The notes under the pieces were generated by a model. The model was not told the origin of the DNA, did no database searches, and was given only the letters and a program-made list of their open reading frames with translations. From a virus: a DNA stretch of 30,071 bases. Location of the stretch: the IMG/VR virus record IMGVR_UViG_3300007520_000004; one strand, 5' to 3'. Shown here in pieces: positions 1 through 30,071 of the stretch (the first letter of the stretch is position 1; each line of letters starts with the position of its first letter). The position numbers and the translations under genes were made by a program.

Positions 1-94
1 ACGAGAATTACATTCAGTGTCTCGAATTGTAAATGTGATTTTTTTATTTAATTCTAATTCGGAATCTGTTTTTATTGTACTCATAATTAAGTAT
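1..94. repeat. Terminal direct repeat, copy 1 (identical to 29978..30071)
   Basis: Read directly: bases 1..94 match 29978..30071 base for base. This implies a circular or terminally redundant unit of 29977 bp. Confidence 0.95.
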
Positions 95-199
95 TTACTA
101 TTTAATTAACTAACTACTACCGCTAACAAAGGCTAGAAACAAAGCCTTAATTTTGTTGTAAAATGATGTTTTTTGTTTCATAATAAAATTATTTATAAA

Positions 200-619
200 T
201 TAATATTTTTTGATTTTATTTAATTGTCTCTTGACTTTTTCCCAATATCCTAACGTGCTTTTCTTTTTATCACCATTGCCGCCACCATTCCAGCGTCTTG
301 CAACCTTCTCGTCTGTGGCATCCTTTGTGTTTTGTCTTACAATATTAAACATTTCTTTTGACTTGCTAACGCTCCAGCGGTCTTTTAATGTATATTTATT
401 AAAGCCTAAGAGTCTGTTTACTTCTCTTACCATTATAGGGCGTATTTGCAACACTCCTACGGCATCTTCTTTAGAATTGTATGCCATACTATCGCCCCGA
501 CTTTCTACGTGGATAATGGCTTCTATTAAGCTATTTATTTTTGTTAATTTAACCCTAACCACATCCGCTGAGGACGTGGCGAGGAAAAAAAACAATAAAT
601 ACATAACAGACAATCTCAT
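200..619 (-). CDS. Secreted lytic transglycosylase (SLT / lysozyme-like domain)
   Basis: 139 aa. N-terminal signal-like hydrophobic segment MRLSVMYLLFFFLATSSA. SLT-type motifs HVESRGD (catalytic Glu-Ser) and AVGVLQI. 4-nt overlap with the upstream gene. Confidence 0.7.
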   Translation of the reverse strand: MRLSVMYLLFFFLATSSADVVRVKLTKINSLIEAIIHVESRGDSMAYNSKEDAVGVLQIRPIMVREVNRLLGFNKYTLKDRWSVSKSKEMFNIVRQNTKDATDEKVARRWNGGGNGDKKKSTLGYWEKVKRQLNKIKKY

Positions 620-1038
620 CTTCGGGTAATCCTTTGAATTCTATTTGATGTAAAAAGTATTTCGCATAAATTTTCGTGCCTTCTATAATATAATTGATTT
701 GTTTCGGCATCTGATTCATATACTTTATTGGCGTGAATGATTGTGCTATGGTCTCTGCCGCCTAAGAACTTGCCTACGCTTTTTAAGGGTAGATTAAGTA
801 TCTGCATAATAAAGTAACTGACCGCAAATCTTACCTCTATTATTTCACGCTTTCGGGTGCTGCTCTTTACTATCTGTATGAGCTCAGCTTCTGTAATATC
901 AGGATGAGTAATCTTCAATATTTTCTTATCGCAAAAATACTTAGCTATTACAGAGATTACTTTATCGGGAGTGCTTATATCTGTTAGCTGCCTATTGATA
1001 GTATATATGTCCATTGCTGGAATTAAGTATGGGTTCAT
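616..1038 (-). CDS. DnaA domain IV-like helix-turn-helix DNA-binding protein
   Basis: The C-terminal half VGKFLGGRDHSTIIHANKV matches the DnaA C-terminal signature (FGGRDHTTV.HA). No AAA+ domain is present. Confidence 0.65.
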   Translation of the reverse strand: MNPYLIPAMDIYTINRQLTDISTPDKVISVIAKYFCDKKILKITHPDITEAELIQIVKSSTRKREIIEVRFAVSYFIMQILNLPLKSVGKFLGGRDHSTIIHANKVYESDAETNQLYYRRHENLCEILFTSNRIQRITRR

Positions 1039-1640
1039 TGCGTTATCTCTACTATGTAATCTCTACTATTTAATACTGCTTCTCTTAATTGCTCTATGAC
1101 TTCCTCGTCATAATCTATGGCAAAGGACTTAATTCTGTAATTGCTGCTCAAATGTGAGTAGTCGAATGCTTCATCATATCCAATACCTTCAGGGGTGTTC
1201 ATTAATACGTACACAAGCTCTGCCATTTTCTTACCGGTCAGGTACATATATACTTGAAGCTGGTAGAAGTAGTCTTTGTTTGGTATCTCATCCTCAAATA
1301 GTGGGAATGTAAAACAATCCCAAGATGACTTTATGTCTATAATCTTATCTTCTAGTATTACGTCAGGCGTGCCGCAAAAGAACTCATCCTCGAAGTGCTC
1401 ATCATTCTTTGAAGCGAATAACCAGCCCAGCTCTTTAGCTGCATAGTCTATGGCATCATCCTCAACGGCATTGCCTTTGTCTAGATACTTAGAAGATATA
1501 GACTTTTTAAGACCGTAGACTTCTTCTTTAACCCAATCTTGTAAGTATGTCGTGGTAGTCTTAGACAAAACCTCGCTCTTGGAGCGAGGGCTAGTCATCA
1601 GCTTACCGCTTGCAGAAGCTCTTATTTTAAAATCTCTCAT
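1035..1640 (-). CDS. PD-(D/E)XK recombination exonuclease (YqaJ / lambda Exo-like)
   Basis: RASASGKLMT near the N-terminus and GTPDVILEDKIIDIKSS (D..(D/E)xK motif). Sits directly downstream of and coupled to the Erf gene. Confidence 0.65.
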   Translation of the reverse strand: MRDFKIRASASGKLMTSPRSKSEVLSKTTTTYLQDWVKEEVYGLKKSISSKYLDKGNAVEDDAIDYAAKELGWLFASKNDEHFEDEFFCGTPDVILEDKIIDIKSSWDCFTFPLFEDEIPNKDYFYQLQVYMYLTGKKMAELVYVLMNTPEGIGYDEAFDYSHLSSNYRIKSFAIDYDEEVIEQLREAVLNSRDYIVEITQ

Positions 1641-2134
1641 TTGAAAGGGTATACTAATTGGTTTTCTTTAGATATAGAGTAGTGCTTTTTAAGAGTGTCT
1701 AATGTAGCACCCTTATCTATTGCAGCGTTCCAAATCTTGTCTCCTTTGTTGACCCATACTTTCTCAGGAGTTTGGCTTGCTTTACTGGCTGCGTTGGCAT
1801 CGTCATCCTCAGCTTGCAGACCCAGTAAACTTTGAAGAGTGTAGCGTCGGTAGTAGGTTATCATACTACCCATCTTCTGAGGGTCGCTTAGTTCTGCCAT
1901 TTTCATAGCACTTTCTACTTTGTCGCCAGTTTCGATGTCTATAATTTGGCTACATACAAGCCCATCTAAAATAGGCTGCAATAGTAAGAGCCCATTCTCC
2001 TCTAAAAGTGGCTCTACGTGCTTTAAAAGCCCATTAATATCGAAGTACTTAGACTTAAAAAATGGATTGGTTGAGTCTTTGGAAATAGCTCCTATCTCCT
2101 TTTTGACTGCTGCTAATTTGTTGTATATGTTCAT
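1637..2134 (-). CDS. erf: ERF-family single-strand annealing recombinase
   Basis: MNIYNKLAAVKKEIG..., KSKYFDINGLLKHVEPLLEENGLLLLQ, GSMITYYRRYTLQSLLGLQAEDDDA: characteristic ERF pattern including the acidic EDDD stretch. Confidence 0.85.
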   Translation of the reverse strand: MNIYNKLAAVKKEIGAISKDSTNPFFKSKYFDINGLLKHVEPLLEENGLLLLQPILDGLVCSQIIDIETGDKVESAMKMAELSDPQKMGSMITYYRRYTLQSLLGLQAEDDDANAASKASQTPEKVWVNKGDKIWNAAIDKGATLDTLKKHYSISKENQLVYPFK

Positions 2135-2403
2135 AATTGTTTTGTTGCTAATTCTGCTAATTCTGCACGAACCCTTGCTAGATTCGTATCTCTTTTATTT
2201 GCGTTTAAGATAGCAAGGTGGGTTACATCTAAGATAGGGCGTACTGTCACTTTAGTAATTTTTCTTTGGCGGTTCAATACGCTATTAAGAGTATGAATAC
2301 TAATACCTCTCTTAGTGGCAATATGCGACCTTTCACTCTCGCTCGTCAAGTGCTTTAATGCTCTTGCAGTGTCCTGCGTTAGTTCATTGTTTTCAAATAC
2401 CAT
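2131..2403 (-). CDS. Small putative HTH DNA-binding protein
   Basis: 90-aa ORF coupled to erf. The segment IATKRGISIHTLNSVLNRQRKIT looks like a helix-turn-helix. Function is tentative. Confidence 0.5.
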   Translation of the reverse strand: MVFENNELTQDTARALKHLTSESERSHIATKRGISIHTLNSVLNRQRKITKVTVRPILDVTHLAILNANKRDTNLARVRAELAELATKQL

Positions 2404-2539
2404 TTTCTTGCTCTATTTTATTAATGGTTAATAGTGTTTCGATTAGCTCTGCTCTTCTGCTCAAAGTCTCTATATTCTCATCTTCTTTTTCAAGAACTTC
2501 GAGCCTTAGCTCTAATTTGTCTTTGATTTTGTTTATCAT
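2393..2539 (-). CDS. Hypothetical 48-aa coiled-coil protein
   Basis: Hand translation: MINKIKDKLELRLEVLEKEDENIETLSRRAELIETLLTINKIEQENGI. The ATG overlaps the upstream stop (ATGA) and the stop overlaps the next start. Below the ORF-track size cutoff. Confidence 0.4.
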   Translation of the reverse strand: MINKIKDKLELRLEVLEKEDENIETLSRRAELIETLLTINKIEQENGI

Positions 2540-2709
2540 AATTTTTCTAATATTCTTTCTAATTCTTTGATTTTGTTATCCCAGTATAAGTCATAGCTAA
2601 AGTTATCATCAGCGTCAGCGTACATCTCAACTTGTCGAGTTCTTGACTTGTAAAGTTCAGTCTTGACCAATCCTTTCAAGATAAGGCTCTCGTTTAAATT
2701 AAGTTTCAT
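2536..2709 (-). CDS. Hypothetical 57-aa protein
   Basis: Hand translation: MKLNLNESLILKGLVKTELYKSRTRQVEMYADADDNFSYDLYWDNKIKELERILEKL. Translationally coupled on both sides. Confidence 0.45.
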   Translation of the reverse strand: MKLNLNESLILKGLVKTELYKSRTRQVEMYADADDNFSYDLYWDNKIKELERILEKL

Positions 2710-2851
2710 AGTCGGCAGCGAAAGCTAATATAGATACTGATAAGAAGATAACGCATAGTGCTGGCTTGTCGAAATACCACATTGCTACGGTATAGACTGG
2801 CATTAAGTATCTTGATACTTTTATAATTTGGTTTCGTGTTGTTTGTTTCAT
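2699..2851 (-). CDS. Hypothetical 50-aa small membrane protein
   Basis: Hand translation: MKQTTRNQIIKVSRYLMPVYTVAMWYFDKPALCVIFLSVSILAFAADYET. Hydrophobic C-terminal half. Overlaps the next start. Confidence 0.4.
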   Translation of the reverse strand: MKQTTRNQIIKVSRYLMPVYTVAMWYFDKPALCVIFLSVSILAFAADYET

Positions 2852-2862
2852 TTTATTTTGCA

Positions 2863-3087
2863 TTAGTAAACAGATTTTGCGGTTTTAGGAACTTGGATAT
2901 AAAAATCATAATCCTCGCAATTTTGCATCAATTGATGCCCTTTTCTAGAAGATAACAAGAAAGTATTGTTATTTATATTAATTGACACAACATTGAAAAT
3001 ACCTTCGCCTTTTGTTGCTTTGATTTTTCTATTGCCTTTTTCTAATATCGAAAAAGCTAATTGACAGGTTGTTTTAATTGATTCCAT
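2863..3087 (-). CDS. Hypothetical protein (74 aa)
   Basis: ORF in the leftward operon, preceded by a TATATTTG box at 3116..3123 on the minus strand. Confidence 0.5.
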   Translation of the reverse strand: MESIKTTCQLAFSILEKGNRKIKATKGEGIFNVVSININNNTFLLSSRKGHQLMQNCEDYDFYIQVPKTAKSVY

Positions 3088-3115
3088 TTTGTTGATTTTC
3101 TTTGTTATTGTACTA

Positions 3116-3123
3116 CAAATATA
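3116..3123 (-). promoter_or_regulatory. -7 box TATATTTG upstream of 2863..3087
   Basis: The reverse complement reads TATATTTG, 28 nt before the ATG at 3087, within a 57-nt intergenic gap. Confidence 0.4.
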
Positions 3124-3144
3124 GTATAATTTTTTAATACCAAA

Positions 3145-3480
3145 CTATTTTATTTCATTTATTTTTATTTCGACCAAATCATTGTATCCTTTATCGCTGC
3201 TTATTTTAAGCTCTCTCACTATCTTATAGGTGTCGTCTTCAAAGATTATATCCTCAATCATTTTGACCATAGCGGTGCAGTTAGAAGCGTCTAAGGGTCT
3301 TGACTTAAAATAGAACTTGTAATCTACTGAGTACATTTTATCTTTGCTAAATACCTCGTCGCATTGGCTCTTTACTATTACAGTATAGTTATCCTTTATC
3401 TGCTTTCGCTTTGTCCAGTGCATACCAGCGTACCACTTATTTAAAGATATTTTCGGTAGGTCATAAAGTTTTATTATCAT
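3145..3480 (-). CDS. rusA: RusA-like Holliday junction resolvase
   Basis: SLNKWYAGMHWTKRKQIKD and RPLDASNCTAMVKMIEDIIFEDD align by eye with E. coli RusA (..NRYY.., [25 protein letters not shown]). 111 aa. First gene of the leftward operon. Confidence 0.55.
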   Translation of the reverse strand: MIIKLYDLPKISLNKWYAGMHWTKRKQIKDNYTVIVKSQCDEVFSKDKMYSVDYKFYFKSRPLDASNCTAMVKMIEDIIFEDDTYKIVRELKISSDKGYNDLVEIKINEIK

Positions 3481-3484
3481 TTTG

Positions 3485-3492
3485 CGAATATA
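3485..3492 (-). promoter_or_regulatory. -7 box-like TATATTCG, 4 nt before the ATG of the rusA-like gene (leftward early promoter)
   Basis: The reverse complement of 3481..3492 is TATATTCGCAAA followed directly by ATG (3480). Confidence 0.4.
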
Positions 3493-3505
3493 TTAAAAAT
3501 AAAGT

Positions 3506-3513
3506 TATATTTG
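3506..3513 (+). promoter_or_regulatory. -7 box TATATTTG(CA), rightward early promoter
   Basis: Exact TAnnTTTG match in the divergent control region, about 100 nt upstream of 3622. Confidence 0.45.
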
Positions 3514-3567
3514 CAGAAGTATTAACCGTTAAGGGGGTTATTGAATAAAGATTTTTAGACCAACCTT

Positions 3568-3594
3568 AAAAAGTAGCCCTAACCTACTTTTTTT
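3568..3594 (+). terminator. AT-rich hairpin with U tract in the leader of the rightward operon
   Basis: AAAAAGTAG-ccctaac-CTACTTTTT followed by TT. The stem has only two G:C pairs and is symmetric, so it could act on either strand. Confidence 0.35.
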
Positions 3595-3621
3595 GGGAGG
3601 TCTTTTTTTATATAAACTATT

Positions 3622-4311
3622 ATGGCAGAGAAATTAAACAGCTATGAATTGAGCAGGTCATTTATAAACTTCGCTTTTGATAACCCTGAAAAGATAAACC
3701 CAAACCACTACGCTATTTATTTCTTTGCAATAGAACATTGTAACAGATTAGGGTGGAAAGATAAGTTTGGGTTTCCTACGATGATGGCTTGTGATGCAGT
3801 AGGCATAAAAAAGGCTCAGACATTTATAAAATACTTTAACGATTTAGAATATTGGGGATTTATAAAAGTAGTAGAAAGGTCAAGAAATCAATACTCTGCA
3901 AACATAATAAGCCTAATAAGTGCCGAACCGAAAAAAGGCGAAGCACTAGATAAAGCAATGGTCAACCACGCGGTAAAGCAATCGTTAAGCAATAGTCCTG
4001 TAGATAAACAAGTAAACAAAGAACAAGTAAACAAGTGTTTAGATAGATATAAAATATTCTTGTCTAAATGGAACGAAATAAAAAAGTCAAATTACAAGGG
4101 CAGTAAGAATGATGTAAATAATTTTATATTTTGGCTAGAAACATATACTCCTTCTGAAATACTAAAAGCAATAGAGAATCACGATAATACCTTTTGGGCT
4201 GAGAAGATAAACACTCAATGGCTTTTTAGAACTAAAGACACCAAAGGGCAACCAGTGGATTACATAGGGCAATTATTAGAACACGTAAACAGAAGCAAGC
4301 TGAGAGTATGA
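3622..4311 (+). CDS. Putative replication initiation / origin-binding protein
   Basis: First gene of the rightward operon, coupled to the helicase gene. The N-terminal region (YAIYFFAIEHCNRLGW..FGFPTMMACDAVGIKKAQTFIKYFNDLEYWGFIKV) looks like a winged-helix replication-protein N-terminus. The call rests on position and pattern only. Confidence 0.4.
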   Translation: MAEKLNSYELSRSFINFAFDNPEKINPNHYAIYFFAIEHCNRLGWKDKFGFPTMMACDAVGIKKAQTFIKYFNDLEYWGFIKVVERSRNQYSANIISLISAEPKKGEALDKAMVNHAVKQSLSNSPVDKQVNKEQVNKCLDRYKIFLSKWNEIKKSNYKGSKNDVNNFIFWLETYTPSEILKAIENHDNTFWAEKINTQWLFRTKDTKGQPVDYIGQLLEHVNRSKLRV

Positions 4312-5222
4312 TAAAAAAGAGCAGCGAAATAATAGACCAGCTTATGCACTTGCAAAAGTATGGACTGCCCGAAGGTAGCAAGGTAGGTTTAAAGTCTTTT
4401 GATGAGAACCTTTCATTTGCTAAAGGAGGTTGCACAGATATAACTGGCTACCCATTCTACGGAAAGTCTTTAGTGCTTAAAGAGATAATGATGGGCTTGA
4501 CAATTAACGAGGGTTGGAGTCATTGTATCTATATGCCTGACGACGGGAGCGATGTGGAGGTGCTGAGTAACCTGATGCACAAGCTCACGGGTAAAACCTT
4601 TGACCAGCACTATCCAAATGCAATAAGCGAAAAGGATATAGTCAAGCATAGTACTATTTTGATTGATAAGTTTAAGTTTATTAGCTCAGAACACAACTTA
4701 GAACCTGAAGCATTTTGGAACTACGCAAACGAACTTAAATGTAATAGTGCGGTTATAGATAGCTGGAATTATATGTCACACAAAGGAGAGCCAACAAGTC
4801 CTGATTATCTTCGCAAAATATTAAGCCTTAGAAATAGATTTATGGACGTTAACGATATGCACGCATTTACGGTCATTCACCCTAAGAACCCCGACCCAAA
4901 AGCAGTAAAGGATGGCAACGTAAAGAAGCCAAGCGTTTATGATTTAATGGGCGGCAGTGAGTGGAATAATAATGGTAAGAATATTATAGTAGTACACAAA
5001 GAAAGTAAGGACAACCACCAGCCTTATCAGATATACATTGACAAAGTAAAACCTAAACACTACGGCAGGCTAGGGGATTGTAGCTTGTGGATAGACTGGA
5101 ATAAACAGAGGTTCTATGAGTACGATGCTGCACTAAACAAAAAGACATACGCTTACGGAGACGCTGAGATAGTAGTAGACCCGATAAATAATTTTCAACA
5201 ACAAGAAGGAGAGCCATTTTAA
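4308..5222 (+). CDS. DnaB-like replicative helicase (RecA-fold C-terminal domain only)
   Basis: LPEGSKVGLKSFDENL..GGCTDITGYPFYGKSLVLKEIMMGL (Walker A GxxxxGKS in DnaB-like context) and a Walker B-like VIDSWNYM. Ends in ..QQQEGEPF. Confidence 0.6.
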   Translation: MIKKSSEIIDQLMHLQKYGLPEGSKVGLKSFDENLSFAKGGCTDITGYPFYGKSLVLKEIMMGLTINEGWSHCIYMPDDGSDVEVLSNLMHKLTGKTFDQHYPNAISEKDIVKHSTILIDKFKFISSEHNLEPEAFWNYANELKCNSAVIDSWNYMSHKGEPTSPDYLRKILSLRNRFMDVNDMHAFTVIHPKNPDPKAVKDGNVKKPSVYDLMGGSEWNNNGKNIIVVHKESKDNHQPYQIYIDKVKPKHYGRLGDCSLWIDWNKQRFYEYDAALNKKTYAYGDAEIVVDPINNFQQQEGEPF

Positions 5223-5516
5223 ATGAGAACAGAAAAAGAAATCAAAAAATTGATAGCTGAGTTCAAACCACCTATCAAAAAAGCTAAAAGCGTCATCAAT
5301 GATATGAGGGTAAAGCTACACAAGTACAACGGGAAGGATAGAGAAGCTGCAAGCGAACGGCTCGAAGTTCTCGATACATTGGTGCTTCATTGCGTTGCTA
5401 TGCAAGTAGAAATGAATGATATGGAAGAGGAGTATCATCGAGTACTATTAGACTCAGCAAATCTTAGAGTGCAATACGTGGCAGCTAAGTGGCTTATAAA
5501 AACAAGCGGTTATTAA
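5223..5516 (+). CDS. Hypothetical protein (97 aa)
   Basis: The ORF starts 1 nt after the helicase stop. No recognisable motif. Confidence 0.55.
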   Translation: MRTEKEIKKLIAEFKPPIKKAKSVINDMRVKLHKYNGKDREAASERLEVLDTLVLHCVAMQVEMNDMEEEYHRVLLDSANLRVQYVAAKWLIKTSGY

Positions 5517-5546
5517 AAAAAAATTAGCAAGTTTTAAAAAAAGAAT

Positions 5547-5554
5547 ACATTTGC
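5547..5554 (+). promoter_or_regulatory. -7 box TACATTTG(CA), 5 nt before ATG 5560
   Basis: Exact TAnnTTTG match in the 43-nt A-rich gap after 5516. Confidence 0.45.
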
Positions 5555-5559
5555 AAAGT

Positions 5560-5847
5560 ATGAATCATTTTTATACCTCAGATGAGCAGAGAATATCTAA
5601 GAGCTTAATTGAATCTCGAACAAGGGAAGCAAAGAAGAAGGTACTTGGCGAGCAGTTCTATGAGTTCGGGTATAATTTTTGCGTTGACTGCTTAGTGTCT
5701 AGTGGGGTATATCTTGACTGCTCACATACTATCAGCGTGGACGAAGCACAGAAAACAAGGAGAGCAGAACTAGCATACGATAAAGATAACATAAAGGTAA
5801 GATGCAGATTGTGCCATATTGCCCACGATAAAACAAGTAAAATATGA
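5560..5847 (+). CDS. HNH endonuclease-like protein (NinG/Rap-like zinc-binding C-terminus)
   Basis: CVDC...CSHTISVDEAQ...DNIKVRCRLCHIAHDK (CxxC..H..N..CxxCH). ATG 5560 is preferred over TTG 5551 because a TACATTTG -7 box occupies 5547..5554. Confidence 0.6.
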   Translation: MNHFYTSDEQRISKSLIESRTREAKKKVLGEQFYEFGYNFCVDCLVSSGVYLDCSHTISVDEAQKTRRAELAYDKDNIKVRCRLCHIAHDKTSKI

Positions 5848-6023
5848 AAGGACTATACGAGATAACCGCAACAAAAGGAGGTAAGAGTATTACCTCAGAA
5901 GTCTTTGGCAGTATGGCTAACAAAGAGCAATTATTCCAGCTTCTTATGAATCGACATAAGATACTTCATAGCGAAAGAATACTATGGAAAATGACAAGCA
6001 CTAATTTAATAAAACAAATATGA
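5844..6023 (+). CDS. Hypothetical 59-aa protein
   Basis: Hand translation: MKGLYEITATKGGKSITSEVFGSMANKEQLFQLLMNRHKILHSERILWKMTSTNLIKQI. ATGA overlaps at both ends. Confidence 0.4.
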   Translation: MKGLYEITATKGGKSITSEVFGSMANKEQLFQLLMNRHKILHSERILWKMTSTNLIKQI

Positions 6024-6232
6024 CTTCAAAGGAACAAGCCGAAGAATTGGTCAATGCTTATATAATAGTATTGATGGAGGAGGACACCGACGATTTACAT
6101 TGCTCTACTATTGCTAGGAGATGTGCGTTGATAGGTGTGAATGAAATATTAAACTTGTTTTACGACAAGAATGGTAATGATTATAGATATAACTTTTGGG
6201 AGGAAGTAGAGCAAGAGCTTGATAAGTTATAA
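6020..6232 (+). CDS. Hypothetical protein (70 aa)
   Basis: Coupled ORF with no assignable motif. Confidence 0.55.
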   Translation: MTSKEQAEELVNAYIIVLMEEDTDDLHCSTIARRCALIGVNEILNLFYDKNGNDYRYNFWEEVEQELDKL

Positions 6233-6360
6233 TGCAAGAGTTAAATGAGTTACAAAAGGAGCTCGAGTCATTAAGCCCCTCTTGGAATCTATTTGGAAAG
6301 GTAGATAGAATGAAATTATTAGTAGAGCAATTGAAATTTAAATTAAATAAAAATGAGTAA
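6232..6360 (+). CDS. Hypothetical 42-aa protein
   Basis: Hand translation: MQELNELQKELESLSPSWNLFGKVDRMKLLVEQLKFKLNKNE. TAATG start overlap, and the stop overlaps the next gene. Confidence 0.35.
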   Translation: MQELNELQKELESLSPSWNLFGKVDRMKLLVEQLKFKLNKNE

Positions 6361-6619
6361 CGAAAAAAAAGAAAAAGTATTCGCAGAAGGGTTTATGTTC
6401 AAGATGAAGCCCGACTCTCCCGAGTGGGTAATCGGTAGCCTAAGTCTAAAGTCTGAGGATGCGATTAAGTTTATTAACGAGCACACCGACAAGGGTTGGC
6501 TTAATCTAAACGTCAATGTTGGCAAGAGTGGCAAGCCTTATGTAGAGCTAAACCAATGGAAGCCAAGTCAAGATAAGGTAACGCAAAACGCTACCGAGCC
6601 AGACGGACTTCCTTTTTGA
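6353..6619 (+). CDS. Putative ssDNA-binding-like protein with an SSB-type C-terminal tip
   Basis: 88 aa in the replication module. The C-terminus ..ATEPDGLPF resembles the acidic ..DDDIPF tip of bacterial SSB. The fold is not verifiable by eye. Confidence 0.4.
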   Translation: MSNEKKEKVFAEGFMFKMKPDSPEWVIGSLSLKSEDAIKFINEHTDKGWLNLNVNVGKSGKPYVELNQWKPSQDKVTQNATEPDGLPF

Positions 6620-7968
6620 ATTTAGAGGATATTTATTTTGACAAGGGCATCCGAGAATATGCTTTGAAGCTGACCTCTGATAAAGACGAAGCTGAGGATT
6701 TAGTCTCTATTGCCTTTGAAATTTGCCTAAGCAAAAAGCCAGTCGATAACCTCGCTGGCTATTTTGCTATGGTAATGCGAAACCAATGGTTTAAAAAGAT
6801 AAACACCAAAGACCCGTACTTTGACAACGAAAGCAACGAGCATCCCGAAGTGGAGGAGGTGCTTAGTAGAATGGGACACTACCACTCTAATATACTAAAG
6901 GCGGTTTACAACGGAAACAATCTCACACAGATACATAAAGGGGCATCAATAGGATATAGAACCCTTAAAAGCGACTACAAAAAAGCTAAAAAAGAATTTA
7001 AAATTATGTATGAAAACAATATTAAGATAGCTATAATAGTCCGCAGTATTAGCGGAGTGGCTTACCATAGATTAATAATGCCAATGGCTAAGATGAGCAG
7101 AGACTATGGCATCGAGGTTGTTTGCTTGCTAAACAAGGAGGACGAGTTCTTTGAAAATCTGCAAGGGGTTACCCACGTAATTTACAACCGCAATATCTCG
7201 GGTCTAATGAAGCCAGAGGAGTCCTATATGAAACTTAAAGCAAAAGGCATCAAGGTTATTTGCGACATAGATGATTATTGGATACTACCCAAGAGCCACC
7301 CAATGAAGCACTATTACAGTAAAAGCAACCTTGACAAGTGTATAGTTAAAAACCTACAATTAGCGGACGTGGTATGGACTACTACCAAGCTATTGGCTGA
7401 TAAGATAATGCCATATAACAAGAATGTAGAAGTAATCAAGAATGCTTTAGACCCTATGGAAAAACAATTTGCCTACGAGGACCTAAGTATTAACTTCGAT
7501 ACCTTCTTCTATTCAGGCGGCAGCACACATATAAGAGACTTAAAGTTATTAGGCAACGCATTTGAGAATGAGAAGCTAATAATCAAAGCCCCGACGATAC
7601 CCAAGAGGATGATAGCAATTAAAAGACAGTTGAGCGAAGTCCAAGACTATGCTAAGGACTATGAACATTGTGGTATATGCGTGATACCATTGAAGGAAAA
7701 TACATTCAATAGCTGCAAGTCTGAGCTTAAAATGATAGAAGCTGGACACTTTGCAAAGCCAGTTATAGTAAGTGCCGTCGACCCTTATAATTTGCTCTCA
7801 ACAAATAAAAACTCATTAAAGGTATATAATAATGAATGGGCATCAGCAATAAAGAAAATCAAAGGCAATCATATTATGCAAGTTGAACTTGGTTTAAAGC
7901 TAAAAGAGGACGTGATGTTGAAGCACGATTTAACGAAAGAGAACGAAAAGAGATTACAAACATTATGA
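6616..7968 (+). CDS. Sigma-70/ECF-like N-terminal domain fused in frame to a GT-B-like glycosyltransferase
   Basis: The first ~130 aa carry a region-2-like segment (DEAEDLVSIAFEICLSKKP..LAGYFAMVMRNQWFKK) and a region-4-like HTH (NNLTQIHKGASIGYRTLKSDYKKAKKEF). The rest carries KIAIIVRSISGVAYHRLIMP, ICDIDDYW, FFYSGGSTHIRD and SELKMIEAGHFAKPVIVS (GT1/GT-B-like). TTG start overlaps the upstream stop. An in-frame ATG lies at 7006. Confidence 0.5.
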   Translation: MNLEDIYFDKGIREYALKLTSDKDEAEDLVSIAFEICLSKKPVDNLAGYFAMVMRNQWFKKINTKDPYFDNESNEHPEVEEVLSRMGHYHSNILKAVYNGNNLTQIHKGASIGYRTLKSDYKKAKKEFKIMYENNIKIAIIVRSISGVAYHRLIMPMAKMSRDYGIEVVCLLNKEDEFFENLQGVTHVIYNRNISGLMKPEESYMKLKAKGIKVICDIDDYWILPKSHPMKHYYSKSNLDKCIVKNLQLADVVWTTTKLLADKIMPYNKNVEVIKNALDPMEKQFAYEDLSINFDTFFYSGGSTHIRDLKLLGNAFENEKLIIKAPTIPKRMIAIKRQLSEVQDYAKDYEHCGICVIPLKENTFNSCKSELKMIEAGHFAKPVIVSAVDPYNLLSTNKNSLKVYNNEWASAIKKIKGNHIMQVELGLKLKEDVMLKHDLTKENEKRLQTL

Positions 7969-8150
7969 CTAACGAACTAGAAGTAGAGGTAAGAGAGATG
8001 CATAAACAAAAGGGCGGTAGGCTTAGCAGAGAATTAAAGCCTGAGTTTATTAAGTTGTGTAGGGAGGACTTTAACGCTAACCCCGATATGGAATGTGGCA
8101 AGTGCATTTACAAGCACGTGATAAAACTTTACGATAAATATTTTAAATGA
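7965..8150 (+). CDS. Hypothetical protein (61 aa)
   Basis: ATGA-coupled on both sides, between the glycosyltransferase and the ParB-like gene. Confidence 0.5.
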   Translation: MTNELEVEVREMHKQKGGRLSRELKPEFIKLCREDFNANPDMECGKCIYKHVIKLYDKYFK

Positions 8151-8659
8151 TAAAGATAAAAGACATAAAGACCAACCCAAACAATCCCAGACTTATAAAG
8201 GATGAGAAGTTTGCAAAATTAGTCAAATCCATAAACGAGTTTCCTAAGATGATGGAGCTACGACCTTTAGTGGTTAATGCAGACAATATGATTATAGGCG
8301 GAAATATGCGTTTTAAGGCAATTAAAGAGCTTGGGTATACTACCATACCAAAAGAATGGGTAAAGCGAGCAGACGGGCTTACAGAGGGCGAGACAAGGCG
8401 ATTCATCATAGCGGACAACGTAGGCTTTGGAGAACACGATTGGGATATGCTGGCGAATGACTTTGATGTAAAGGAATTAGAAGATTGGGGTCTTGATGGT
8501 TTTCCGTTTGAAAATGTGGCAGACGAGCCTAAGGACTTGTCTGACGACTTAAGAGAAACCTTCGAGGTTATAATAGAATGCACCTCAGAAAGAGAGCAAG
8601 AGCAAGTGTTTAATAGTATGATAAAAGATGGATACAAATGCCGAGTTTTAACATTATAA
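8147..8659 (+). CDS. ParB/Srx N-terminal-domain (ParB-like nuclease domain) protein
   Basis: DIKTNPNNPRLI, RPLVVNADNMIIGGNMRFKAIKELG, RRFIIADNVGFGEHDWDML: the ParB-N pattern typical of the phage/plasmid type that is often fused to DNA methylases. Confidence 0.75.
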   Translation: MIKIKDIKTNPNNPRLIKDEKFAKLVKSINEFPKMMELRPLVVNADNMIIGGNMRFKAIKELGYTTIPKEWVKRADGLTEGETRRFIIADNVGFGEHDWDMLANDFDVKELEDWGLDGFPFENVADEPKDLSDDLRETFEVIIECTSEREQEQVFNSMIKDGYKCRVLTL

Positions 8660-9339
8660 AAGAAAGTAATCCGACAGAGACTTATAGGGTCTCAAGTGTT
8701 TTGAATATGTTTGATTTAGATATTTCTAAAATAAAAGAACATTTCGAGGGGAATATAGACATAGAAGGTAAAGACTGGAATGTAGGTTTAATAGTTGGGG
8801 GGTCTGGAACGGGAAAATCTACGATAGCAAAAGAAGTCTTTGGCGAAAATTACTTTACTGAAAACATCTACGAGTCCGAAACGGTTATAGACGATATGCC
8901 ACAGGAAAAGAGCGTAAAAGAAATAACAAAAACATTTACAAGCGTAGGTTTTGCATCTCCACCAAGTTGGTTAAAACCTTATAGCGTTTTATCTAATGGC
9001 GAAAAAATGAGGGTGGATTTAGCAAATTGTATTTTGCAGGAAAAAGAAATAATTGTATTTGATGAATTTACAAGCGTAGTTAATCGAGAGGTCGCAAAGA
9101 CTGGCAGCTTTGCAATATCAAAGGCAGTAAAAAAACTAAATAAGAAATTCATAGCAGTAGCGTGTCATTCCGATATTATAGAATGGCTTGAGCCTGATTG
9201 GATTTATAACACTGATGAACAGAGGTTTTTTTTTGCCCTAAAAAATACAAAAGACCAGCTATGGAACTTCAAATCTTTAGGATTGGGAATGAGAATAAAA
9301 AACGAGTTTGGGAAGTATTCAGGAAGTATCACTATCTAA
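8638..9339 (+). CDS. Soluble ABC-type ATPase (single nucleotide-binding domain, no membrane domain)
   Basis: Walker A GGSGTGKST, signature-like LSNGEKMR, Walker B IIVFDEFTS, H-loop ACHSD. The 3' end contains an in-phase T9 run (FFF). Confidence 0.7.
   Translation: MPSFNIIKESNPTETYRVSSVLNMFDLDISKIKEHFEGNIDIEGKDWNVGLIVGGSGTGKSTIAKEVFGENYFTENIYESETVIDDMPQEKSVKEITKTFTSVGFASPPSWLKPYSVLSNGEKMRVDLANCILQEKEIIVFDEFTSVVNREVAKTGSFAISKAVKKLNKKFIAVACHSDIIEWLEPDWIYNTDEQRFFFALKNTKDQLWNFKSLGLGMRIKNEFGKYSGSITI
9226..9234 (+). other. T9 run / U UUU UUU slippery site at the ATPase-GNAT junction
   Basis: TTT TTT TTT lies in phase with 8638..9339. The -1 frame opens at 9219 and is continuous with the GNAT ORF. 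Confidence 0.5.
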
Positions 9340-9755
9340 ATACAAATTTACACCCAGCAGCAGAACAATGGATTGGATTAATTAACGGTGAATTGGCTTG
9401 TCATACTGGTATTATTCAGTTTCCAATGCGTAAAGGGTGGAAGCGTGTTCATAGAATGGTTGTGCTACCAGATTACCAAGGTATCGGGATAGGAACGGCT
9501 TTTGAAAATTACACAAGCCAATACTATGCAGATTTAGGATGGAATGTAAATGTAACAACAACAACGCCAGCGTTAGTCCATTCATTATGTAGGTCGAAAA
9601 AATGGAGTTTAGTAAGGGCAAATAGGGTTAAAACAACTTGGGCTAATTTTAAAAAATATAATACAGATGTAGGCAAAGGGAGTAAATCAATGGAAGCTCT
9701 AGCAAAAAATAGCAGTATTAACAGAATAACCTACTCCTTTAATTTTATTAAATAA
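9261..9755 (+). CDS. GNAT-family acyltransferase
   Basis: RMVVLPDYQGIGIGTAF is the GNAT motif A (Q/RxxGxG/A). Overlaps the ATPase ORF by 79 nt in the -1 frame. Confidence 0.7.
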   Translation: MELQIFRIGNENKKRVWEVFRKYHYLNTNLHPAAEQWIGLINGELACHTGIIQFPMRKGWKRVHRMVVLPDYQGIGIGTAFENYTSQYYADLGWNVNVTTTTPALVHSLCRSKKWSLVRANRVKTTWANFKKYNTDVGKGSKSMEALAKNSSINRITYSFNFIK

Positions 9756-9774
9756 TACAGAACGTTTACAGAAC
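9756..9774 (+). repeat. Tandem 8-bp repeat TACAGAAC-gtt-TACAGAAC upstream of terS
   Basis: Read directly in the 26-nt intergenic gap before 9782. Confidence 0.6.
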
Positions 9775-9781
9775 AAACACA

Positions 9782-10144
9782 ATGAGTAAAGAGGACTTAA
9801 TACCATTCAAGAAAGGCGAGAGCGGAAACCCTAACGGCAGACCTAAAGGCGTGCCTAATTCTAAGACTAGGCTACTACGGTTATTAGAGATTACTCAGAA
9901 CGTTAAGAACCCTATCACTGGCGAGCTCGAGGACTTCTCTATTGCTGAGCGTATGGACTTGGCTATATTAAACAAAGCACTCAAAGGAGACATAAGAGCG
10001 TATCAGGAGTTAATGGATAGACTAGAGGGCAAGGCAAGACAAACTACAGACGTTAATCAGGAGATAGTCTACAAATCTTTAGATATTAATATAATAGACA
10101 CGGGCGTACCATTTGCTGATAACGAGAAAGGAATAGTTGATTAA
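9782..10144 (+). CDS. Putative terminase small subunit
   Basis: N-terminal KKGESGNPNGRPKGVPN motif, common in small-terminase-like (DUF5681-type) proteins. Lies immediately upstream of and overlapping terL. Confidence 0.5.
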   Translation: MSKEDLIPFKKGESGNPNGRPKGVPNSKTRLLRLLEITQNVKNPITGELEDFSIAERMDLAILNKALKGDIRAYQELMDRLEGKARQTTDVNQEIVYKSLDINIIDTGVPFADNEKGIVD

Positions 10145-11294
10145 GACTGGTGGGCTATATCGCTTAAACTATAACTCAACCGCTGACATAGTAGTCAATC
10201 AAGGAGGGACAAGTTCTGGAAAAACTTACGCTATCCTCCAAGTTCTATTCAGCCTTGCTATAAATTCAGAATGTACTACCACCGTAGTAGGTCAGGATAT
10301 ACCCAATCTAAAGGTAGGAGCGTTAAGGGATGCCTTAGACATCATTAATGCAGACGAAGCTATCAGGCAGCAGTTAGTGTTTTACAATCGTTCTGAGAGG
10401 GTGCTAAGTTTTCGCAATGGTTCAATCATAGAGTTTAATAGCTATGACAACGAGCAAGATGCTAAGTCGGGTAAGCGAGACTACTTGTTTATAAACGAAG
10501 CCAACGGCATACCCTACAACGTATTCGAGCAACTATCTTTGAGGACTAGAAAGAAAGTGTTTATAGACTACAATCCAGATACTAGCTTTTGGGTACACGA
10601 CAAAGTAATACCGTTAGAAACTACGGAGCTGATAATATCAGACCATAGACATAACCCATTCTTAACTGATAAGACTAGGGCGAAGATTGAAGGGCTGAAA
10701 GATAAGGACCTTGACTTGTGGAAGGTATACGCTCGTGGTATCACTGGACGTATAGAGGGCTTAGTATTAAAGAAATGGTATACTACCACAGAGAGCTTTG
10801 ATGATAAGGAGTTAATCGGCTACGGGATTGACTTCGGATTCACCAACGACCCTACCGCAATGGTAGAAGTAAGGATGCAAGACGGGGAGCTATGGATTAA
10901 AGAGATTATATACGAGACGGGATTAACTAACCAAGATATAAGCAGCAGAATGGAAGTCTTAGATATAAGCAAGGGTACACTTATTGTAGCTGATAGTGCA
11001 GAGCCTAAGAGCATAGAAGAACTTAGACGGCTTCGCTGGACGGTAGACGGTGTAAAGAAAGGAAAGGATAGCGTTATGTTTGGGATTAATCTATTGAAGG
11101 GTTACATTATAAACGTAGACGCTAAGAGTAAGAATTTAATAAAAGAACTTGAGCAGTATCGCTGGAAGGTAGACAAGAATGGAGACGGTCTAAACGTCCC
11201 TATTGACACCTACAACCACGCAATAGATGCTCTTAGATATTTAGTGATGCACAAATTTAGTAAAAAAGGATACGGAAAATATTATGTTATATGA
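10137..11294 (+). CDS. terL: Terminase large subunit (PBSX / Terminase_3-like)
   Basis: Walker A-like GGTSSGKTYAIL, Walker B-like DYLFINEA, and nuclease-domain patterns YGIDFGFTNDPTAMV and DTYNHAIDALRY. TTG start. Confidence 0.85.
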   Translation: MIKTGGLYRLNYNSTADIVVNQGGTSSGKTYAILQVLFSLAINSECTTTVVGQDIPNLKVGALRDALDIINADEAIRQQLVFYNRSERVLSFRNGSIIEFNSYDNEQDAKSGKRDYLFINEANGIPYNVFEQLSLRTRKKVFIDYNPDTSFWVHDKVIPLETTELIISDHRHNPFLTDKTRAKIEGLKDKDLDLWKVYARGITGRIEGLVLKKWYTTTESFDDKELIGYGIDFGFTNDPTAMVEVRMQDGELWIKEIIYETGLTNQDISSRMEVLDISKGTLIVADSAEPKSIEELRRLRWTVDGVKKGKDSVMFGINLLKGYIINVDAKSKNLIKELEQYRWKVDKNGDGLNVPIDTYNHAIDALRYLVMHKFSKKGYGKYYVI

Positions 11295-11868
11295 TTTAAC
11301 AGTTGGTCAATACCAGCTACTTAACGAGATAGACGAGGAGCTATCAATGATTGAGCAGAACATCTATGCAGTGTCTGCAATAAAGGGTATAACCTACGAA
11401 GAAGCTAGCAGGATAAAGATGACGGAGTTCAGCAAGCTCATAGAAGGTATAAGCGAGTTTAACATTAAGCTACTTGAAAAGCTAAGGATAAACAATTCTA
11501 TTGTCTTAAACGGTGTTAAATACCACGTAGAGCACAAGCCTGACAAACTAAGCAGTGGGCAACTGTTAGACGTTCTAAACATACGGAGCAAGAATCAAGG
11601 CAAAGCCGTAGAGGTTATGGATTTGCTATTGGCTGCTATGGCTAGACCTAAAGGCAAAGAGTATGGAGACGATGGCTTGAATATAAATGAGAGAGCCGCG
11701 TTGATTAGAGATGCTAAACTTTCAGAGGTTTGGAATGTGTTTGTTTTTTTTTGGAATCTTTGGAACAACTACTTCAACGATTCAGAGGACTCTTTAACAA
11801 AGTGGATGGAGGAGACTCCGAAGAAAGTGCAGGAGATTTTGGACAACGATGGGGATTATTCAGCATAA
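11284..11868 (+). CDS. Hypothetical virion-assembly protein; 0-frame product of a candidate G/GT-type frameshift pair
   Basis: 194 aa. Contains a T9 run at 11744..11752, with a -1 frame open from 11718 to 11993. Confidence 0.45.
   Translation: MLYDLTVGQYQLLNEIDEELSMIEQNIYAVSAIKGITYEEASRIKMTEFSKLIEGISEFNIKLLEKLRINNSIVLNGVKYHVEHKPDKLSSGQLLDVLNIRSKNQGKAVEVMDLLLAAMARPKGKEYGDDGLNINERAALIRDAKLSEVWNVFVFFWNLWNNYFNDSEDSLTKWMEETPKKVQEILDNDGDYSA
11744..11752 (+). other. T9 run / U UUU UUU slippery site
   Basis: Codons GTT TTT TTT TGG (..VFFW..) in the 11284 frame. The heptamer T TTT TTT lies at 11745..11751. Confidence 0.5.
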
Positions 11869-11993
11869 TGGCAGAGATGGCAAAATTACACAACATAAGC
11901 ATAGACGGGACAACAAAAATGGGAGCGATTGAGTTTTTAAATTGGTGGGCATACTTAACAGAAAAAGCAGATTATGAGCGAGCTTCAAGATAG
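11868..11993 (+). CDS. Small ORF (41 aa), or the C-terminal part of a -1 frameshift product
   Basis: TAATG-coupled ATG at 11868 gives MAEMAKLHNISIDGTTKMGAIEFLNWWAYLTEKADYERASR. The same frame is open upstream back to 11718. Confidence 0.3.
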   Translation: MAEMAKLHNISIDGTTKMGAIEFLNWWAYLTEKADYERASR

Positions 11994-12516
11994 GTTATTA
12001 GCAAACTTAGATAGCTATTGGCAAAAGATAGTAGACGACCTTGTAAAGTCTCTCTATGACGTGGGAAGGGTAGCGAGTGGTGTAACTGCTCAAAATATAG
12101 GTGCGTTAAATTCAGACCCTATAAAACTAACGGCAAGTGGGTTTAGTGTCATTATTGCAATGCCTGACTACTACCAGTTCTTAGACGAGGGTGTAAGTGG
12201 GGCTCAGTTCAATAAAGGTATATCAAGATTTAAGTATACAGACAAGATGCCGCCTATAAAAGCCATACGAAAGTTTATGCTTAACAGAGGTATTAACTCA
12301 CCTAAAAGAAGCAACACTAAGAGCGGTAAACGCAGAGACGCTGAGAGCATACGCAACGGGATAGCATTTGCAATAGCTCGCAGCATTTGGTCGAAGGGAT
12401 TAAAGAAAACAAACTTCTATTCAAAGGTGATAAACGACAAGCAACTTGAAGTATTTGAAAGACAGTTATTAGAGCAGTACGGAGAATTTATTTTAGAAAT
12501 TATTAGGATAGATTAA
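11974..12516 (+). CDS. Putative HK97 gp10-like head-tail / tail-completion protein
   Basis: VIIAMPDYYQFLDEGVSG resembles the gp10-family ..YA.fvEfGT motif. Assignment is tentative. Followed by a strong terminator. Confidence 0.4.
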   Translation: MSELQDRLLANLDSYWQKIVDDLVKSLYDVGRVASGVTAQNIGALNSDPIKLTASGFSVIIAMPDYYQFLDEGVSGAQFNKGISRFKYTDKMPPIKAIRKFMLNRGINSPKRSNTKSGKRRDAESIRNGIAFAIARSIWSKGLKKTNFYSKVINDKQLEVFERQLLEQYGEFILEIIRID

Positions 12517-12524
12517 AAAAAGAT

Positions 12525-12532
12525 TATATTCG
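12525..12532 (+). promoter_or_regulatory. -7 box-like TATATTCG(CA)
   Basis: Near match to the Bacteroidota TAnnTTTG element and the same TAyATTyGCA string as other boxes in this genome. No ORF follows before the terminator. Confidence 0.3.
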
Positions 12533-12562
12533 CATAAGTAATTTGCATTTGTTCATATTGTT

Positions 12563-12595
12563 AAAAGGGGTGGCTTGTAAACTGCCCCCTTTTTT
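12563..12595 (+). terminator. Rho-independent terminator
   Basis: AAAAGGGGtGGC-ttgtaaact-GCCCCCTTTT followed by a T run. GC-rich stem plus U tract. Confidence 0.7.
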
Positions 12596-12623
12596 ATTAC
12601 CCTAAATTTTAAAGGGCAAATAA

Positions 12624-12637
12624 GTATATATAAGTAG
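12624..12637 (+). promoter_or_regulatory. GTATATATAAGTAG motif abutting the ATG of 12638 (candidate late promoter / leaderless start)
   Basis: A copy identical over 13-14 nt abuts the GTG of 18748. Lies just downstream of a terminator, so transcription must re-initiate. Confidence 0.4.
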
Positions 12638-13891
12638 ATGGCATTAACAATAGAAGACCAACCGACGGCAGCTCTAGTAAGACCCACATTTGCACCAATA
12701 GAATTACTACTATCTACGGATACGGATATATCTCTTGTGTTAGGGTTTAAGATAGTATGCAAGGTGTACTTAGACCCAAACGGAACGGACACACTCATAA
12801 GCACTCAGCAGATATATTTAATTCCTAATACTACGCAAGCAGTGTTTAGCGTTCAGGATGTAATCAAAAGCTATGTGGCAGACTCTTACAGTGTAATCAA
12901 TGGAGATACGGTAGACGTTGCAGAAACGTCCTTAAGTGATTTCAGATTAACCTTTGAGGAATTTTACGACGGGGCTTTGCGAGGAGGTTCAGCAATATCT
13001 AATTTGTTTACTGCGTGGTACGCTTCTCCCTCTTACGTGGAGTTTGCTGCTAACGATTGGCACAACTGGCAGATGAAGGCTGGGGACATAGATAAAGAGT
13101 TCCTTAATGCTTACGGAAACCAAGCGTACAAGTTTACATCCTTCGACCTAAACGACCATTGGTTAAAATTAAAGCCTACACAGAAGTATCAGATACAATG
13201 GCTACAAGAATATACCGCAAGTGATGCAGGAATAGAAATACACTTAGACACCTTTGATAGTAATTTTACAAGCATAATATCCACGACCATAGCAGTAGGG
13301 GCTACTAATGTAGGACACTACTCTTTAGACGTTGGTCCTGCTGAATTAGCTGCTCATTCGTGGGCTGCTAGTGTAGTTATGACAAATGTAAGATACTACG
13401 TTTTGACCGTATTTGAAACCAACGACCCTGACCAAGAGATGAAGTCTATATTGTTTGAGGTAGATAGCTGCGATACAAACTACACACCGTATGAGCTGCA
13501 CTGGCTCAATCACAAAGGAGGGTACGATAGTATGACCTTCGACGGCAAATCAAAAGAGAGTACAAGCATAAACAAGTCGTTTGCAAAGTATGCAAATAGT
13601 AACGTAGTAGGCACATCGTTATCTTATAAAACAAGCAACCAACGTACTAGAGCGTTCCACACGGGTTTAAAAACCAACTACCAATTAAATAGCCGACTAT
13701 TAAAAGACTTCGAGATGCAAGGACTAGCAGACTTATATAGCAGCCCCAGTGTATATTGGAATAGTCCGAATGGCTTTGTCAGCGTCAATGCAGAAATGAC
13801 TACATTCAATAGAGCCAAATCAGAGGACGGTAAAGTCTTTAGCGTGGAGGTTACTATTAGCATAGACAATAGCGACGAGAGACAATGGTAA
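12638..13891 (+). CDS. Virion structural protein (putative distal tail / baseplate-type)
   Basis: 417-aa ORF heading the structural block and coupled to the 944-aa tail protein gene. No catalytic motif. Function inferred from context. Confidence 0.45.
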   Translation: MALTIEDQPTAALVRPTFAPIELLLSTDTDISLVLGFKIVCKVYLDPNGTDTLISTQQIYLIPNTTQAVFSVQDVIKSYVADSYSVINGDTVDVAETSLSDFRLTFEEFYDGALRGGSAISNLFTAWYASPSYVEFAANDWHNWQMKAGDIDKEFLNAYGNQAYKFTSFDLNDHWLKLKPTQKYQIQWLQEYTASDAGIEIHLDTFDSNFTSIISTTIAVGATNVGHYSLDVGPAELAAHSWAASVVMTNVRYYVLTVFETNDPDQEMKSILFEVDSCDTNYTPYELHWLNHKGGYDSMTFDGKSKESTSINKSFAKYANSNVVGTSLSYKTSNQRTRAFHTGLKTNYQLNSRLLKDFEMQGLADLYSSPSVYWNSPNGFVSVNAEMTTFNRAKSEDGKVFSVEVTISIDNSDERQW

Positions 13892-16719
13892 TTGAGCACA
13901 TAATAGCTGGGTATTCAATCCCACACAATGAAGGGGCAATTCCTTTAACCAAAGAAAGCTATGATATTAGAGAGCCGCAAAAGAGGTTGAGCGATTACTC
14001 GAAGACTATTACCATACCTGAAAACAATGTAGTAAATCAAATATTTGAACACGCTTTTGATGTCAATATACTATTCCAGACCTTTGACCCTAATATTAAA
14101 ACAAGCTACCAAGTAGTCCAAGATGGGGTTACTCTAATTAATGGCTTTTGCAGGCTTGTTGACATAGTAAACGTAGACGGTAAGATTGAATACAAGATAC
14201 AAGCGACGGGCAAGATAGGCAGCGTATTCGAGAGCATCAAAGATTTATACCTTACGGATATAGACTTCAGCGATTTGAACCACGTATGGAATGAAGCCAA
14301 TATAGTAGCTGCTTGGAGTCCAACGATAGGCACGGGATATACTTACCCAATGATTGACTACGGAGGGCGTACAAGCTATTCAGCGTGGACGGTAGAAGAC
14401 TTTAAGCCTGCCATATTCGTGAAGGAGTATATGACTAGGATATTCTCAGAGCAAGGGTATACAATTAGTAGTGCCTTTTTTAATACCACCTTATTCAAGT
14501 CTCTGATAGTTCCTTATGCGGCAGACCAAATACCTTTGGATAACGACGGATTAAAGGCAAAGCAGTTCTATGTAACAAGAGAAACTACTGACCAAACCGT
14601 AGGGATAGATGGTATTCTTATATTTAACGACGACATCGCACCCAACTACAACACTGCTTTAAACGAGTACGATATAACAACTGGGATATTCACGGCTCAA
14701 GAGGTAAATATATACGCTTGGCAAGGTGTGTTAGATGTTACATTTACATATACAGAAACAAACACTAATATTACATCAATCATAAACCAAATAGCCAATT
14801 TTCCAAATGGAAGAATGGAGACTGGGTTTTTCATTCAGAAACACGGAGGGGCTACAGTAGATAGCTTTACTGTAGATATAGGTCAATTGATAAGAGACAC
14901 TCCATTAGTTAACGGCAGCACTTACACAATTGAAGCTCCTTTCTCGCTTAGTGATTTTACTACTGTAATAAGCAGCGAATATGCTCTAAGGTGGTTTGAT
15001 AGCTTTACTATATCTGGTTCAAATGGGGGAGGATATTATCAATATTCTTATACAGACTTTTCTGTAAAATTAAACAGAGATAGCATACTTACTCAGAAGA
15101 TAAAAGACACATACTATGCCGAAGGGGATACGATTGTAATGACATCTTTATTACCTAAAGAGGTGAAACAATCTGACTTCGTAGGCTCTATCATTAAGCG
15201 TTTTAATCTGTATTTGGATTACGATGCCATAGATGAAAACTTAATATACATAGAGCCAAGAGACGACTACTACACTGATGTACAAGTAGAGGTGTCTAGC
15301 AAGGTAGACAGGAGTAAGGAAATTGTAATATCTCCTATTGGAGCACTCGATGCAAGTACATATCTATTTGAAGATAAAGAAGATAAGGACGTAAAAAACA
15401 AAAGCTACCAAGATACTACAGAGGAAGTGTACGGCAGATATAAGGTAGATATAGATAATGACTTTATAAAAAACGAAAGTAAGATTACTACTATATTTTC
15501 ACCTACTCCATTGATTAGTGTAGACGGGCAAAACGATAGAGTAATATCTGCTATTCAATTTGAAGACGACAACCAAAAGAAAACGGATGCTAAGGGAAAT
15601 ATTAGGCTCTTATATTGGGGTGGCTTAAAAGCAACCTCTCCCGATTGGACTATTAACGGGACGATAAAAACAACTTACCCATACGCTGGGCACTTAGATA
15701 ATCCCTACGCACCTACGTTCGATTTGAACTGGGGCGTGCCTAAGAAGATATTTTACGACTTCACTTATGGCGGTAATGATATAGTAATCTATCCAAACGC
15801 TAATTGCTATAATACCTTTTGGCGTAATTACATAGAGGAGATTACAAGCAAGGATTCAAAGCTATTGACTTGCTATGTTGCATTGAGACCAGTTGACTAT
15901 GCAGACTACAATTTCAGACAGTCCTACTACATAGACGGGGAGTATTGGAGATTGGTGAAGATAGTAGACTACGACCCTAATAGCTCAAGTACTACCAAGT
16001 GTATATTCTTAAAACAACATTCATTTACTGCATTCGCAGGCACGACTGTGGAAGTTCTAGGCGGTGAGGGTACATATACAGAAACAAATGAGCCTATACC
16101 TAGATTTAATGTAACCAATAGACCAAACGGAAGCGGTGGAAGGCAGGTGGATGTAATAACATTCGGGGACAATGTAGTAAGTGGGTGGCGGTCTATTATA
16201 GTAAGCGACAATATAACGGGAATAAGCACCAATAAAAACCTATTAGTGGTTGGTAGCGACGGCTCTGACATACAAGCGAACAATACAACGCTACTTAACT
16301 CGCCAAATATGGAGGTAATAAGAGACAACGAGATATACTTAAACGGTCTATTTGCTGAAAGTAGGGTGGATATACAACTAGATGAGACATTATTAGAAAA
16401 TCTTAGTGCAGGATTTGAGATACTCCCAGCACTAAGAAGCAATGAAGCTTATGAAATACTGAGGGGATATGTTAGAATGAACGGAGTAAAGCCAACGATA
16501 GGTAACAAGGTTAGCTTTAAAAGCTCAGGACTAGTCACAGAGGTAGCGAGTGTTGCAGATTCTTTCTTTGACACTGACGACAACACGGGATTTGTAACTA
16601 TACCCACGCTTACAAGCCTACTATTTGCAGAAGCAATAAACATATCAGCGGCTGACTTCGAGAGTCCAGCAGCTACTACGGTACAAATACAATTAGTTTA
16701 CAGAATAATTAGAATATAA
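13885..16719 (+). CDS. Large tail protein (putative tail-tip / host-recognition protein)
   Basis: 944 aa, Asn/Thr/Tyr-rich and beta-rich in composition. Lies between structural genes. Function inferred from size and context. Confidence 0.5.
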   Translation: MVIEHIIAGYSIPHNEGAIPLTKESYDIREPQKRLSDYSKTITIPENNVVNQIFEHAFDVNILFQTFDPNIKTSYQVVQDGVTLINGFCRLVDIVNVDGKIEYKIQATGKIGSVFESIKDLYLTDIDFSDLNHVWNEANIVAAWSPTIGTGYTYPMIDYGGRTSYSAWTVEDFKPAIFVKEYMTRIFSEQGYTISSAFFNTTLFKSLIVPYAADQIPLDNDGLKAKQFYVTRETTDQTVGIDGILIFNDDIAPNYNTALNEYDITTGIFTAQEVNIYAWQGVLDVTFTYTETNTNITSIINQIANFPNGRMETGFFIQKHGGATVDSFTVDIGQLIRDTPLVNGSTYTIEAPFSLSDFTTVISSEYALRWFDSFTISGSNGGGYYQYSYTDFSVKLNRDSILTQKIKDTYYAEGDTIVMTSLLPKEVKQSDFVGSIIKRFNLYLDYDAIDENLIYIEPRDDYYTDVQVEVSSKVDRSKEIVISPIGALDASTYLFEDKEDKDVKNKSYQDTTEEVYGRYKVDIDNDFIKNESKITTIFSPTPLISVDGQNDRVISAIQFEDDNQKKTDAKGNIRLLYWGGLKATSPDWTINGTIKTTYPYAGHLDNPYAPTFDLNWGVPKKIFYDFTYGGNDIVIYPNANCYNTFWRNYIEEITSKDSKLLTCYVALRPVDYADYNFRQSYYIDGEYWRLVKIVDYDPNSSSTTKCIFLKQHSFTAFAGTTVEVLGGEGTYTETNEPIPRFNVTNRPNGSGGRQVDVITFGDNVVSGWRSIIVSDNITGISTNKNLLVVGSDGSDIQANNTTLLNSPNMEVIRDNEIYLNGLFAESRVDIQLDETLLENLSAGFEILPALRSNEAYEILRGYVRMNGVKPTIGNKVSFKSSGLVTEVASVADSFFDTDDNTGFVTIPTLTSLLFAEAINISAADFESPAATTVQIQLVYRIIRI

Positions 16720-16721
16720 AA

Positions 16722-18707
16722 ATGTCAGCCAAGAAAATAGCATTAGAACTTCTACTGAAAATAAACAGTAGCGACTTAACCTTAGAAGAATTAAACGACC
16801 AACTTTCGCTCGCCAAGAAGCAGATGGCAGAAATAGGAGACGACGGCAGCGAGGAGTTTGCCGCATTAGGTCAAGTAGTGGCAGACGCTGAGAAGTCAGT
16901 AGAGGACTTTAACGGAGAGCTAACCAAATCAAAAGAAGGCTTTGAGAACACGGGTAGGGCTCAAGAGAAAGCAGCGGAAGGTAGTAATACATTCAAGGGT
17001 GCGATTAAGGGCGTAGGGCTTGCATTTAAAGCAATGGGCATCGGGCTTATTGTTGCTGGGCTTAAGTTCTTCTTTGATGCTCTGAGTAGTAATCAGAAAG
17101 TAATGGACGTATTTAATACGGTTACTGAAGCGATTAGCATTGTAATGAGTAAGCTGGTCACTACTATTATAGATGTAGTTTCTAGTGTGTCTGAGTCCTC
17201 TAATGGATTCGAAGGGTTAAAGAATACGGTAGTAGGTCTGCTTACTTTAGCTATAACCCCTTTAAAACTTGCTTTCTATGCGATTAAATTAGGTCTGCAA
17301 AGTGCTGCCTTAGCTTGGGAAAAATCATTCTTTGGCGGAAACGATGCTAAGAAGATAGCTGAGTTATCATTAGGGATTAAAGAGACTGCGACTGCAATCA
17401 AAGAGACGGGAGAGGAAGCTATCCAAGCTGGTATATCAGTAGCTACTAATATAGGCAAAGCCGCCAGCGAGATAGGCTCAGTAGTTTCTAAAGCGTCTAA
17501 GGCGATATCTGAGATAAGCATCAAGGGAGCTATTGAACAAGCTAAGACTAATGTAGCACTTACTAAATCTGCAGAAATAGCAGCGGCTCAGCAAGGTTTG
17601 TTAGTAGAGCAATATGATAGACTAGCTGAGAAACAGAGACAAATAAGAGACGACGAGCGTAATAGTATAGCCGACAGAATGAAGGCGAACGTACAACTAG
17701 GCGTTGAATTGGAAAAGCAAGAGAAGGCGATGCTCGCTCAGGCTAGCTTGCAAGTAGAAGCAGCAGAAGCACAAGTAAACAAGAATAGTAATACAGAAAC
17801 AGAAACCGCACTAATAGAAGCACTAGCAAATAAGGCTGGAGTACTTGCACAAATAGAGGGTTTTAGGTCAGAGCAGAAAGCAAATGAGCTAGGGTTAAAC
17901 AGAGAGCTACTACAAATGAATGCGGCTTTAGGTCAAAGCGAAGCTGATTTGGCGTACGCACGGGCTAAGTTCGACGCTGAAATGATAGAGGATAAAGTCA
18001 AATCCTTACAAGCCCTTAAAGAACTAGAGGACATTAGGATGCAAGAGGAAATGTTAAGACTTGAAGGAATAGTAGAGCTTGCTAACGCTGGAACTCAAGC
18101 AGAAATAGACGCTCTTATAGCCTTAGACGTATTTAGAGAAGAAAGTAGACAAGCCAATATAAATGCAGACAAAGCATTAAACGCTGAGATAGCAGCTACA
18201 AGTGAGAAAACTAAAGACACAGAGATTAAGAACGCTGAAGATGTTAAGGCTGCTAAGGTTGCAAACGCTCAGTCTGCTGTAGCAGCACTAAACGGATTGG
18301 CAGACATATTAGCACAAGGTAATGAGAAGCAACAAAAGAAAGCGTTTCAGATTAATAAGATTGCTAGTATAGGTAATGCAATAATCAACACTGCAACGGG
18401 TGTGACTAAGGCGTTCGCTGAAGGTGGTGTTGCTGGATTTGCAACGGGTGCAGCGGTAATCGCAGCAGGTGTAGCTCAAATAGCTACTATCTCAAAAACT
18501 CAATACAAAGGGGGCGGAACAGTAGACAATGTGCCAGATGCTCCTAACTTAGGAGGAGGAGATGTAGGAACACAACCTCGAGGTTTTACAAGCCCAACTA
18601 CCAACATAAGCCAGCCGCCTACTAAGGTAATAGTAACGGAGACAGACATAAGAAACGTCACTAGAAATGTGGACGGTGTATATAGTAGAGCAATAGTAGT
18701 TCAATAG
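16722..18707 (+). CDS. Tape-measure-like protein (alternatively an internal virion protein)
   Basis: 661 aa. Hydrophobic segments (GVGLAFKAMGIGLIVAGLKFFFDAL; VVGLLTLAITPLKLAFYAIKLGL), a long Ala/Glu/Lys/Gln-rich coiled-coil centre, and a Gly-rich C-terminus. Confidence 0.5.
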   Translation: MSAKKIALELLLKINSSDLTLEELNDQLSLAKKQMAEIGDDGSEEFAALGQVVADAEKSVEDFNGELTKSKEGFENTGRAQEKAAEGSNTFKGAIKGVGLAFKAMGIGLIVAGLKFFFDALSSNQKVMDVFNTVTEAISIVMSKLVTTIIDVVSSVSESSNGFEGLKNTVVGLLTLAITPLKLAFYAIKLGLQSAALAWEKSFFGGNDAKKIAELSLGIKETATAIKETGEEAIQAGISVATNIGKAASEIGSVVSKASKAISEISIKGAIEQAKTNVALTKSAEIAAAQQGLLVEQYDRLAEKQRQIRDDERNSIADRMKANVQLGVELEKQEKAMLAQASLQVEAAEAQVNKNSNTETETALIEALANKAGVLAQIEGFRSEQKANELGLNRELLQMNAALGQSEADLAYARAKFDAEMIEDKVKSLQALKELEDIRMQEEMLRLEGIVELANAGTQAEIDALIALDVFREESRQANINADKALNAEIAATSEKTKDTEIKNAEDVKAAKVANAQSAVAALNGLADILAQGNEKQQKKAFQINKIASIGNAIINTATGVTKAFAEGGVAGFATGAAVIAAGVAQIATISKTQYKGGGTVDNVPDAPNLGGGDVGTQPRGFTSPTTNISQPPTKVIVTETDIRNVTRNVDGVYSRAIVVQ

Positions 18708-18734
18708 CCCAATTGCCCCTTTTATCTATTTTTG

Positions 18735-18747
18735 GTATATATAAGTA
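18735..18747 (+). promoter_or_regulatory. GTATATATAAGTA motif abutting the GTG start of 18748
   Basis: Second copy of the motif found at 12624..12637. Confidence 0.4.
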
Positions 18748-19884
18748 GTGGACTTGCCTTTAATTGAATTCAAACTTAGCGATGATGTCGAAGGACTGCA
18801 AGCTATTGCTTTCGTAGATACTCCAGCCATTGGCTTGAACTACCAAGCGTTTGCAAATCAAAAGTTTGAAATTATCAACGAGGACAAGAGAATAGTAATG
18901 GGTGCAGCAATGATACCCGACTTACCTATTTATCGTAGAGACGAACGTGGTGAGTACTATGCAATCTTTAAAAAGGACACTATCAAAGCACTCGTGCAAA
19001 AGCTATTTAAGGAGAATAAGCATAATAACTTTAACGAGCAACACAACGCATTTAAGATACTTGATGGCGTTTATATCTACCAATCATTCATAACAGATGC
19101 AGAACTAGGCATATCAGCCCCAACGGGCTTTGAGAACGTAGCAGACGGCACGTGGTTCATAGCCGCAAAAGTAGAGAATGATGAAGCGTGGGAGAAGGTC
19201 AAGAAAGACGGTATATTAAAGGGCTTTAGTGTTGAGGGTGTGTTTGACTTAGAGCCGTATAAATTTAAAAAAATGAATAAAATAAACTTAGAAAACGTAA
19301 TCAATACGTTGAAATCTGTGTTCGCAGATACTGAGGATGTAGTAGTCGAAGAAACTTTCGGTGAAGCTACCTTAGTAGACGGGACAATCGTAAAATGGGA
19401 AGGCGAGCTTGTAGAAGGTGCTGCCCTTATAGTAGTACTACCTGAGGGTGAAGTAGCGGCTCCCGATGGGATACACGAACTAGAAGACGGTACTATACTA
19501 GAGACTGCTGGCGGTCTTGTAGTAAGTATCCAAGCAATAGGCGAGGAGGTTATAGTAGAAGATAACGAGTTCACTACTGAAATGCTAGATACTTTAATCG
19601 AGAAGGCTATGGCTAAGTATGCAGAAGCGTTTACTGCTTCTTTGGATTTAGTACGTTCAGAGAATGAGGGTCTGAAATTAGAATTAGCTTCTATTTCTGC
19701 CGCTAAGGACGAAATGAAAAAGGAGTTTACTGCCACTCTAAACAAGGTGGGTGTAGAGTTGGAGGAGATTGCTAAGACAGAAGTGTCTACCGCGTCTAAG
19801 CCGCAAGAGTTTAAAGCAACCACAAGAGCTGAAAAGGCTGCTAGAATGGGAGCAATTATTAGAGCAAATAAAATAAATAAATAA
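18748..19884 (+). CDS. Prohead protease (XkdF-like) fused to a scaffold-like coiled-coil C-terminus
   Basis: N-terminal half: AIAFVDTPAIG, IVMGAAMIPDLPIYRRDE.GEYY, FNEQHN, WFIAAKVENDEAWEKVKKDGILKGFSVEG (XkdF-type pattern). Acidic/helical C-terminal half. Immediately upstream of the capsid gene. GTG start. Confidence 0.55.
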   Translation: MDLPLIEFKLSDDVEGLQAIAFVDTPAIGLNYQAFANQKFEIINEDKRIVMGAAMIPDLPIYRRDERGEYYAIFKKDTIKALVQKLFKENKHNNFNEQHNAFKILDGVYIYQSFITDAELGISAPTGFENVADGTWFIAAKVENDEAWEKVKKDGILKGFSVEGVFDLEPYKFKKMNKINLENVINTLKSVFADTEDVVVEETFGEATLVDGTIVKWEGELVEGAALIVVLPEGEVAAPDGIHELEDGTILETAGGLVVSIQAIGEEVIVEDNEFTTEMLDTLIEKAMAKYAEAFTASLDLVRSENEGLKLELASISAAKDEMKKEFTATLNKVGVELEEIAKTEVSTASKPQEFKATTRAEKAARMGAIIRANKINK

Positions 19885-19892
19885 CAAAAAAA

Positions 19893-20840
19893 ATGAGTTT
19901 TGATGTATCAGGATTAACGGACTACGTTAACCAAAACAGCACCGACCTTATCTCAAGATTATATTTTGAGAAAACGTCAAGCGACTACTTTACCCTACAG
20001 TCAGGCGTGAAGAAAACAGATGCCTTGCATCTATTATCAGTAACTGCCTTCCCACAAGACGGTAGCGGTTGCTCTCCATCTGCTTCGGGAGATGTGAATT
20101 TCACGGATAGAGATATTACAGTAGGTCAAATCACTTACTTTAGTGGTTTCTGTATGAAGGATTTAATCCCTAAGTATACTCAAATGCTTTTAGCTGCTGG
20201 TAATGCAGAGACTGAGTCTGTGAGTTTTGAGGCTGAAATAGCTAATAACATACTCTCTACTATAATGGAGCAGAACGAGACTGCTGACTGGCAAGGGGAT
20301 ACTGCAAGTGAAAACGTATATATCAATAGATACGACGGTCTTATAAAGACGATTGATGCTGCAGCTACTGCCGTAGATGGCAATACTGCTGGAGTAACTG
20401 TTGCCACTGGTATAACTTCGGGAGCTTCGGGAAATGTTGACACTATCATAAAGGATGCAGTGAACGCAAGACCAGCTAAACTAAAGAACGCTGCAAACCA
20501 AGTTCTTTTTGTAGGTCAAGACGTGTTCGACAAGTATGTAGATACTTTGAATGCAAAAAACTTATTCCACGTAAACGAGACTGAGTGGGCTGATTACGTT
20601 ACTAAGGTAGTAGGTAAGAATGTTAAACTTGTTGGAGTTGTTGGACTTGACGGCACAGACAGAATGTTCTTAGGAACTCAAGAGAATTTCTTCTTAGGTT
20701 TTGACTTACAAAACGACGAAGAGGAGTTTGATATGTGGTACGAGAAGAAAGACGACAAGGTTTACTACAGAGTTAAATTCAAGAGAGGTTTGCAAGTTGC
20801 TTACCCTACTGAAATTGTTGAATTTACATTAGTACCTTAA
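19893..20840 (+). CDS. Major capsid protein (HK97-fold expected)
   Basis: 315 aa, directly after the protease/scaffold gene. Belongs to a two-gene unit closed by the strongest terminator in the genome. Confidence 0.6.
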   Translation: MSFDVSGLTDYVNQNSTDLISRLYFEKTSSDYFTLQSGVKKTDALHLLSVTAFPQDGSGCSPSASGDVNFTDRDITVGQITYFSGFCMKDLIPKYTQMLLAAGNAETESVSFEAEIANNILSTIMEQNETADWQGDTASENVYINRYDGLIKTIDAAATAVDGNTAGVTVATGITSGASGNVDTIIKDAVNARPAKLKNAANQVLFVGQDVFDKYVDTLNAKNLFHVNETEWADYVTKVVGKNVKLVGVVGLDGTDRMFLGTQENFFLGFDLQNDEEEFDMWYEKKDDKVYYRVKFKRGLQVAYPTEIVEFTLVP

Positions 20841-20843
20841 TCT

Positions 20844-21368
20844 ATGGCGTGTGATTTAACAACTGGCTTTACAGTAGGATGCAACGACTCTACGGGTGGT
20901 ATTGCTGAGTTTTGGTTTTCAAATATGCCAACCGACTTTGCAGTAGCTAAAAACGCAACGGGAGAAGCATCTGCAATCACATCAGCATCATCGGGTCTTG
21001 CTTATTTTAAGTACGAGACTACAAATGCTCAGGGGGCGACTTCAGTAATGAACGACAATCCTACTGTAAATGACCAAAACGGAACAAGCTACTTTGACCA
21101 AACCGCAACGTATGTCCTCAATAAGATGGATACTACGAAACGCAACGAGGTTAAGATGTTAGCAAGAGCCAAGCTATCAGTTATCATCAAAGATAACAAC
21201 GGGTTGTATTGGTTAATGGGAGAAGTGAATGGCGTAAGAATGACCGCTGGAGACACGGGAACAGGAACGGCATTGGGAGATAGAAATGGGTATTCCCTTT
21301 CTTTTCAAGGGCAAGAGCCTGAGCCGATGACTCAGGTAACTTCTGAATCTGCTTTTCCATTAGGTTAA
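20844..21368 (+). CDS. Putative major tail (tube) protein
   Basis: 174 aa. LSVIIKDNNGLYWLMGEVNGVRMT..GDRNGYSLSFQGQEPEP resembles siphovirus tail-tube patterns. Co-expressed with the capsid gene before the terminator. Tentative. Confidence 0.4.
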   Translation: MACDLTTGFTVGCNDSTGGIAEFWFSNMPTDFAVAKNATGEASAITSASSGLAYFKYETTNAQGATSVMNDNPTVNDQNGTSYFDQTATYVLNKMDTTKRNEVKMLARAKLSVIIKDNNGLYWLMGEVNGVRMTAGDTGTGTALGDRNGYSLSFQGQEPEPMTQVTSESAFPLG

Positions 21369-21386
21369 TATCCTAATATAAACACC

Positions 21387-21419
21387 AAGCCCACTGCTTA
21401 ACGTGGTGGGCTTTTTTTT
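21387..21419 (+). terminator. Rho-independent terminator
   Basis: AAGCCCAC-tgcttaacgtg-GTGGGCTT followed by a T run (T8 in total). Confidence 0.8.
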
Positions 21420-21422
21420 AAA

Positions 21423-21785
21423 ATGGACATAATAACAAAAAATACAACTAACTATATTTATTGCAATATCTCAAACGAGGTTGTCAATGATTACTACACT
21501 ATGACCATTACAAGTGCTGAGTACACGGTTAACGTGACGTTAGCAGCACCTTTAAGCGTTAATGGTAGGTACGTGTCATTTACACTAATAGAGGGCGTAC
21601 AAGACCTTACAAACGCTACAATAGCTCTACCGAACAACGGGGACTATCCTTACGAGATTATAAACGCTACAACATTAAGCGGAACTACTGGAGTAGTAAT
21701 ACAAAGGGGCATATTAAGACTAAAACAAGCAGCAGAGGTGGTATATTCTTACACGGACGAGCAGACTACATTTATATATGAGTAA
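21423..21785 (+). CDS. Hypothetical virion-module protein (120 aa)
   Basis: The ORF starts 3 nt after the terminator T run and overlaps the portal start by 8 nt. Confidence 0.5.
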   Translation: MDIITKNTTNYIYCNISNEVVNDYYTMTITSAEYTVNVTLAAPLSVNGRYVSFTLIEGVQDLTNATIALPNNGDYPYEIINATTLSGTTGVVIQRGILRLKQAAEVVYSYTDEQTTFIYE

Positions 21786-23589
21786 TTTTCCAATAATAAC
21801 ACAGTTTACATCGGCAGAAGTGCCAAAGTTCTTAGAAAAAAAGAGTCAAAACATAGTCTATTTCGGAGCGGACAACTTATATCCCTTTGAATTAATAGAC
21901 CTATACAACGATAGCAGCACCCACAACGCTATAATCAACGGCAAGGTAGGCTATATAGTAGGAAACGGACTTGAAAGTGAGGACTTGAATACTAAGAAAT
22001 GGCTATCAGCTGCCAATATAGATGAGGATTGGACAAGTTTATTAAAGCGTTTATCGTTAGACTATGAGCTTTTCAACGGATATGCTATTGAAGTAATCAG
22101 GACTACGGCAGGAAACCAATATCACCACCTAGATTTTGCCAATATTCGCTTAGGATTAGACGGTGGCATTCAGTATTCAGATAATTGGATAAGCGAGAGC
22201 GGTACAAGAACCTTTAGACCATACATCCAGCACTTAGAACGGTACAACCCAGCTAACTTAGAGCAGAAAAGAGGTGTTATATATCACGTAGATTATAGAC
22301 CCAACCTTAAGTACTACCCGTTGCCCGTATATGTAGGCTCTTTAGCTGAGATAAAAACGGATGTGCAGATAGGAGATTATTGGCTAAACGAGGTAACCAA
22401 TGGATTTGTAGGTGGTACGCTTATTCAGCATAACAACGGAGTACCTGAGACGCTAGAAGAAAGCAAAGAATTTGAGGATGCGTTTAAAGATAAGTTCGGT
22501 AAAGCAACGGGAACTAAAATAGTACACCTATTCTCGCCTTCTAAGGATAACGCATCAGAGATAAGTAACTTAAACGGGAACGACCTACACGAAAGATACT
22601 TAGAGATGAGTAACCGAGTGAAGGAGAGTATATTCATAGGGCATCGAGTAACCAACCCGATACTTTTCGGAGTAAAGGAAGCTGGGCAAATGGGGGCTAG
22701 AAATGAGCTTGACTTAGCGTATGAGATATTTACCAATACATATATAGCTGAGAGACAAAATACACTATTAAGGACTATCAAGAAATTAGCGTTCTACGAG
22801 ATACAAACTTCCGATATAGAGATTATACCCTTAAAGCCGATTGATACAATAGACTTGACGAGTGATATAATATTAAGTAACTTGACCAGAGCGGAGATAA
22901 GACAACTTATAAACGAGCAAAGCGGATTAGAGTTAGAGGAAGAAGTAGTGCCAGTAGAGACTGCTATGTGTAGCCACTTCTCAGATGATGAAGATATAAG
23001 CCACTTATTCGACAAGATAGGAGTAAACGAAGATGACTACGAGGTAATAGATTGCCTTGATATTTGCTTTGATACTGACGGCAGCCCAGTTGAGTTCGCT
23101 GGTGAAAGTATTATTAGAAAGGTATTAAAAGCTATCTTAGACAATCCTTTAATAGTAGCAACTGGAATATCTAACTTATTGAAATTAGATTTTAGTCAGT
23201 TATTAGGTTCTATCAACGTACTTGCAACTTCAAACCTTATAGAAATAGAAGGCAGTAATATTGCACTTACTCCATTAGGGGATAAGGTTGCTAAGACAAT
23301 AGACATACCAAAAGCAGAGATTATGTACAAGTATGAGTTAAGACCTGATGCACCTGCATTGGCAGAGGGTGGTAAGAGTAGAGACTTTTGCAGAAAGATG
23401 GTATCTAAAAAGAAGCTATACTCTAAGAAAGAAATAGAGGTACTTAGAAATGATATGAAGCCAAGTGGATTTGCAGATGTTACAGACGTTTGGTTATCTC
23501 GTGGCGGTTGGTATAGAAGAAAGGGAACGGACACTTCTATTCCTTATTGTAGACATACTTGGAAGCAAGTAATAGTGAGAAAGAAATGA
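21778..23589 (+). CDS. Portal protein with a C-terminal MuF/SPP1 gp7-like extension
   Basis: 603 aa. N-terminal FGADNLYPFELIDLYNDSSTHNAIINGKVGYIVGNG is portal-like. The C-terminal ~170 aa end in SRDFCRKMV...RGGWYRRKG..IPYCRHTWKQ (Cys/His motif like head-morphogenesis domains). Confidence 0.55.
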   Translation: MSNFPIITQFTSAEVPKFLEKKSQNIVYFGADNLYPFELIDLYNDSSTHNAIINGKVGYIVGNGLESEDLNTKKWLSAANIDEDWTSLLKRLSLDYELFNGYAIEVIRTTAGNQYHHLDFANIRLGLDGGIQYSDNWISESGTRTFRPYIQHLERYNPANLEQKRGVIYHVDYRPNLKYYPLPVYVGSLAEIKTDVQIGDYWLNEVTNGFVGGTLIQHNNGVPETLEESKEFEDAFKDKFGKATGTKIVHLFSPSKDNASEISNLNGNDLHERYLEMSNRVKESIFIGHRVTNPILFGVKEAGQMGARNELDLAYEIFTNTYIAERQNTLLRTIKKLAFYEIQTSDIEIIPLKPIDTIDLTSDIILSNLTRAEIRQLINEQSGLELEEEVVPVETAMCSHFSDDEDISHLFDKIGVNEDDYEVIDCLDICFDTDGSPVEFAGESIIRKVLKAILDNPLIVATGISNLLKLDFSQLLGSINVLATSNLIEIEGSNIALTPLGDKVAKTIDIPKAEIMYKYELRPDAPALAEGGKSRDFCRKMVSKKKLYSKKEIEVLRNDMKPSGFADVTDVWLSRGGWYRRKGTDTSIPYCRHTWKQVIVRKK

Positions 23590-24089
23590 TATTAATTATA
23601 AGCCCAGCATTCACTAAAGAGAATACCGTCTTACACTACAATATAGACGACGGCTACTTGAAGCCTTTAATTGATACCACTCAGAATACATTTGTACGCC
23701 CTATTTTAGGTTCTGCATTATTTGATGAGGTATTAGCACAAATAAAAGCTGGCACTGTTACGGCTGCAAATGAGACATTAATAAAAGAGTATATCCGCGA
23801 TGCTTTGAAGTGGGAAGTTTGCCACAAGTTTACAAGAATAGGAACTTATAAGTTACGCAACAAAGGGGCTGGAACTAAGTCAGGCGATGGCTTTACTCCA
23901 TTAAGTGAAAGCGAATTAGTAACTGCGAAGAATATATTTAAGGACAACGCAGATTTTTATAGAAGAAAGTTAAAACTATATTTAAAAGAGAATAGCAGCA
24001 CGTACCCACTATACGCCAACCCACCGACGGGATTAGATGTGGTATACCCTGAGCAAGATACACAATGGAGAAGCCAATTTATAATTTAA
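23586..24089 (+). CDS. Putative head-tail connector protein
   Basis: The ATG at 23586 forms an ATGA overlap with the portal stop and is preferred over TTG 23559. gp6-like pattern (DDGYLKPLIDTTQNTFVRPILG). Tentative. Confidence 0.4.
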   Translation: MILIISPAFTKENTVLHYNIDDGYLKPLIDTTQNTFVRPILGSALFDEVLAQIKAGTVTAANETLIKEYIRDALKWEVCHKFTRIGTYKLRNKGAGTKSGDGFTPLSESELVTAKNIFKDNADFYRRKLKLYLKENSSTYPLYANPPTGLDVVYPEQDTQWRSQFII

Positions 24090-24113
24090 AAGAAGATAGA
24101 TTAAAGATATACA

Positions 24114-24587
24114 TTGAAAAGTTTAACAATCAAAAACCTAGTCACGATAATGGAGGGGATAGCGACAGAGCATCCTCAGATAAATACTGTGCTAAAGGGA
24201 AACATATTTGATATAGACTTAACTAAAAGCCCGACGGGAGGTTATCTCATCTACGATGTAGTAAGTATATCTCCCAACGGTTTTAATGGCATAGACTACT
24301 CCTTAGATATGTTCTTATGCGACAACGTGACAGAGCTTAATACAGAGAGTAACGAGGTTTCAGTTCAAAACGAATGTGCTTTGATATCATTAGACATAAT
24401 GAGCATATTTGAGAATTACAATAAAACGAGCTGGGCAGATAAAGACTTGCATTTAGTGTTAAACAAGAATTGGAGCATACAACCGTTCACAGAAAGGTTT
24501 GATAGTTTGTATAGTGGTGCTGCAATTAATATGAGTTTAAGCACAAGTTATGGATATGCGAGATGCAAAGTTCCAGTTAAAATATAA
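24114..24587 (+). CDS. Hypothetical virion-module protein (157 aa)
   Basis: ORF with a TTG start. The alternative ATG is 12 codons downstream. Confidence 0.5.
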   Translation: MKSLTIKNLVTIMEGIATEHPQINTVLKGNIFDIDLTKSPTGGYLIYDVVSISPNGFNGIDYSLDMFLCDNVTELNTESNEVSVQNECALISLDIMSIFENYNKTSWADKDLHLVLNKNWSIQPFTERFDSLYSGAAINMSLSTSYGYARCKVPVKI

Positions 24588-24611
24588 AAAGAAATTAAAA
24601 ATAAAAATAAA

Positions 24612-24905
24612 ATGGGTACTACAACAGATTTACTAATAGCAAGAAACGGGCAGAAATTTACTGACTCAGCAGCGGCTATATCAGGAGCGACAATCACAGA
24701 GAACTACATCTATATTGTAATCAATGCAGAAGCGGTAATCTCTACACTTACAAGCTCAAACGGAACTAACCTTGTTACAAGCATTGGCATCGGTTCTAAG
24801 GCACTTTCAGCTGGTATGATTATAGCAGCACCAAGTGGCGAGTTTCTAACGGCGGTAACGCTTGCAAGTGGTTCAGCTTTCGCAATTAAGGGAGGAGGTC
24901 AATAA
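24612..24905 (+). CDS. Hypothetical virion-module protein (97 aa)
   Basis: Ala/Ser/Thr/Gly-rich ORF coupled to the next gene by TAATG. Confidence 0.5.
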   Translation: MGTTTDLLIARNGQKFTDSAAAISGATITENYIYIVINAEAVISTLTSSNGTNLVTSIGIGSKALSAGMIIAAPSGEFLTAVTLASGSAFAIKGGGQ

Positions 24906-25063
24906 TGTACGGGTTCGGCTTTGGATTTGGCTTTAAAAGCTACGGGGCGGACGTAGGCAAAGCACTTGCAGCCGCCTACGAAACACGAGTTCTAGCAGAC
25001 GGGGGGACTTATGAGAATAGCACTTGTCTTATAGCAGCATTAAATTATTTGAATAGTATATGA
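24905..25063 (+). CDS. Small 52-aa protein coupled to the fibre gene
   Basis: Hand translation: MYGFGFGFGFKSYGADVGKALAAAYETRVLADGGTYENSTCLIAALNYLNSI. TAATG and ATGA overlaps at its two ends. Confidence 0.4.
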   Translation: MYGFGFGFGFKSYGADVGKALAAAYETRVLADGGTYENSTCLIAALNYLNSI

Positions 25064-26001
25064 GCGTATTAGACGAAGCATCATTAGTATTAATCCCAAG
25101 CGGATATAAAGCAAGTAAATTGTACAGTGTAGTGCCTAGTAGCGGAGACGGAGACTTAGACTTCTCACGCAGCACAACGGCTACAAGAGTAAACGAAAGC
25201 GGACTAATTGAAACGGTAGGAATTAACGTACCACGAATAGACTTCACGGGTGGCGGTTGCGGTAAACTATTGATAGAGCCGCAAAGGACAAACTTATACC
25301 TAAATAGTGCCACTTTAGCAACGCAAAACGTAACCACCGCCGCTGCTAGTTATTCCATTTCATTTTATGGGACGGGGACGGTAACCTTTACGGGTACTTA
25401 TTCGGGTAGTTTAGTGGGGACTGGAGTAGGTGATAGAGTTACTTTAACTTTTACCGCAACATCGGGAACGCTAACAAGCACAATTAGCGGGAGTTGCACA
25501 AACGCACAACTAGAAGCAGGCTCATACGCCACATCCTACATACCAACAGCAGGCACGAGCGTGACTAGAGGTAAGGATGCAAGTAGCACAAGCGGATTAT
25601 CTTCTTTGATAGGGCAAACGGAGGGAACTATTTTTTTGGATTTAAACTTAGTCAGTCAGCCGCAGCAGTATCTTTGGATAGGGCAATTCGAAAATAGGAT
25701 AATAATTCTCTTAGATAATCTAAATTTTAAGATTATAATTCAAAACGCAGGAAGTTATGACCTTTCCGTAGTAGTTAATACCCTTGTAGATGGGAGTAGA
25801 AACAAAATAGGATTTGCGTATAAAAACAACGATGTAAAAGTATATCTCAATGGCGTAGCAGAATACACTAACACAAGTGTTTCTATTCCTACATCCACTT
25901 TAGGCGAAATTACGTTTTTTCAATTTTATTCACAGGTCAATCAATTAATACTTTCAGATTATTTAACAGATACACAACTAGCAGAACTAACAACACTATG
26001 A
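25060..26001 (+). CDS. Tail fibre / receptor-binding protein with a LamG (concanavalin-like) jelly-roll
   Basis: N-terminal LVLIPSGYKASKLYSVVP...GKLLIEPQRTNLYLNS and C-terminal GTIFLD...KIGFAYKNNDVKVYLNG pattern, typical of LamG-type phage fibre proteins. Confidence 0.5.
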   Translation: MSVLDEASLVLIPSGYKASKLYSVVPSSGDGDLDFSRSTTATRVNESGLIETVGINVPRIDFTGGGCGKLLIEPQRTNLYLNSATLATQNVTTAAASYSISFYGTGTVTFTGTYSGSLVGTGVGDRVTLTFTATSGTLTSTISGSCTNAQLEAGSYATSYIPTAGTSVTRGKDASSTSGLSSLIGQTEGTIFLDLNLVSQPQQYLWIGQFENRIIILLDNLNFKIIIQNAGSYDLSVVVNTLVDGSRNKIGFAYKNNDVKVYLNGVAEYTNTSVSIPTSTLGEITFFQFYSQVNQLILSDYLTDTQLAELTTL

Positions 26002-26318
26002 TATTTAATAAGTACGAGTTCACAGACTGGGAGACGGTAAAAGCTACCATATACACAGAGGGAGTATTAATCCCTGAAATAAACGCTATTCACGAGATTG
26101 GCTATATATGCCTTGAAACAAATGAAGAGGGAGAATGTATTAATTTAAGCCCTAAATACGCAGTAGATATGTTACTTAACGAGGAGTACACCGCACTTGA
26201 TGCGAGTATAGTCTATCCAAATCCTGACGGCATACATATCTTTGCTGGATGTTCTGAACTATATTTAGCGTCCTTCTGCCTTGCTAATCCTGAGAGTCCT
26301 TATTGCACAACTACCTGA
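25998..26318 (+). CDS. Hypothetical protein (106 aa)
   Basis: ATGA-coupled to the fibre gene. Acidic, with several Cys. Confidence 0.5.
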   Translation: MIFNKYEFTDWETVKATIYTEGVLIPEINAIHEIGYICLETNEEGECINLSPKYAVDMLLNEEYTALDASIVYPNPDGIHIFAGCSELYLASFCLANPESPYCTTT

Positions 26319-26338
26319 TGAAGATATAGAAGAAGAAA

Positions 26339-26689
26339 ATGATACTACTATCTATACTTATATTCAGCATACTATTCCAAGCAAAATACGATGCAGTAAA
26401 CGGAAACTTACACGACCTACGGAGTAAGTTAATACTATGTATGAAAGCATTGTGTTTGTCAATAATCGGCATAGTCTTATTCCACAATCCATATACTATT
26501 ATAATATACGCATTATTGCGTATCTCAATATTCGATATTTCATTCTCATATTTCAGATACGGTGTATTCTCTTACATAGGGATTACTTCTGATTGGGACT
26601 TATTCATAAAAAATATACCTCCTATAATACTTTGGACTAACCGATTAGTATGTGGTATATTTGCAACATACTTAATATTAAAAACATAA
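26339..26689 (+). CDS. Multi-pass membrane protein (lysis cassette)
   Basis: 116 aa with about four hydrophobic segments. Its stop overlaps the next start (TAATG). Confidence 0.5.
   Translation: MILLSILIFSILFQAKYDAVNGNLHDLRSKLILCMKALCLSIIGIVLFHNPYTIIIYALLRISIFDISFSYFRYGVFSYIGITSDWDLFIKNIPPIILWTNRLVCGIFATYLILKT
26656..26663 (+). promoter_or_regulatory. -7 box TATATTTG(CA) upstream of 26689
   Basis: Exact TAnnTTTG match and the same TATATTTGCA string as at 3506. Lies 26 nt before the ATG at 26689. Confidence 0.4.
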
Positions 26690-26895
26690 TGAAAGATTTA
26701 TTTACAGATTACAGCCTTTATAGACCTTGGAAGACATTGTTAGCATTTACTTCATTGGTCATCGCTTTTATATTTACCCCAGGCAGCGAGATACAAGATA
26801 TTGCTAAGGTAGCAGTTAGCACAGTTTTGTCTGGAGCGGCAGGATGGACAGCAGGTCATTTCATATATAGATTTTATCTAGGATACGAAAGTTAA
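26689..26895 (+). CDS. Small membrane protein (holin/antiholin candidate)
   Basis: ATG 26689 is preferred to the track start at 26650. 68 aa with two hydrophobic segments (LLAFTSLVIAFIF; VAVSTVLSGAAGWTAG). Confidence 0.5.
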   Translation: MKDLFTDYSLYRPWKTLLAFTSLVIAFIFTPGSEIQDIAKVAVSTVLSGAAGWTAGHFIYRFYLGYES

Positions 26896-26897
26896 TT

Positions 26898-27317
26898 ATG
26901 AAGATATATCTTAGCACCGTATTGACAGCCTTGATATTATTCTTTGCCCCTATTAAGGGTATAGTATTAATAGTAGCAATATCTACCATTATAGACACTT
27001 GTTTTGGCGTGTGGAAGGCTAAATCTCTAGGAGAGGATATTACAAGTAAAATATTCAGACACGGATTAGTTCCAAAGCTACTCAGCTATATAGCAGTAGT
27101 GATGCTTGTATTCGCTTCAGATGTGTTTATAATTAACGAAATGACTATGAGCGTGGTGAGTGTTGCATTTGTTTCGACTAAGCTAACTTCATTAGTGCTT
27201 ATATCTATTGAGGTCAAGTCAATGGACGAGTCATTTGTTAAGGTAAAAGGATATTCTTTTATAGATAAGTTCAAGCTAATTATCAACAAAATTAAGGATT
27301 TAAAAAAACAATTCTAA
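26898..27317 (+). CDS. Holin (phage_holin_4-like)
   Basis: 139 aa with three or four TM segments. The IIDTCFGVWKA...FRHGLVPKLLSY pattern resembles the LL-H/holin_4 family. Confidence 0.55.
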   Translation: MKIYLSTVLTALILFFAPIKGIVLIVAISTIIDTCFGVWKAKSLGEDITSKIFRHGLVPKLLSYIAVVMLVFASDVFIINEMTMSVVSVAFVSTKLTSLVLISIEVKSMDESFVKVKGYSFIDKFKLIINKIKDLKKQF

Positions 27318-27469
27318 TGCCTTGGAACTTATTAATTTCATTCCACTATCCACACGATAGATTTGCCTTAGGTTGGGAATATATTGCACCTGATGAAAAC
27401 AATCCATTTAATACAATAACTTTGTACCTATTAATCGCAACAATAGACTTTAATTATGAGACCAATTAA
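27317..27469 (+). CDS. Small 50-aa ORF between holin and endolysin
   Basis: Hand translation: MPWNLLISFHYPHDRFALGWEYIAPDENNPFNTITLYLLIATIDFNYETN. TAATG start; overlaps the endolysin start by 14 nt. Confidence 0.35.
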   Translation: MPWNLLISFHYPHDRFALGWEYIAPDENNPFNTITLYLLIATIDFNYETN

Positions 27470-27857
27470 CAAGATTATCATTCACTGCTCGGCTACGCCA
27501 GAGGGTAGAGATGTTCCAACTAAAGAAATCCGCCAATGGCATTTAGATAAAGGCTGGTCAGATATCGGCTACCACTACGTAATAGAATTAAGTGGAGATG
27601 TTAAGACGGGCAGACCTATTGAGTTGCTCGGGGCTCATTGCTTGGGGCAAAACAAGTTTAGTATCGGCATCTGCTATGTAGGAGGAGTAGATAAAGACTT
27701 GCAACCGAAAGACACTCGTACGGACGAGCAAAAGAAATCAATCATAAAGCTAATTAAAAGAATACGGAAAGCATACCCTAACATTGAGATACACGGTCAC
27801 AACGAGTACTCAGCTAAGGCGTGTCCATCTTTTAATGTAGCTGATGAAGGATATTAG
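27456..27857 (+). CDS. N-acetylmuramoyl-L-alanine amidase endolysin (Amidase_2 / PGRP, T7 lysozyme-like)
   Basis: IIHCSATPEG, WSDIGYHYVI, GAHCLGQN, SIGICYVGG, HNEYS.KACPSF. Confidence 0.85.
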   Translation: MRPINKIIIHCSATPEGRDVPTKEIRQWHLDKGWSDIGYHYVIELSGDVKTGRPIELLGAHCLGQNKFSIGICYVGGVDKDLQPKDTRTDEQKKSIIKLIKRIRKAYPNIEIHGHNEYSAKACPSFNVADEGY

Positions 27858-28554
27858 ACCAAGACTTCACGGCAATCGCTTAAGAGCGTTCCAAAGCATC
27901 ACAAAGGAAGAGAAACGCATCTTAGTCATAGGAGACCTTCACGCTCCCTTCACTTTAGACGGGTACTTTGAATTTTGCCAACAGACATACGCAAATTACA
28001 ACTGCAATCAAGTTGTATTTATTGGTGATATAATAGATAATCACTATTCCAGCTTCCATACTGCCGACCCTGACGGACTAGGTGGAGGGGATGAGCTAGA
28101 CTTTGCTATTGAAGAGATAGCGAAATGGGCTAAGGAGTTCCCAGTGGCTGATGTAACAATAGGCAATCACGACCGTATAATAATGAGAAAGGCGTTTGAC
28201 GGGCAAATACCAGCTCGTTGGATAAGGGGATACAATGAAGTATTAGGCACTACGTGGAACTGGGCAGACCAAGTAAGCTACGATGGCGTGCAATATGTAC
28301 ACGGAGAAGGCGGCACTGCTAGAACTAAATCAAAGAATGATATGATGTCTACTGTACAAGGTCACATCCATACTCAGGCATATACAGAGTGGGCGGTAGG
28401 CAAAAACTTCAAAGTGTTTGGTATGCAAGTAGGGTGCGGAGTAGATTCACGCTCATACGCTGCTGCATACGCTAAGAACTTCAAGAAACAAGCCATAGGC
28501 TGCGGAGTAGTAATAGGAGGGCACACGGCTATTAATTGTCTGATGGCTTTATAA
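27844..28554 (+). CDS. Calcineurin-like metallophosphoesterase
   Basis: Ordered motifs VIGDLHAPF, FIGDIIDN, GNHD, HGE, GHIH. Confidence 0.8.
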   Translation: MKDIRPRLHGNRLRAFQSITKEEKRILVIGDLHAPFTLDGYFEFCQQTYANYNCNQVVFIGDIIDNHYSSFHTADPDGLGGGDELDFAIEEIAKWAKEFPVADVTIGNHDRIIMRKAFDGQIPARWIRGYNEVLGTTWNWADQVSYDGVQYVHGEGGTARTKSKNDMMSTVQGHIHTQAYTEWAVGKNFKVFGMQVGCGVDSRSYAAAYAKNFKKQAIGCGVVIGGHTAINCLMAL

Positions 28555-28579
28555 AAAGCGGCGTTCGTTGCTGAACTGT

Positions 28580-28626
28580 ACCCGCATTGCTTCCCATCAG
28601 AACAGCTTGCGGGTCTTCTTATTTTA
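28580..28626 (+). terminator. Terminator-like hairpin closing the rightward arm
   Basis: ACCCGCA...TGCGGGT (7 bp, plus an inner GCT/AGC pairing) followed by CTTCTTATTTTAT. Confidence 0.5.
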
Positions 28627-28661
28627 TACCCTCTCGCTTTCTTCATATACAAACCGTTATT

Positions 28662-28675
28662 TTGTCAATTTCAAT
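28662..28675. repeat. 14-bp direct repeat TTGTCAATTTCAAT, copy A
   Basis: Identical 14-mer at 29523..29536. The two copies bracket the methylase gene. Confidence 0.6.
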
Positions 28676-28718
28676 ATATGCCATAATCCTTGAGGGATTA
28701 CAAGGCACATATTCGGGC

Positions 28719-28747
28719 GTTGTAAAACATTAAAACGATTTTACAAC
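28719..28747. other. Perfect 9-bp hairpin GTTGTAAAA-(11 nt)-TTTTACAAC
   Basis: Read directly. Lies in the convergent noncoding region. Confidence 0.6.
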
Positions 28748-28867
28748 ATTGTATATACGTCAGGTGGGTTGCCAGCTTCTCCAAGCCTAATGCGTTTTTA
28801 ATTTAATGTCGGTATCCGTCACAACCGATTGCAGTTAATTACCCACCCGAACGCATATACTTTGCCG

Positions 28868-29401
28868 TTAGGTGTAATATTCTCTAATATCAATACTACC
28901 TTCAACTTCATTGCCCCAAATATCCCAACCCTGCTTTCCATCCCTGCAAAACATTTCAAGTCGCTCAGCACTCGGAAACCAATCTTTTATTAAATCTCGT
29001 ATAAAATTAGGTTTCTTACTGTGTTTTGAGCGTTTTTCTACCATAACACTGCTTATTCTTTTATCGCTCTTAGGTGGGCTAAATTTACCTTTCTTTGCCA
29101 CAATAAGTATTTCGTGCTGTCCTCTAAACCAATACCCCATTCCAATCATTTGTTTATCCCAAACACCTTGCGTTACATAAGTAAAGCCCCAAGCATCTAT
29201 AACTTTTAATGCCTCAAGTAATTTAGGAGCGGTAGCCCATAAATAAAGTACGGCATTTTTGTTTGTCATATTATCCACAGGTAAATCACATATTTCCTTT
29301 ATACTCATTGTTGGGTATTGGTTTTCAATATCCCTACTTTTACTTTTACTAAAGTCATATCGCCACGCAGGGTCGGCATAGATTACATCGTATTTTTTCA
29401 T
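28868..29401 (-). CDS. MT-A70 family N6-adenine DNA methyltransferase (orphan)
   Basis: MKKYDVIYADPAWRY (DPPW-type motif), LYLWAT, AWGFTY, KHSKKP. ATG 29401 is preferred. The track ORF extends to a TTG at 29452. No adjacent restriction gene. Confidence 0.85.
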   Translation of the reverse strand: MKKYDVIYADPAWRYDFSKSKSRDIENQYPTMSIKEICDLPVDNMTNKNAVLYLWATAPKLLEALKVIDAWGFTYVTQGVWDKQMIGMGYWFRGQHEILIVAKKGKFSPPKSDKRISSVMVEKRSKHSKKPNFIRDLIKDWFPSAERLEMFCRDGKQGWDIWGNEVEGSIDIREYYT

Positions 29402-29522
29402 CTTTCGTTCTTTTAATCCGTTCATACTACACCTAACACGTGCTATAATCAATAGCGGTGTCCGTGCTTTCCGAAAGTTTTAGTTTATTATTTAAGTCTG
29501 TCATAAATTTAAAGTTTTGTAA

Positions 29523-29536
29523 TTGTCAATTTCAAT
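29523..29536. repeat. 14-bp direct repeat TTGTCAATTTCAAT, copy B
   Basis: Identical to 28662..28675. Confidence 0.6.
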
Positions 29537-29576
29537 GTGTGGTTTACTTATTACGCTTCATACTTCTGCTATCATT

Positions 29577-29831
29577 TTATTTTGTTTTTTTAGTTATTAA
29601 ATAAGCACGTAATTTTTCTACGTCCTCTTTTTTAAAGATTGTACTATCCCAGTCTCCATATCTACTTTTATAACCAAAAGCATATTTAAGTCCATACCAT
29701 AGTCTTTTAAAAAAGTTTCTGTGAGTTGTTAAATGTGGCTCACAATATAAGCTCTCATCTTCTTCGTCATACCAAAAAATAACTTGGTGTTCGAGCGAGT
29801 GGCATTCGCATATCATTATTTGTCGTTCCAT
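29577..29831 (-). CDS. Hypothetical protein (84 aa), Cys/His-containing
   Basis: ORF with ICECHSLEH...YCEPH. No assignable family. Confidence 0.5.
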   Translation of the reverse strand: MERQIMICECHSLEHQVIFWYDEEDESLYCEPHLTTHRNFFKRLWYGLKYAFGYKSRYGDWDSTIFKKEDVEKLRAYLITKKTK

Positions 29832-29835
29832 AATA

Positions 29836-30061
29836 CTACATATTCTCTAATTCGTGCCTTACTCTTAGGAGATATTCATAGGCATTTTTATAGCCTTCAT
29901 ATTCTGTTGGTATCATTTGAGCGTGCTCCATTGCTTCGTTTACACATATTATTGCATATTTCACAATCTCCAAATACACGAGAATTACATTCAGTGTCTC
30001 GAATTGTAAATGTGATTTTTTTATTTAATTCTAATTCGGAATCTGTTTTTATTGTACTCAT
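29836..30061 (-). CDS. Small early ORF(s) spanning the assembly junction; two frames that meet at an A7 run
   Basis: The frame from ATG 30061 gives MSTIKTDSELELNKK.. . The +1 frame, open from just before the A7 run (plus-strand T7 30016..30022), gives ..SHLQFETLNVILVYLEIVKYAIICVNEAMEHAQMIPTEYEGYKNAYEYLLRVRHELENM and ends at 29836. Either two tiny ORFs or one ORF of about 79 aa. Confidence 0.3.
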
Positions 30062-30071
30062 AATTAAGTAT
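29978..30071. repeat. Terminal direct repeat, copy 2 (identical to 1..94)
   Basis: Same 94-nt string as the window start. The repeat is limited by the window edge. Confidence 0.95.

Follow-up and report, generated by a model that had tools for sequence, protein, structure and literature searches.

A sigma factor directs RNA polymerase to its start sites. Among the ECF sigma factors, C-terminal extensions are the second commonest mode of regulation and are accompanied by the absence of an anti-sigma gene (PMC7826278; PMC3426412). The extension types known so far are SnoaL-like, TPR, Cys-rich and DUF1835 domains and transmembrane segments (PMC7826278). For example, ECF41, ECF42, ECF56/SigG1 and ECF238 carry a sigma2-sigma4 core and then a C-terminal domain in one polypeptide. 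The same order is seen in a 450-residue protein encoded in the window, by which we mean the whole 30,071-nucleotide stretch of viral DNA analysed here (IMG/VR record IMGVR_UViG_3300007520_000004). Its extra domain comes directly after sigma4 (helix 114–133, then strand 137–142), as in ECF41, ECF42 and ECF56; SigG1 (7qh5) is among the structural matches of its sigma module; and, as with extension-bearing ECFs, no obvious classical anti-sigma gene lies adjacent. However, none of the described ECF extensions is a glycosyltransferase (GT) or an enzyme with a conserved active site (PMC7826278), whereas that of the fusion has a GT-B fold and falls outside the known types. The fusion also differs in being phage-encoded and in having a 130-residue core that scores under the Pfam thresholds defining ECFs. 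The earlier note on this DNA had not recognised the arrangement, and indeed no sigma-GT architecture turned up in the literature searched, the BFVD library of viral structures or the ECF classification; the arrangement is nonetheless not unique to this phage, as shown below.

A second parallel is PhyR, which appears among the fold matches and likewise joins a sigma2/sigma4-like fold to another domain, with the fold not necessarily used as a sigma factor. The partner in PhyR is a receiver domain with an anti-anti-sigma role in Alphaproteobacteria, whereas the partner in the fusion is an enzyme and the DNA-contacting residues of the module look retained.

On the glycosyltransferase side, GlgM, BshA, MshA, PglA, GtfC/Gtf3 and TarM share the two-Rossmann GT-B fold of the fusion (Foldseek E 1e-10 to 1e-8, TM by target 0.56–0.65). 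The GT domain retains the second Glu of the donor-binding motif and the Gly-rich loop of solved GT4-type enzymes, but identity to them is 10–16% and they are not detected by sequence profile. T4 beta-glucosyltransferase and other phage DNA glycosyltransferases are, like the fusion, phage-encoded GT-B enzymes. Members of the same GT family, PHROG 7162, are gp073 and gp074 of the Phapecoctavirus phAPEC8 (∼31% identity over residues 137–450, E about 1e-31). These GTs, of predicted function, have neither a sigma module nor a sigma-like neighbour and lie in a run of four GT genes beside replication genes.

The fused reading frame and its two domains

The frame, its parts and the gene before it are as follows.

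6353..6619, plus strand: upstream 88-residue gene of the replication module, the last gene before the fusion, in a position conserved in the fused clade
6616..7968, plus strand: the whole sigma-GT fusion, an uninterrupted frame of 450 codons and a stop
6616..6801, plus strand: sigma2-like domain, residues 1–62 (helices 3–7, 10–20, 23–39 and 46–62; from Pfam, profile and AF2/Foldseek)
6802..6843, plus strand: acidic sigma2-sigma4 linker, residues 63–76, predicted disordered (pLDDT <50 at 65–75)
6844..7014, plus strand: sigma4-like helix-turn-helix domain, residues 77–133 (AF2 helices 77–85, 88–98, 103–110 and 114–133; spanned by the SigL and SigW alignments)
7006..7008, plus strand: Met131, an in-frame ATG with A-rich surroundings that may serve as an internal start for a free GT but is not conserved
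7024..7965, plus strand: GT-B (GT4-like) glycosyltransferase domain, residues 137–450 (from PHROG 7162, Foldseek and invariant columns)

The fusion begins at a TTG codon that shares a TTGA overlap with the stop of the 88-residue gene. All peptide motifs that the earlier note had quoted from this frame are present, and more than 100 independent metagenome proteins, found in JGI, ENA, Logan, Tara and NCBI assemblies, have the same architecture (447–502 residues, 36–85% identity). About 100 of these are 447–454 residues long and 51–85% identical to the fusion; a second set has 478–502 residues and 36–40% identity, with 100% query coverage in both. Relatives of the protein, fused or GT-only, occur on 592 viral contigs. 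The identical layout in so many independent proteins means that the fusion is not a sequencing artefact. A stop or frameshift separating two ordinary genes had been named as what would overturn the fusion, but the aligned DNA of 16 related loci carries no in-frame stop across it. With equal architecture and length in independent assemblies, and no point found in its support, the reading that a sequencing or assembly error, or an overlooked frameshift, merged two genes is refuted.

Synonymous sites are saturated among relatives of the fusion gene (pS 0.7–0.85, with pN 0.09–0.19), and in close pairs dN/dS is ∼0.05 in the N-terminal and C-terminal parts alike. Both halves are under purifying selection. 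The full-length AF2 model has a pLDDT of 90.6 and a pTM of 0.77. It had been proposed that the ATG at 7006 sits at the domain boundary and could give a separate glycosyltransferase. The codon is in frame and six residues ahead of the first GT strand (137–142), but it lies inside the last sigma4 helix and is confined to the closest subclade; other members have KILH, KVLY and the like at this position, and the subclade of 478–502 residues has a different Met at about 135. Since the fused clade as a whole does not share this start, what it conserves is the fused product. A megablast of 5 kb around the fusion gene against deposited phages gave no match, and tblastn of the N-terminal module and one stand-alone relative against 50,697 phage records gave nothing usable; thus there is no cultured representative to name.

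Judged from profiles and models, residues 1–133 are a divergent ECF-type sigma module made up of sigma2, a 14-residue linker and sigma4, which upholds the sigma-like reading of this part in the earlier note. The sigma2-like domain has the motifs AEDLVS (region 2.2-like, with Q replaced by S) and YFAMVMRNQW (region 2.4-like, with its RN). Searched against PDB sequences, the N-terminal profile (alignment A2) returned ECF sigma factors only, nine in first place. The best matches were SigR (E=4e-6) and SigL (E=2e-4, spanning sigma2 and sigma4), with SigR, SigL, SigH and SigE matched in region 2. HMM alignments of this part reach SigL (query 12–134) and SigW, and the profile of the stand-alone sigma family aligns end to end with SigW (E=6.5e-5). 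Modelled in isolation, the module is predicted as four helices, a disordered linker and four helices (pLDDT 82). The best 50 Foldseek matches of this model are all ECF sigma or PhyR sigma-like chains, with alignments of ∼150 columns to SigL, SigE, SigH, SigW and RpoE. Sigma2 and sigma4 without sigma1.1 or sigma3 is the layout of ECF (group 4) factors, phrog_1740 (sigma factor) is matched at E=1.7e-4, and relatives carry the JGI label 'sigma24 family'. ECF classifications, however, require Pfam Sigma70_r2 and Sigma70_r4/r4_2 above the gathering score, and the fusion reaches Sigma70_r2 at E=0.007 (16.5 bits, cut-off 24) and has no r4 hit, so that it lies outside the Pfam definition. Several relatives do match Sigma70_r2 and r4_2, at E<0.01 in 6 and 4 of 54 family members, respectively.

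The module is smaller than its relatives. The stand-alone family comprises 4733 profile matches, mostly of 150–200 residues, with the look of small but complete sigma factors; the PDB match lists contain ECF sigmas of about 160–260 residues, against 130 in the module. The linker, at ∼14 residues, is about 25–35 residues shorter than in stand-alone relatives (gap columns, alignment A2), and the loop before helix 4 is shorter by 8 residues. The short linker and loop and the small size make simultaneous docking of both sigma domains on RNA polymerase uncertain. A Gln in region 2.2 (DLxQE) is near-universal. In the window's fused clade a Ser invariably takes its place; the stand-alone relatives and a second fused clade keep the Gln. 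The region 2.4 RN motif is retained, as is the basic TLK..KAKK recognition helix of sigma4 (domain pI 9.5); this helix, YRTLKSDYKKAKKEFK, passes directly into the GT domain without a flexible linker.

The C-terminal part had been read as a GT-B glycosyltransferase, and both family and fold agree. PHROG 7162 (glycosyltransferase) is matched at E=1e-46 over 303 of 309 profile positions. The AF2 model has a pLDDT >90 over residues 134–450 and shows two Rossmann-like domains with an inter-domain cleft, as is typical of GT-B. Foldseek against the PDB gave 128 matches at E<=0.001, the best 50 of which are all GT-B glycosyltransferases, with GT4-type enzymes closest (GlgM at 1e-10, GtfC/Gtf3, BshA, PglA and TarM among the neighbours). 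A stand-alone phage GT in BFVD matches at a TMt of 0.82. Pfam Glyco_trans_1_4 stays under its threshold in the fusion (19 vs 27 bits); PF00534 and PF13692 appear in the precomputed annotation of the second fused clade. The whole-protein profile against PDB sequences found no GT and no sequence-detectable solved relative, so the GT assignment rests on PHROG and the fold.

Residues D217 and D220 (DxDDYW), H305 (GGSTH), and N365, K368, S369, K372 and E375 (KSELKxxEAG) are invariant in the family, in fused and stand-alone members alike. The invariance of D217, D220, H305, K368, K372 and E375 supports a predicted glycosyl transfer activity. The canonical EX7E donor-binding motif of GT4 enzymes is replaced by FNSxKSELKxxEAG, that is K-x3-K-x2-E, which aligns at the second Glu only (E375), with a variable residue eight places earlier. 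The GT domain has a pI of 8.95 in the fusion and an acidic 5.8–6.6 in free relatives, a mixed picture that is uninformative on DNA binding. Doubt had already been cast on classical DNA glucosylation, and rightly. T4 beta-GT is absent from the best 50 of the 128 structural neighbours, and no dCMP/dUMP hydroxymethylase, C5-methyltransferase or TET/JBP dioxygenase was found in the contig, whose sole methyltransferase is of the MT-A70 type. Described DNA-glycan clusters depend on hydroxymethylase, C5-methyltransferase or TET-JBP genes (bioRxiv 10.1101/2023.12.21.572611). T4-type DNA glucosylation is thus not supported.

Recurrent fusion of an adjacent gene pair

The two parts also occur as separate genes. 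In six loci (L052, L053, L082, L083, L098 and L087), the sigma gene overlaps the start of the GT gene, and the pair encodes homologous proteins of 159–188 (sigma-like) and 329–421 (GT) residues in the same order and genomic position as the fusion. The unfused pairs differ in making two polypeptides and in a sigma-like protein whose region 2.2 Gln is retained, whose loop is longer and whose acidic linker is longer by ∼35 residues. The sigma gene lies 2.4–3 kb upstream of the GT gene in 17 other loci. Of the 21 stand-alone-GT loci whose upstream flank is long enough, 20 have a sigma-like gene, a count inflated by shared synteny among related phages.

On the GT tree, these separate, adjacent and fused arrangements form a series. 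The window's fused clade (support 100/99) is sister to a clade with separate, stop/start-overlapping sigma and GT genes; the arrangement with the sigma gene kilobases away from the GT lies further out. There are at least two further fused clades, the second with proteins of 545–595 residues, which a homologous-protein search confirmed, and the third with 572–612 residues. Fused and unfused states alternate on the tree, and a single clade of all fused proteins is rejected by the AU test (p=8e-42). The fused state holds throughout the window clade (36–100% identity), and sigma-then-GT adjacency is retained down to ∼30% GT identity in spite of turnover among the flanking genes. In other lineages, an operon of several glycan genes opens with the sigma-GT gene. 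The sigma-GT protein represents an ancestral pair of adjacent genes that has been fused repeatedly, and the recurrent neighbouring and fusion of the two parts points to an undescribed link between their functions.

In the window, the fusion is the sole sigma-like ORF on the contig. It stands at the end of the early/replication operon, adjoining the boundary between the replication and packaging modules, in a conserved gene order of SSB-like, sigma-GT, orf61, ParB, DUF5681 and TerL.

7965..8150, plus strand: orf61, a small CxxC protein of no Pfam family, whose ATG overlaps the stop of the fusion (ATGA)

In both the fused and the adjacent-gene clade, orf61 is conserved directly 3′ of the GT and is possibly a partner of the sigma-GT unit. 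A look-alike CxxC ORF 3′ of the sigma gene in the separated-gene clade was dropped as an orf61 candidate; the resemblance was by eye, and the orf61 HMM missed it. The earlier note had named ParB, ATPase and GNAT genes as operon partners. ParB is indeed a conserved downstream neighbour, but the ABC-ATPase and GNAT genes are variable cargo found in few relatives.

Possible reasons for the coupling

The reading we prefer, at slightly below an even chance, is a single bifunctional protein, both late-transcription factor and sugar transferase, whose origin is a pair of translationally coupled genes. The pared-down ECF-type module in the first 133 residues would most likely redirect host RNA polymerase to phage middle or late promoters, a role suggested by its being the sole sigma-like gene and by its place at the end of the early/replication operon, before the packaging genes, and indirectly by the candidate promoter of non-host type described below. 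The GT, of ∼315 residues, would probably use a host nucleotide-sugar as sugar donor, with a protein or envelope glycan a likelier acceptor than DNA. The fusion would have arisen when an ancestral coupled sigma-then-GT pair lost the stop codon between its genes. In related phages, this pair has been joined or separated on several occasions, which argues that the two proteins work together or need fixed 1:1 amounts, although it could be neutral repeated fusion of overlapping genes. A direct coupling of glycosylation to transcription initiation is doubtful. The sigma module might bring the GT to RNA polymerase or promoter DNA, with the polymerase, a transcription-associated protein or nearby DNA becoming glycosylated, or nucleotide-sugar occupancy might switch the sigma module on and off. 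Polymerase-directed glycosylation would be comparable in logic to the ADP-ribosylation by T4 Alt and ModA.

Alternatively, the GT could be a cis-acting regulatory extension like those of ECF41, ECF42 and ECF56, docking on sigma2/sigma4 and releasing or activating them on a nucleotide-sugar or other signal, with catalysis secondary or lost. Such control is common among ECFs and goes without an anti-sigma gene (PMC7826278; PMC3426412); the missing flexible linker after sigma4, the pTM of the full model and the stop/start overlap of the unfused relatives, which fits stoichiometric output of interacting partners, are all in keeping with it. Nonetheless, we hold it unlikely: the invariant residues of stand-alone GTs show the same invariance in fused ones, the family exists without any sigma inside the four-GT cluster of phAPEC8-like phages, and elsewhere the GT heads operons with more glycan enzymes, which fits a working enzyme. 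The pLDDT of the sigma domains, moreover, is no higher in the full-length model than in the isolated module, and the known extensions are small ligand-binding folds, not enzymes (PMC7826278). About as improbable is a reading in which the sigma-like module has no role in initiation and serves to dock the GT on RNA polymerase or DNA for modification of the polymerase, a transcription-associated protein or promoter-near DNA. This would leave the window's phage without a sigma factor of an otherwise conserved family, whose stand-alone members resemble complete sigma factors and far outnumber the fusions; the lack of T4 beta-GT-like neighbours among the best 50 and of a hydroxymethyl-pyrimidine pathway, and the acidity of the stand-alone GTs, also speak against it. 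What it does account for is a module that is reduced (region 2.2 Q to S, short linker and loop) yet strongly conserved, as if partial sigma function were kept. Its basic recognition helix, in a sigma4 of high pI, ends three residues before the GT begins; the structural neighbours include GTs that elongate protein O-glycans (GtfC/Gtf3); and the first place of sigma-GT among glycan genes elsewhere would suit an initiating enzyme that recognises the acceptor.

Less probable still is that the fusion is mechanistically meaningless, unrelated overlapping neighbours having been joined by a small mutation and tolerated as the C-terminus of sigma4 is free, so that the halves act as if alone. A one-base change at an ATGA or TTGA overlap would be enough, the fused and unfused states alternate on the GT tree, and both halves evolve at a similar, ordinary rate. 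However, sigma-then-GT adjacency has outlasted the divergence of the GTs and the change of neighbours, the fused state arose more than once and persists in the whole window clade, and the sigma module was remodelled after fusion. We give very little credence to a PhyR-type decoy, a module that would titrate a host anti-sigma or other sigma-binding protein and not bind RNA polymerase: although PhyR sigma-like domains are among the structural matches and the loss of the region 2.2 Gln parallels the degeneration of mimics, true ECF sigmas from holoenzyme complexes match best, and the recognition helix conserves its DNA-contacting basic residues.

Sigma factors with an extra domain were already known, but with small regulatory folds only; a sigma module joined to an apparently active enzyme is new relative to the sources searched. 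Well over a hundred marine phage proteins from independent assemblies share the fusion, and at least two other clades invented it anew. Through it, an uncharacterised and large family of small sigma-like phage proteins also comes to light, which Pfam almost entirely misses and whose members usually bear the label hypothetical. A functional coupling would represent a new mode of sigma regulation or a new polymerase- or DNA-directed glycosyltransferase: a new kind of host-takeover enzyme if the polymerase-directed reading is true, a metabolite-gated phage sigma factor if the nucleotide-sugar switch is. Even with a neutral coupling, the gene pair would be a marker of the late-gene switch in an abundant group of uncultured marine phages, probably of Bacteroidota, and would supply a promoter candidate.

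A candidate late promoter and the probable host

12603..12640, plus strand: candidate phage-specific (late) promoter, TAAATT-N16-TATATA, 7 nt from the ATG of the first structural gene

This candidate sits 3′ of a terminator. In 11 related loci, both boxes and their spacing are conserved and the spacer sequence is variable. It is unlike the TTTG/TAnnTTTG consensus of Bacteroidota, the probable host phylum. It is a possible target of the sigma module. A second copy of GTATATATAAGTAG (at 18735) is not claimed as an equal promoter type, the upstream TAAATT box being missing.

A prophage scan of reference genomes gave only mis-binned or MAG contigs, one of them labelled Bacteroidetes. The source is an uncultured marine phage, and its host probably belongs to the Bacteroidota, given the relatives of its terminase and a promoter of the TTTG..TAnnTTTG type at 3481–3513.

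One reading frame for two modules

The window is a complete metagenomic contig of 30,071 bases. One of its genes was described in an earlier note as an in-frame fusion of a sigma-like module to a GT-B-like glycosyltransferase (GT):

6616-7968, + strand: sigma-GT gene, open over 450 codons; its TTG start overlaps the TGA of an upstream 88-aa gene

Every peptide quoted in that note was found in this frame. Among 5.8 billion proteins searched there were about 100 clusters of full-length relatives (447-454 aa, 51-85% identity), drawn from JGI, ENA, Logan, Tara and NCBI assemblies, and a second group of 478-502 aa with 36-40% identity and 100% query coverage. At least 592 IMG/VR contigs encode relatives, either fused or GT-only. 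Codon alignments with 15 related loci contained no in-frame stop codon. Synonymous sites in these alignments were saturated (pS 0.7-0.85), non-synonymous differences amounted to 0.09-0.19, and dN/dS in close pairs was ∼0.05 for the N-terminal 130 and the C-terminal 320 codons alike. Because dN/dS is low in both halves and no stop divides them, purifying selection acts on the two as one frame. The fusion is thus real: an artefact is refuted by the recurrence of the same architecture in ∼100 clusters from varied assemblies and by the stop-free alignments. Public annotations call the protein only ‘glycosyltransferase involved in cell wall biosynthesis’ or ‘hypothetical’. Met131 (in-frame ATG at 7006, A-rich context) had been proposed as the start of a separate GT; a free GT could be made from it in the window's subclade, but Met131 is not conserved clade-wide. 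A free sigma could be obtained only by proteolysis.

The window sequence alone stays below threshold against Pfam Sigma70_r2 (E=0.007, 16.5 bits, cut-off 24). A profile of N-terminal parts from related loci and stand-alone relatives (alignment A2) was compared with all PDB sequences, and its first nine matches were ECF sigma factors. Among them were SigR region 2 (E=4e-6), SigL across sigma2 and sigma4 (E=2e-4), RpoE, SigH, SigW and SigE. AlphaFold2 modelled residues 1-130 (pLDDT 81.9) as four helices, a disordered stretch (65-75) and four further helices. The best 50 Foldseek matches in the PDB were exclusively ECF sigma factors or the PhyR sigma-like domain, in alignments of ∼150 columns that cover both domains. 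Profile, model and structural matches all bear out the sigma-like character of the N-terminal part. Searched exhaustively by profile, 1.84 billion representatives yielded 4733 proteins at E≤0.001 (456 at E≤1e-10), the top matches being nearly all stand-alone proteins of 150-200 aa aligned end to end. A profile of 49 stand-alone relatives aligned with SigW over its whole length (E=6.5e-5). A few of these relatives match Pfam Sigma70_r2 or r4_2, one matches phrog_1740 (‘RNA polymerase sigma factor’), and some are labelled ‘sigma24 family’ by JGI.

At 130 aa the module is unusually small. It retains the region 2.4 RN motif (VMRNQW) and the basic recognition helix TLKSDYKKAKKEF. Members of the window's clade invariably have Ser where region 2.2 otherwise has its conserved Gln; their loop ahead of helix 4 is shorter by 8 residues, and their linker by ∼25-35 residues, than those of free relatives. 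As it has the fold and two-domain architecture of ECF sigma factors but falls outside their Pfam-based definition and lacks the region 2.2 Gln, we regard it, from sequence and model, as a relative of ECF type (sigma2-sigma4) and do not count it among the classified ECF members. The homologue P0121, a stand-alone 128-aa protein very close to the window's module (E=4e-50), ends ...AKKTI, just at the point where a GT would start; it stems either from an incomplete contig or a frameshift, or from natural fission inside the fused clade.

Residues 137-448 match PHROG 7162 (‘glycosyltransferase’) over 303 of 309 positions (E=1e-46), the length of a free-standing enzyme. GTs ∼31% identical were found by tblastn in Phapecoctavirus phages, where they make up two of the four consecutive GT genes of phAPEC8. 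Sequence profiles detected no solved GT structure among PDB sequences. The full-length AlphaFold2 model (pLDDT 90.6, pTM 0.77) matches GT4-type GT-B structures, namely GlgM (1e-10), GtfC/Gtf3, BshA, MshA, PglA and TarM. Its BFVD matches are free phage GTs of 339-380 aa (TM 0.70-0.82), with no fused sigma-GT entry among them. Fold and PHROG membership confirm the predicted GT-B-like domain, which lies below the Pfam threshold and lacks the canonical EX7E motif. Whether fused or free, all members share D217, D220, H305, N365, K368, S369, K372 and E375, so the enzyme is probably active. No flexible linker separates the two halves in the model: the final sigma4 helix (114-133) leads into the first GT strand (137-142). 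Doubt had been expressed about classical DNA glucosylation, and it holds: T4 beta-glucosyltransferase is absent from the top 50 structural neighbours, and no gene for a hydroxymethylase, a C5-methyltransferase or a TET-like enzyme was found in the contig, whose sole methyltransferase is MT-A70.

Arrangements of the sigma and GT genes in related phages

Sigma and GT HMMs were run on related loci. A separate sigma-like gene overlaps the GT start in L052, L053, L082 (an ATGA overlap), L083, L098 and L087 (a 69-kb Bacteroidetes MAG contig); L064 has the two genes side by side but not overlapping. Another 17 loci have the sigma-like gene on the same strand as the GT, at a distance of 2.4-3 kb upstream. 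Among stand-alone-GT loci with enough upstream flank, 20 of 21 have a sigma-like gene, a count that comes from related phages with shared synteny.

Maximum-likelihood analysis of the GT domain recovers the fused clade of the window as monophyletic (100/99); sister to it is the clade whose separate genes overlap, and the distant-gene clade lies further out. A homologous protein of 542 aa (P0177) led to a second conserved set of fusions (545-595 aa) and a third (572-612 aa), all of which match the sigma HMM and fall elsewhere in the tree, among free GTs. A single clade of all fused proteins is rejected (AU p=8e-42, for a group defined after the tree was seen). Given this rejection and the varied arrangements over the tree, an old sigma-then-GT gene pair has undergone fusion or splitting more than once. 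A sigma neighbour is lacking in more distant GTs (phAPEC8, several MAG loci), so the link is specific to this group of aquatic phages. The 45,243-nt contig CAUYTX010000333.1, labelled Gammaproteobacteria, carries the same sigma...GT locus twice in opposite orientation (L085 and L086; 3870-16835 and 28409-41374 reversed), and probably represents a phage genome that was assembled as an inverted duplicate and then binned into a MAG.

Genomic setting and probable host

The leftward arm of the contig carries recombination genes (exonuclease, Erf, RusA). This early arm also encodes, at 616-1038 (- strand), a 140-aa product whose Bac_DnaA_C helix-turn-helix domain (E=6.5e-13) marks it as a DNA binder resembling DnaA domain IV; it may act in origin recognition or host takeover. 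The rightward arm begins at 3622 and carries a helicase, small genes and the fusion, after which come orf61, a ParB-domain gene, an ABC-ATPase/GNAT gene, DUF5681, the large terminase and structural genes; throughout the fused clade, genes keep the order SSB-like, sigma-GT, orf61, ParB, cargo, DUF5681, TerL. The terminase relatives belong to phages of Parabacteroides, Bacteroides and Flavobacterium, and a promoter-like site, TTTG...TATATTTG, precedes the rightward arm, which makes a marine bacterium of the Bacteroidota the probable host.

7965-8150, + strand: orf61, 61 aa with a conserved CGKC (CxxC); its ATG overlaps the sigma-GT stop

Homologues of orf61 immediately follow the GT, not only in the two fused subclades but also in the adjacent-gene clade, where sigma-like and GT genes are separate (E 1e-15 to 1e-35). 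The small protein matches no Pfam family and may be a partner of the sigma-GT unit, e.g. an anti-sigma-like or zinc-binding protein. Of the operon partners named in the earlier note, the ParB-domain gene is conserved in the fused clade, but the ABC-ATPase/GNAT gene occurs in only four of its loci. Within the region 8147-9755 (+ strand) and in loci L002-L050, the former ranges from ∼435 to 1520 nt, and this great variation makes different ParB fusion partners probable. The slot between the ParB and DUF5681 genes is a cargo hotspot; it holds the window's ABC-ATPase/GNAT gene only in L013, L034 and L035, as one continuous ∼1.09-kb frame. In the window, the 26-nt gap ahead of the DUF5681 gene (9756-9781, + strand) contains the direct repeat TACAGAAC-GTT-TACAGAAC.

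Possible functions of the fused protein

Phage late-gene activators usually sit at the end of the early genes, just before packaging. The fusion, sole match to the sigma family HMM in the contig, lies at the end of the early genes, directly ahead of packaging. The reading we favour, though with slightly less than even confidence, is a bifunctional protein: the sigma module would serve middle or late transcription as a minimal sigma factor of the phage, the GT half would work as a sugar transferase, and the two would stay joined as partners in action or because they are required in equal amounts. Genes for GT2, GT7C-like, epimerase and FkbM-type methyltransferase proteins come after the sigma-GT gene or pair in two other lineages. 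These runs, headed by the sigma-GT gene or pair in L097 (774-9444, second fused clade) and L098 (3481-9266, an unfused relative), contain Glycos_transf_2, Glyco_transf_7C-like, epimerase and Methyltransf_21/FkbM domains and look like a phage glycan-building operon. Because glycan genes follow in both lineages, the GT would take part in glycan building, and its place fits an initiating enzyme obliged to recognise its acceptor.

The closest described arrangement is that of ECF sigma factors with a fused C-terminal extension. The 2021 ECF re-classification, which according to its authors did not capture phage ECFs, has 19 groups with SnoaL-like, TPR, Cys-rich, DUF1835 or membrane extensions; in none is the extension a glycosyltransferase, as it is in the window protein (PMC7826278). 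We consider it unlikely that the GT regulates the sigma as an extension like those of ECF41/42/56, since the residues invariant in free GTs are invariant in the fused ones too. About as unlikely is a sigma-like module that would bring the GT to RNA polymerase or DNA. A selectively neutral join has a small chance of being correct, and a PhyR-like decoy, despite the PhyR domain among the structural matches, is very improbable.

A bifunctional protein with a working sigma would have a target sequence, for which the window offers one candidate:

12603-12640, + strand: candidate promoter TAAATT-N16-TATATA-N7-ATG, after a terminator; the first structural gene is at 12638

Both boxes and their spacing are kept in 11 related loci, while the spacer sequence varies. 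The geometry is sigma-70-like and the sequence is unlike the -33/-7 consensus of Bacteroidota, the putative host group. The conserved motif is a candidate target of the sigma module, and a transcript from it would be leaderless. A partial second copy, with the downstream box only, lies at 18735-18748.

Follow-up and report, generated by a model that had tools for sequence, protein, structure and literature searches.

In TmcA/NAT10 an NTPase module works together with a GNAT, which acylates a nucleobase, and the Mom protein of phage Mu, which is late-expressed and tightly dosed, uses a GNAT fold to modify adenine in DNA. A family of GNATs coupled to ABC ATPases has been predicted to acylate DNA nucleobases, with Tenacibaculum phage pT24 as the example, in Iyer et al. 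(Viruses 2021, PMC7824862), which traces the prediction to Iyer, Zhang, Burroughs and Aravind (NAR 41:7635, 2013). A survey of phages and prophages describes ParB N-terminal domains (ParB-N) fused to N6/N4 DNA methyltransferases (PNAS 2025, PMC12704722), and a ParB protein, ParB176, is the obligatory activator of the post-replicative thymine dioxygenase 5mYOX176 on double-stranded DNA (O'Toole et al., PNAS 2026, PMC13229309); according to the same paper, glycosyltransferases, ParB proteins and terminases are found along with thymine dioxygenase clusters. Recoding of genes by -1 frameshifting or slippage is known from cassettes that include dnaX tau/gamma, lambda G/GT, OrfA/OrfAB of insertion sequences, and mxiE and spa13 of Shigella (reviewed in PMC5009743).

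We analyzed a window of 30,071 nt, the whole of the stretch taken from IMG/VR virus record IMGVR_UViG_3300007520_000004, in which genes for a ParB-like protein, an ABC-type ATPase and a GNAT lie directly upstream of terminase genes (Table 1). The original prediction described three coupled open reading frames, with the GNAT running from an ATG at 9261 to 9755, that close an operon beginning at 6616. All three frames exist in the window, the motifs quoted for them (for example DIKTNPNNPR, GGSGTGKST, LSNGEKMR, IIVFDEFTS and ACHSD) are all found in their translations, and the start-to-stop overlaps between genes from 6616 onward are real. The operon, by contrast, does not close at the GNAT as had been proposed: a TerS-like ORF follows 27 nt further on, on the same strand, and no terminator-like site was found between the two. 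This DUF5681 ORF occupies the same position as the annotated TerS genes of phages P335 and Pmp13. The upstream glycosyltransferase was considered as a member of the module and rejected, having no homologue in the first 76 related loci. No other base-modification genes were seen in the window, and megablast of positions 6000-11300 against isolated phages gave no match.

Table 1. Features of the ParB/ABC-GNAT module and its neighbors, in positions of the window.
Feature	Position	Strand	Basis or remark
Glycosyltransferase with extra N-terminal domain	6616..7968	+	phrog_7162, 1e-45
ParB/Srx-type N-terminal domain protein, 170 aa	8147..8659	+	Pfam ParB_N, 9e-7
Overlap of ParB stop and ATPase start, 22 nt	8638..8659	+	-21 offset recurring in relatives
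Soluble ABC-type ATPase, 0 frame, 233 aa	8638..9339	+	phrog_11143 positions 5-192, 1e-59
T9 run, -1 frame-change site	9226..9234	+	U UUU UUU heptamer in phase
Second slippery heptamer, A AAA AAT	9240..9246	+	in phase, 5 nt past the T run
Linker and GNAT acyltransferase domain, -1 frame, 173 aa	9234..9755	+	phrog_11143 positions 204-349
ABC-GNAT transframe protein, 372 aa	8638..9234 joined to 9234..9755	+	predicted from comparison
DUF5681 protein, probable small terminase subunit	9782..10144	+	Pfam DUF5681, 6e-15
Large terminase subunit	10137..11294	+	Terminase_3C 5e-20, Terminase_3 9e-11

Comparison with relatives revised the gene count. Pfam recognizes ABC_tran in the window ATPase (39.7 bits against a cut-off of 25, 9e-10) and Acetyltransf_1 in the GNAT (23.6 bits against a cut-off of 20.7), and both halves are covered by the single profile phrog_11143 (357 positions), so that ATPase and GNAT belong to one protein family. 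We therefore describe the supposed trio of genes, in which ATPase and GNAT had been counted separately, as two: ParB and one frameshifted ABC-GNAT gene. The JGI/COG name for the family is 'ABC-type ATPase with predicted acetyltransferase domain'. Homologues of the fusion number more than 5600, are mostly 350-385 aa long and carry PF00005 together with PF00583; at E<=1e-30 they form 519 clusters at 50% identity, and relatives occur in at least 592 species genomes. An N-terminal extension of 200-250 aa is present in about 11 of the top 150 clusters.

Aligning 80 homologues revealed invariant residues in both halves: K60 of Walker A, S119/G121 of the signature, D142-E143 of Walker B and H177 of the H-loop in the ATPase, and in the GNAT the acyl-CoA motif Q-G-x-G-x-G along with W225, H232, Y233 and R273. 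The invariant columns of these homologues do not include a Gln located between Walker A and the signature. Since the acyl-CoA motif is invariant, catalysis appears to be the selected function. AlphaFold2 modeled the whole fusion with a pLDDT of 86.5 and the GNAT domain alone, a generic GNAT fold, with 87.2. With intact ATPase and acyl-CoA motifs and confident models, the fusion is predicted to be an active enzyme. Its GNAT half is strikingly basic (pI 10.1, net charge +18 in the window; median pI 10.05, net charge +17 across the 80 homologues).

Structure and profile searches placed both halves in broad superfamilies. By Foldseek the ATPase fold matches ABC nucleotide-binding domains (NBDs), and the full model returned generic NBDs from the PDB with no substrate clue; searching PDB chains with the fusion sequence likewise yielded generic ABC NBDs only. 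The GNAT-only model matched generic GNATs (RimI, SpeG, GCN5 and others) at a TM of about 0.6, and a GNAT-domain profile gave no significant GNAT matches among PDB chains, with NAT10 chains at E 0.07-0.3 over about 28 aligned residues. In BFVD the one full-length match is a protein of Leptospira phage LE4, annotated only as a putative GNAT. Thus no profile or fold search assigned the ATPase or the GNAT to a characterized family with a target other than nucleic acid, an outcome that would have counted against the original prediction. Several family memberships were considered and rejected. TmcA/NAT10 produced no Pfam match at E<=0.1 and is absent from the top 50 fold matches; the GNAT part has no Mom-family match in Pfam or PHROG; and an ABC transporter is contradicted by neighbors that are ParB, TerS and TerL, with no permease, both in the window and in annotated phages. 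All NCBIfam transporter models score the window ATPase far below their own cut-offs.

The two halves of the window protein are joined across a change of frame. In the 0 frame the T9 run reads as three TTT Phe codons, the last seven T's forming the heptamer, and the GNAT frame opens at 9219, 7 nt before the run. Homology to GNATs begins at 9234 and not at the ATG at 9261, whose counterpart is ATC or ATT in most relatives. Beyond the run, the last ~35 residues of the 0-frame ORF are out-of-frame GNAT codons ending in ...SITI*, the stop falling within the codons of the invariant KYHYL motif. Among related loci, 35-36 are split in this manner and 121 encode the protein in frame, with the junction at the same linker; in the split loci the same -1 change falls within a narrow window of 115-133 nt, and a consistent +1 change was never found among 35 of them. 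The slippery motif varies between split lineages (T9, T7, T6C, A9 and AAAGGGC), and 33 of 35 split loci have an X XXY YYZ heptamer in phase, as compared to 9 of 121 in-frame loci. The T9 run itself is invariant in 19 distinct loci, though the preceding 288 nt are only 60-94% identical; in a codon-usage test, TTC made up 23% of Phe codons elsewhere in the ORFs of T9 loci. The second heptamer, A AAA AAT, is possibly an auxiliary shift site; it occurs in the window and in loci L007, L011 and L031 only and is not conserved within the clade. No conserved downstream stimulatory RNA structure was found in the T9 loci, where folds are weak and non-conserved, and a GGGG-N11-CCCC hairpin (-12 kcal/mol, 7-8 nt past the site) is confined to L013 and L016, which are T6C and T7 loci. 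Because the fusion occupies one frame in many relatives, recoding appears to be lineage-specific rather than ancestral.

Could the split be an artefact or a sign of decay? Homopolymer runs are error-prone, and two close relatives have other tract lengths (L162 reads T10 and is in frame, L027 reads T8), so the true sequence might be T10 or the gene a pseudogene; alternatively, the GNAT might be made independently from its own ATG, which in the window lies 27 nt past the T run. The comparative data speak strongly against each of these options. Because 35 loci share the -1 architecture with differing motifs, across many independent assemblies and finished genomes, comparison of the sequences indicates that the split is not a sequencing error. 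Finished genomes include ones from Streptococcus, Lactococcus and Alicyclobacillus, and those of Streptococcus phage 315.4, Lactococcus phage P335 and an Oenococcus phage all have the split at this position. Moreover, the short form of 231-233 aa recurs in 28 protein clusters at 75-95% identity drawn from JGI, ENA, NCBI and Logan, and T9 is kept while flanking codons vary. As for a free-standing GNAT, most relatives lack a start codon for a complete domain, their first one in the GNAT frame lying 114-192 nt past the run. We thus consider artefact, decay or an independent GNAT highly improbable. Phase variation of the T tract also seems unlikely, given that T9 is overwhelmingly observed and that other lineages use heptamers that are not homopolymers. 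That the gene is a single recoded ABC-GNAT fusion is the part of our explanation in which we place strong confidence.

The first gene of the module encodes a ParB-like protein that scores 29.3 bits with Pfam ParB_N (cut-off 26.3) and contains motifs of the ParB box I and box II type, NPNNPR and GGNMRFKA; the consensus among its relatives is N.R.H and GH.R..A. A basic N-domain is followed by a very acidic C-terminal part and a conserved tail, ...CR.LTL, at the end. Its best PHROG is phrog_498, 'DNA methyltransferase' (2e-24), and its PADLOC match is MTase_II (4e-9), in both cases through the N-terminal part of the methylase profile, which bears out the earlier proposal that this is the kind of ParB domain found in fusions with phage DNA methylases. 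A canonical partition ParB was rejected: TIGR00180 gives 19.9 bits against a cut-off of 58.45, and the protein has only 170 aa and an acidic C-terminal part. Pfam and PHROG profiles detected no ParA-like gene in the neighborhood within the window.

Searching for recurrence of the ParB-ABC-GNAT neighborhood found the arrangement in about 160 loci from many phyla, which is far beyond chance. By a ParB HMM built from length-limited seeds, at least 67 of 95 non-redundant loci have a ParB homologue immediately before the ATPase, while a detectable ParB is absent from about 30% of loci. In 47 non-redundant loci, ranging from archaeal MAGs to Firmicutes phages, the ParB gene ends exactly 21 nt into the ATPase ORF; the resulting 22-nt overlap is likely to reflect translational coupling. 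In loci L064 and P0189 the ParB is fused to the ATPase, so the association of ParB, ATPase and GNAT that had been noticed in the window is conserved across relatives and sometimes takes the form of one polypeptide. Downstream, a TerL-like ORF is found in at least 45 of 80 non-redundant loci, and 6 of 10 further loci sampled have a TerL of the GpA or TerL_ATPase type; altogether the module adjoins at least three TerL families (Terminase_3/6, TerL_ATPase and GpA). In one large clade, which lacks ParB, the gene is located within the replication region and 4-5 kb away from the terminase; its neighbors in ParB-less clades include DNA methylases of the C5 and N6/N4 types. Well-studied carriers of the module include Lactococcus phage P335 and S. 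pyogenes 315.4/phiNIH1.1, and further cultivable carriers are Pasteurella phage Pmp13 and Leptospira phage LE3/LE4. In public records its parts are labeled 'ABC transporter', 'iron siderophore transporter', 'hypothetical protein' or 'methyltransferase', a systematic mis-annotation that the present analysis corrects.

An ASCH-domain gene comes directly after the GNAT in phages of Streptococcus and Oenococcus, an adjacency present in 3 of 102 non-redundant loci; the connection of ASCH to N4-acetylcytosine is a weak lead.

We propose that the locus is a two-gene late module. Its first product would be an NTP-binding protein of the ParB/Srx type and its second would combine a soluble ABC ATPase with a highly basic GNAT acyltransferase in one protein, which in this lineage would be made at full length only upon a -1 shift at the T9 run, with the ribosome slipping on U UUU UUU or RNA polymerase inserting an additional U. 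One gene would then yield two products, the ATPase alone and the ATPase-GNAT. By analogy with the phage thymine dioxygenase, and presumably with the fused methylases, ParB may recruit or activate the enzyme on double-stranded DNA, where ATP-driven dimerization of the ABC domains would clamp the substrate and, shortly ahead of packaging, the GNAT would move an acyl group from acyl-CoA onto an exocyclic amine in one of the DNA bases. The acyl mark would shield the progeny genome against host nucleases. The frameshift might keep the catalytic form, which could be toxic, at a low level or fix the ratio of short to long subunits in an ABC dimer. A DNA-directed enzyme is suggested because the ParB is of the methylase-fusion type, the GNAT is basic, ParB-less members lie beside DNA methylases, a phage ParB activates a DNA base modifier, and the published ABC-GNAT prediction points the same way. 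Against it we count that no structural or sequence match links the GNAT to a nucleic-acid substrate, as well as the loci without a detectable ParB and the lack of further base-modification genes in the window. ATP-dependent acyl modification of DNA fits this evidence; here as in the literature, the function is a prediction. Taken as a whole, recoded fusion and ParB-assisted DNA acylation together, the proposal seems to us evenly balanced between right and wrong. We advance only tentatively, with doubt somewhat outweighing belief, the fuller version in which an acyl mark such as N4-acyl-cytosine or N6-acyl-adenine is laid down near packaging, ParB serves as activator or loader on double-stranded DNA, ABC dimerization allows the base to be reached, and -1 frameshifting sets the catalytic amount or ratio in several lineages.

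Other substrates and roles would accommodate parts of these data. The ABC-GNAT could acetylate a protein, whether a DNA-bound host protein, a host defense protein or a phage packaging protein, with ParB only localizing it on DNA. The closest structural matches include enzymes that acetylate proteins (RimI, HP0935, GCN5/PCAF and NAA50/60), and a place at the start of the late operon would also be compatible with an anti-defense or host-takeover gene. AcrVA5, a GNAT anti-CRISPR, acetylates a host defense protein. Phage GNATs that act on host proteins are exemplified by Rac of phiKMV-like phages, as cited in PMC7824862. We nevertheless regard a protein substrate as unlikely: a net charge of +17 on a GNAT of 170 residues, found for all 80 homologues, is unusual for GNATs that act on proteins or small molecules and suits a polyanion as substrate, the ParB partner has the domain type seen in methylase fusions, ParB-less members are found among DNA methylases, and PADLOC returned only weak, unspecific matches in the ABC region of the fusion. 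Acetylation of RNA, for instance of tRNA cytidine in the manner of TmcA/NAT10 with an ABC ATPase replacing the helicase module, would explain the shared logic of ATPase plus GNAT and the basic charge, and it could draw on the ASCH-domain genes next to the GNAT, since ASCH proteins act as N4-acetylcytidine amidohydrolases or erase ac4C from tRNA (PMC6972931; bioRxiv 10.64898/2026.02.27.708502). This too we find improbable, as sequence and fold show no relation to TmcA/NAT10 beyond the generic GNAT motif A, the ASCH adjacency is rare, and the conserved partners, ParB and terminase, are both DNA-centered. A final option makes the module an accessory of packaging, in which ParB (as a nuclease or NTPase) and an ABC clamp aid the terminase at the packaging site and the GNAT is regulatory; the module does lie immediately upstream of TerS/TerL in most loci. 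HNH proteins at the same position are known packaging helpers. Its association with unrelated terminase families argues, however, against a specific physical partnership; the large ParB-less clade has the gene 4-5 kb from the terminase, most phages with these terminases lack the module, and the invariant acyl-CoA motif indicates that catalysis is selected, all of which leaves a packaging role with little probability.

If our proposal of DNA acylation by a recoded enzyme is true, the module would bring both a recoded gene of a new class and a new way of modifying DNA enzymatically, in thousands of phages that include S. pyogenes prophages and lactococcal phages of dairies, and acyl-type, ATP-dependent chemistry would join the known phage DNA modifications, with consequences for restriction evasion, for nanopore and SMRT base-calling of phage DNA, and for enzyme tools. 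The combination is not, as the original prediction had it, undescribed, for both the ABC-GNAT family and DNA acylation had already been predicted by Aravind's group. What comparative analysis appears to add is the conserved -1 recoding of the catalytic fusion in several lineages and the tight tie of the module to ParB and terminase genes. A full-text literature search found no dedicated study of COG2401 or of ParB, GNAT, ABC and terminase together; the literature searched, which lay outside Iyer et al. 2013 and Krishnan et al. 2020, contains no description of the conserved frameshift, of the fixed 21-nt overlap between ParB and ATPase or of the terminase-proximal position, and those two papers may mention the ParB link.

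Set against the systems introduced at the outset, the locus shares individual features with several. TmcA/NAT10 and Mom are working analogies and not family, with no match beyond the generic GNAT core, and the window ATPase is of the ABC type where that of TmcA/NAT10 is a helicase. ParB-methylase genes often adjoin terminase genes. They are phage-borne, as is the window ParB, which finds its best match in their N-terminal part (phrog_498); the window partner is, however, a predicted ATP-dependent acyl-CoA transferase and not a SAM methylase, and ParB of the window type is usually a separate, translationally coupled gene and not a fusion. ParB176 is likewise a short ParB without an obvious DNA-binding domain encoded beside a DNA-modifying enzyme, but that enzyme is an Fe/2OG dioxygenase, for which ParB dependence is known, and here it is an ABC-GNAT. 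Like the established recoding cassettes, the gene has an in-phase X XXY YYZ heptamer or a long homopolymer at a domain boundary and a predicted short 0-frame and longer transframe product, kept across diverged relatives; it differs in that its T9 form lacks a conserved stimulatory structure and its recoding is lineage-specific, and, in the literature searched, ABC-GNAT is a new gene class for recoding. The ABC-GNAT family of Iyer and colleagues has the same pair of domains in the same order, phrog_11143 covering both halves of the window protein, and a predicted function that coincides with the one in the original prediction. The fusion aligns with Tenacibaculum phage pT24 by tblastn at 35.5% identity over residues 14-316 (E 2e-43). 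What sets the window apart is the conserved -1 frameshift site that interrupts its fusion.

The window is a tailed-phage genome of roughly 30 kb with a minus-strand early arm (exonuclease/Erf/RusA), and besides this encodes a primase-helicase, the ParB/ABC/GNAT module and structural genes including a portal. The nearest relatives of its terminase are from Bacteroidota phages (about 40% identity), and we found no isolated phage close to it at the DNA level. The three ORFs of the original prediction, with every motif quoted for them, are all present on the + strand. The prediction also had these genes closing an operon; we found no terminator-like site between the GNAT ORF and the terminase genes that follow 27 nt downstream, and the module genes therefore do not close it. 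The upstream glycosyltransferase gene is not conserved with the module in related loci; it has an extra N-terminal domain of ~135 aa, weakly sigma-70 region 2/ECF-like at sub-threshold scores (Pfam E 0.06; NCBIfam E 0.009). The ORF before a capsid-like gene matches a head-maturation protease as well as the C-terminal part of phrog_1530 'DNA methyltransferase' (1e-13), a label that probably reflects a mislabelled profile and not a methylase.

Features of the window and of homologous loci (L-numbers)
Feature	Sequence	Position	Strand	Detail
Glycosyltransferase, upstream of module	window	6616-7968	+	450 aa; phrog_7162, 1e-45
ParB_N ORF	window	8147..8659	+	170 aa; Pfam 9e-7, above curated cut-off
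ABC_tran ORF	window	8638..9339	+	233 aa; Pfam 9e-10, above curated cut-off
Nine-T run	window	9226-9234		ATPase/GNAT junction
Acetyltransf_1 (GNAT) ORF	window	9261..9755	+	164 aa; Pfam 6.5e-5, above curated cut-off
Embedded 0-frame stop	window	9325-9339		equivalent position in all split loci
DUF5681 protein, likely small terminase	window	9782..10144	+	Pfam
Large terminase	window	10137..11294	+	Pfam
ORF before capsid-like gene	window	18748-19884
T10 tract	L162 (Logan contig, protein P0001)	766-775
T8 tract	L027	6589-6596
Hairpin	L013	2922-2960
Hairpin	L016	5472-5510
pT24 homologue	L164 (NC_049383.1)	3541-4113		in-frame stop mid-GNAT
ParB/Srx + ABC ATPase pair, without GNAT	L163 (Acinetobacter plasmid NZ_CP033863.1)	954-2679
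ASCH-domain gene	L077	6131-6508
ASCH-domain gene	L078	5117-5485
ASCH-domain gene	L080	5097-5531

ParB, ATPase and GNAT, predicted as a trio, are all real, but they make up two genes, since PHROG 11143 (357 positions, function unknown) spans the last two: its positions 5-192 cover the ATPase ORF and 204-349 the GNAT ORF. At the junction, the T run reads Phe-Phe-Phe in the ATPase frame, while the -1 frame, open in the window only from 9219, runs on as CPKKYKRPAMELQ... into the GNAT. With the reconstructed 372-aa fusion as query we found >5600 homologues, mostly single proteins of 350-385 aa carrying both Pfam domains, some of them named "ABC-type ATPase with predicted acetyltransferase domain" by JGI. 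At 75-95% identity, the nearest relatives fall into 28 clusters with lengths of 231-233 aa, the truncated ATPase form found in the window, and originate from JGI, ENA, NCBI and Logan assemblies. One homologue (P0196, 715 aa) holds an intein (Hint + LAGLIDADG homing endonuclease) inside its ATPase domain. These comparisons indicate that ATPase and GNAT are one gene, and that the module consists of two genes, one of them recoded.

We compared the junction in 76 viral-metagenome, 80 species-genome and annotated phage loci. Of these ~160 loci, 121 carry the fusion in a single frame and 35 change frame by -1, always at the same point in the linker; a further 3 look like +1 shifts, probably through assembly noise (one, L027, has T8). 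An in-phase X XXY YYZ heptamer marks the junction in 33/35 split loci, as compared to 9/121 in-frame loci. In the window clade, T9 is invariant in 19 distinct loci although the 288 nt ahead of it share only 60-94% identity (median 70%); the three junction Phe codons are always TTT, whereas TTC makes up 23% of the remaining Phe codons in the ORFs; and the GNAT frame opens 7-16 nt ahead of the run. Elsewhere the junction motif is T7 (L016; a Eubacteriales MAG, L090; the complete Alicyclobacillus sp. ALC3 genome, L093; a Lachnospiraceae MAG, L124), T6C (L013), A9 (L103), A AAG GGC (Oenococcus phage Vinitor-27) or the non-canonical GTT TTT C.. / CCC CAC (Streptococcus phages 315.4 and MismyG; Lactococcus phage P335). 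The GNAT frame itself has, in most relatives, no start codon until 114-192 nt past the run, beyond the invariant residues W225, H232 and Y233, so that no complete GNAT can be made independently. Taken together, these alignments argue that a conserved recoding signal, and not an error, underlies the split; an artefact is very unlikely.

The short product ends in ...(I/T)I*, ~35 residues past the shift site (SITI* in the window, NIII* in Firmicutes loci). In split loci the 0-frame stop always lies ~100 nt downstream of the shift site because it is embedded in the codons of an invariant KYHYL motif (..AT CAT TAT YTA A); the short form thus owes its constant length to these codons, and that length need not itself be selected. 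A 78%-identical relative (L162) has T10, with ATPase and GNAT in frame; given this tract and the T8 of L027, tract length is not absolutely fixed, and such variants could be assembly errors, natural polymorphism or phase variation. With regard to mechanism, a GGGG-N11-CCCC hairpin of about -12 kcal/mol lies 7-8 nt downstream of the site in L013 and L016, and no stable downstream hairpin was found in T9 loci. This pattern hints that the short heptamers act through ribosomal frameshifting, and T9 through slippage of RNA polymerase.

The ParB-ABC-GNAT neighbourhood recurs: of 95 non-redundant loci with sufficient flanking sequence, at least 67 have a ParB-like ORF directly upstream. In 47 of these, which range from methanogen MAGs through Planctomycetota to Firmicutes phages, the ParB stop falls exactly 21 nt into the ATPase ORF, the offset seen in the window; in L064 and protein P0189 the ParB domain is fused to the ATPase, and some 11 of the best 150 clusters at 50% identity have an N-terminal extension of 200-250 aa. 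Downstream, at least 45/80 loci have a large terminase, for the most part 250-1100 nt beyond the GNAT, a gap with room for a TerS gene; in 6/10 further sampled loci the TerL is of the GpA or TerL_ATPase type. Annotated phages keep this order: ArpU ... ParB, "ABC transporter", "hypothetical", ASCH, TerS?, TerL, portal in S. pyogenes phage 315.4; Alt, Orf23-25, Orf26, TerS, TerL in Lactococcus phage P335; and Q, lysis, ParB, a fused 366-aa protein, TerS, TerL in Pasteurella phage Pmp13. In a ParB-less clade, the in-frame gene sits in the replication region, adjoining C5 and N6/N4 DNA methylases. A distant ParB-ABC pair without GNAT recurs on 112 Acinetobacter plasmids, many ~100-110 kb, followed by a thioredoxin-family gene; ParB-ABC may thus be the older unit, recruiting different effector domains.

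Across 80 homologues, the ABC ATP-binding and hydrolysis motifs and the GNAT acyl-CoA motif Q-G-x-G-x-G are all invariant. AlphaFold2 modelled the fusion confidently (pLDDT 86.5, pTM 0.78), and the GNAT alone at pLDDT 87.2. The nearest folds are generic ABC nucleotide-binding domains and generic GNATs; a specific relation of the GNAT to TmcA/NAT10, Elp3 or Mom was not found by Pfam, profile or fold search. The GNAT half is markedly basic (80 sequences: median pI 10.05, minimum 9.55, net charge +17) and the ATPase half acidic. The ParB domain is, as predicted, of the methylase-fusion type, best matching phage DNA-methyltransferase profiles over their N-terminal part (phrog_498, 2e-24; PADLOC MTase_II, 4e-9); NCBIfam profile comparison rejected a partition ParB. 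It retains the box I/box II arginines (NPNNPR, GGNMRFKA), and, aligned to residues quoted in the literature, has Asn in place of the Gln and Glu of CS-ParB that are implicated in CTP hydrolysis.

Public phage records misannotate the module systematically (315.4, phiNIH1.1, Javan phages, P335, Vinitor-27): the ATPase half is labelled 'ABC iron siderophore transporter', the GNAT tail 'hypothetical protein' and cut back to its first ATG, and the ParB gene 'DNA modification methylase' or 'type II adenine-specific methyltransferase'. The homologue in Tenacibaculum phage pT24, annotated as two 'ABC transporter ATP-binding' CDS, has an in-frame stop (...WNGVPV*INVISPLP...) that may mark a pseudogene or a stop codon that is read through, or else be a sequencing error.

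How might the module act? The ParB and ABC-GNAT genes are coupled at the head of the late operon, and since their place in annotated phages is after the late regulators (ArpU, Alt, Q), they would be expressed late. Some ribosomes or transcripts would shift -1 at the T run, yielding ATPase-GNAT beside ATPase alone; ABC domains, by a property of the fold, dimerise on ATP, so that homo- and heterodimers with two, one or no GNAT domains would be possible. By analogy with ParB176 and the ParB-methylase fusions (see below), ParB may bring the enzyme to dsDNA or activate it there, and the basic GNAT would use acyl-CoA to acylate a base just ahead of packaging. Mu mom is under multilayer control that limits its toxic activity, and the frameshift could, by analogy, serve a similar dosage role. 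That the enzyme instead acetylates protein is unlikely, and a role as a packaging accessory more doubtful still. Acetylation of RNA is equally improbable, its sole support being an ASCH-domain gene adjacent in 3/102 loci, directly after the GNAT in Streptococcus/Oenococcus phages. ASCH proteins are N4-acetylcytidine amidohydrolases or erasers (PMC6972931; bioRxiv 10.64898/2026.02.27.708502), a hint that the chemistry may, in these lineages, involve N4-acyl-cytosine.

DNA acylation by this combination is not new as an idea, contrary to the original prediction: Iyer et al. (PMC7824862) describe an ABC-ATPase-coupled GNAT family with predicted DNA-base acylation, crediting the prediction to Iyer et al. 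2013 (NAR 41:7635) and naming pT24. Since pT24 carries a homologue of the window protein, the hypothesis is a published, computational prediction; ATP-dependent DNA acylation is reasonable and matches it, and the locus belongs to this predicted, uncharacterised ABC-GNAT kind. To it we add conserved -1 recoding across lineages, measured ParB/terminase linkage and tractable isolates in which to test the prediction. In the literature found, with the earlier family papers (2013, 2020) outside its coverage, neither the frameshift nor the fixed overlap of ParB and ATPase was described, and no experimental function was reported. For ParB, experiments show that a post-replicative thymine dioxygenase needs a short phage ParB-like protein, ParB176, on dsDNA (O'Toole et al. 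2026, PMC13229309), in clusters found together with glycosyltransferases (31%), ParB proteins (27%) and terminases (19%); a 2025 survey (PMC12704722) reports phage ParB folds fused to N6/N4 methylases, and a bacterial ParB-acetyltransferase fusion that binds GTP. For the split loci, precedent comes from dnaX, lambda G/GT, IS elements and Shigella mxiE/spa13, where one gene gives two products by either mechanism (PMC5009743).

Follow-up and report, generated by a model that had tools for sequence, protein, structure and literature searches.

A putative programmed −1 recoding site at the ATPase-GNAT junction of a ParB-linked phage gene

Reading frames at the T9 run

We assign a probability of about 0.85 to the reading that positions 9226-9234 of the window (the whole 30,071-nucleotide stretch of viral DNA analysed here) are a programmed −1 recoding site of some kind, from which an ABC-type ATPase alone and an ATPase-GNAT fusion would both be made. 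The site is a run of nine T's (T9, 9226..9234, on the + strand as are all features below) forming three in-frame Phe codons, TTT TTT TTT, of the zero-frame ABC-ATPase ORF (8638..9339, 233 aa, ..EQRFFF). A recheck of the sequence bore out all the coordinates of the preliminary description, which had placed the run in phase with the ATPase frame and read in it a canonical heptamer; the in-phase T_TTT_TTT lies at 9228-9234. As also described there, a TGA at 9216..9218, 7 nt 5' of the run, closes the −1 frame, which is then open from 9219 and unbroken through the whole GNAT ORF up to its stop at 9753-9755. The zero frame runs on past FFF for 34 codons to its stop at 9337-9339, which together make up the 35 codons given earlier, and the two ORFs overlap by the 79 nt that had been reported (9261..9339), counted from the ATG at 9261..9263 that is mechanically annotated as the GNAT start.

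The −1 frame continuation, CPKKYKRPAMELQ... (9234..9755), encodes a linker and a GNAT acetyltransferase domain (Pfam Acetyltransf_1). Joined to 8638-9234 through the junction FFF-CPKKYKRPAMELQ, it translates into a fusion of 372 aa, the size of about 372 aa having been foreseen for a −1 shift. The unshifted product ends instead in the zero-frame tail ALKNTKDQ...SITI* (9235..9339).

The fused protein and its gene neighbourhood

Residues 1-199 of the ATPase form an ABC-type ATPase domain (Pfam ABC_tran, 3.6e-09) with a Walker A motif GGSGTGKS, a signature LSNGEK and a Walker B motif IIVFDEF, and the PDB matches of the ATPase, by sequence and by fold, are ABC nucleotide-binding domains; in the 233-aa product this domain is followed by a 34-aa non-conserved tail. 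Both ABC_tran and Acetyltransf_1 match the fusion, as an N-terminal ABC-type domain and a C-terminal GNAT, and phrog_11143 aligns with its residues 9-371 in one stretch (E=3.5e-95, profile positions 6-349 of 357). Close relatives are named 'ABC-type ATPase with predicted acetyltransferase domain' by JGI, close relatives are also called as ATPase-only ORFs of 231-233 aa, and many of the more than 5,600 homologues are fusions of 350-373 aa. Going by these matches, the predicted fusion is a full-length member of the COG2401-type / phrog_11143 ABC-ATPase-GNAT family, of which the fused architecture is the norm.

The AF2 model of a natural fusion (P0001, pLDDT 86.7) shows two domains, with fold matches to ABC nucleotide-binding domains and to a GNAT. 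In this model the last ATPase strand ends where the slip site falls, and the linker to the GNAT comes after it, in agreement with the earlier placing of the joint at the end of the ATPase domain. As for function, the only matches from PDB searches by sequence and by fold were generic ones to ABC nucleotide-binding domains and GNATs, and the neighbours of one archaeal and one Alicyclobacillus copy gave no information.

Directly upstream lies the gene of a ParB N-terminal domain protein (8147..8659; Pfam ParB_N, 9.2e-07; several ParB-like PHROGs), the first of a conserved two-gene module, whose final 22 nt overlap the ATPase start. Using tblastn, a ParB-like homologue was found directly upstream in 156 of 165 related loci, and in most loci the end of the match stands at the offset to the ATPase start that is seen in the window, implying that most relatives share the short overlap. 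The ATPase-GNAT gene stands on the replication/packaging side, adjoining ParB-like and terminase genes. The module is very widespread and occurs in phages, in bacterial prophages and in multi-copy elements in Bathyarchaeia.

Frame state of the junction in relatives

The junction was compared in related genomes, as the preliminary description had proposed, using 158 related loci drawn from viral contigs, from isolate phages and from genomes. A −1 shift at this domain junction is needed in 102 of the 158 loci, 50 are in frame and 6 are +1; at 70% ATPase identity the −1 form is present in 19 of 29 clusters, across phages, Bacteria and Archaea. Unrelated homologue junctions that lack both a homopolymer and an open −1 frame, which the same description had named as speaking against its claim, are clearly not what the relatives display. 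The six +1 loci are one-offs spread over five 80%-identity clusters (three in clusters otherwise −1, two of them sharing one cluster, and two as singleton clusters), and the +1 state is sporadic.

Nearer to the window, the T9 is found in all four contigs with 94-96% identical ATPases, which come from four metagenome datasets by their IMG/VR identifiers, and independent metagenomes supply 16 distinct junction sequences that have the T9 in its −1 arrangement. The run is kept over 65-96% protein identity and is invariant in 15 of 15 aligned clade members, with varying flanking codons; only two T10 and one T8 were observed in the clade. The two T10 relatives (L084 and L069, one of them 78% identical) are natural in-frame fusions. 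Rare T8, T6 and A8 variants are seen among relatives generally, and one oral-metagenome clade is variable at a G6/G7 tract.

These comparisons bear on the possibility, raised from the start, that a true T10 was read as T9 through a sequencing or assembly error and that the gene is simply a single fused one. Homopolymers are error-prone on some platforms and T10 relatives do exist; however, the four contigs at 94-96% identity all carry T9, finished genomes of isolate phages and of bacteria need the −1 shift too, at short runs and at heteropolymers, and a second T9 in the window behaves alike and is conserved. With the −1 state recurring in 16 T9 junctions and in isolates with T7, T6C or heteropolymers, the comparative data exclude a miscalled T10, and the probability that we leave to such an error is almost negligible.

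A DNA-level switch (T9 off, T10 on) or a recent frameshift pseudogene is very unlikely as well. The in-frame T10 and A10 variants, the rare T8, T6 and A8 runs and the variable G6/G7 clade speak for such a reading, but the T9 is stable over 16 junctions against two T10 and one T8, phase variation is impossible for the non-repetitive heptamers of other lineages, random indels would not give the 102:6 bias towards −1, and the GNAT frame is intact and under coding constraint. A phase-variable contingency locus was rejected given the T9 in 4/4 relatives at 94-96% and the lack of broad tract-length polymorphism, and a pseudogene was rejected on the intact and constrained GNAT frame.

The GNAT start and coding in the overlap

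The ATG at 9261 is replaced by ATC or ATT in relatives with an 83-96% identical ATPase. Among the 102 loci that need −1, a start codon 20 codons or more before the YHYL motif is missing in 91 if only ATG is counted, and in 76 if GTG and TTG are counted too. Within the overlap, variability by codon position is 0.26/0.14/0.28 in the −1 frame, while in the zero frame the second codon position varies most, and mean pairwise identity is 0.45 in the zero frame versus 0.56 in the −1 frame. Furthermore, the zero-frame stop always falls within the conserved YHYL codons of the −1 frame, and protein conservation in the −1 frame extends back to the slip site. The NTD(D/E) codons have the side effect that in relatives, too, the −1 frame opens only a few codons 5' of the slip site. 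By these patterns of variability and identity, the overlap evolves as −1-frame coding sequence, and the zero-frame tail 9235..9339 is a by-product of the overlap, with no constraint at the protein level.

Two ordinary overlapping genes, with the GNAT translated from its own ATG at 9261 and an incidental T9 at which nothing shifts, are thus an improbable arrangement. The ATG does lie just before the first GNAT strand, so that a complete 164-aa domain is possible, and some distant Firmicutes phages, including Enterococcus 9184 and Thomasclavelia TR-TP2, are annotated in this manner. However, the start is lost in close relatives and most of the −1 loci have no start codon whatever before the conserved N-terminal GNAT region, the −1-frame conservation reaches back to the slip site, and an in-phase slippery sequence accompanies the −1 state in 37 of 39 clusters with a direction that is almost always −1. 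An independent GNAT gene was rejected on the non-conserved start and on the −1-frame conservation up to the slip site.

Slip sequences and the machine that slips

At this same junction and in phase, the relatives carry T9, T7, U_UUU_UUC, G_GUU_UUU, A_AAG_GGC, G_GGA_AAG and A7-A10. G_GUU_UUU belongs to S. pyogenes prophage 315.4 and Lactococcus P335, A_AAG_GGC to Oenococcus Vinitor-27 and G_GGA_AAG to Nibrella and Spirosoma; isolate phages and genomes that need −1 through T7, T6C or heteropolymeric heptamers include the chromosome of Alicyclobacillus sp. ALC3. Since every phase occurs inside a long run, a phase count over all heptamers is uninformative for such runs, and it was replaced by a test on runs of exact length. 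Exact seven-runs are always in phase, at 19 of 19 distinct junctions with A7 and at 10 of 10 with T7, these phase counts not being phylogenetically independent. By cluster, the in-phase heptamer is present in 37 of 39 that need −1 and in none of the 7 in-frame clusters without a long homopolymer run. The A9/A10 runs of other clades occur in several phases, and in the in-frame A10 clade a −1 stop stands directly after the run. The distant Firmicutes phages Enterococcus 9184 and Thomasclavelia TR-TP2 have no obvious heptamer.

RNA elements that could stimulate a shift were searched for around the runs. RNAalifold predicted 0 conserved pairs downstream of T9 in 15 T9-clade sequences, the fold of the window downstream of T9 gave z=+1.3 and no stimulator, and in the T7 relatives the downstream structure amounts to only −3 kcal/mol with no covariation. 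Neither T9 site of the window has an upstream hairpin or terminator-like element; no Shine-Dalgarno-like stimulator was found near T9, and the sequence just 5' of the run is not conserved. With no stimulatory structure found there, ribosomal shifting at T9 would be unstimulated and possibly inefficient. The Bathyarchaeia copies, on the other hand, carry A7 and, after a spacer of 7 nt, an invariant GC hairpin of 8 bp. This has the make-up of a classical frameshift cassette, which we take it to be from its sequence, the invariance of the hairpin meaning that covariation lends it no support.

Which machine slips is a question within programmed recoding, the polymerase reading being one of its sub-cases. 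It is a real possibility, although clearly short of even odds, that RNA polymerase is mainly responsible, inserting an extra U on the nine-A template so that U10 mRNA would give the 372-aa protein and U9 mRNA the 233-aa one. Indeed, the run has exactly the length documented for efficient polymerase slippage, which runs of 9 A or T support (PMC5009743). Nine is moreover invariant at the 16 junctions, and in 21 of 21 cases at the second site, where the run begins at another codon position. A run of exactly nine at both places is longer than a ribosome needs, which points to the polymerase, as do the lack of an identified RNA stimulator for the ribosome around T9 and T7, the several phases of A9/A10 in other clades and the in-frame T10/A10 relatives, in which tract length is seen to toggle. 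Against this, relatives of the same clade have T7 or T6 followed by C, and distant relatives have the heteropolymers G_GUU_UUU, A_AAG_GGC and G_GGA_AAG, on all of which polymerase slippage should be negligible; the short and heteropolymeric slip sequences are all in the phase that a ribosome needs, and the archaeal copies carry the heptamer-spacer-hairpin cassette. Within programmed recoding, we regard the chances of a ribosome-led shift as evenly balanced.

A second T9 run in the window

The second T9 (GTT TTT TTT TGG, 11744..11752) joins ORF 11284-11868 to the −1 ORF 11730-11993. Relatives at 55-88% identity, 21 of 21, share both the T9 and the −1 layout, with strong conservation of the −1 peptide. 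By this conservation 11744-11752 is a separate putative recoding site, as conserved as the first. Its product has no PHROGs match. As regards a possible likeness to the tail assembly chaperone shift of tailed phages, the site lies about 5 kb upstream of the sole tape-measure-like match (16722-18707), with the ORFs 11974-12516, 12638-13891 and 13885-16719 in between.

That the window has only two T9 runs, both at ORF overlaps, was confirmed for the + strand, where 9226 and 11744 are the only ones and both lie at an overlap with a −1 downstream ORF; an A9 at 5515-5523 is intergenic. The number of T9/A9 runs is not unusual by itself: the window has three, dinucleotide shuffles have 2.0 on average, and three or more were reached in 32 of 100 shuffles. 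The significance of the T9 is its position, its phase and its conservation in relatives, not its existence.

Discussion

In the mechanism that we propose, in-frame expression would end at 9339 and yield the 233-aa ATPase with a meaningless tail, while a fraction of events would shift by −1 on the T9 and yield the 372-aa ATPase-GNAT, the ancestral and family-typical protein, so that a single gene would provide both forms, short and long, at a set ratio. On the ribosome, the shift would be a tandem slippage of the P- and A-site tRNA-Phe on U_UUU_UUU at 9228-9234. In the T9 clade the run would have been extended to nine, a length close to that of the RNA:DNA hybrid, for which reason RNA polymerase very likely adds an extra U in some of the transcripts; these would be translated into the same protein as that given by a ribosomal −1 shift. 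We think that ribosomal −1 frameshifting would be the conserved core, with polymerase slippage as a likely co-contributor in the T9 clade. That shifting takes place in vivo, with what efficiency, and how it is divided between ribosome and polymerase, are matters that we infer from comparative sequence evidence.

More tentatively, and at somewhat less than even odds, the ParB-like/ABC-ATPase-GNAT module may have its ATPase:fusion ratio set by dnaX-like recoding, with lineages swapping mechanisms freely and the T9 device occurring in two unrelated phage genes. The mechanisms swapped would be a heptamer with hairpin, unstimulated U or A heptamers, T9/A9 polymerase slippage and an A10 of reversed polarity, where the in-frame A10 would give the fusion by default and a −1 slip would lead to an immediate stop.

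For annotation, thousands of entries give the gene in two pieces, as an 'ABC transporter ATP-binding protein' and as a truncated 'hypothetical protein', or begin the GNAT at an arbitrary internal codon, whereas the real product would be the fusion. At one homologous position the family offers a natural series of T6C, T7, T9, T10, A7 with hairpin, A9, A10 and three heteropolymeric heptamers, which makes it a convenient system for the choice between ribosome and polymerase and for the tuning of product ratio by run length. ABC ATPases act as dimers, and the conserved need for both an ATPase alone and an ATPase-GNAT suggests a mixed complex. The two-product view is a starting point for the role of a module that adjoins the terminase genes in many phages.

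Annotation treats the COG2401-type / phrog_11143 family as one fused protein whose function is unknown, and the split, frameshift-dependent form was not annotated in any database record inspected. A full-text literature search found no mention of frameshifting in the family, and targeted look-ups of terms in Antonov et al. 2013 (supplements included), a review by Atkins from 2016, the PRFect paper and a 2025 preprint gave none either; look-ups in Aravind-group papers were likewise silent on the function of the module. Antonov et al. 2013 mention an 'ABC transporter' GeneTack cluster, for which no tie to the ABC-ATPase-GNAT family was found (PMC3711429). The recoding trick itself is of a known kind, and for this widespread family no description was found.

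Several known systems resemble the one proposed here. The tail assembly chaperone G/GT of tailed phages has a conserved −1 heptamer shift with a fixed short:long ratio, but it is another gene at another genome position, the present one lying by ParB-like and terminase genes. In dnaX, E. coli uses ribosomal frameshifting on A_AAA_AAG and Thermus thermophilus transcriptional slippage on a homopolymer. The likeness to tau/gamma is that one ATPase gene makes two products, of which one has C-terminal domains and the other lacks them, and that homologous genes use either ribosomal or polymerase slippage. In gamma the −1 stop comes immediately after the run, as it does in the in-frame A10 clade of the ABC-ATPase-GNAT family. 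In contrast, the shift makes the short form in dnaX while in the window it is the long form that would need it, no Shine-Dalgarno-like or hairpin stimulators were found around T9, and the proteins are unrelated.

The slippage run of Shigella mxiE is likewise a T9. Homopolymer slippage there gives an extended full-length product from two overlapping ORFs (PMC5009743); mxiE is however a chromosomal/plasmid regulator whose slip motifs do not alternate across its family, whereas ABC-ATPase-GNAT relatives have slip sequences on which the polymerase is not expected to slip.

In the Mg-chelatase genes (chlD/bchD-type, a GeneTack cluster of Antonov et al. 2013, PMC3711429), a homopolymer stands at a domain junction of an ATPase gene as in the window, in-frame fused homologues exist as in the ABC-ATPase-GNAT family, and the runs are found in bacteria and archaea. 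Their length varies (A7, A9, A11), a short ATPase-only and a long form come from one gene, and the shifted product amounts to 10% on A7, 40% on A9 and 63% on A11 (PMC3711429). The present case differs in its domains, an ABC ATPase and a GNAT, and in its setting, a ParB-linked mobile-element module. It differs also in that the ABC-ATPase-GNAT slip sequence turns over to T runs and heteropolymeric heptamers.

Architecture of the ATPase/GNAT junction

The window, part of a tailed-phage genome, carries a ParB-N-domain gene (8147-8659) directly followed by the ABC-ATPase ORF (8638-9339, 233 aa) and then by the GNAT acetyltransferase ORF (-1 frame, stop at 9753-9755), a DUF5681 gene (9782-10144) and the large terminase gene (10137-11294). 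The conserved part of the ATPase ORF ends in ..NTDEQR FFF, where FFF is encoded by TTT TTT TTT (9226-9234), and the heptamer T_TTT_TTT is in phase with the ATPase frame at 9228-9234. After FFF the 0 frame continues for 34 codons up to TAA at 9337-9339; in the -1 frame, TGA at 9216-9218 is the last stop before an open stretch that reaches the GNAT stop codon. A 372-aa product with the junction FFF-CPKKYKRPAMELQ would result from a -1 shift or, equally, from insertion of a single U into the mRNA. On re-reading, coordinates, heptamer phase, -1 opening and product size match the preliminary description exactly, and its observation of only two T9 runs, both at ORF overlaps, is borne out for the + strand (9226 and 11744), the downstream ORF being in the -1 frame each time. 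The sole A9 of the window (5515-5523) starts inside the stop codon of ORF 5223-5516 and reaches into an intergenic stretch, with no ORF overlap. Given that the number of T9/A9 runs is ordinary for the window's composition (3 observed, mean of 2.0 in shuffles), the case stands on position and conservation.

The conceptual fusion is matched by phrog_11143 as a single stretch (profile positions 6-349 of 357, E=3.5e-95). Its homologues number more than 5,600; among them are many natural fusions of 350-373 aa, labelled by JGI as 'ABC-type ATPase with predicted acetyltransferase domain'. All listed relatives with at least 75% identity are called as 231-233-aa ATPase-only ORFs except P0001, a natural in-frame fusion (78% identical). 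A confident AlphaFold model of P0001 (pLDDT 86.7) places an ABC nucleotide-binding domain at residues 1-200 and a GNAT domain at 212-368, with the FFF strand (196-199) closing the ATPase domain as its last element; fold searches matched ABC nucleotide-binding domains and a GNAT.

Of 165 related loci from phages, Bacteria and Archaea, 156 have a ParB-like gene immediately before the ATPase gene. The two genes overlap by 22 nt in the window (8638-8659, ..KCRVLTL* over MPSFNII), and in most loci the end of the tblastn match to the ParB-like gene keeps the window's distance from the ATPase start, implying an equally short overlap. Hence the two genes form a conserved module, which often adjoins terminase genes and whose arrangement suggests translational coupling. 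The structural gene order of the window (10137-23589) is unusual: after the large terminase come several ORFs without family match, then genes for a tape-measure-like (16722-18707), a protease-like (18748-19884) and a capsid-like protein (19893-20840), and only then the portal gene (21778-23589).

Conservation of the -1 arrangement

For 80 viral-contig, 80 genome and five isolate-phage loci, we scored which frame the GNAT part occupies with respect to the ATPase part. Among the 158 loci with both parts, the junction comparison called for by the preliminary description gave -1 at the same domain junction in 102, in frame in 50 and +1 in 6, the latter all one-offs, mostly within otherwise -1 clusters and twice as singleton clusters. 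The T9 arrangement recurs in four contigs with 94-96% identical ATPase from four metagenome datasets (by IMG/VR identifiers) and amounts to 16 distinct junction sequences, and two relatives, L084 (at 78%) and L069, have T10 and are fused in frame, with FFFCAGE.. at the junction. A -1 shift is also required in finished genomes of isolate phages and bacteria, namely S. pyogenes prophage 315.4, Lactococcus phage P335, Oenococcus phage Vinitor-27 and the Alicyclobacillus sp. ALC3 chromosome. These comparative data rule out a sequencing error at T9, and with it the T10 miscall that had been listed beside frameshifting and transcriptional slippage. In one clade (L025-L034), which includes HMP-style sample identifiers, a second variable tract lies ~50 nt past the T run, a G6/G7 tract in GAAGTGGGGGG.. 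at which L026 and L027 change frame once more; L032 carries T8 in place of T9. Such variants reflect assembly error or else a genuine instability of tracts in this clade.

The -1 ORF has no ATG at least 20 codons upstream of YHYL, a conserved GNAT-side motif, in 91 of 102 loci, and none of ATG, GTG or TTG in 76. Starting the GNAT independently at 9261 is an option that this single genome has, but the conserved mechanism is a different one. The ATG becomes ATC or ATT in relatives with 83-96% identical ATPase. In two distant Firmicutes phages, Enterococcus phage 9184 and Thomasclavelia phage TR-TP2, the GNAT part is also -1, but the inspected stretch shows no clear canonical heptamer, and the GNAT ORF of phage 9184 has its own ATG; some such lineages may now have two separate genes.

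Nucleotide variability across the overlap by codon position of the -1 frame is 0.26/0.14/0.28, a normal coding pattern, whereas variability in the 0 frame peaks at the second position. Peptide likeness is 0.56 for the -1 peptides versus 0.45 for the 0-frame tails, and the 0-frame stop, always inside the YHYL codons, is a by-product of them.

Slip sequences and their phase

The slip sequence varies by lineage while its position at the domain junction is constant. The window's clade has TTT TTT TTT, NNT TTT TTT or NGT TTT TTC; phages of Streptococcus and Lactococcus, like a Bacilli MAG, carry CA G_GTT_TTT, in which G_GTT_TTT is the heptamer that cardioviruses use; Vinitor-27 has A_AAG_GGC, G_GGA_AAG occurs in a Nibrella isolate genome (strain JCM 17927) and in a Spirosoma MAG, and runs of A7 to A10 are present in many Bacteroidota-type phages and in Bathyarchaeia. 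Wherever it can be judged, the phase is that required by the ribosome. Exact seven-base runs are all in phase (A7 in 19/19 and T7 in 10/10 distinct junctions), and at 80%-identity clustering an in-phase heptamer lies at most 22 codons from the conserved NTD motif in 37 of 39 -1 clusters, the other two having a T_TTT_A tetramer, versus 0 of 7 in-frame clusters without a long homopolymer run. DNA-level phase variation of the T tract does not fit, since T9 is stable over deep divergence, the GNAT frame remains intact and non-repetitive slip sites serve elsewhere in the family.

In Bathyarchaeia, 22 copies share the textbook layout of A7 (CGA AAA AAA G), a 7-nt gap and an invariant 8-bp GC hairpin, GCCGCCCG...CGG-T-GCGGC (e.g. 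L135, 3091-3145), which lacks covariation because it never varies. Several module copies occur per MAG (L123-L162), and the neighbouring genes gave no clue to copy number or carrier element.

Together, the -1 bias, the in-phase slip sequences and the -1-frame coding of the overlap support the recoding interpretation, and we put the probability that the T9 junction is a programmed -1 recoding site at roughly 0.85.

Ribosomal or transcriptional slippage

Across the family, ribosomal -1 frameshifting is favoured by the heteropolymeric heptamers, by the strict phase of seven-base runs and by the archaeal hairpin. At the window's own T9, sequence evidence on ribosome versus polymerase is mixed. On the downstream side, neither T9 (0 pairs; z=+1.3) nor the run of the T7 relatives showed a conserved RNA structure, and no upstream hairpin or terminator was found at T9. 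The run is conserved at exactly nine at 9226-9234 and at the second T9 site, and nine is the run length for efficient slippage by bacterial RNA polymerase (PMC5009743); against this, same-clade relatives at 70-77% identity have T7 or T6C, at which much polymerase slippage should not be expected. In our reading, ribosomal slippage on U_UUU_UUN is the inherited core, to which extension to T9 would have added polymerase slippage and raised the yield, both routes giving an identical protein. Mg-chelatase poly-A sites offer a precedent, shifted product rising from 10% (A7) to 40% (A9) and 63% (A11) (PMC3711429).

The second T9 site

On the + strand, GTT TTT TTT TGG (T9 at 11744-11752) joins ORF 11284-11868 to a -1 ORF (11730-11993), a shift turning the 194-aa ORF into a 236-aa product. 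The T9 and this arrangement are invariant in 21/21 IMG/VR relatives at 55-88% identity, with a highly conserved -1 peptide (RWGLFSI..AMA.LHNISI.E.TKLGAIEFLNWWAY), and the product has no Pfam or PHROG match. As the site lies past the large terminase and ~5 kb upstream of the sole tape-measure-like match, with three ORFs between, it might be a tail-assembly-chaperone-type frameshift.

Comparison with known systems

Full-text searches, of partial coverage such that a prior description is possible, found no mention of frameshifting in the ABC-ATPase-GNAT family. The same holds for term look-ups in the 2013 GeneTack study, a 2016 recoding review, the PRFect paper, a 2025 preprint and Aravind-group papers, the last looked at for the module's function; the isolate-phage records inspected carry no slippage annotation. 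Mg-chelatase poly-A frameshift genes, Shigella mxiE and phage G/GT genes behave as the T9 site is predicted to, and dnaX likewise gives two ATPase forms through ribosomal or polymerase slippage depending on the species. In an in-frame A10 clade (L035-L083, L092-L115; e.g. L039, 3088-3110), ~35 fusions carry CAA AAA AAA AAT AGA at the junction; the run is directly followed by TAG in the -1 frame, so slippage by -1 would end in an ATPase-only form. As for dnaX gamma, slippage there would produce the short form, a polarity opposite to that of the window.
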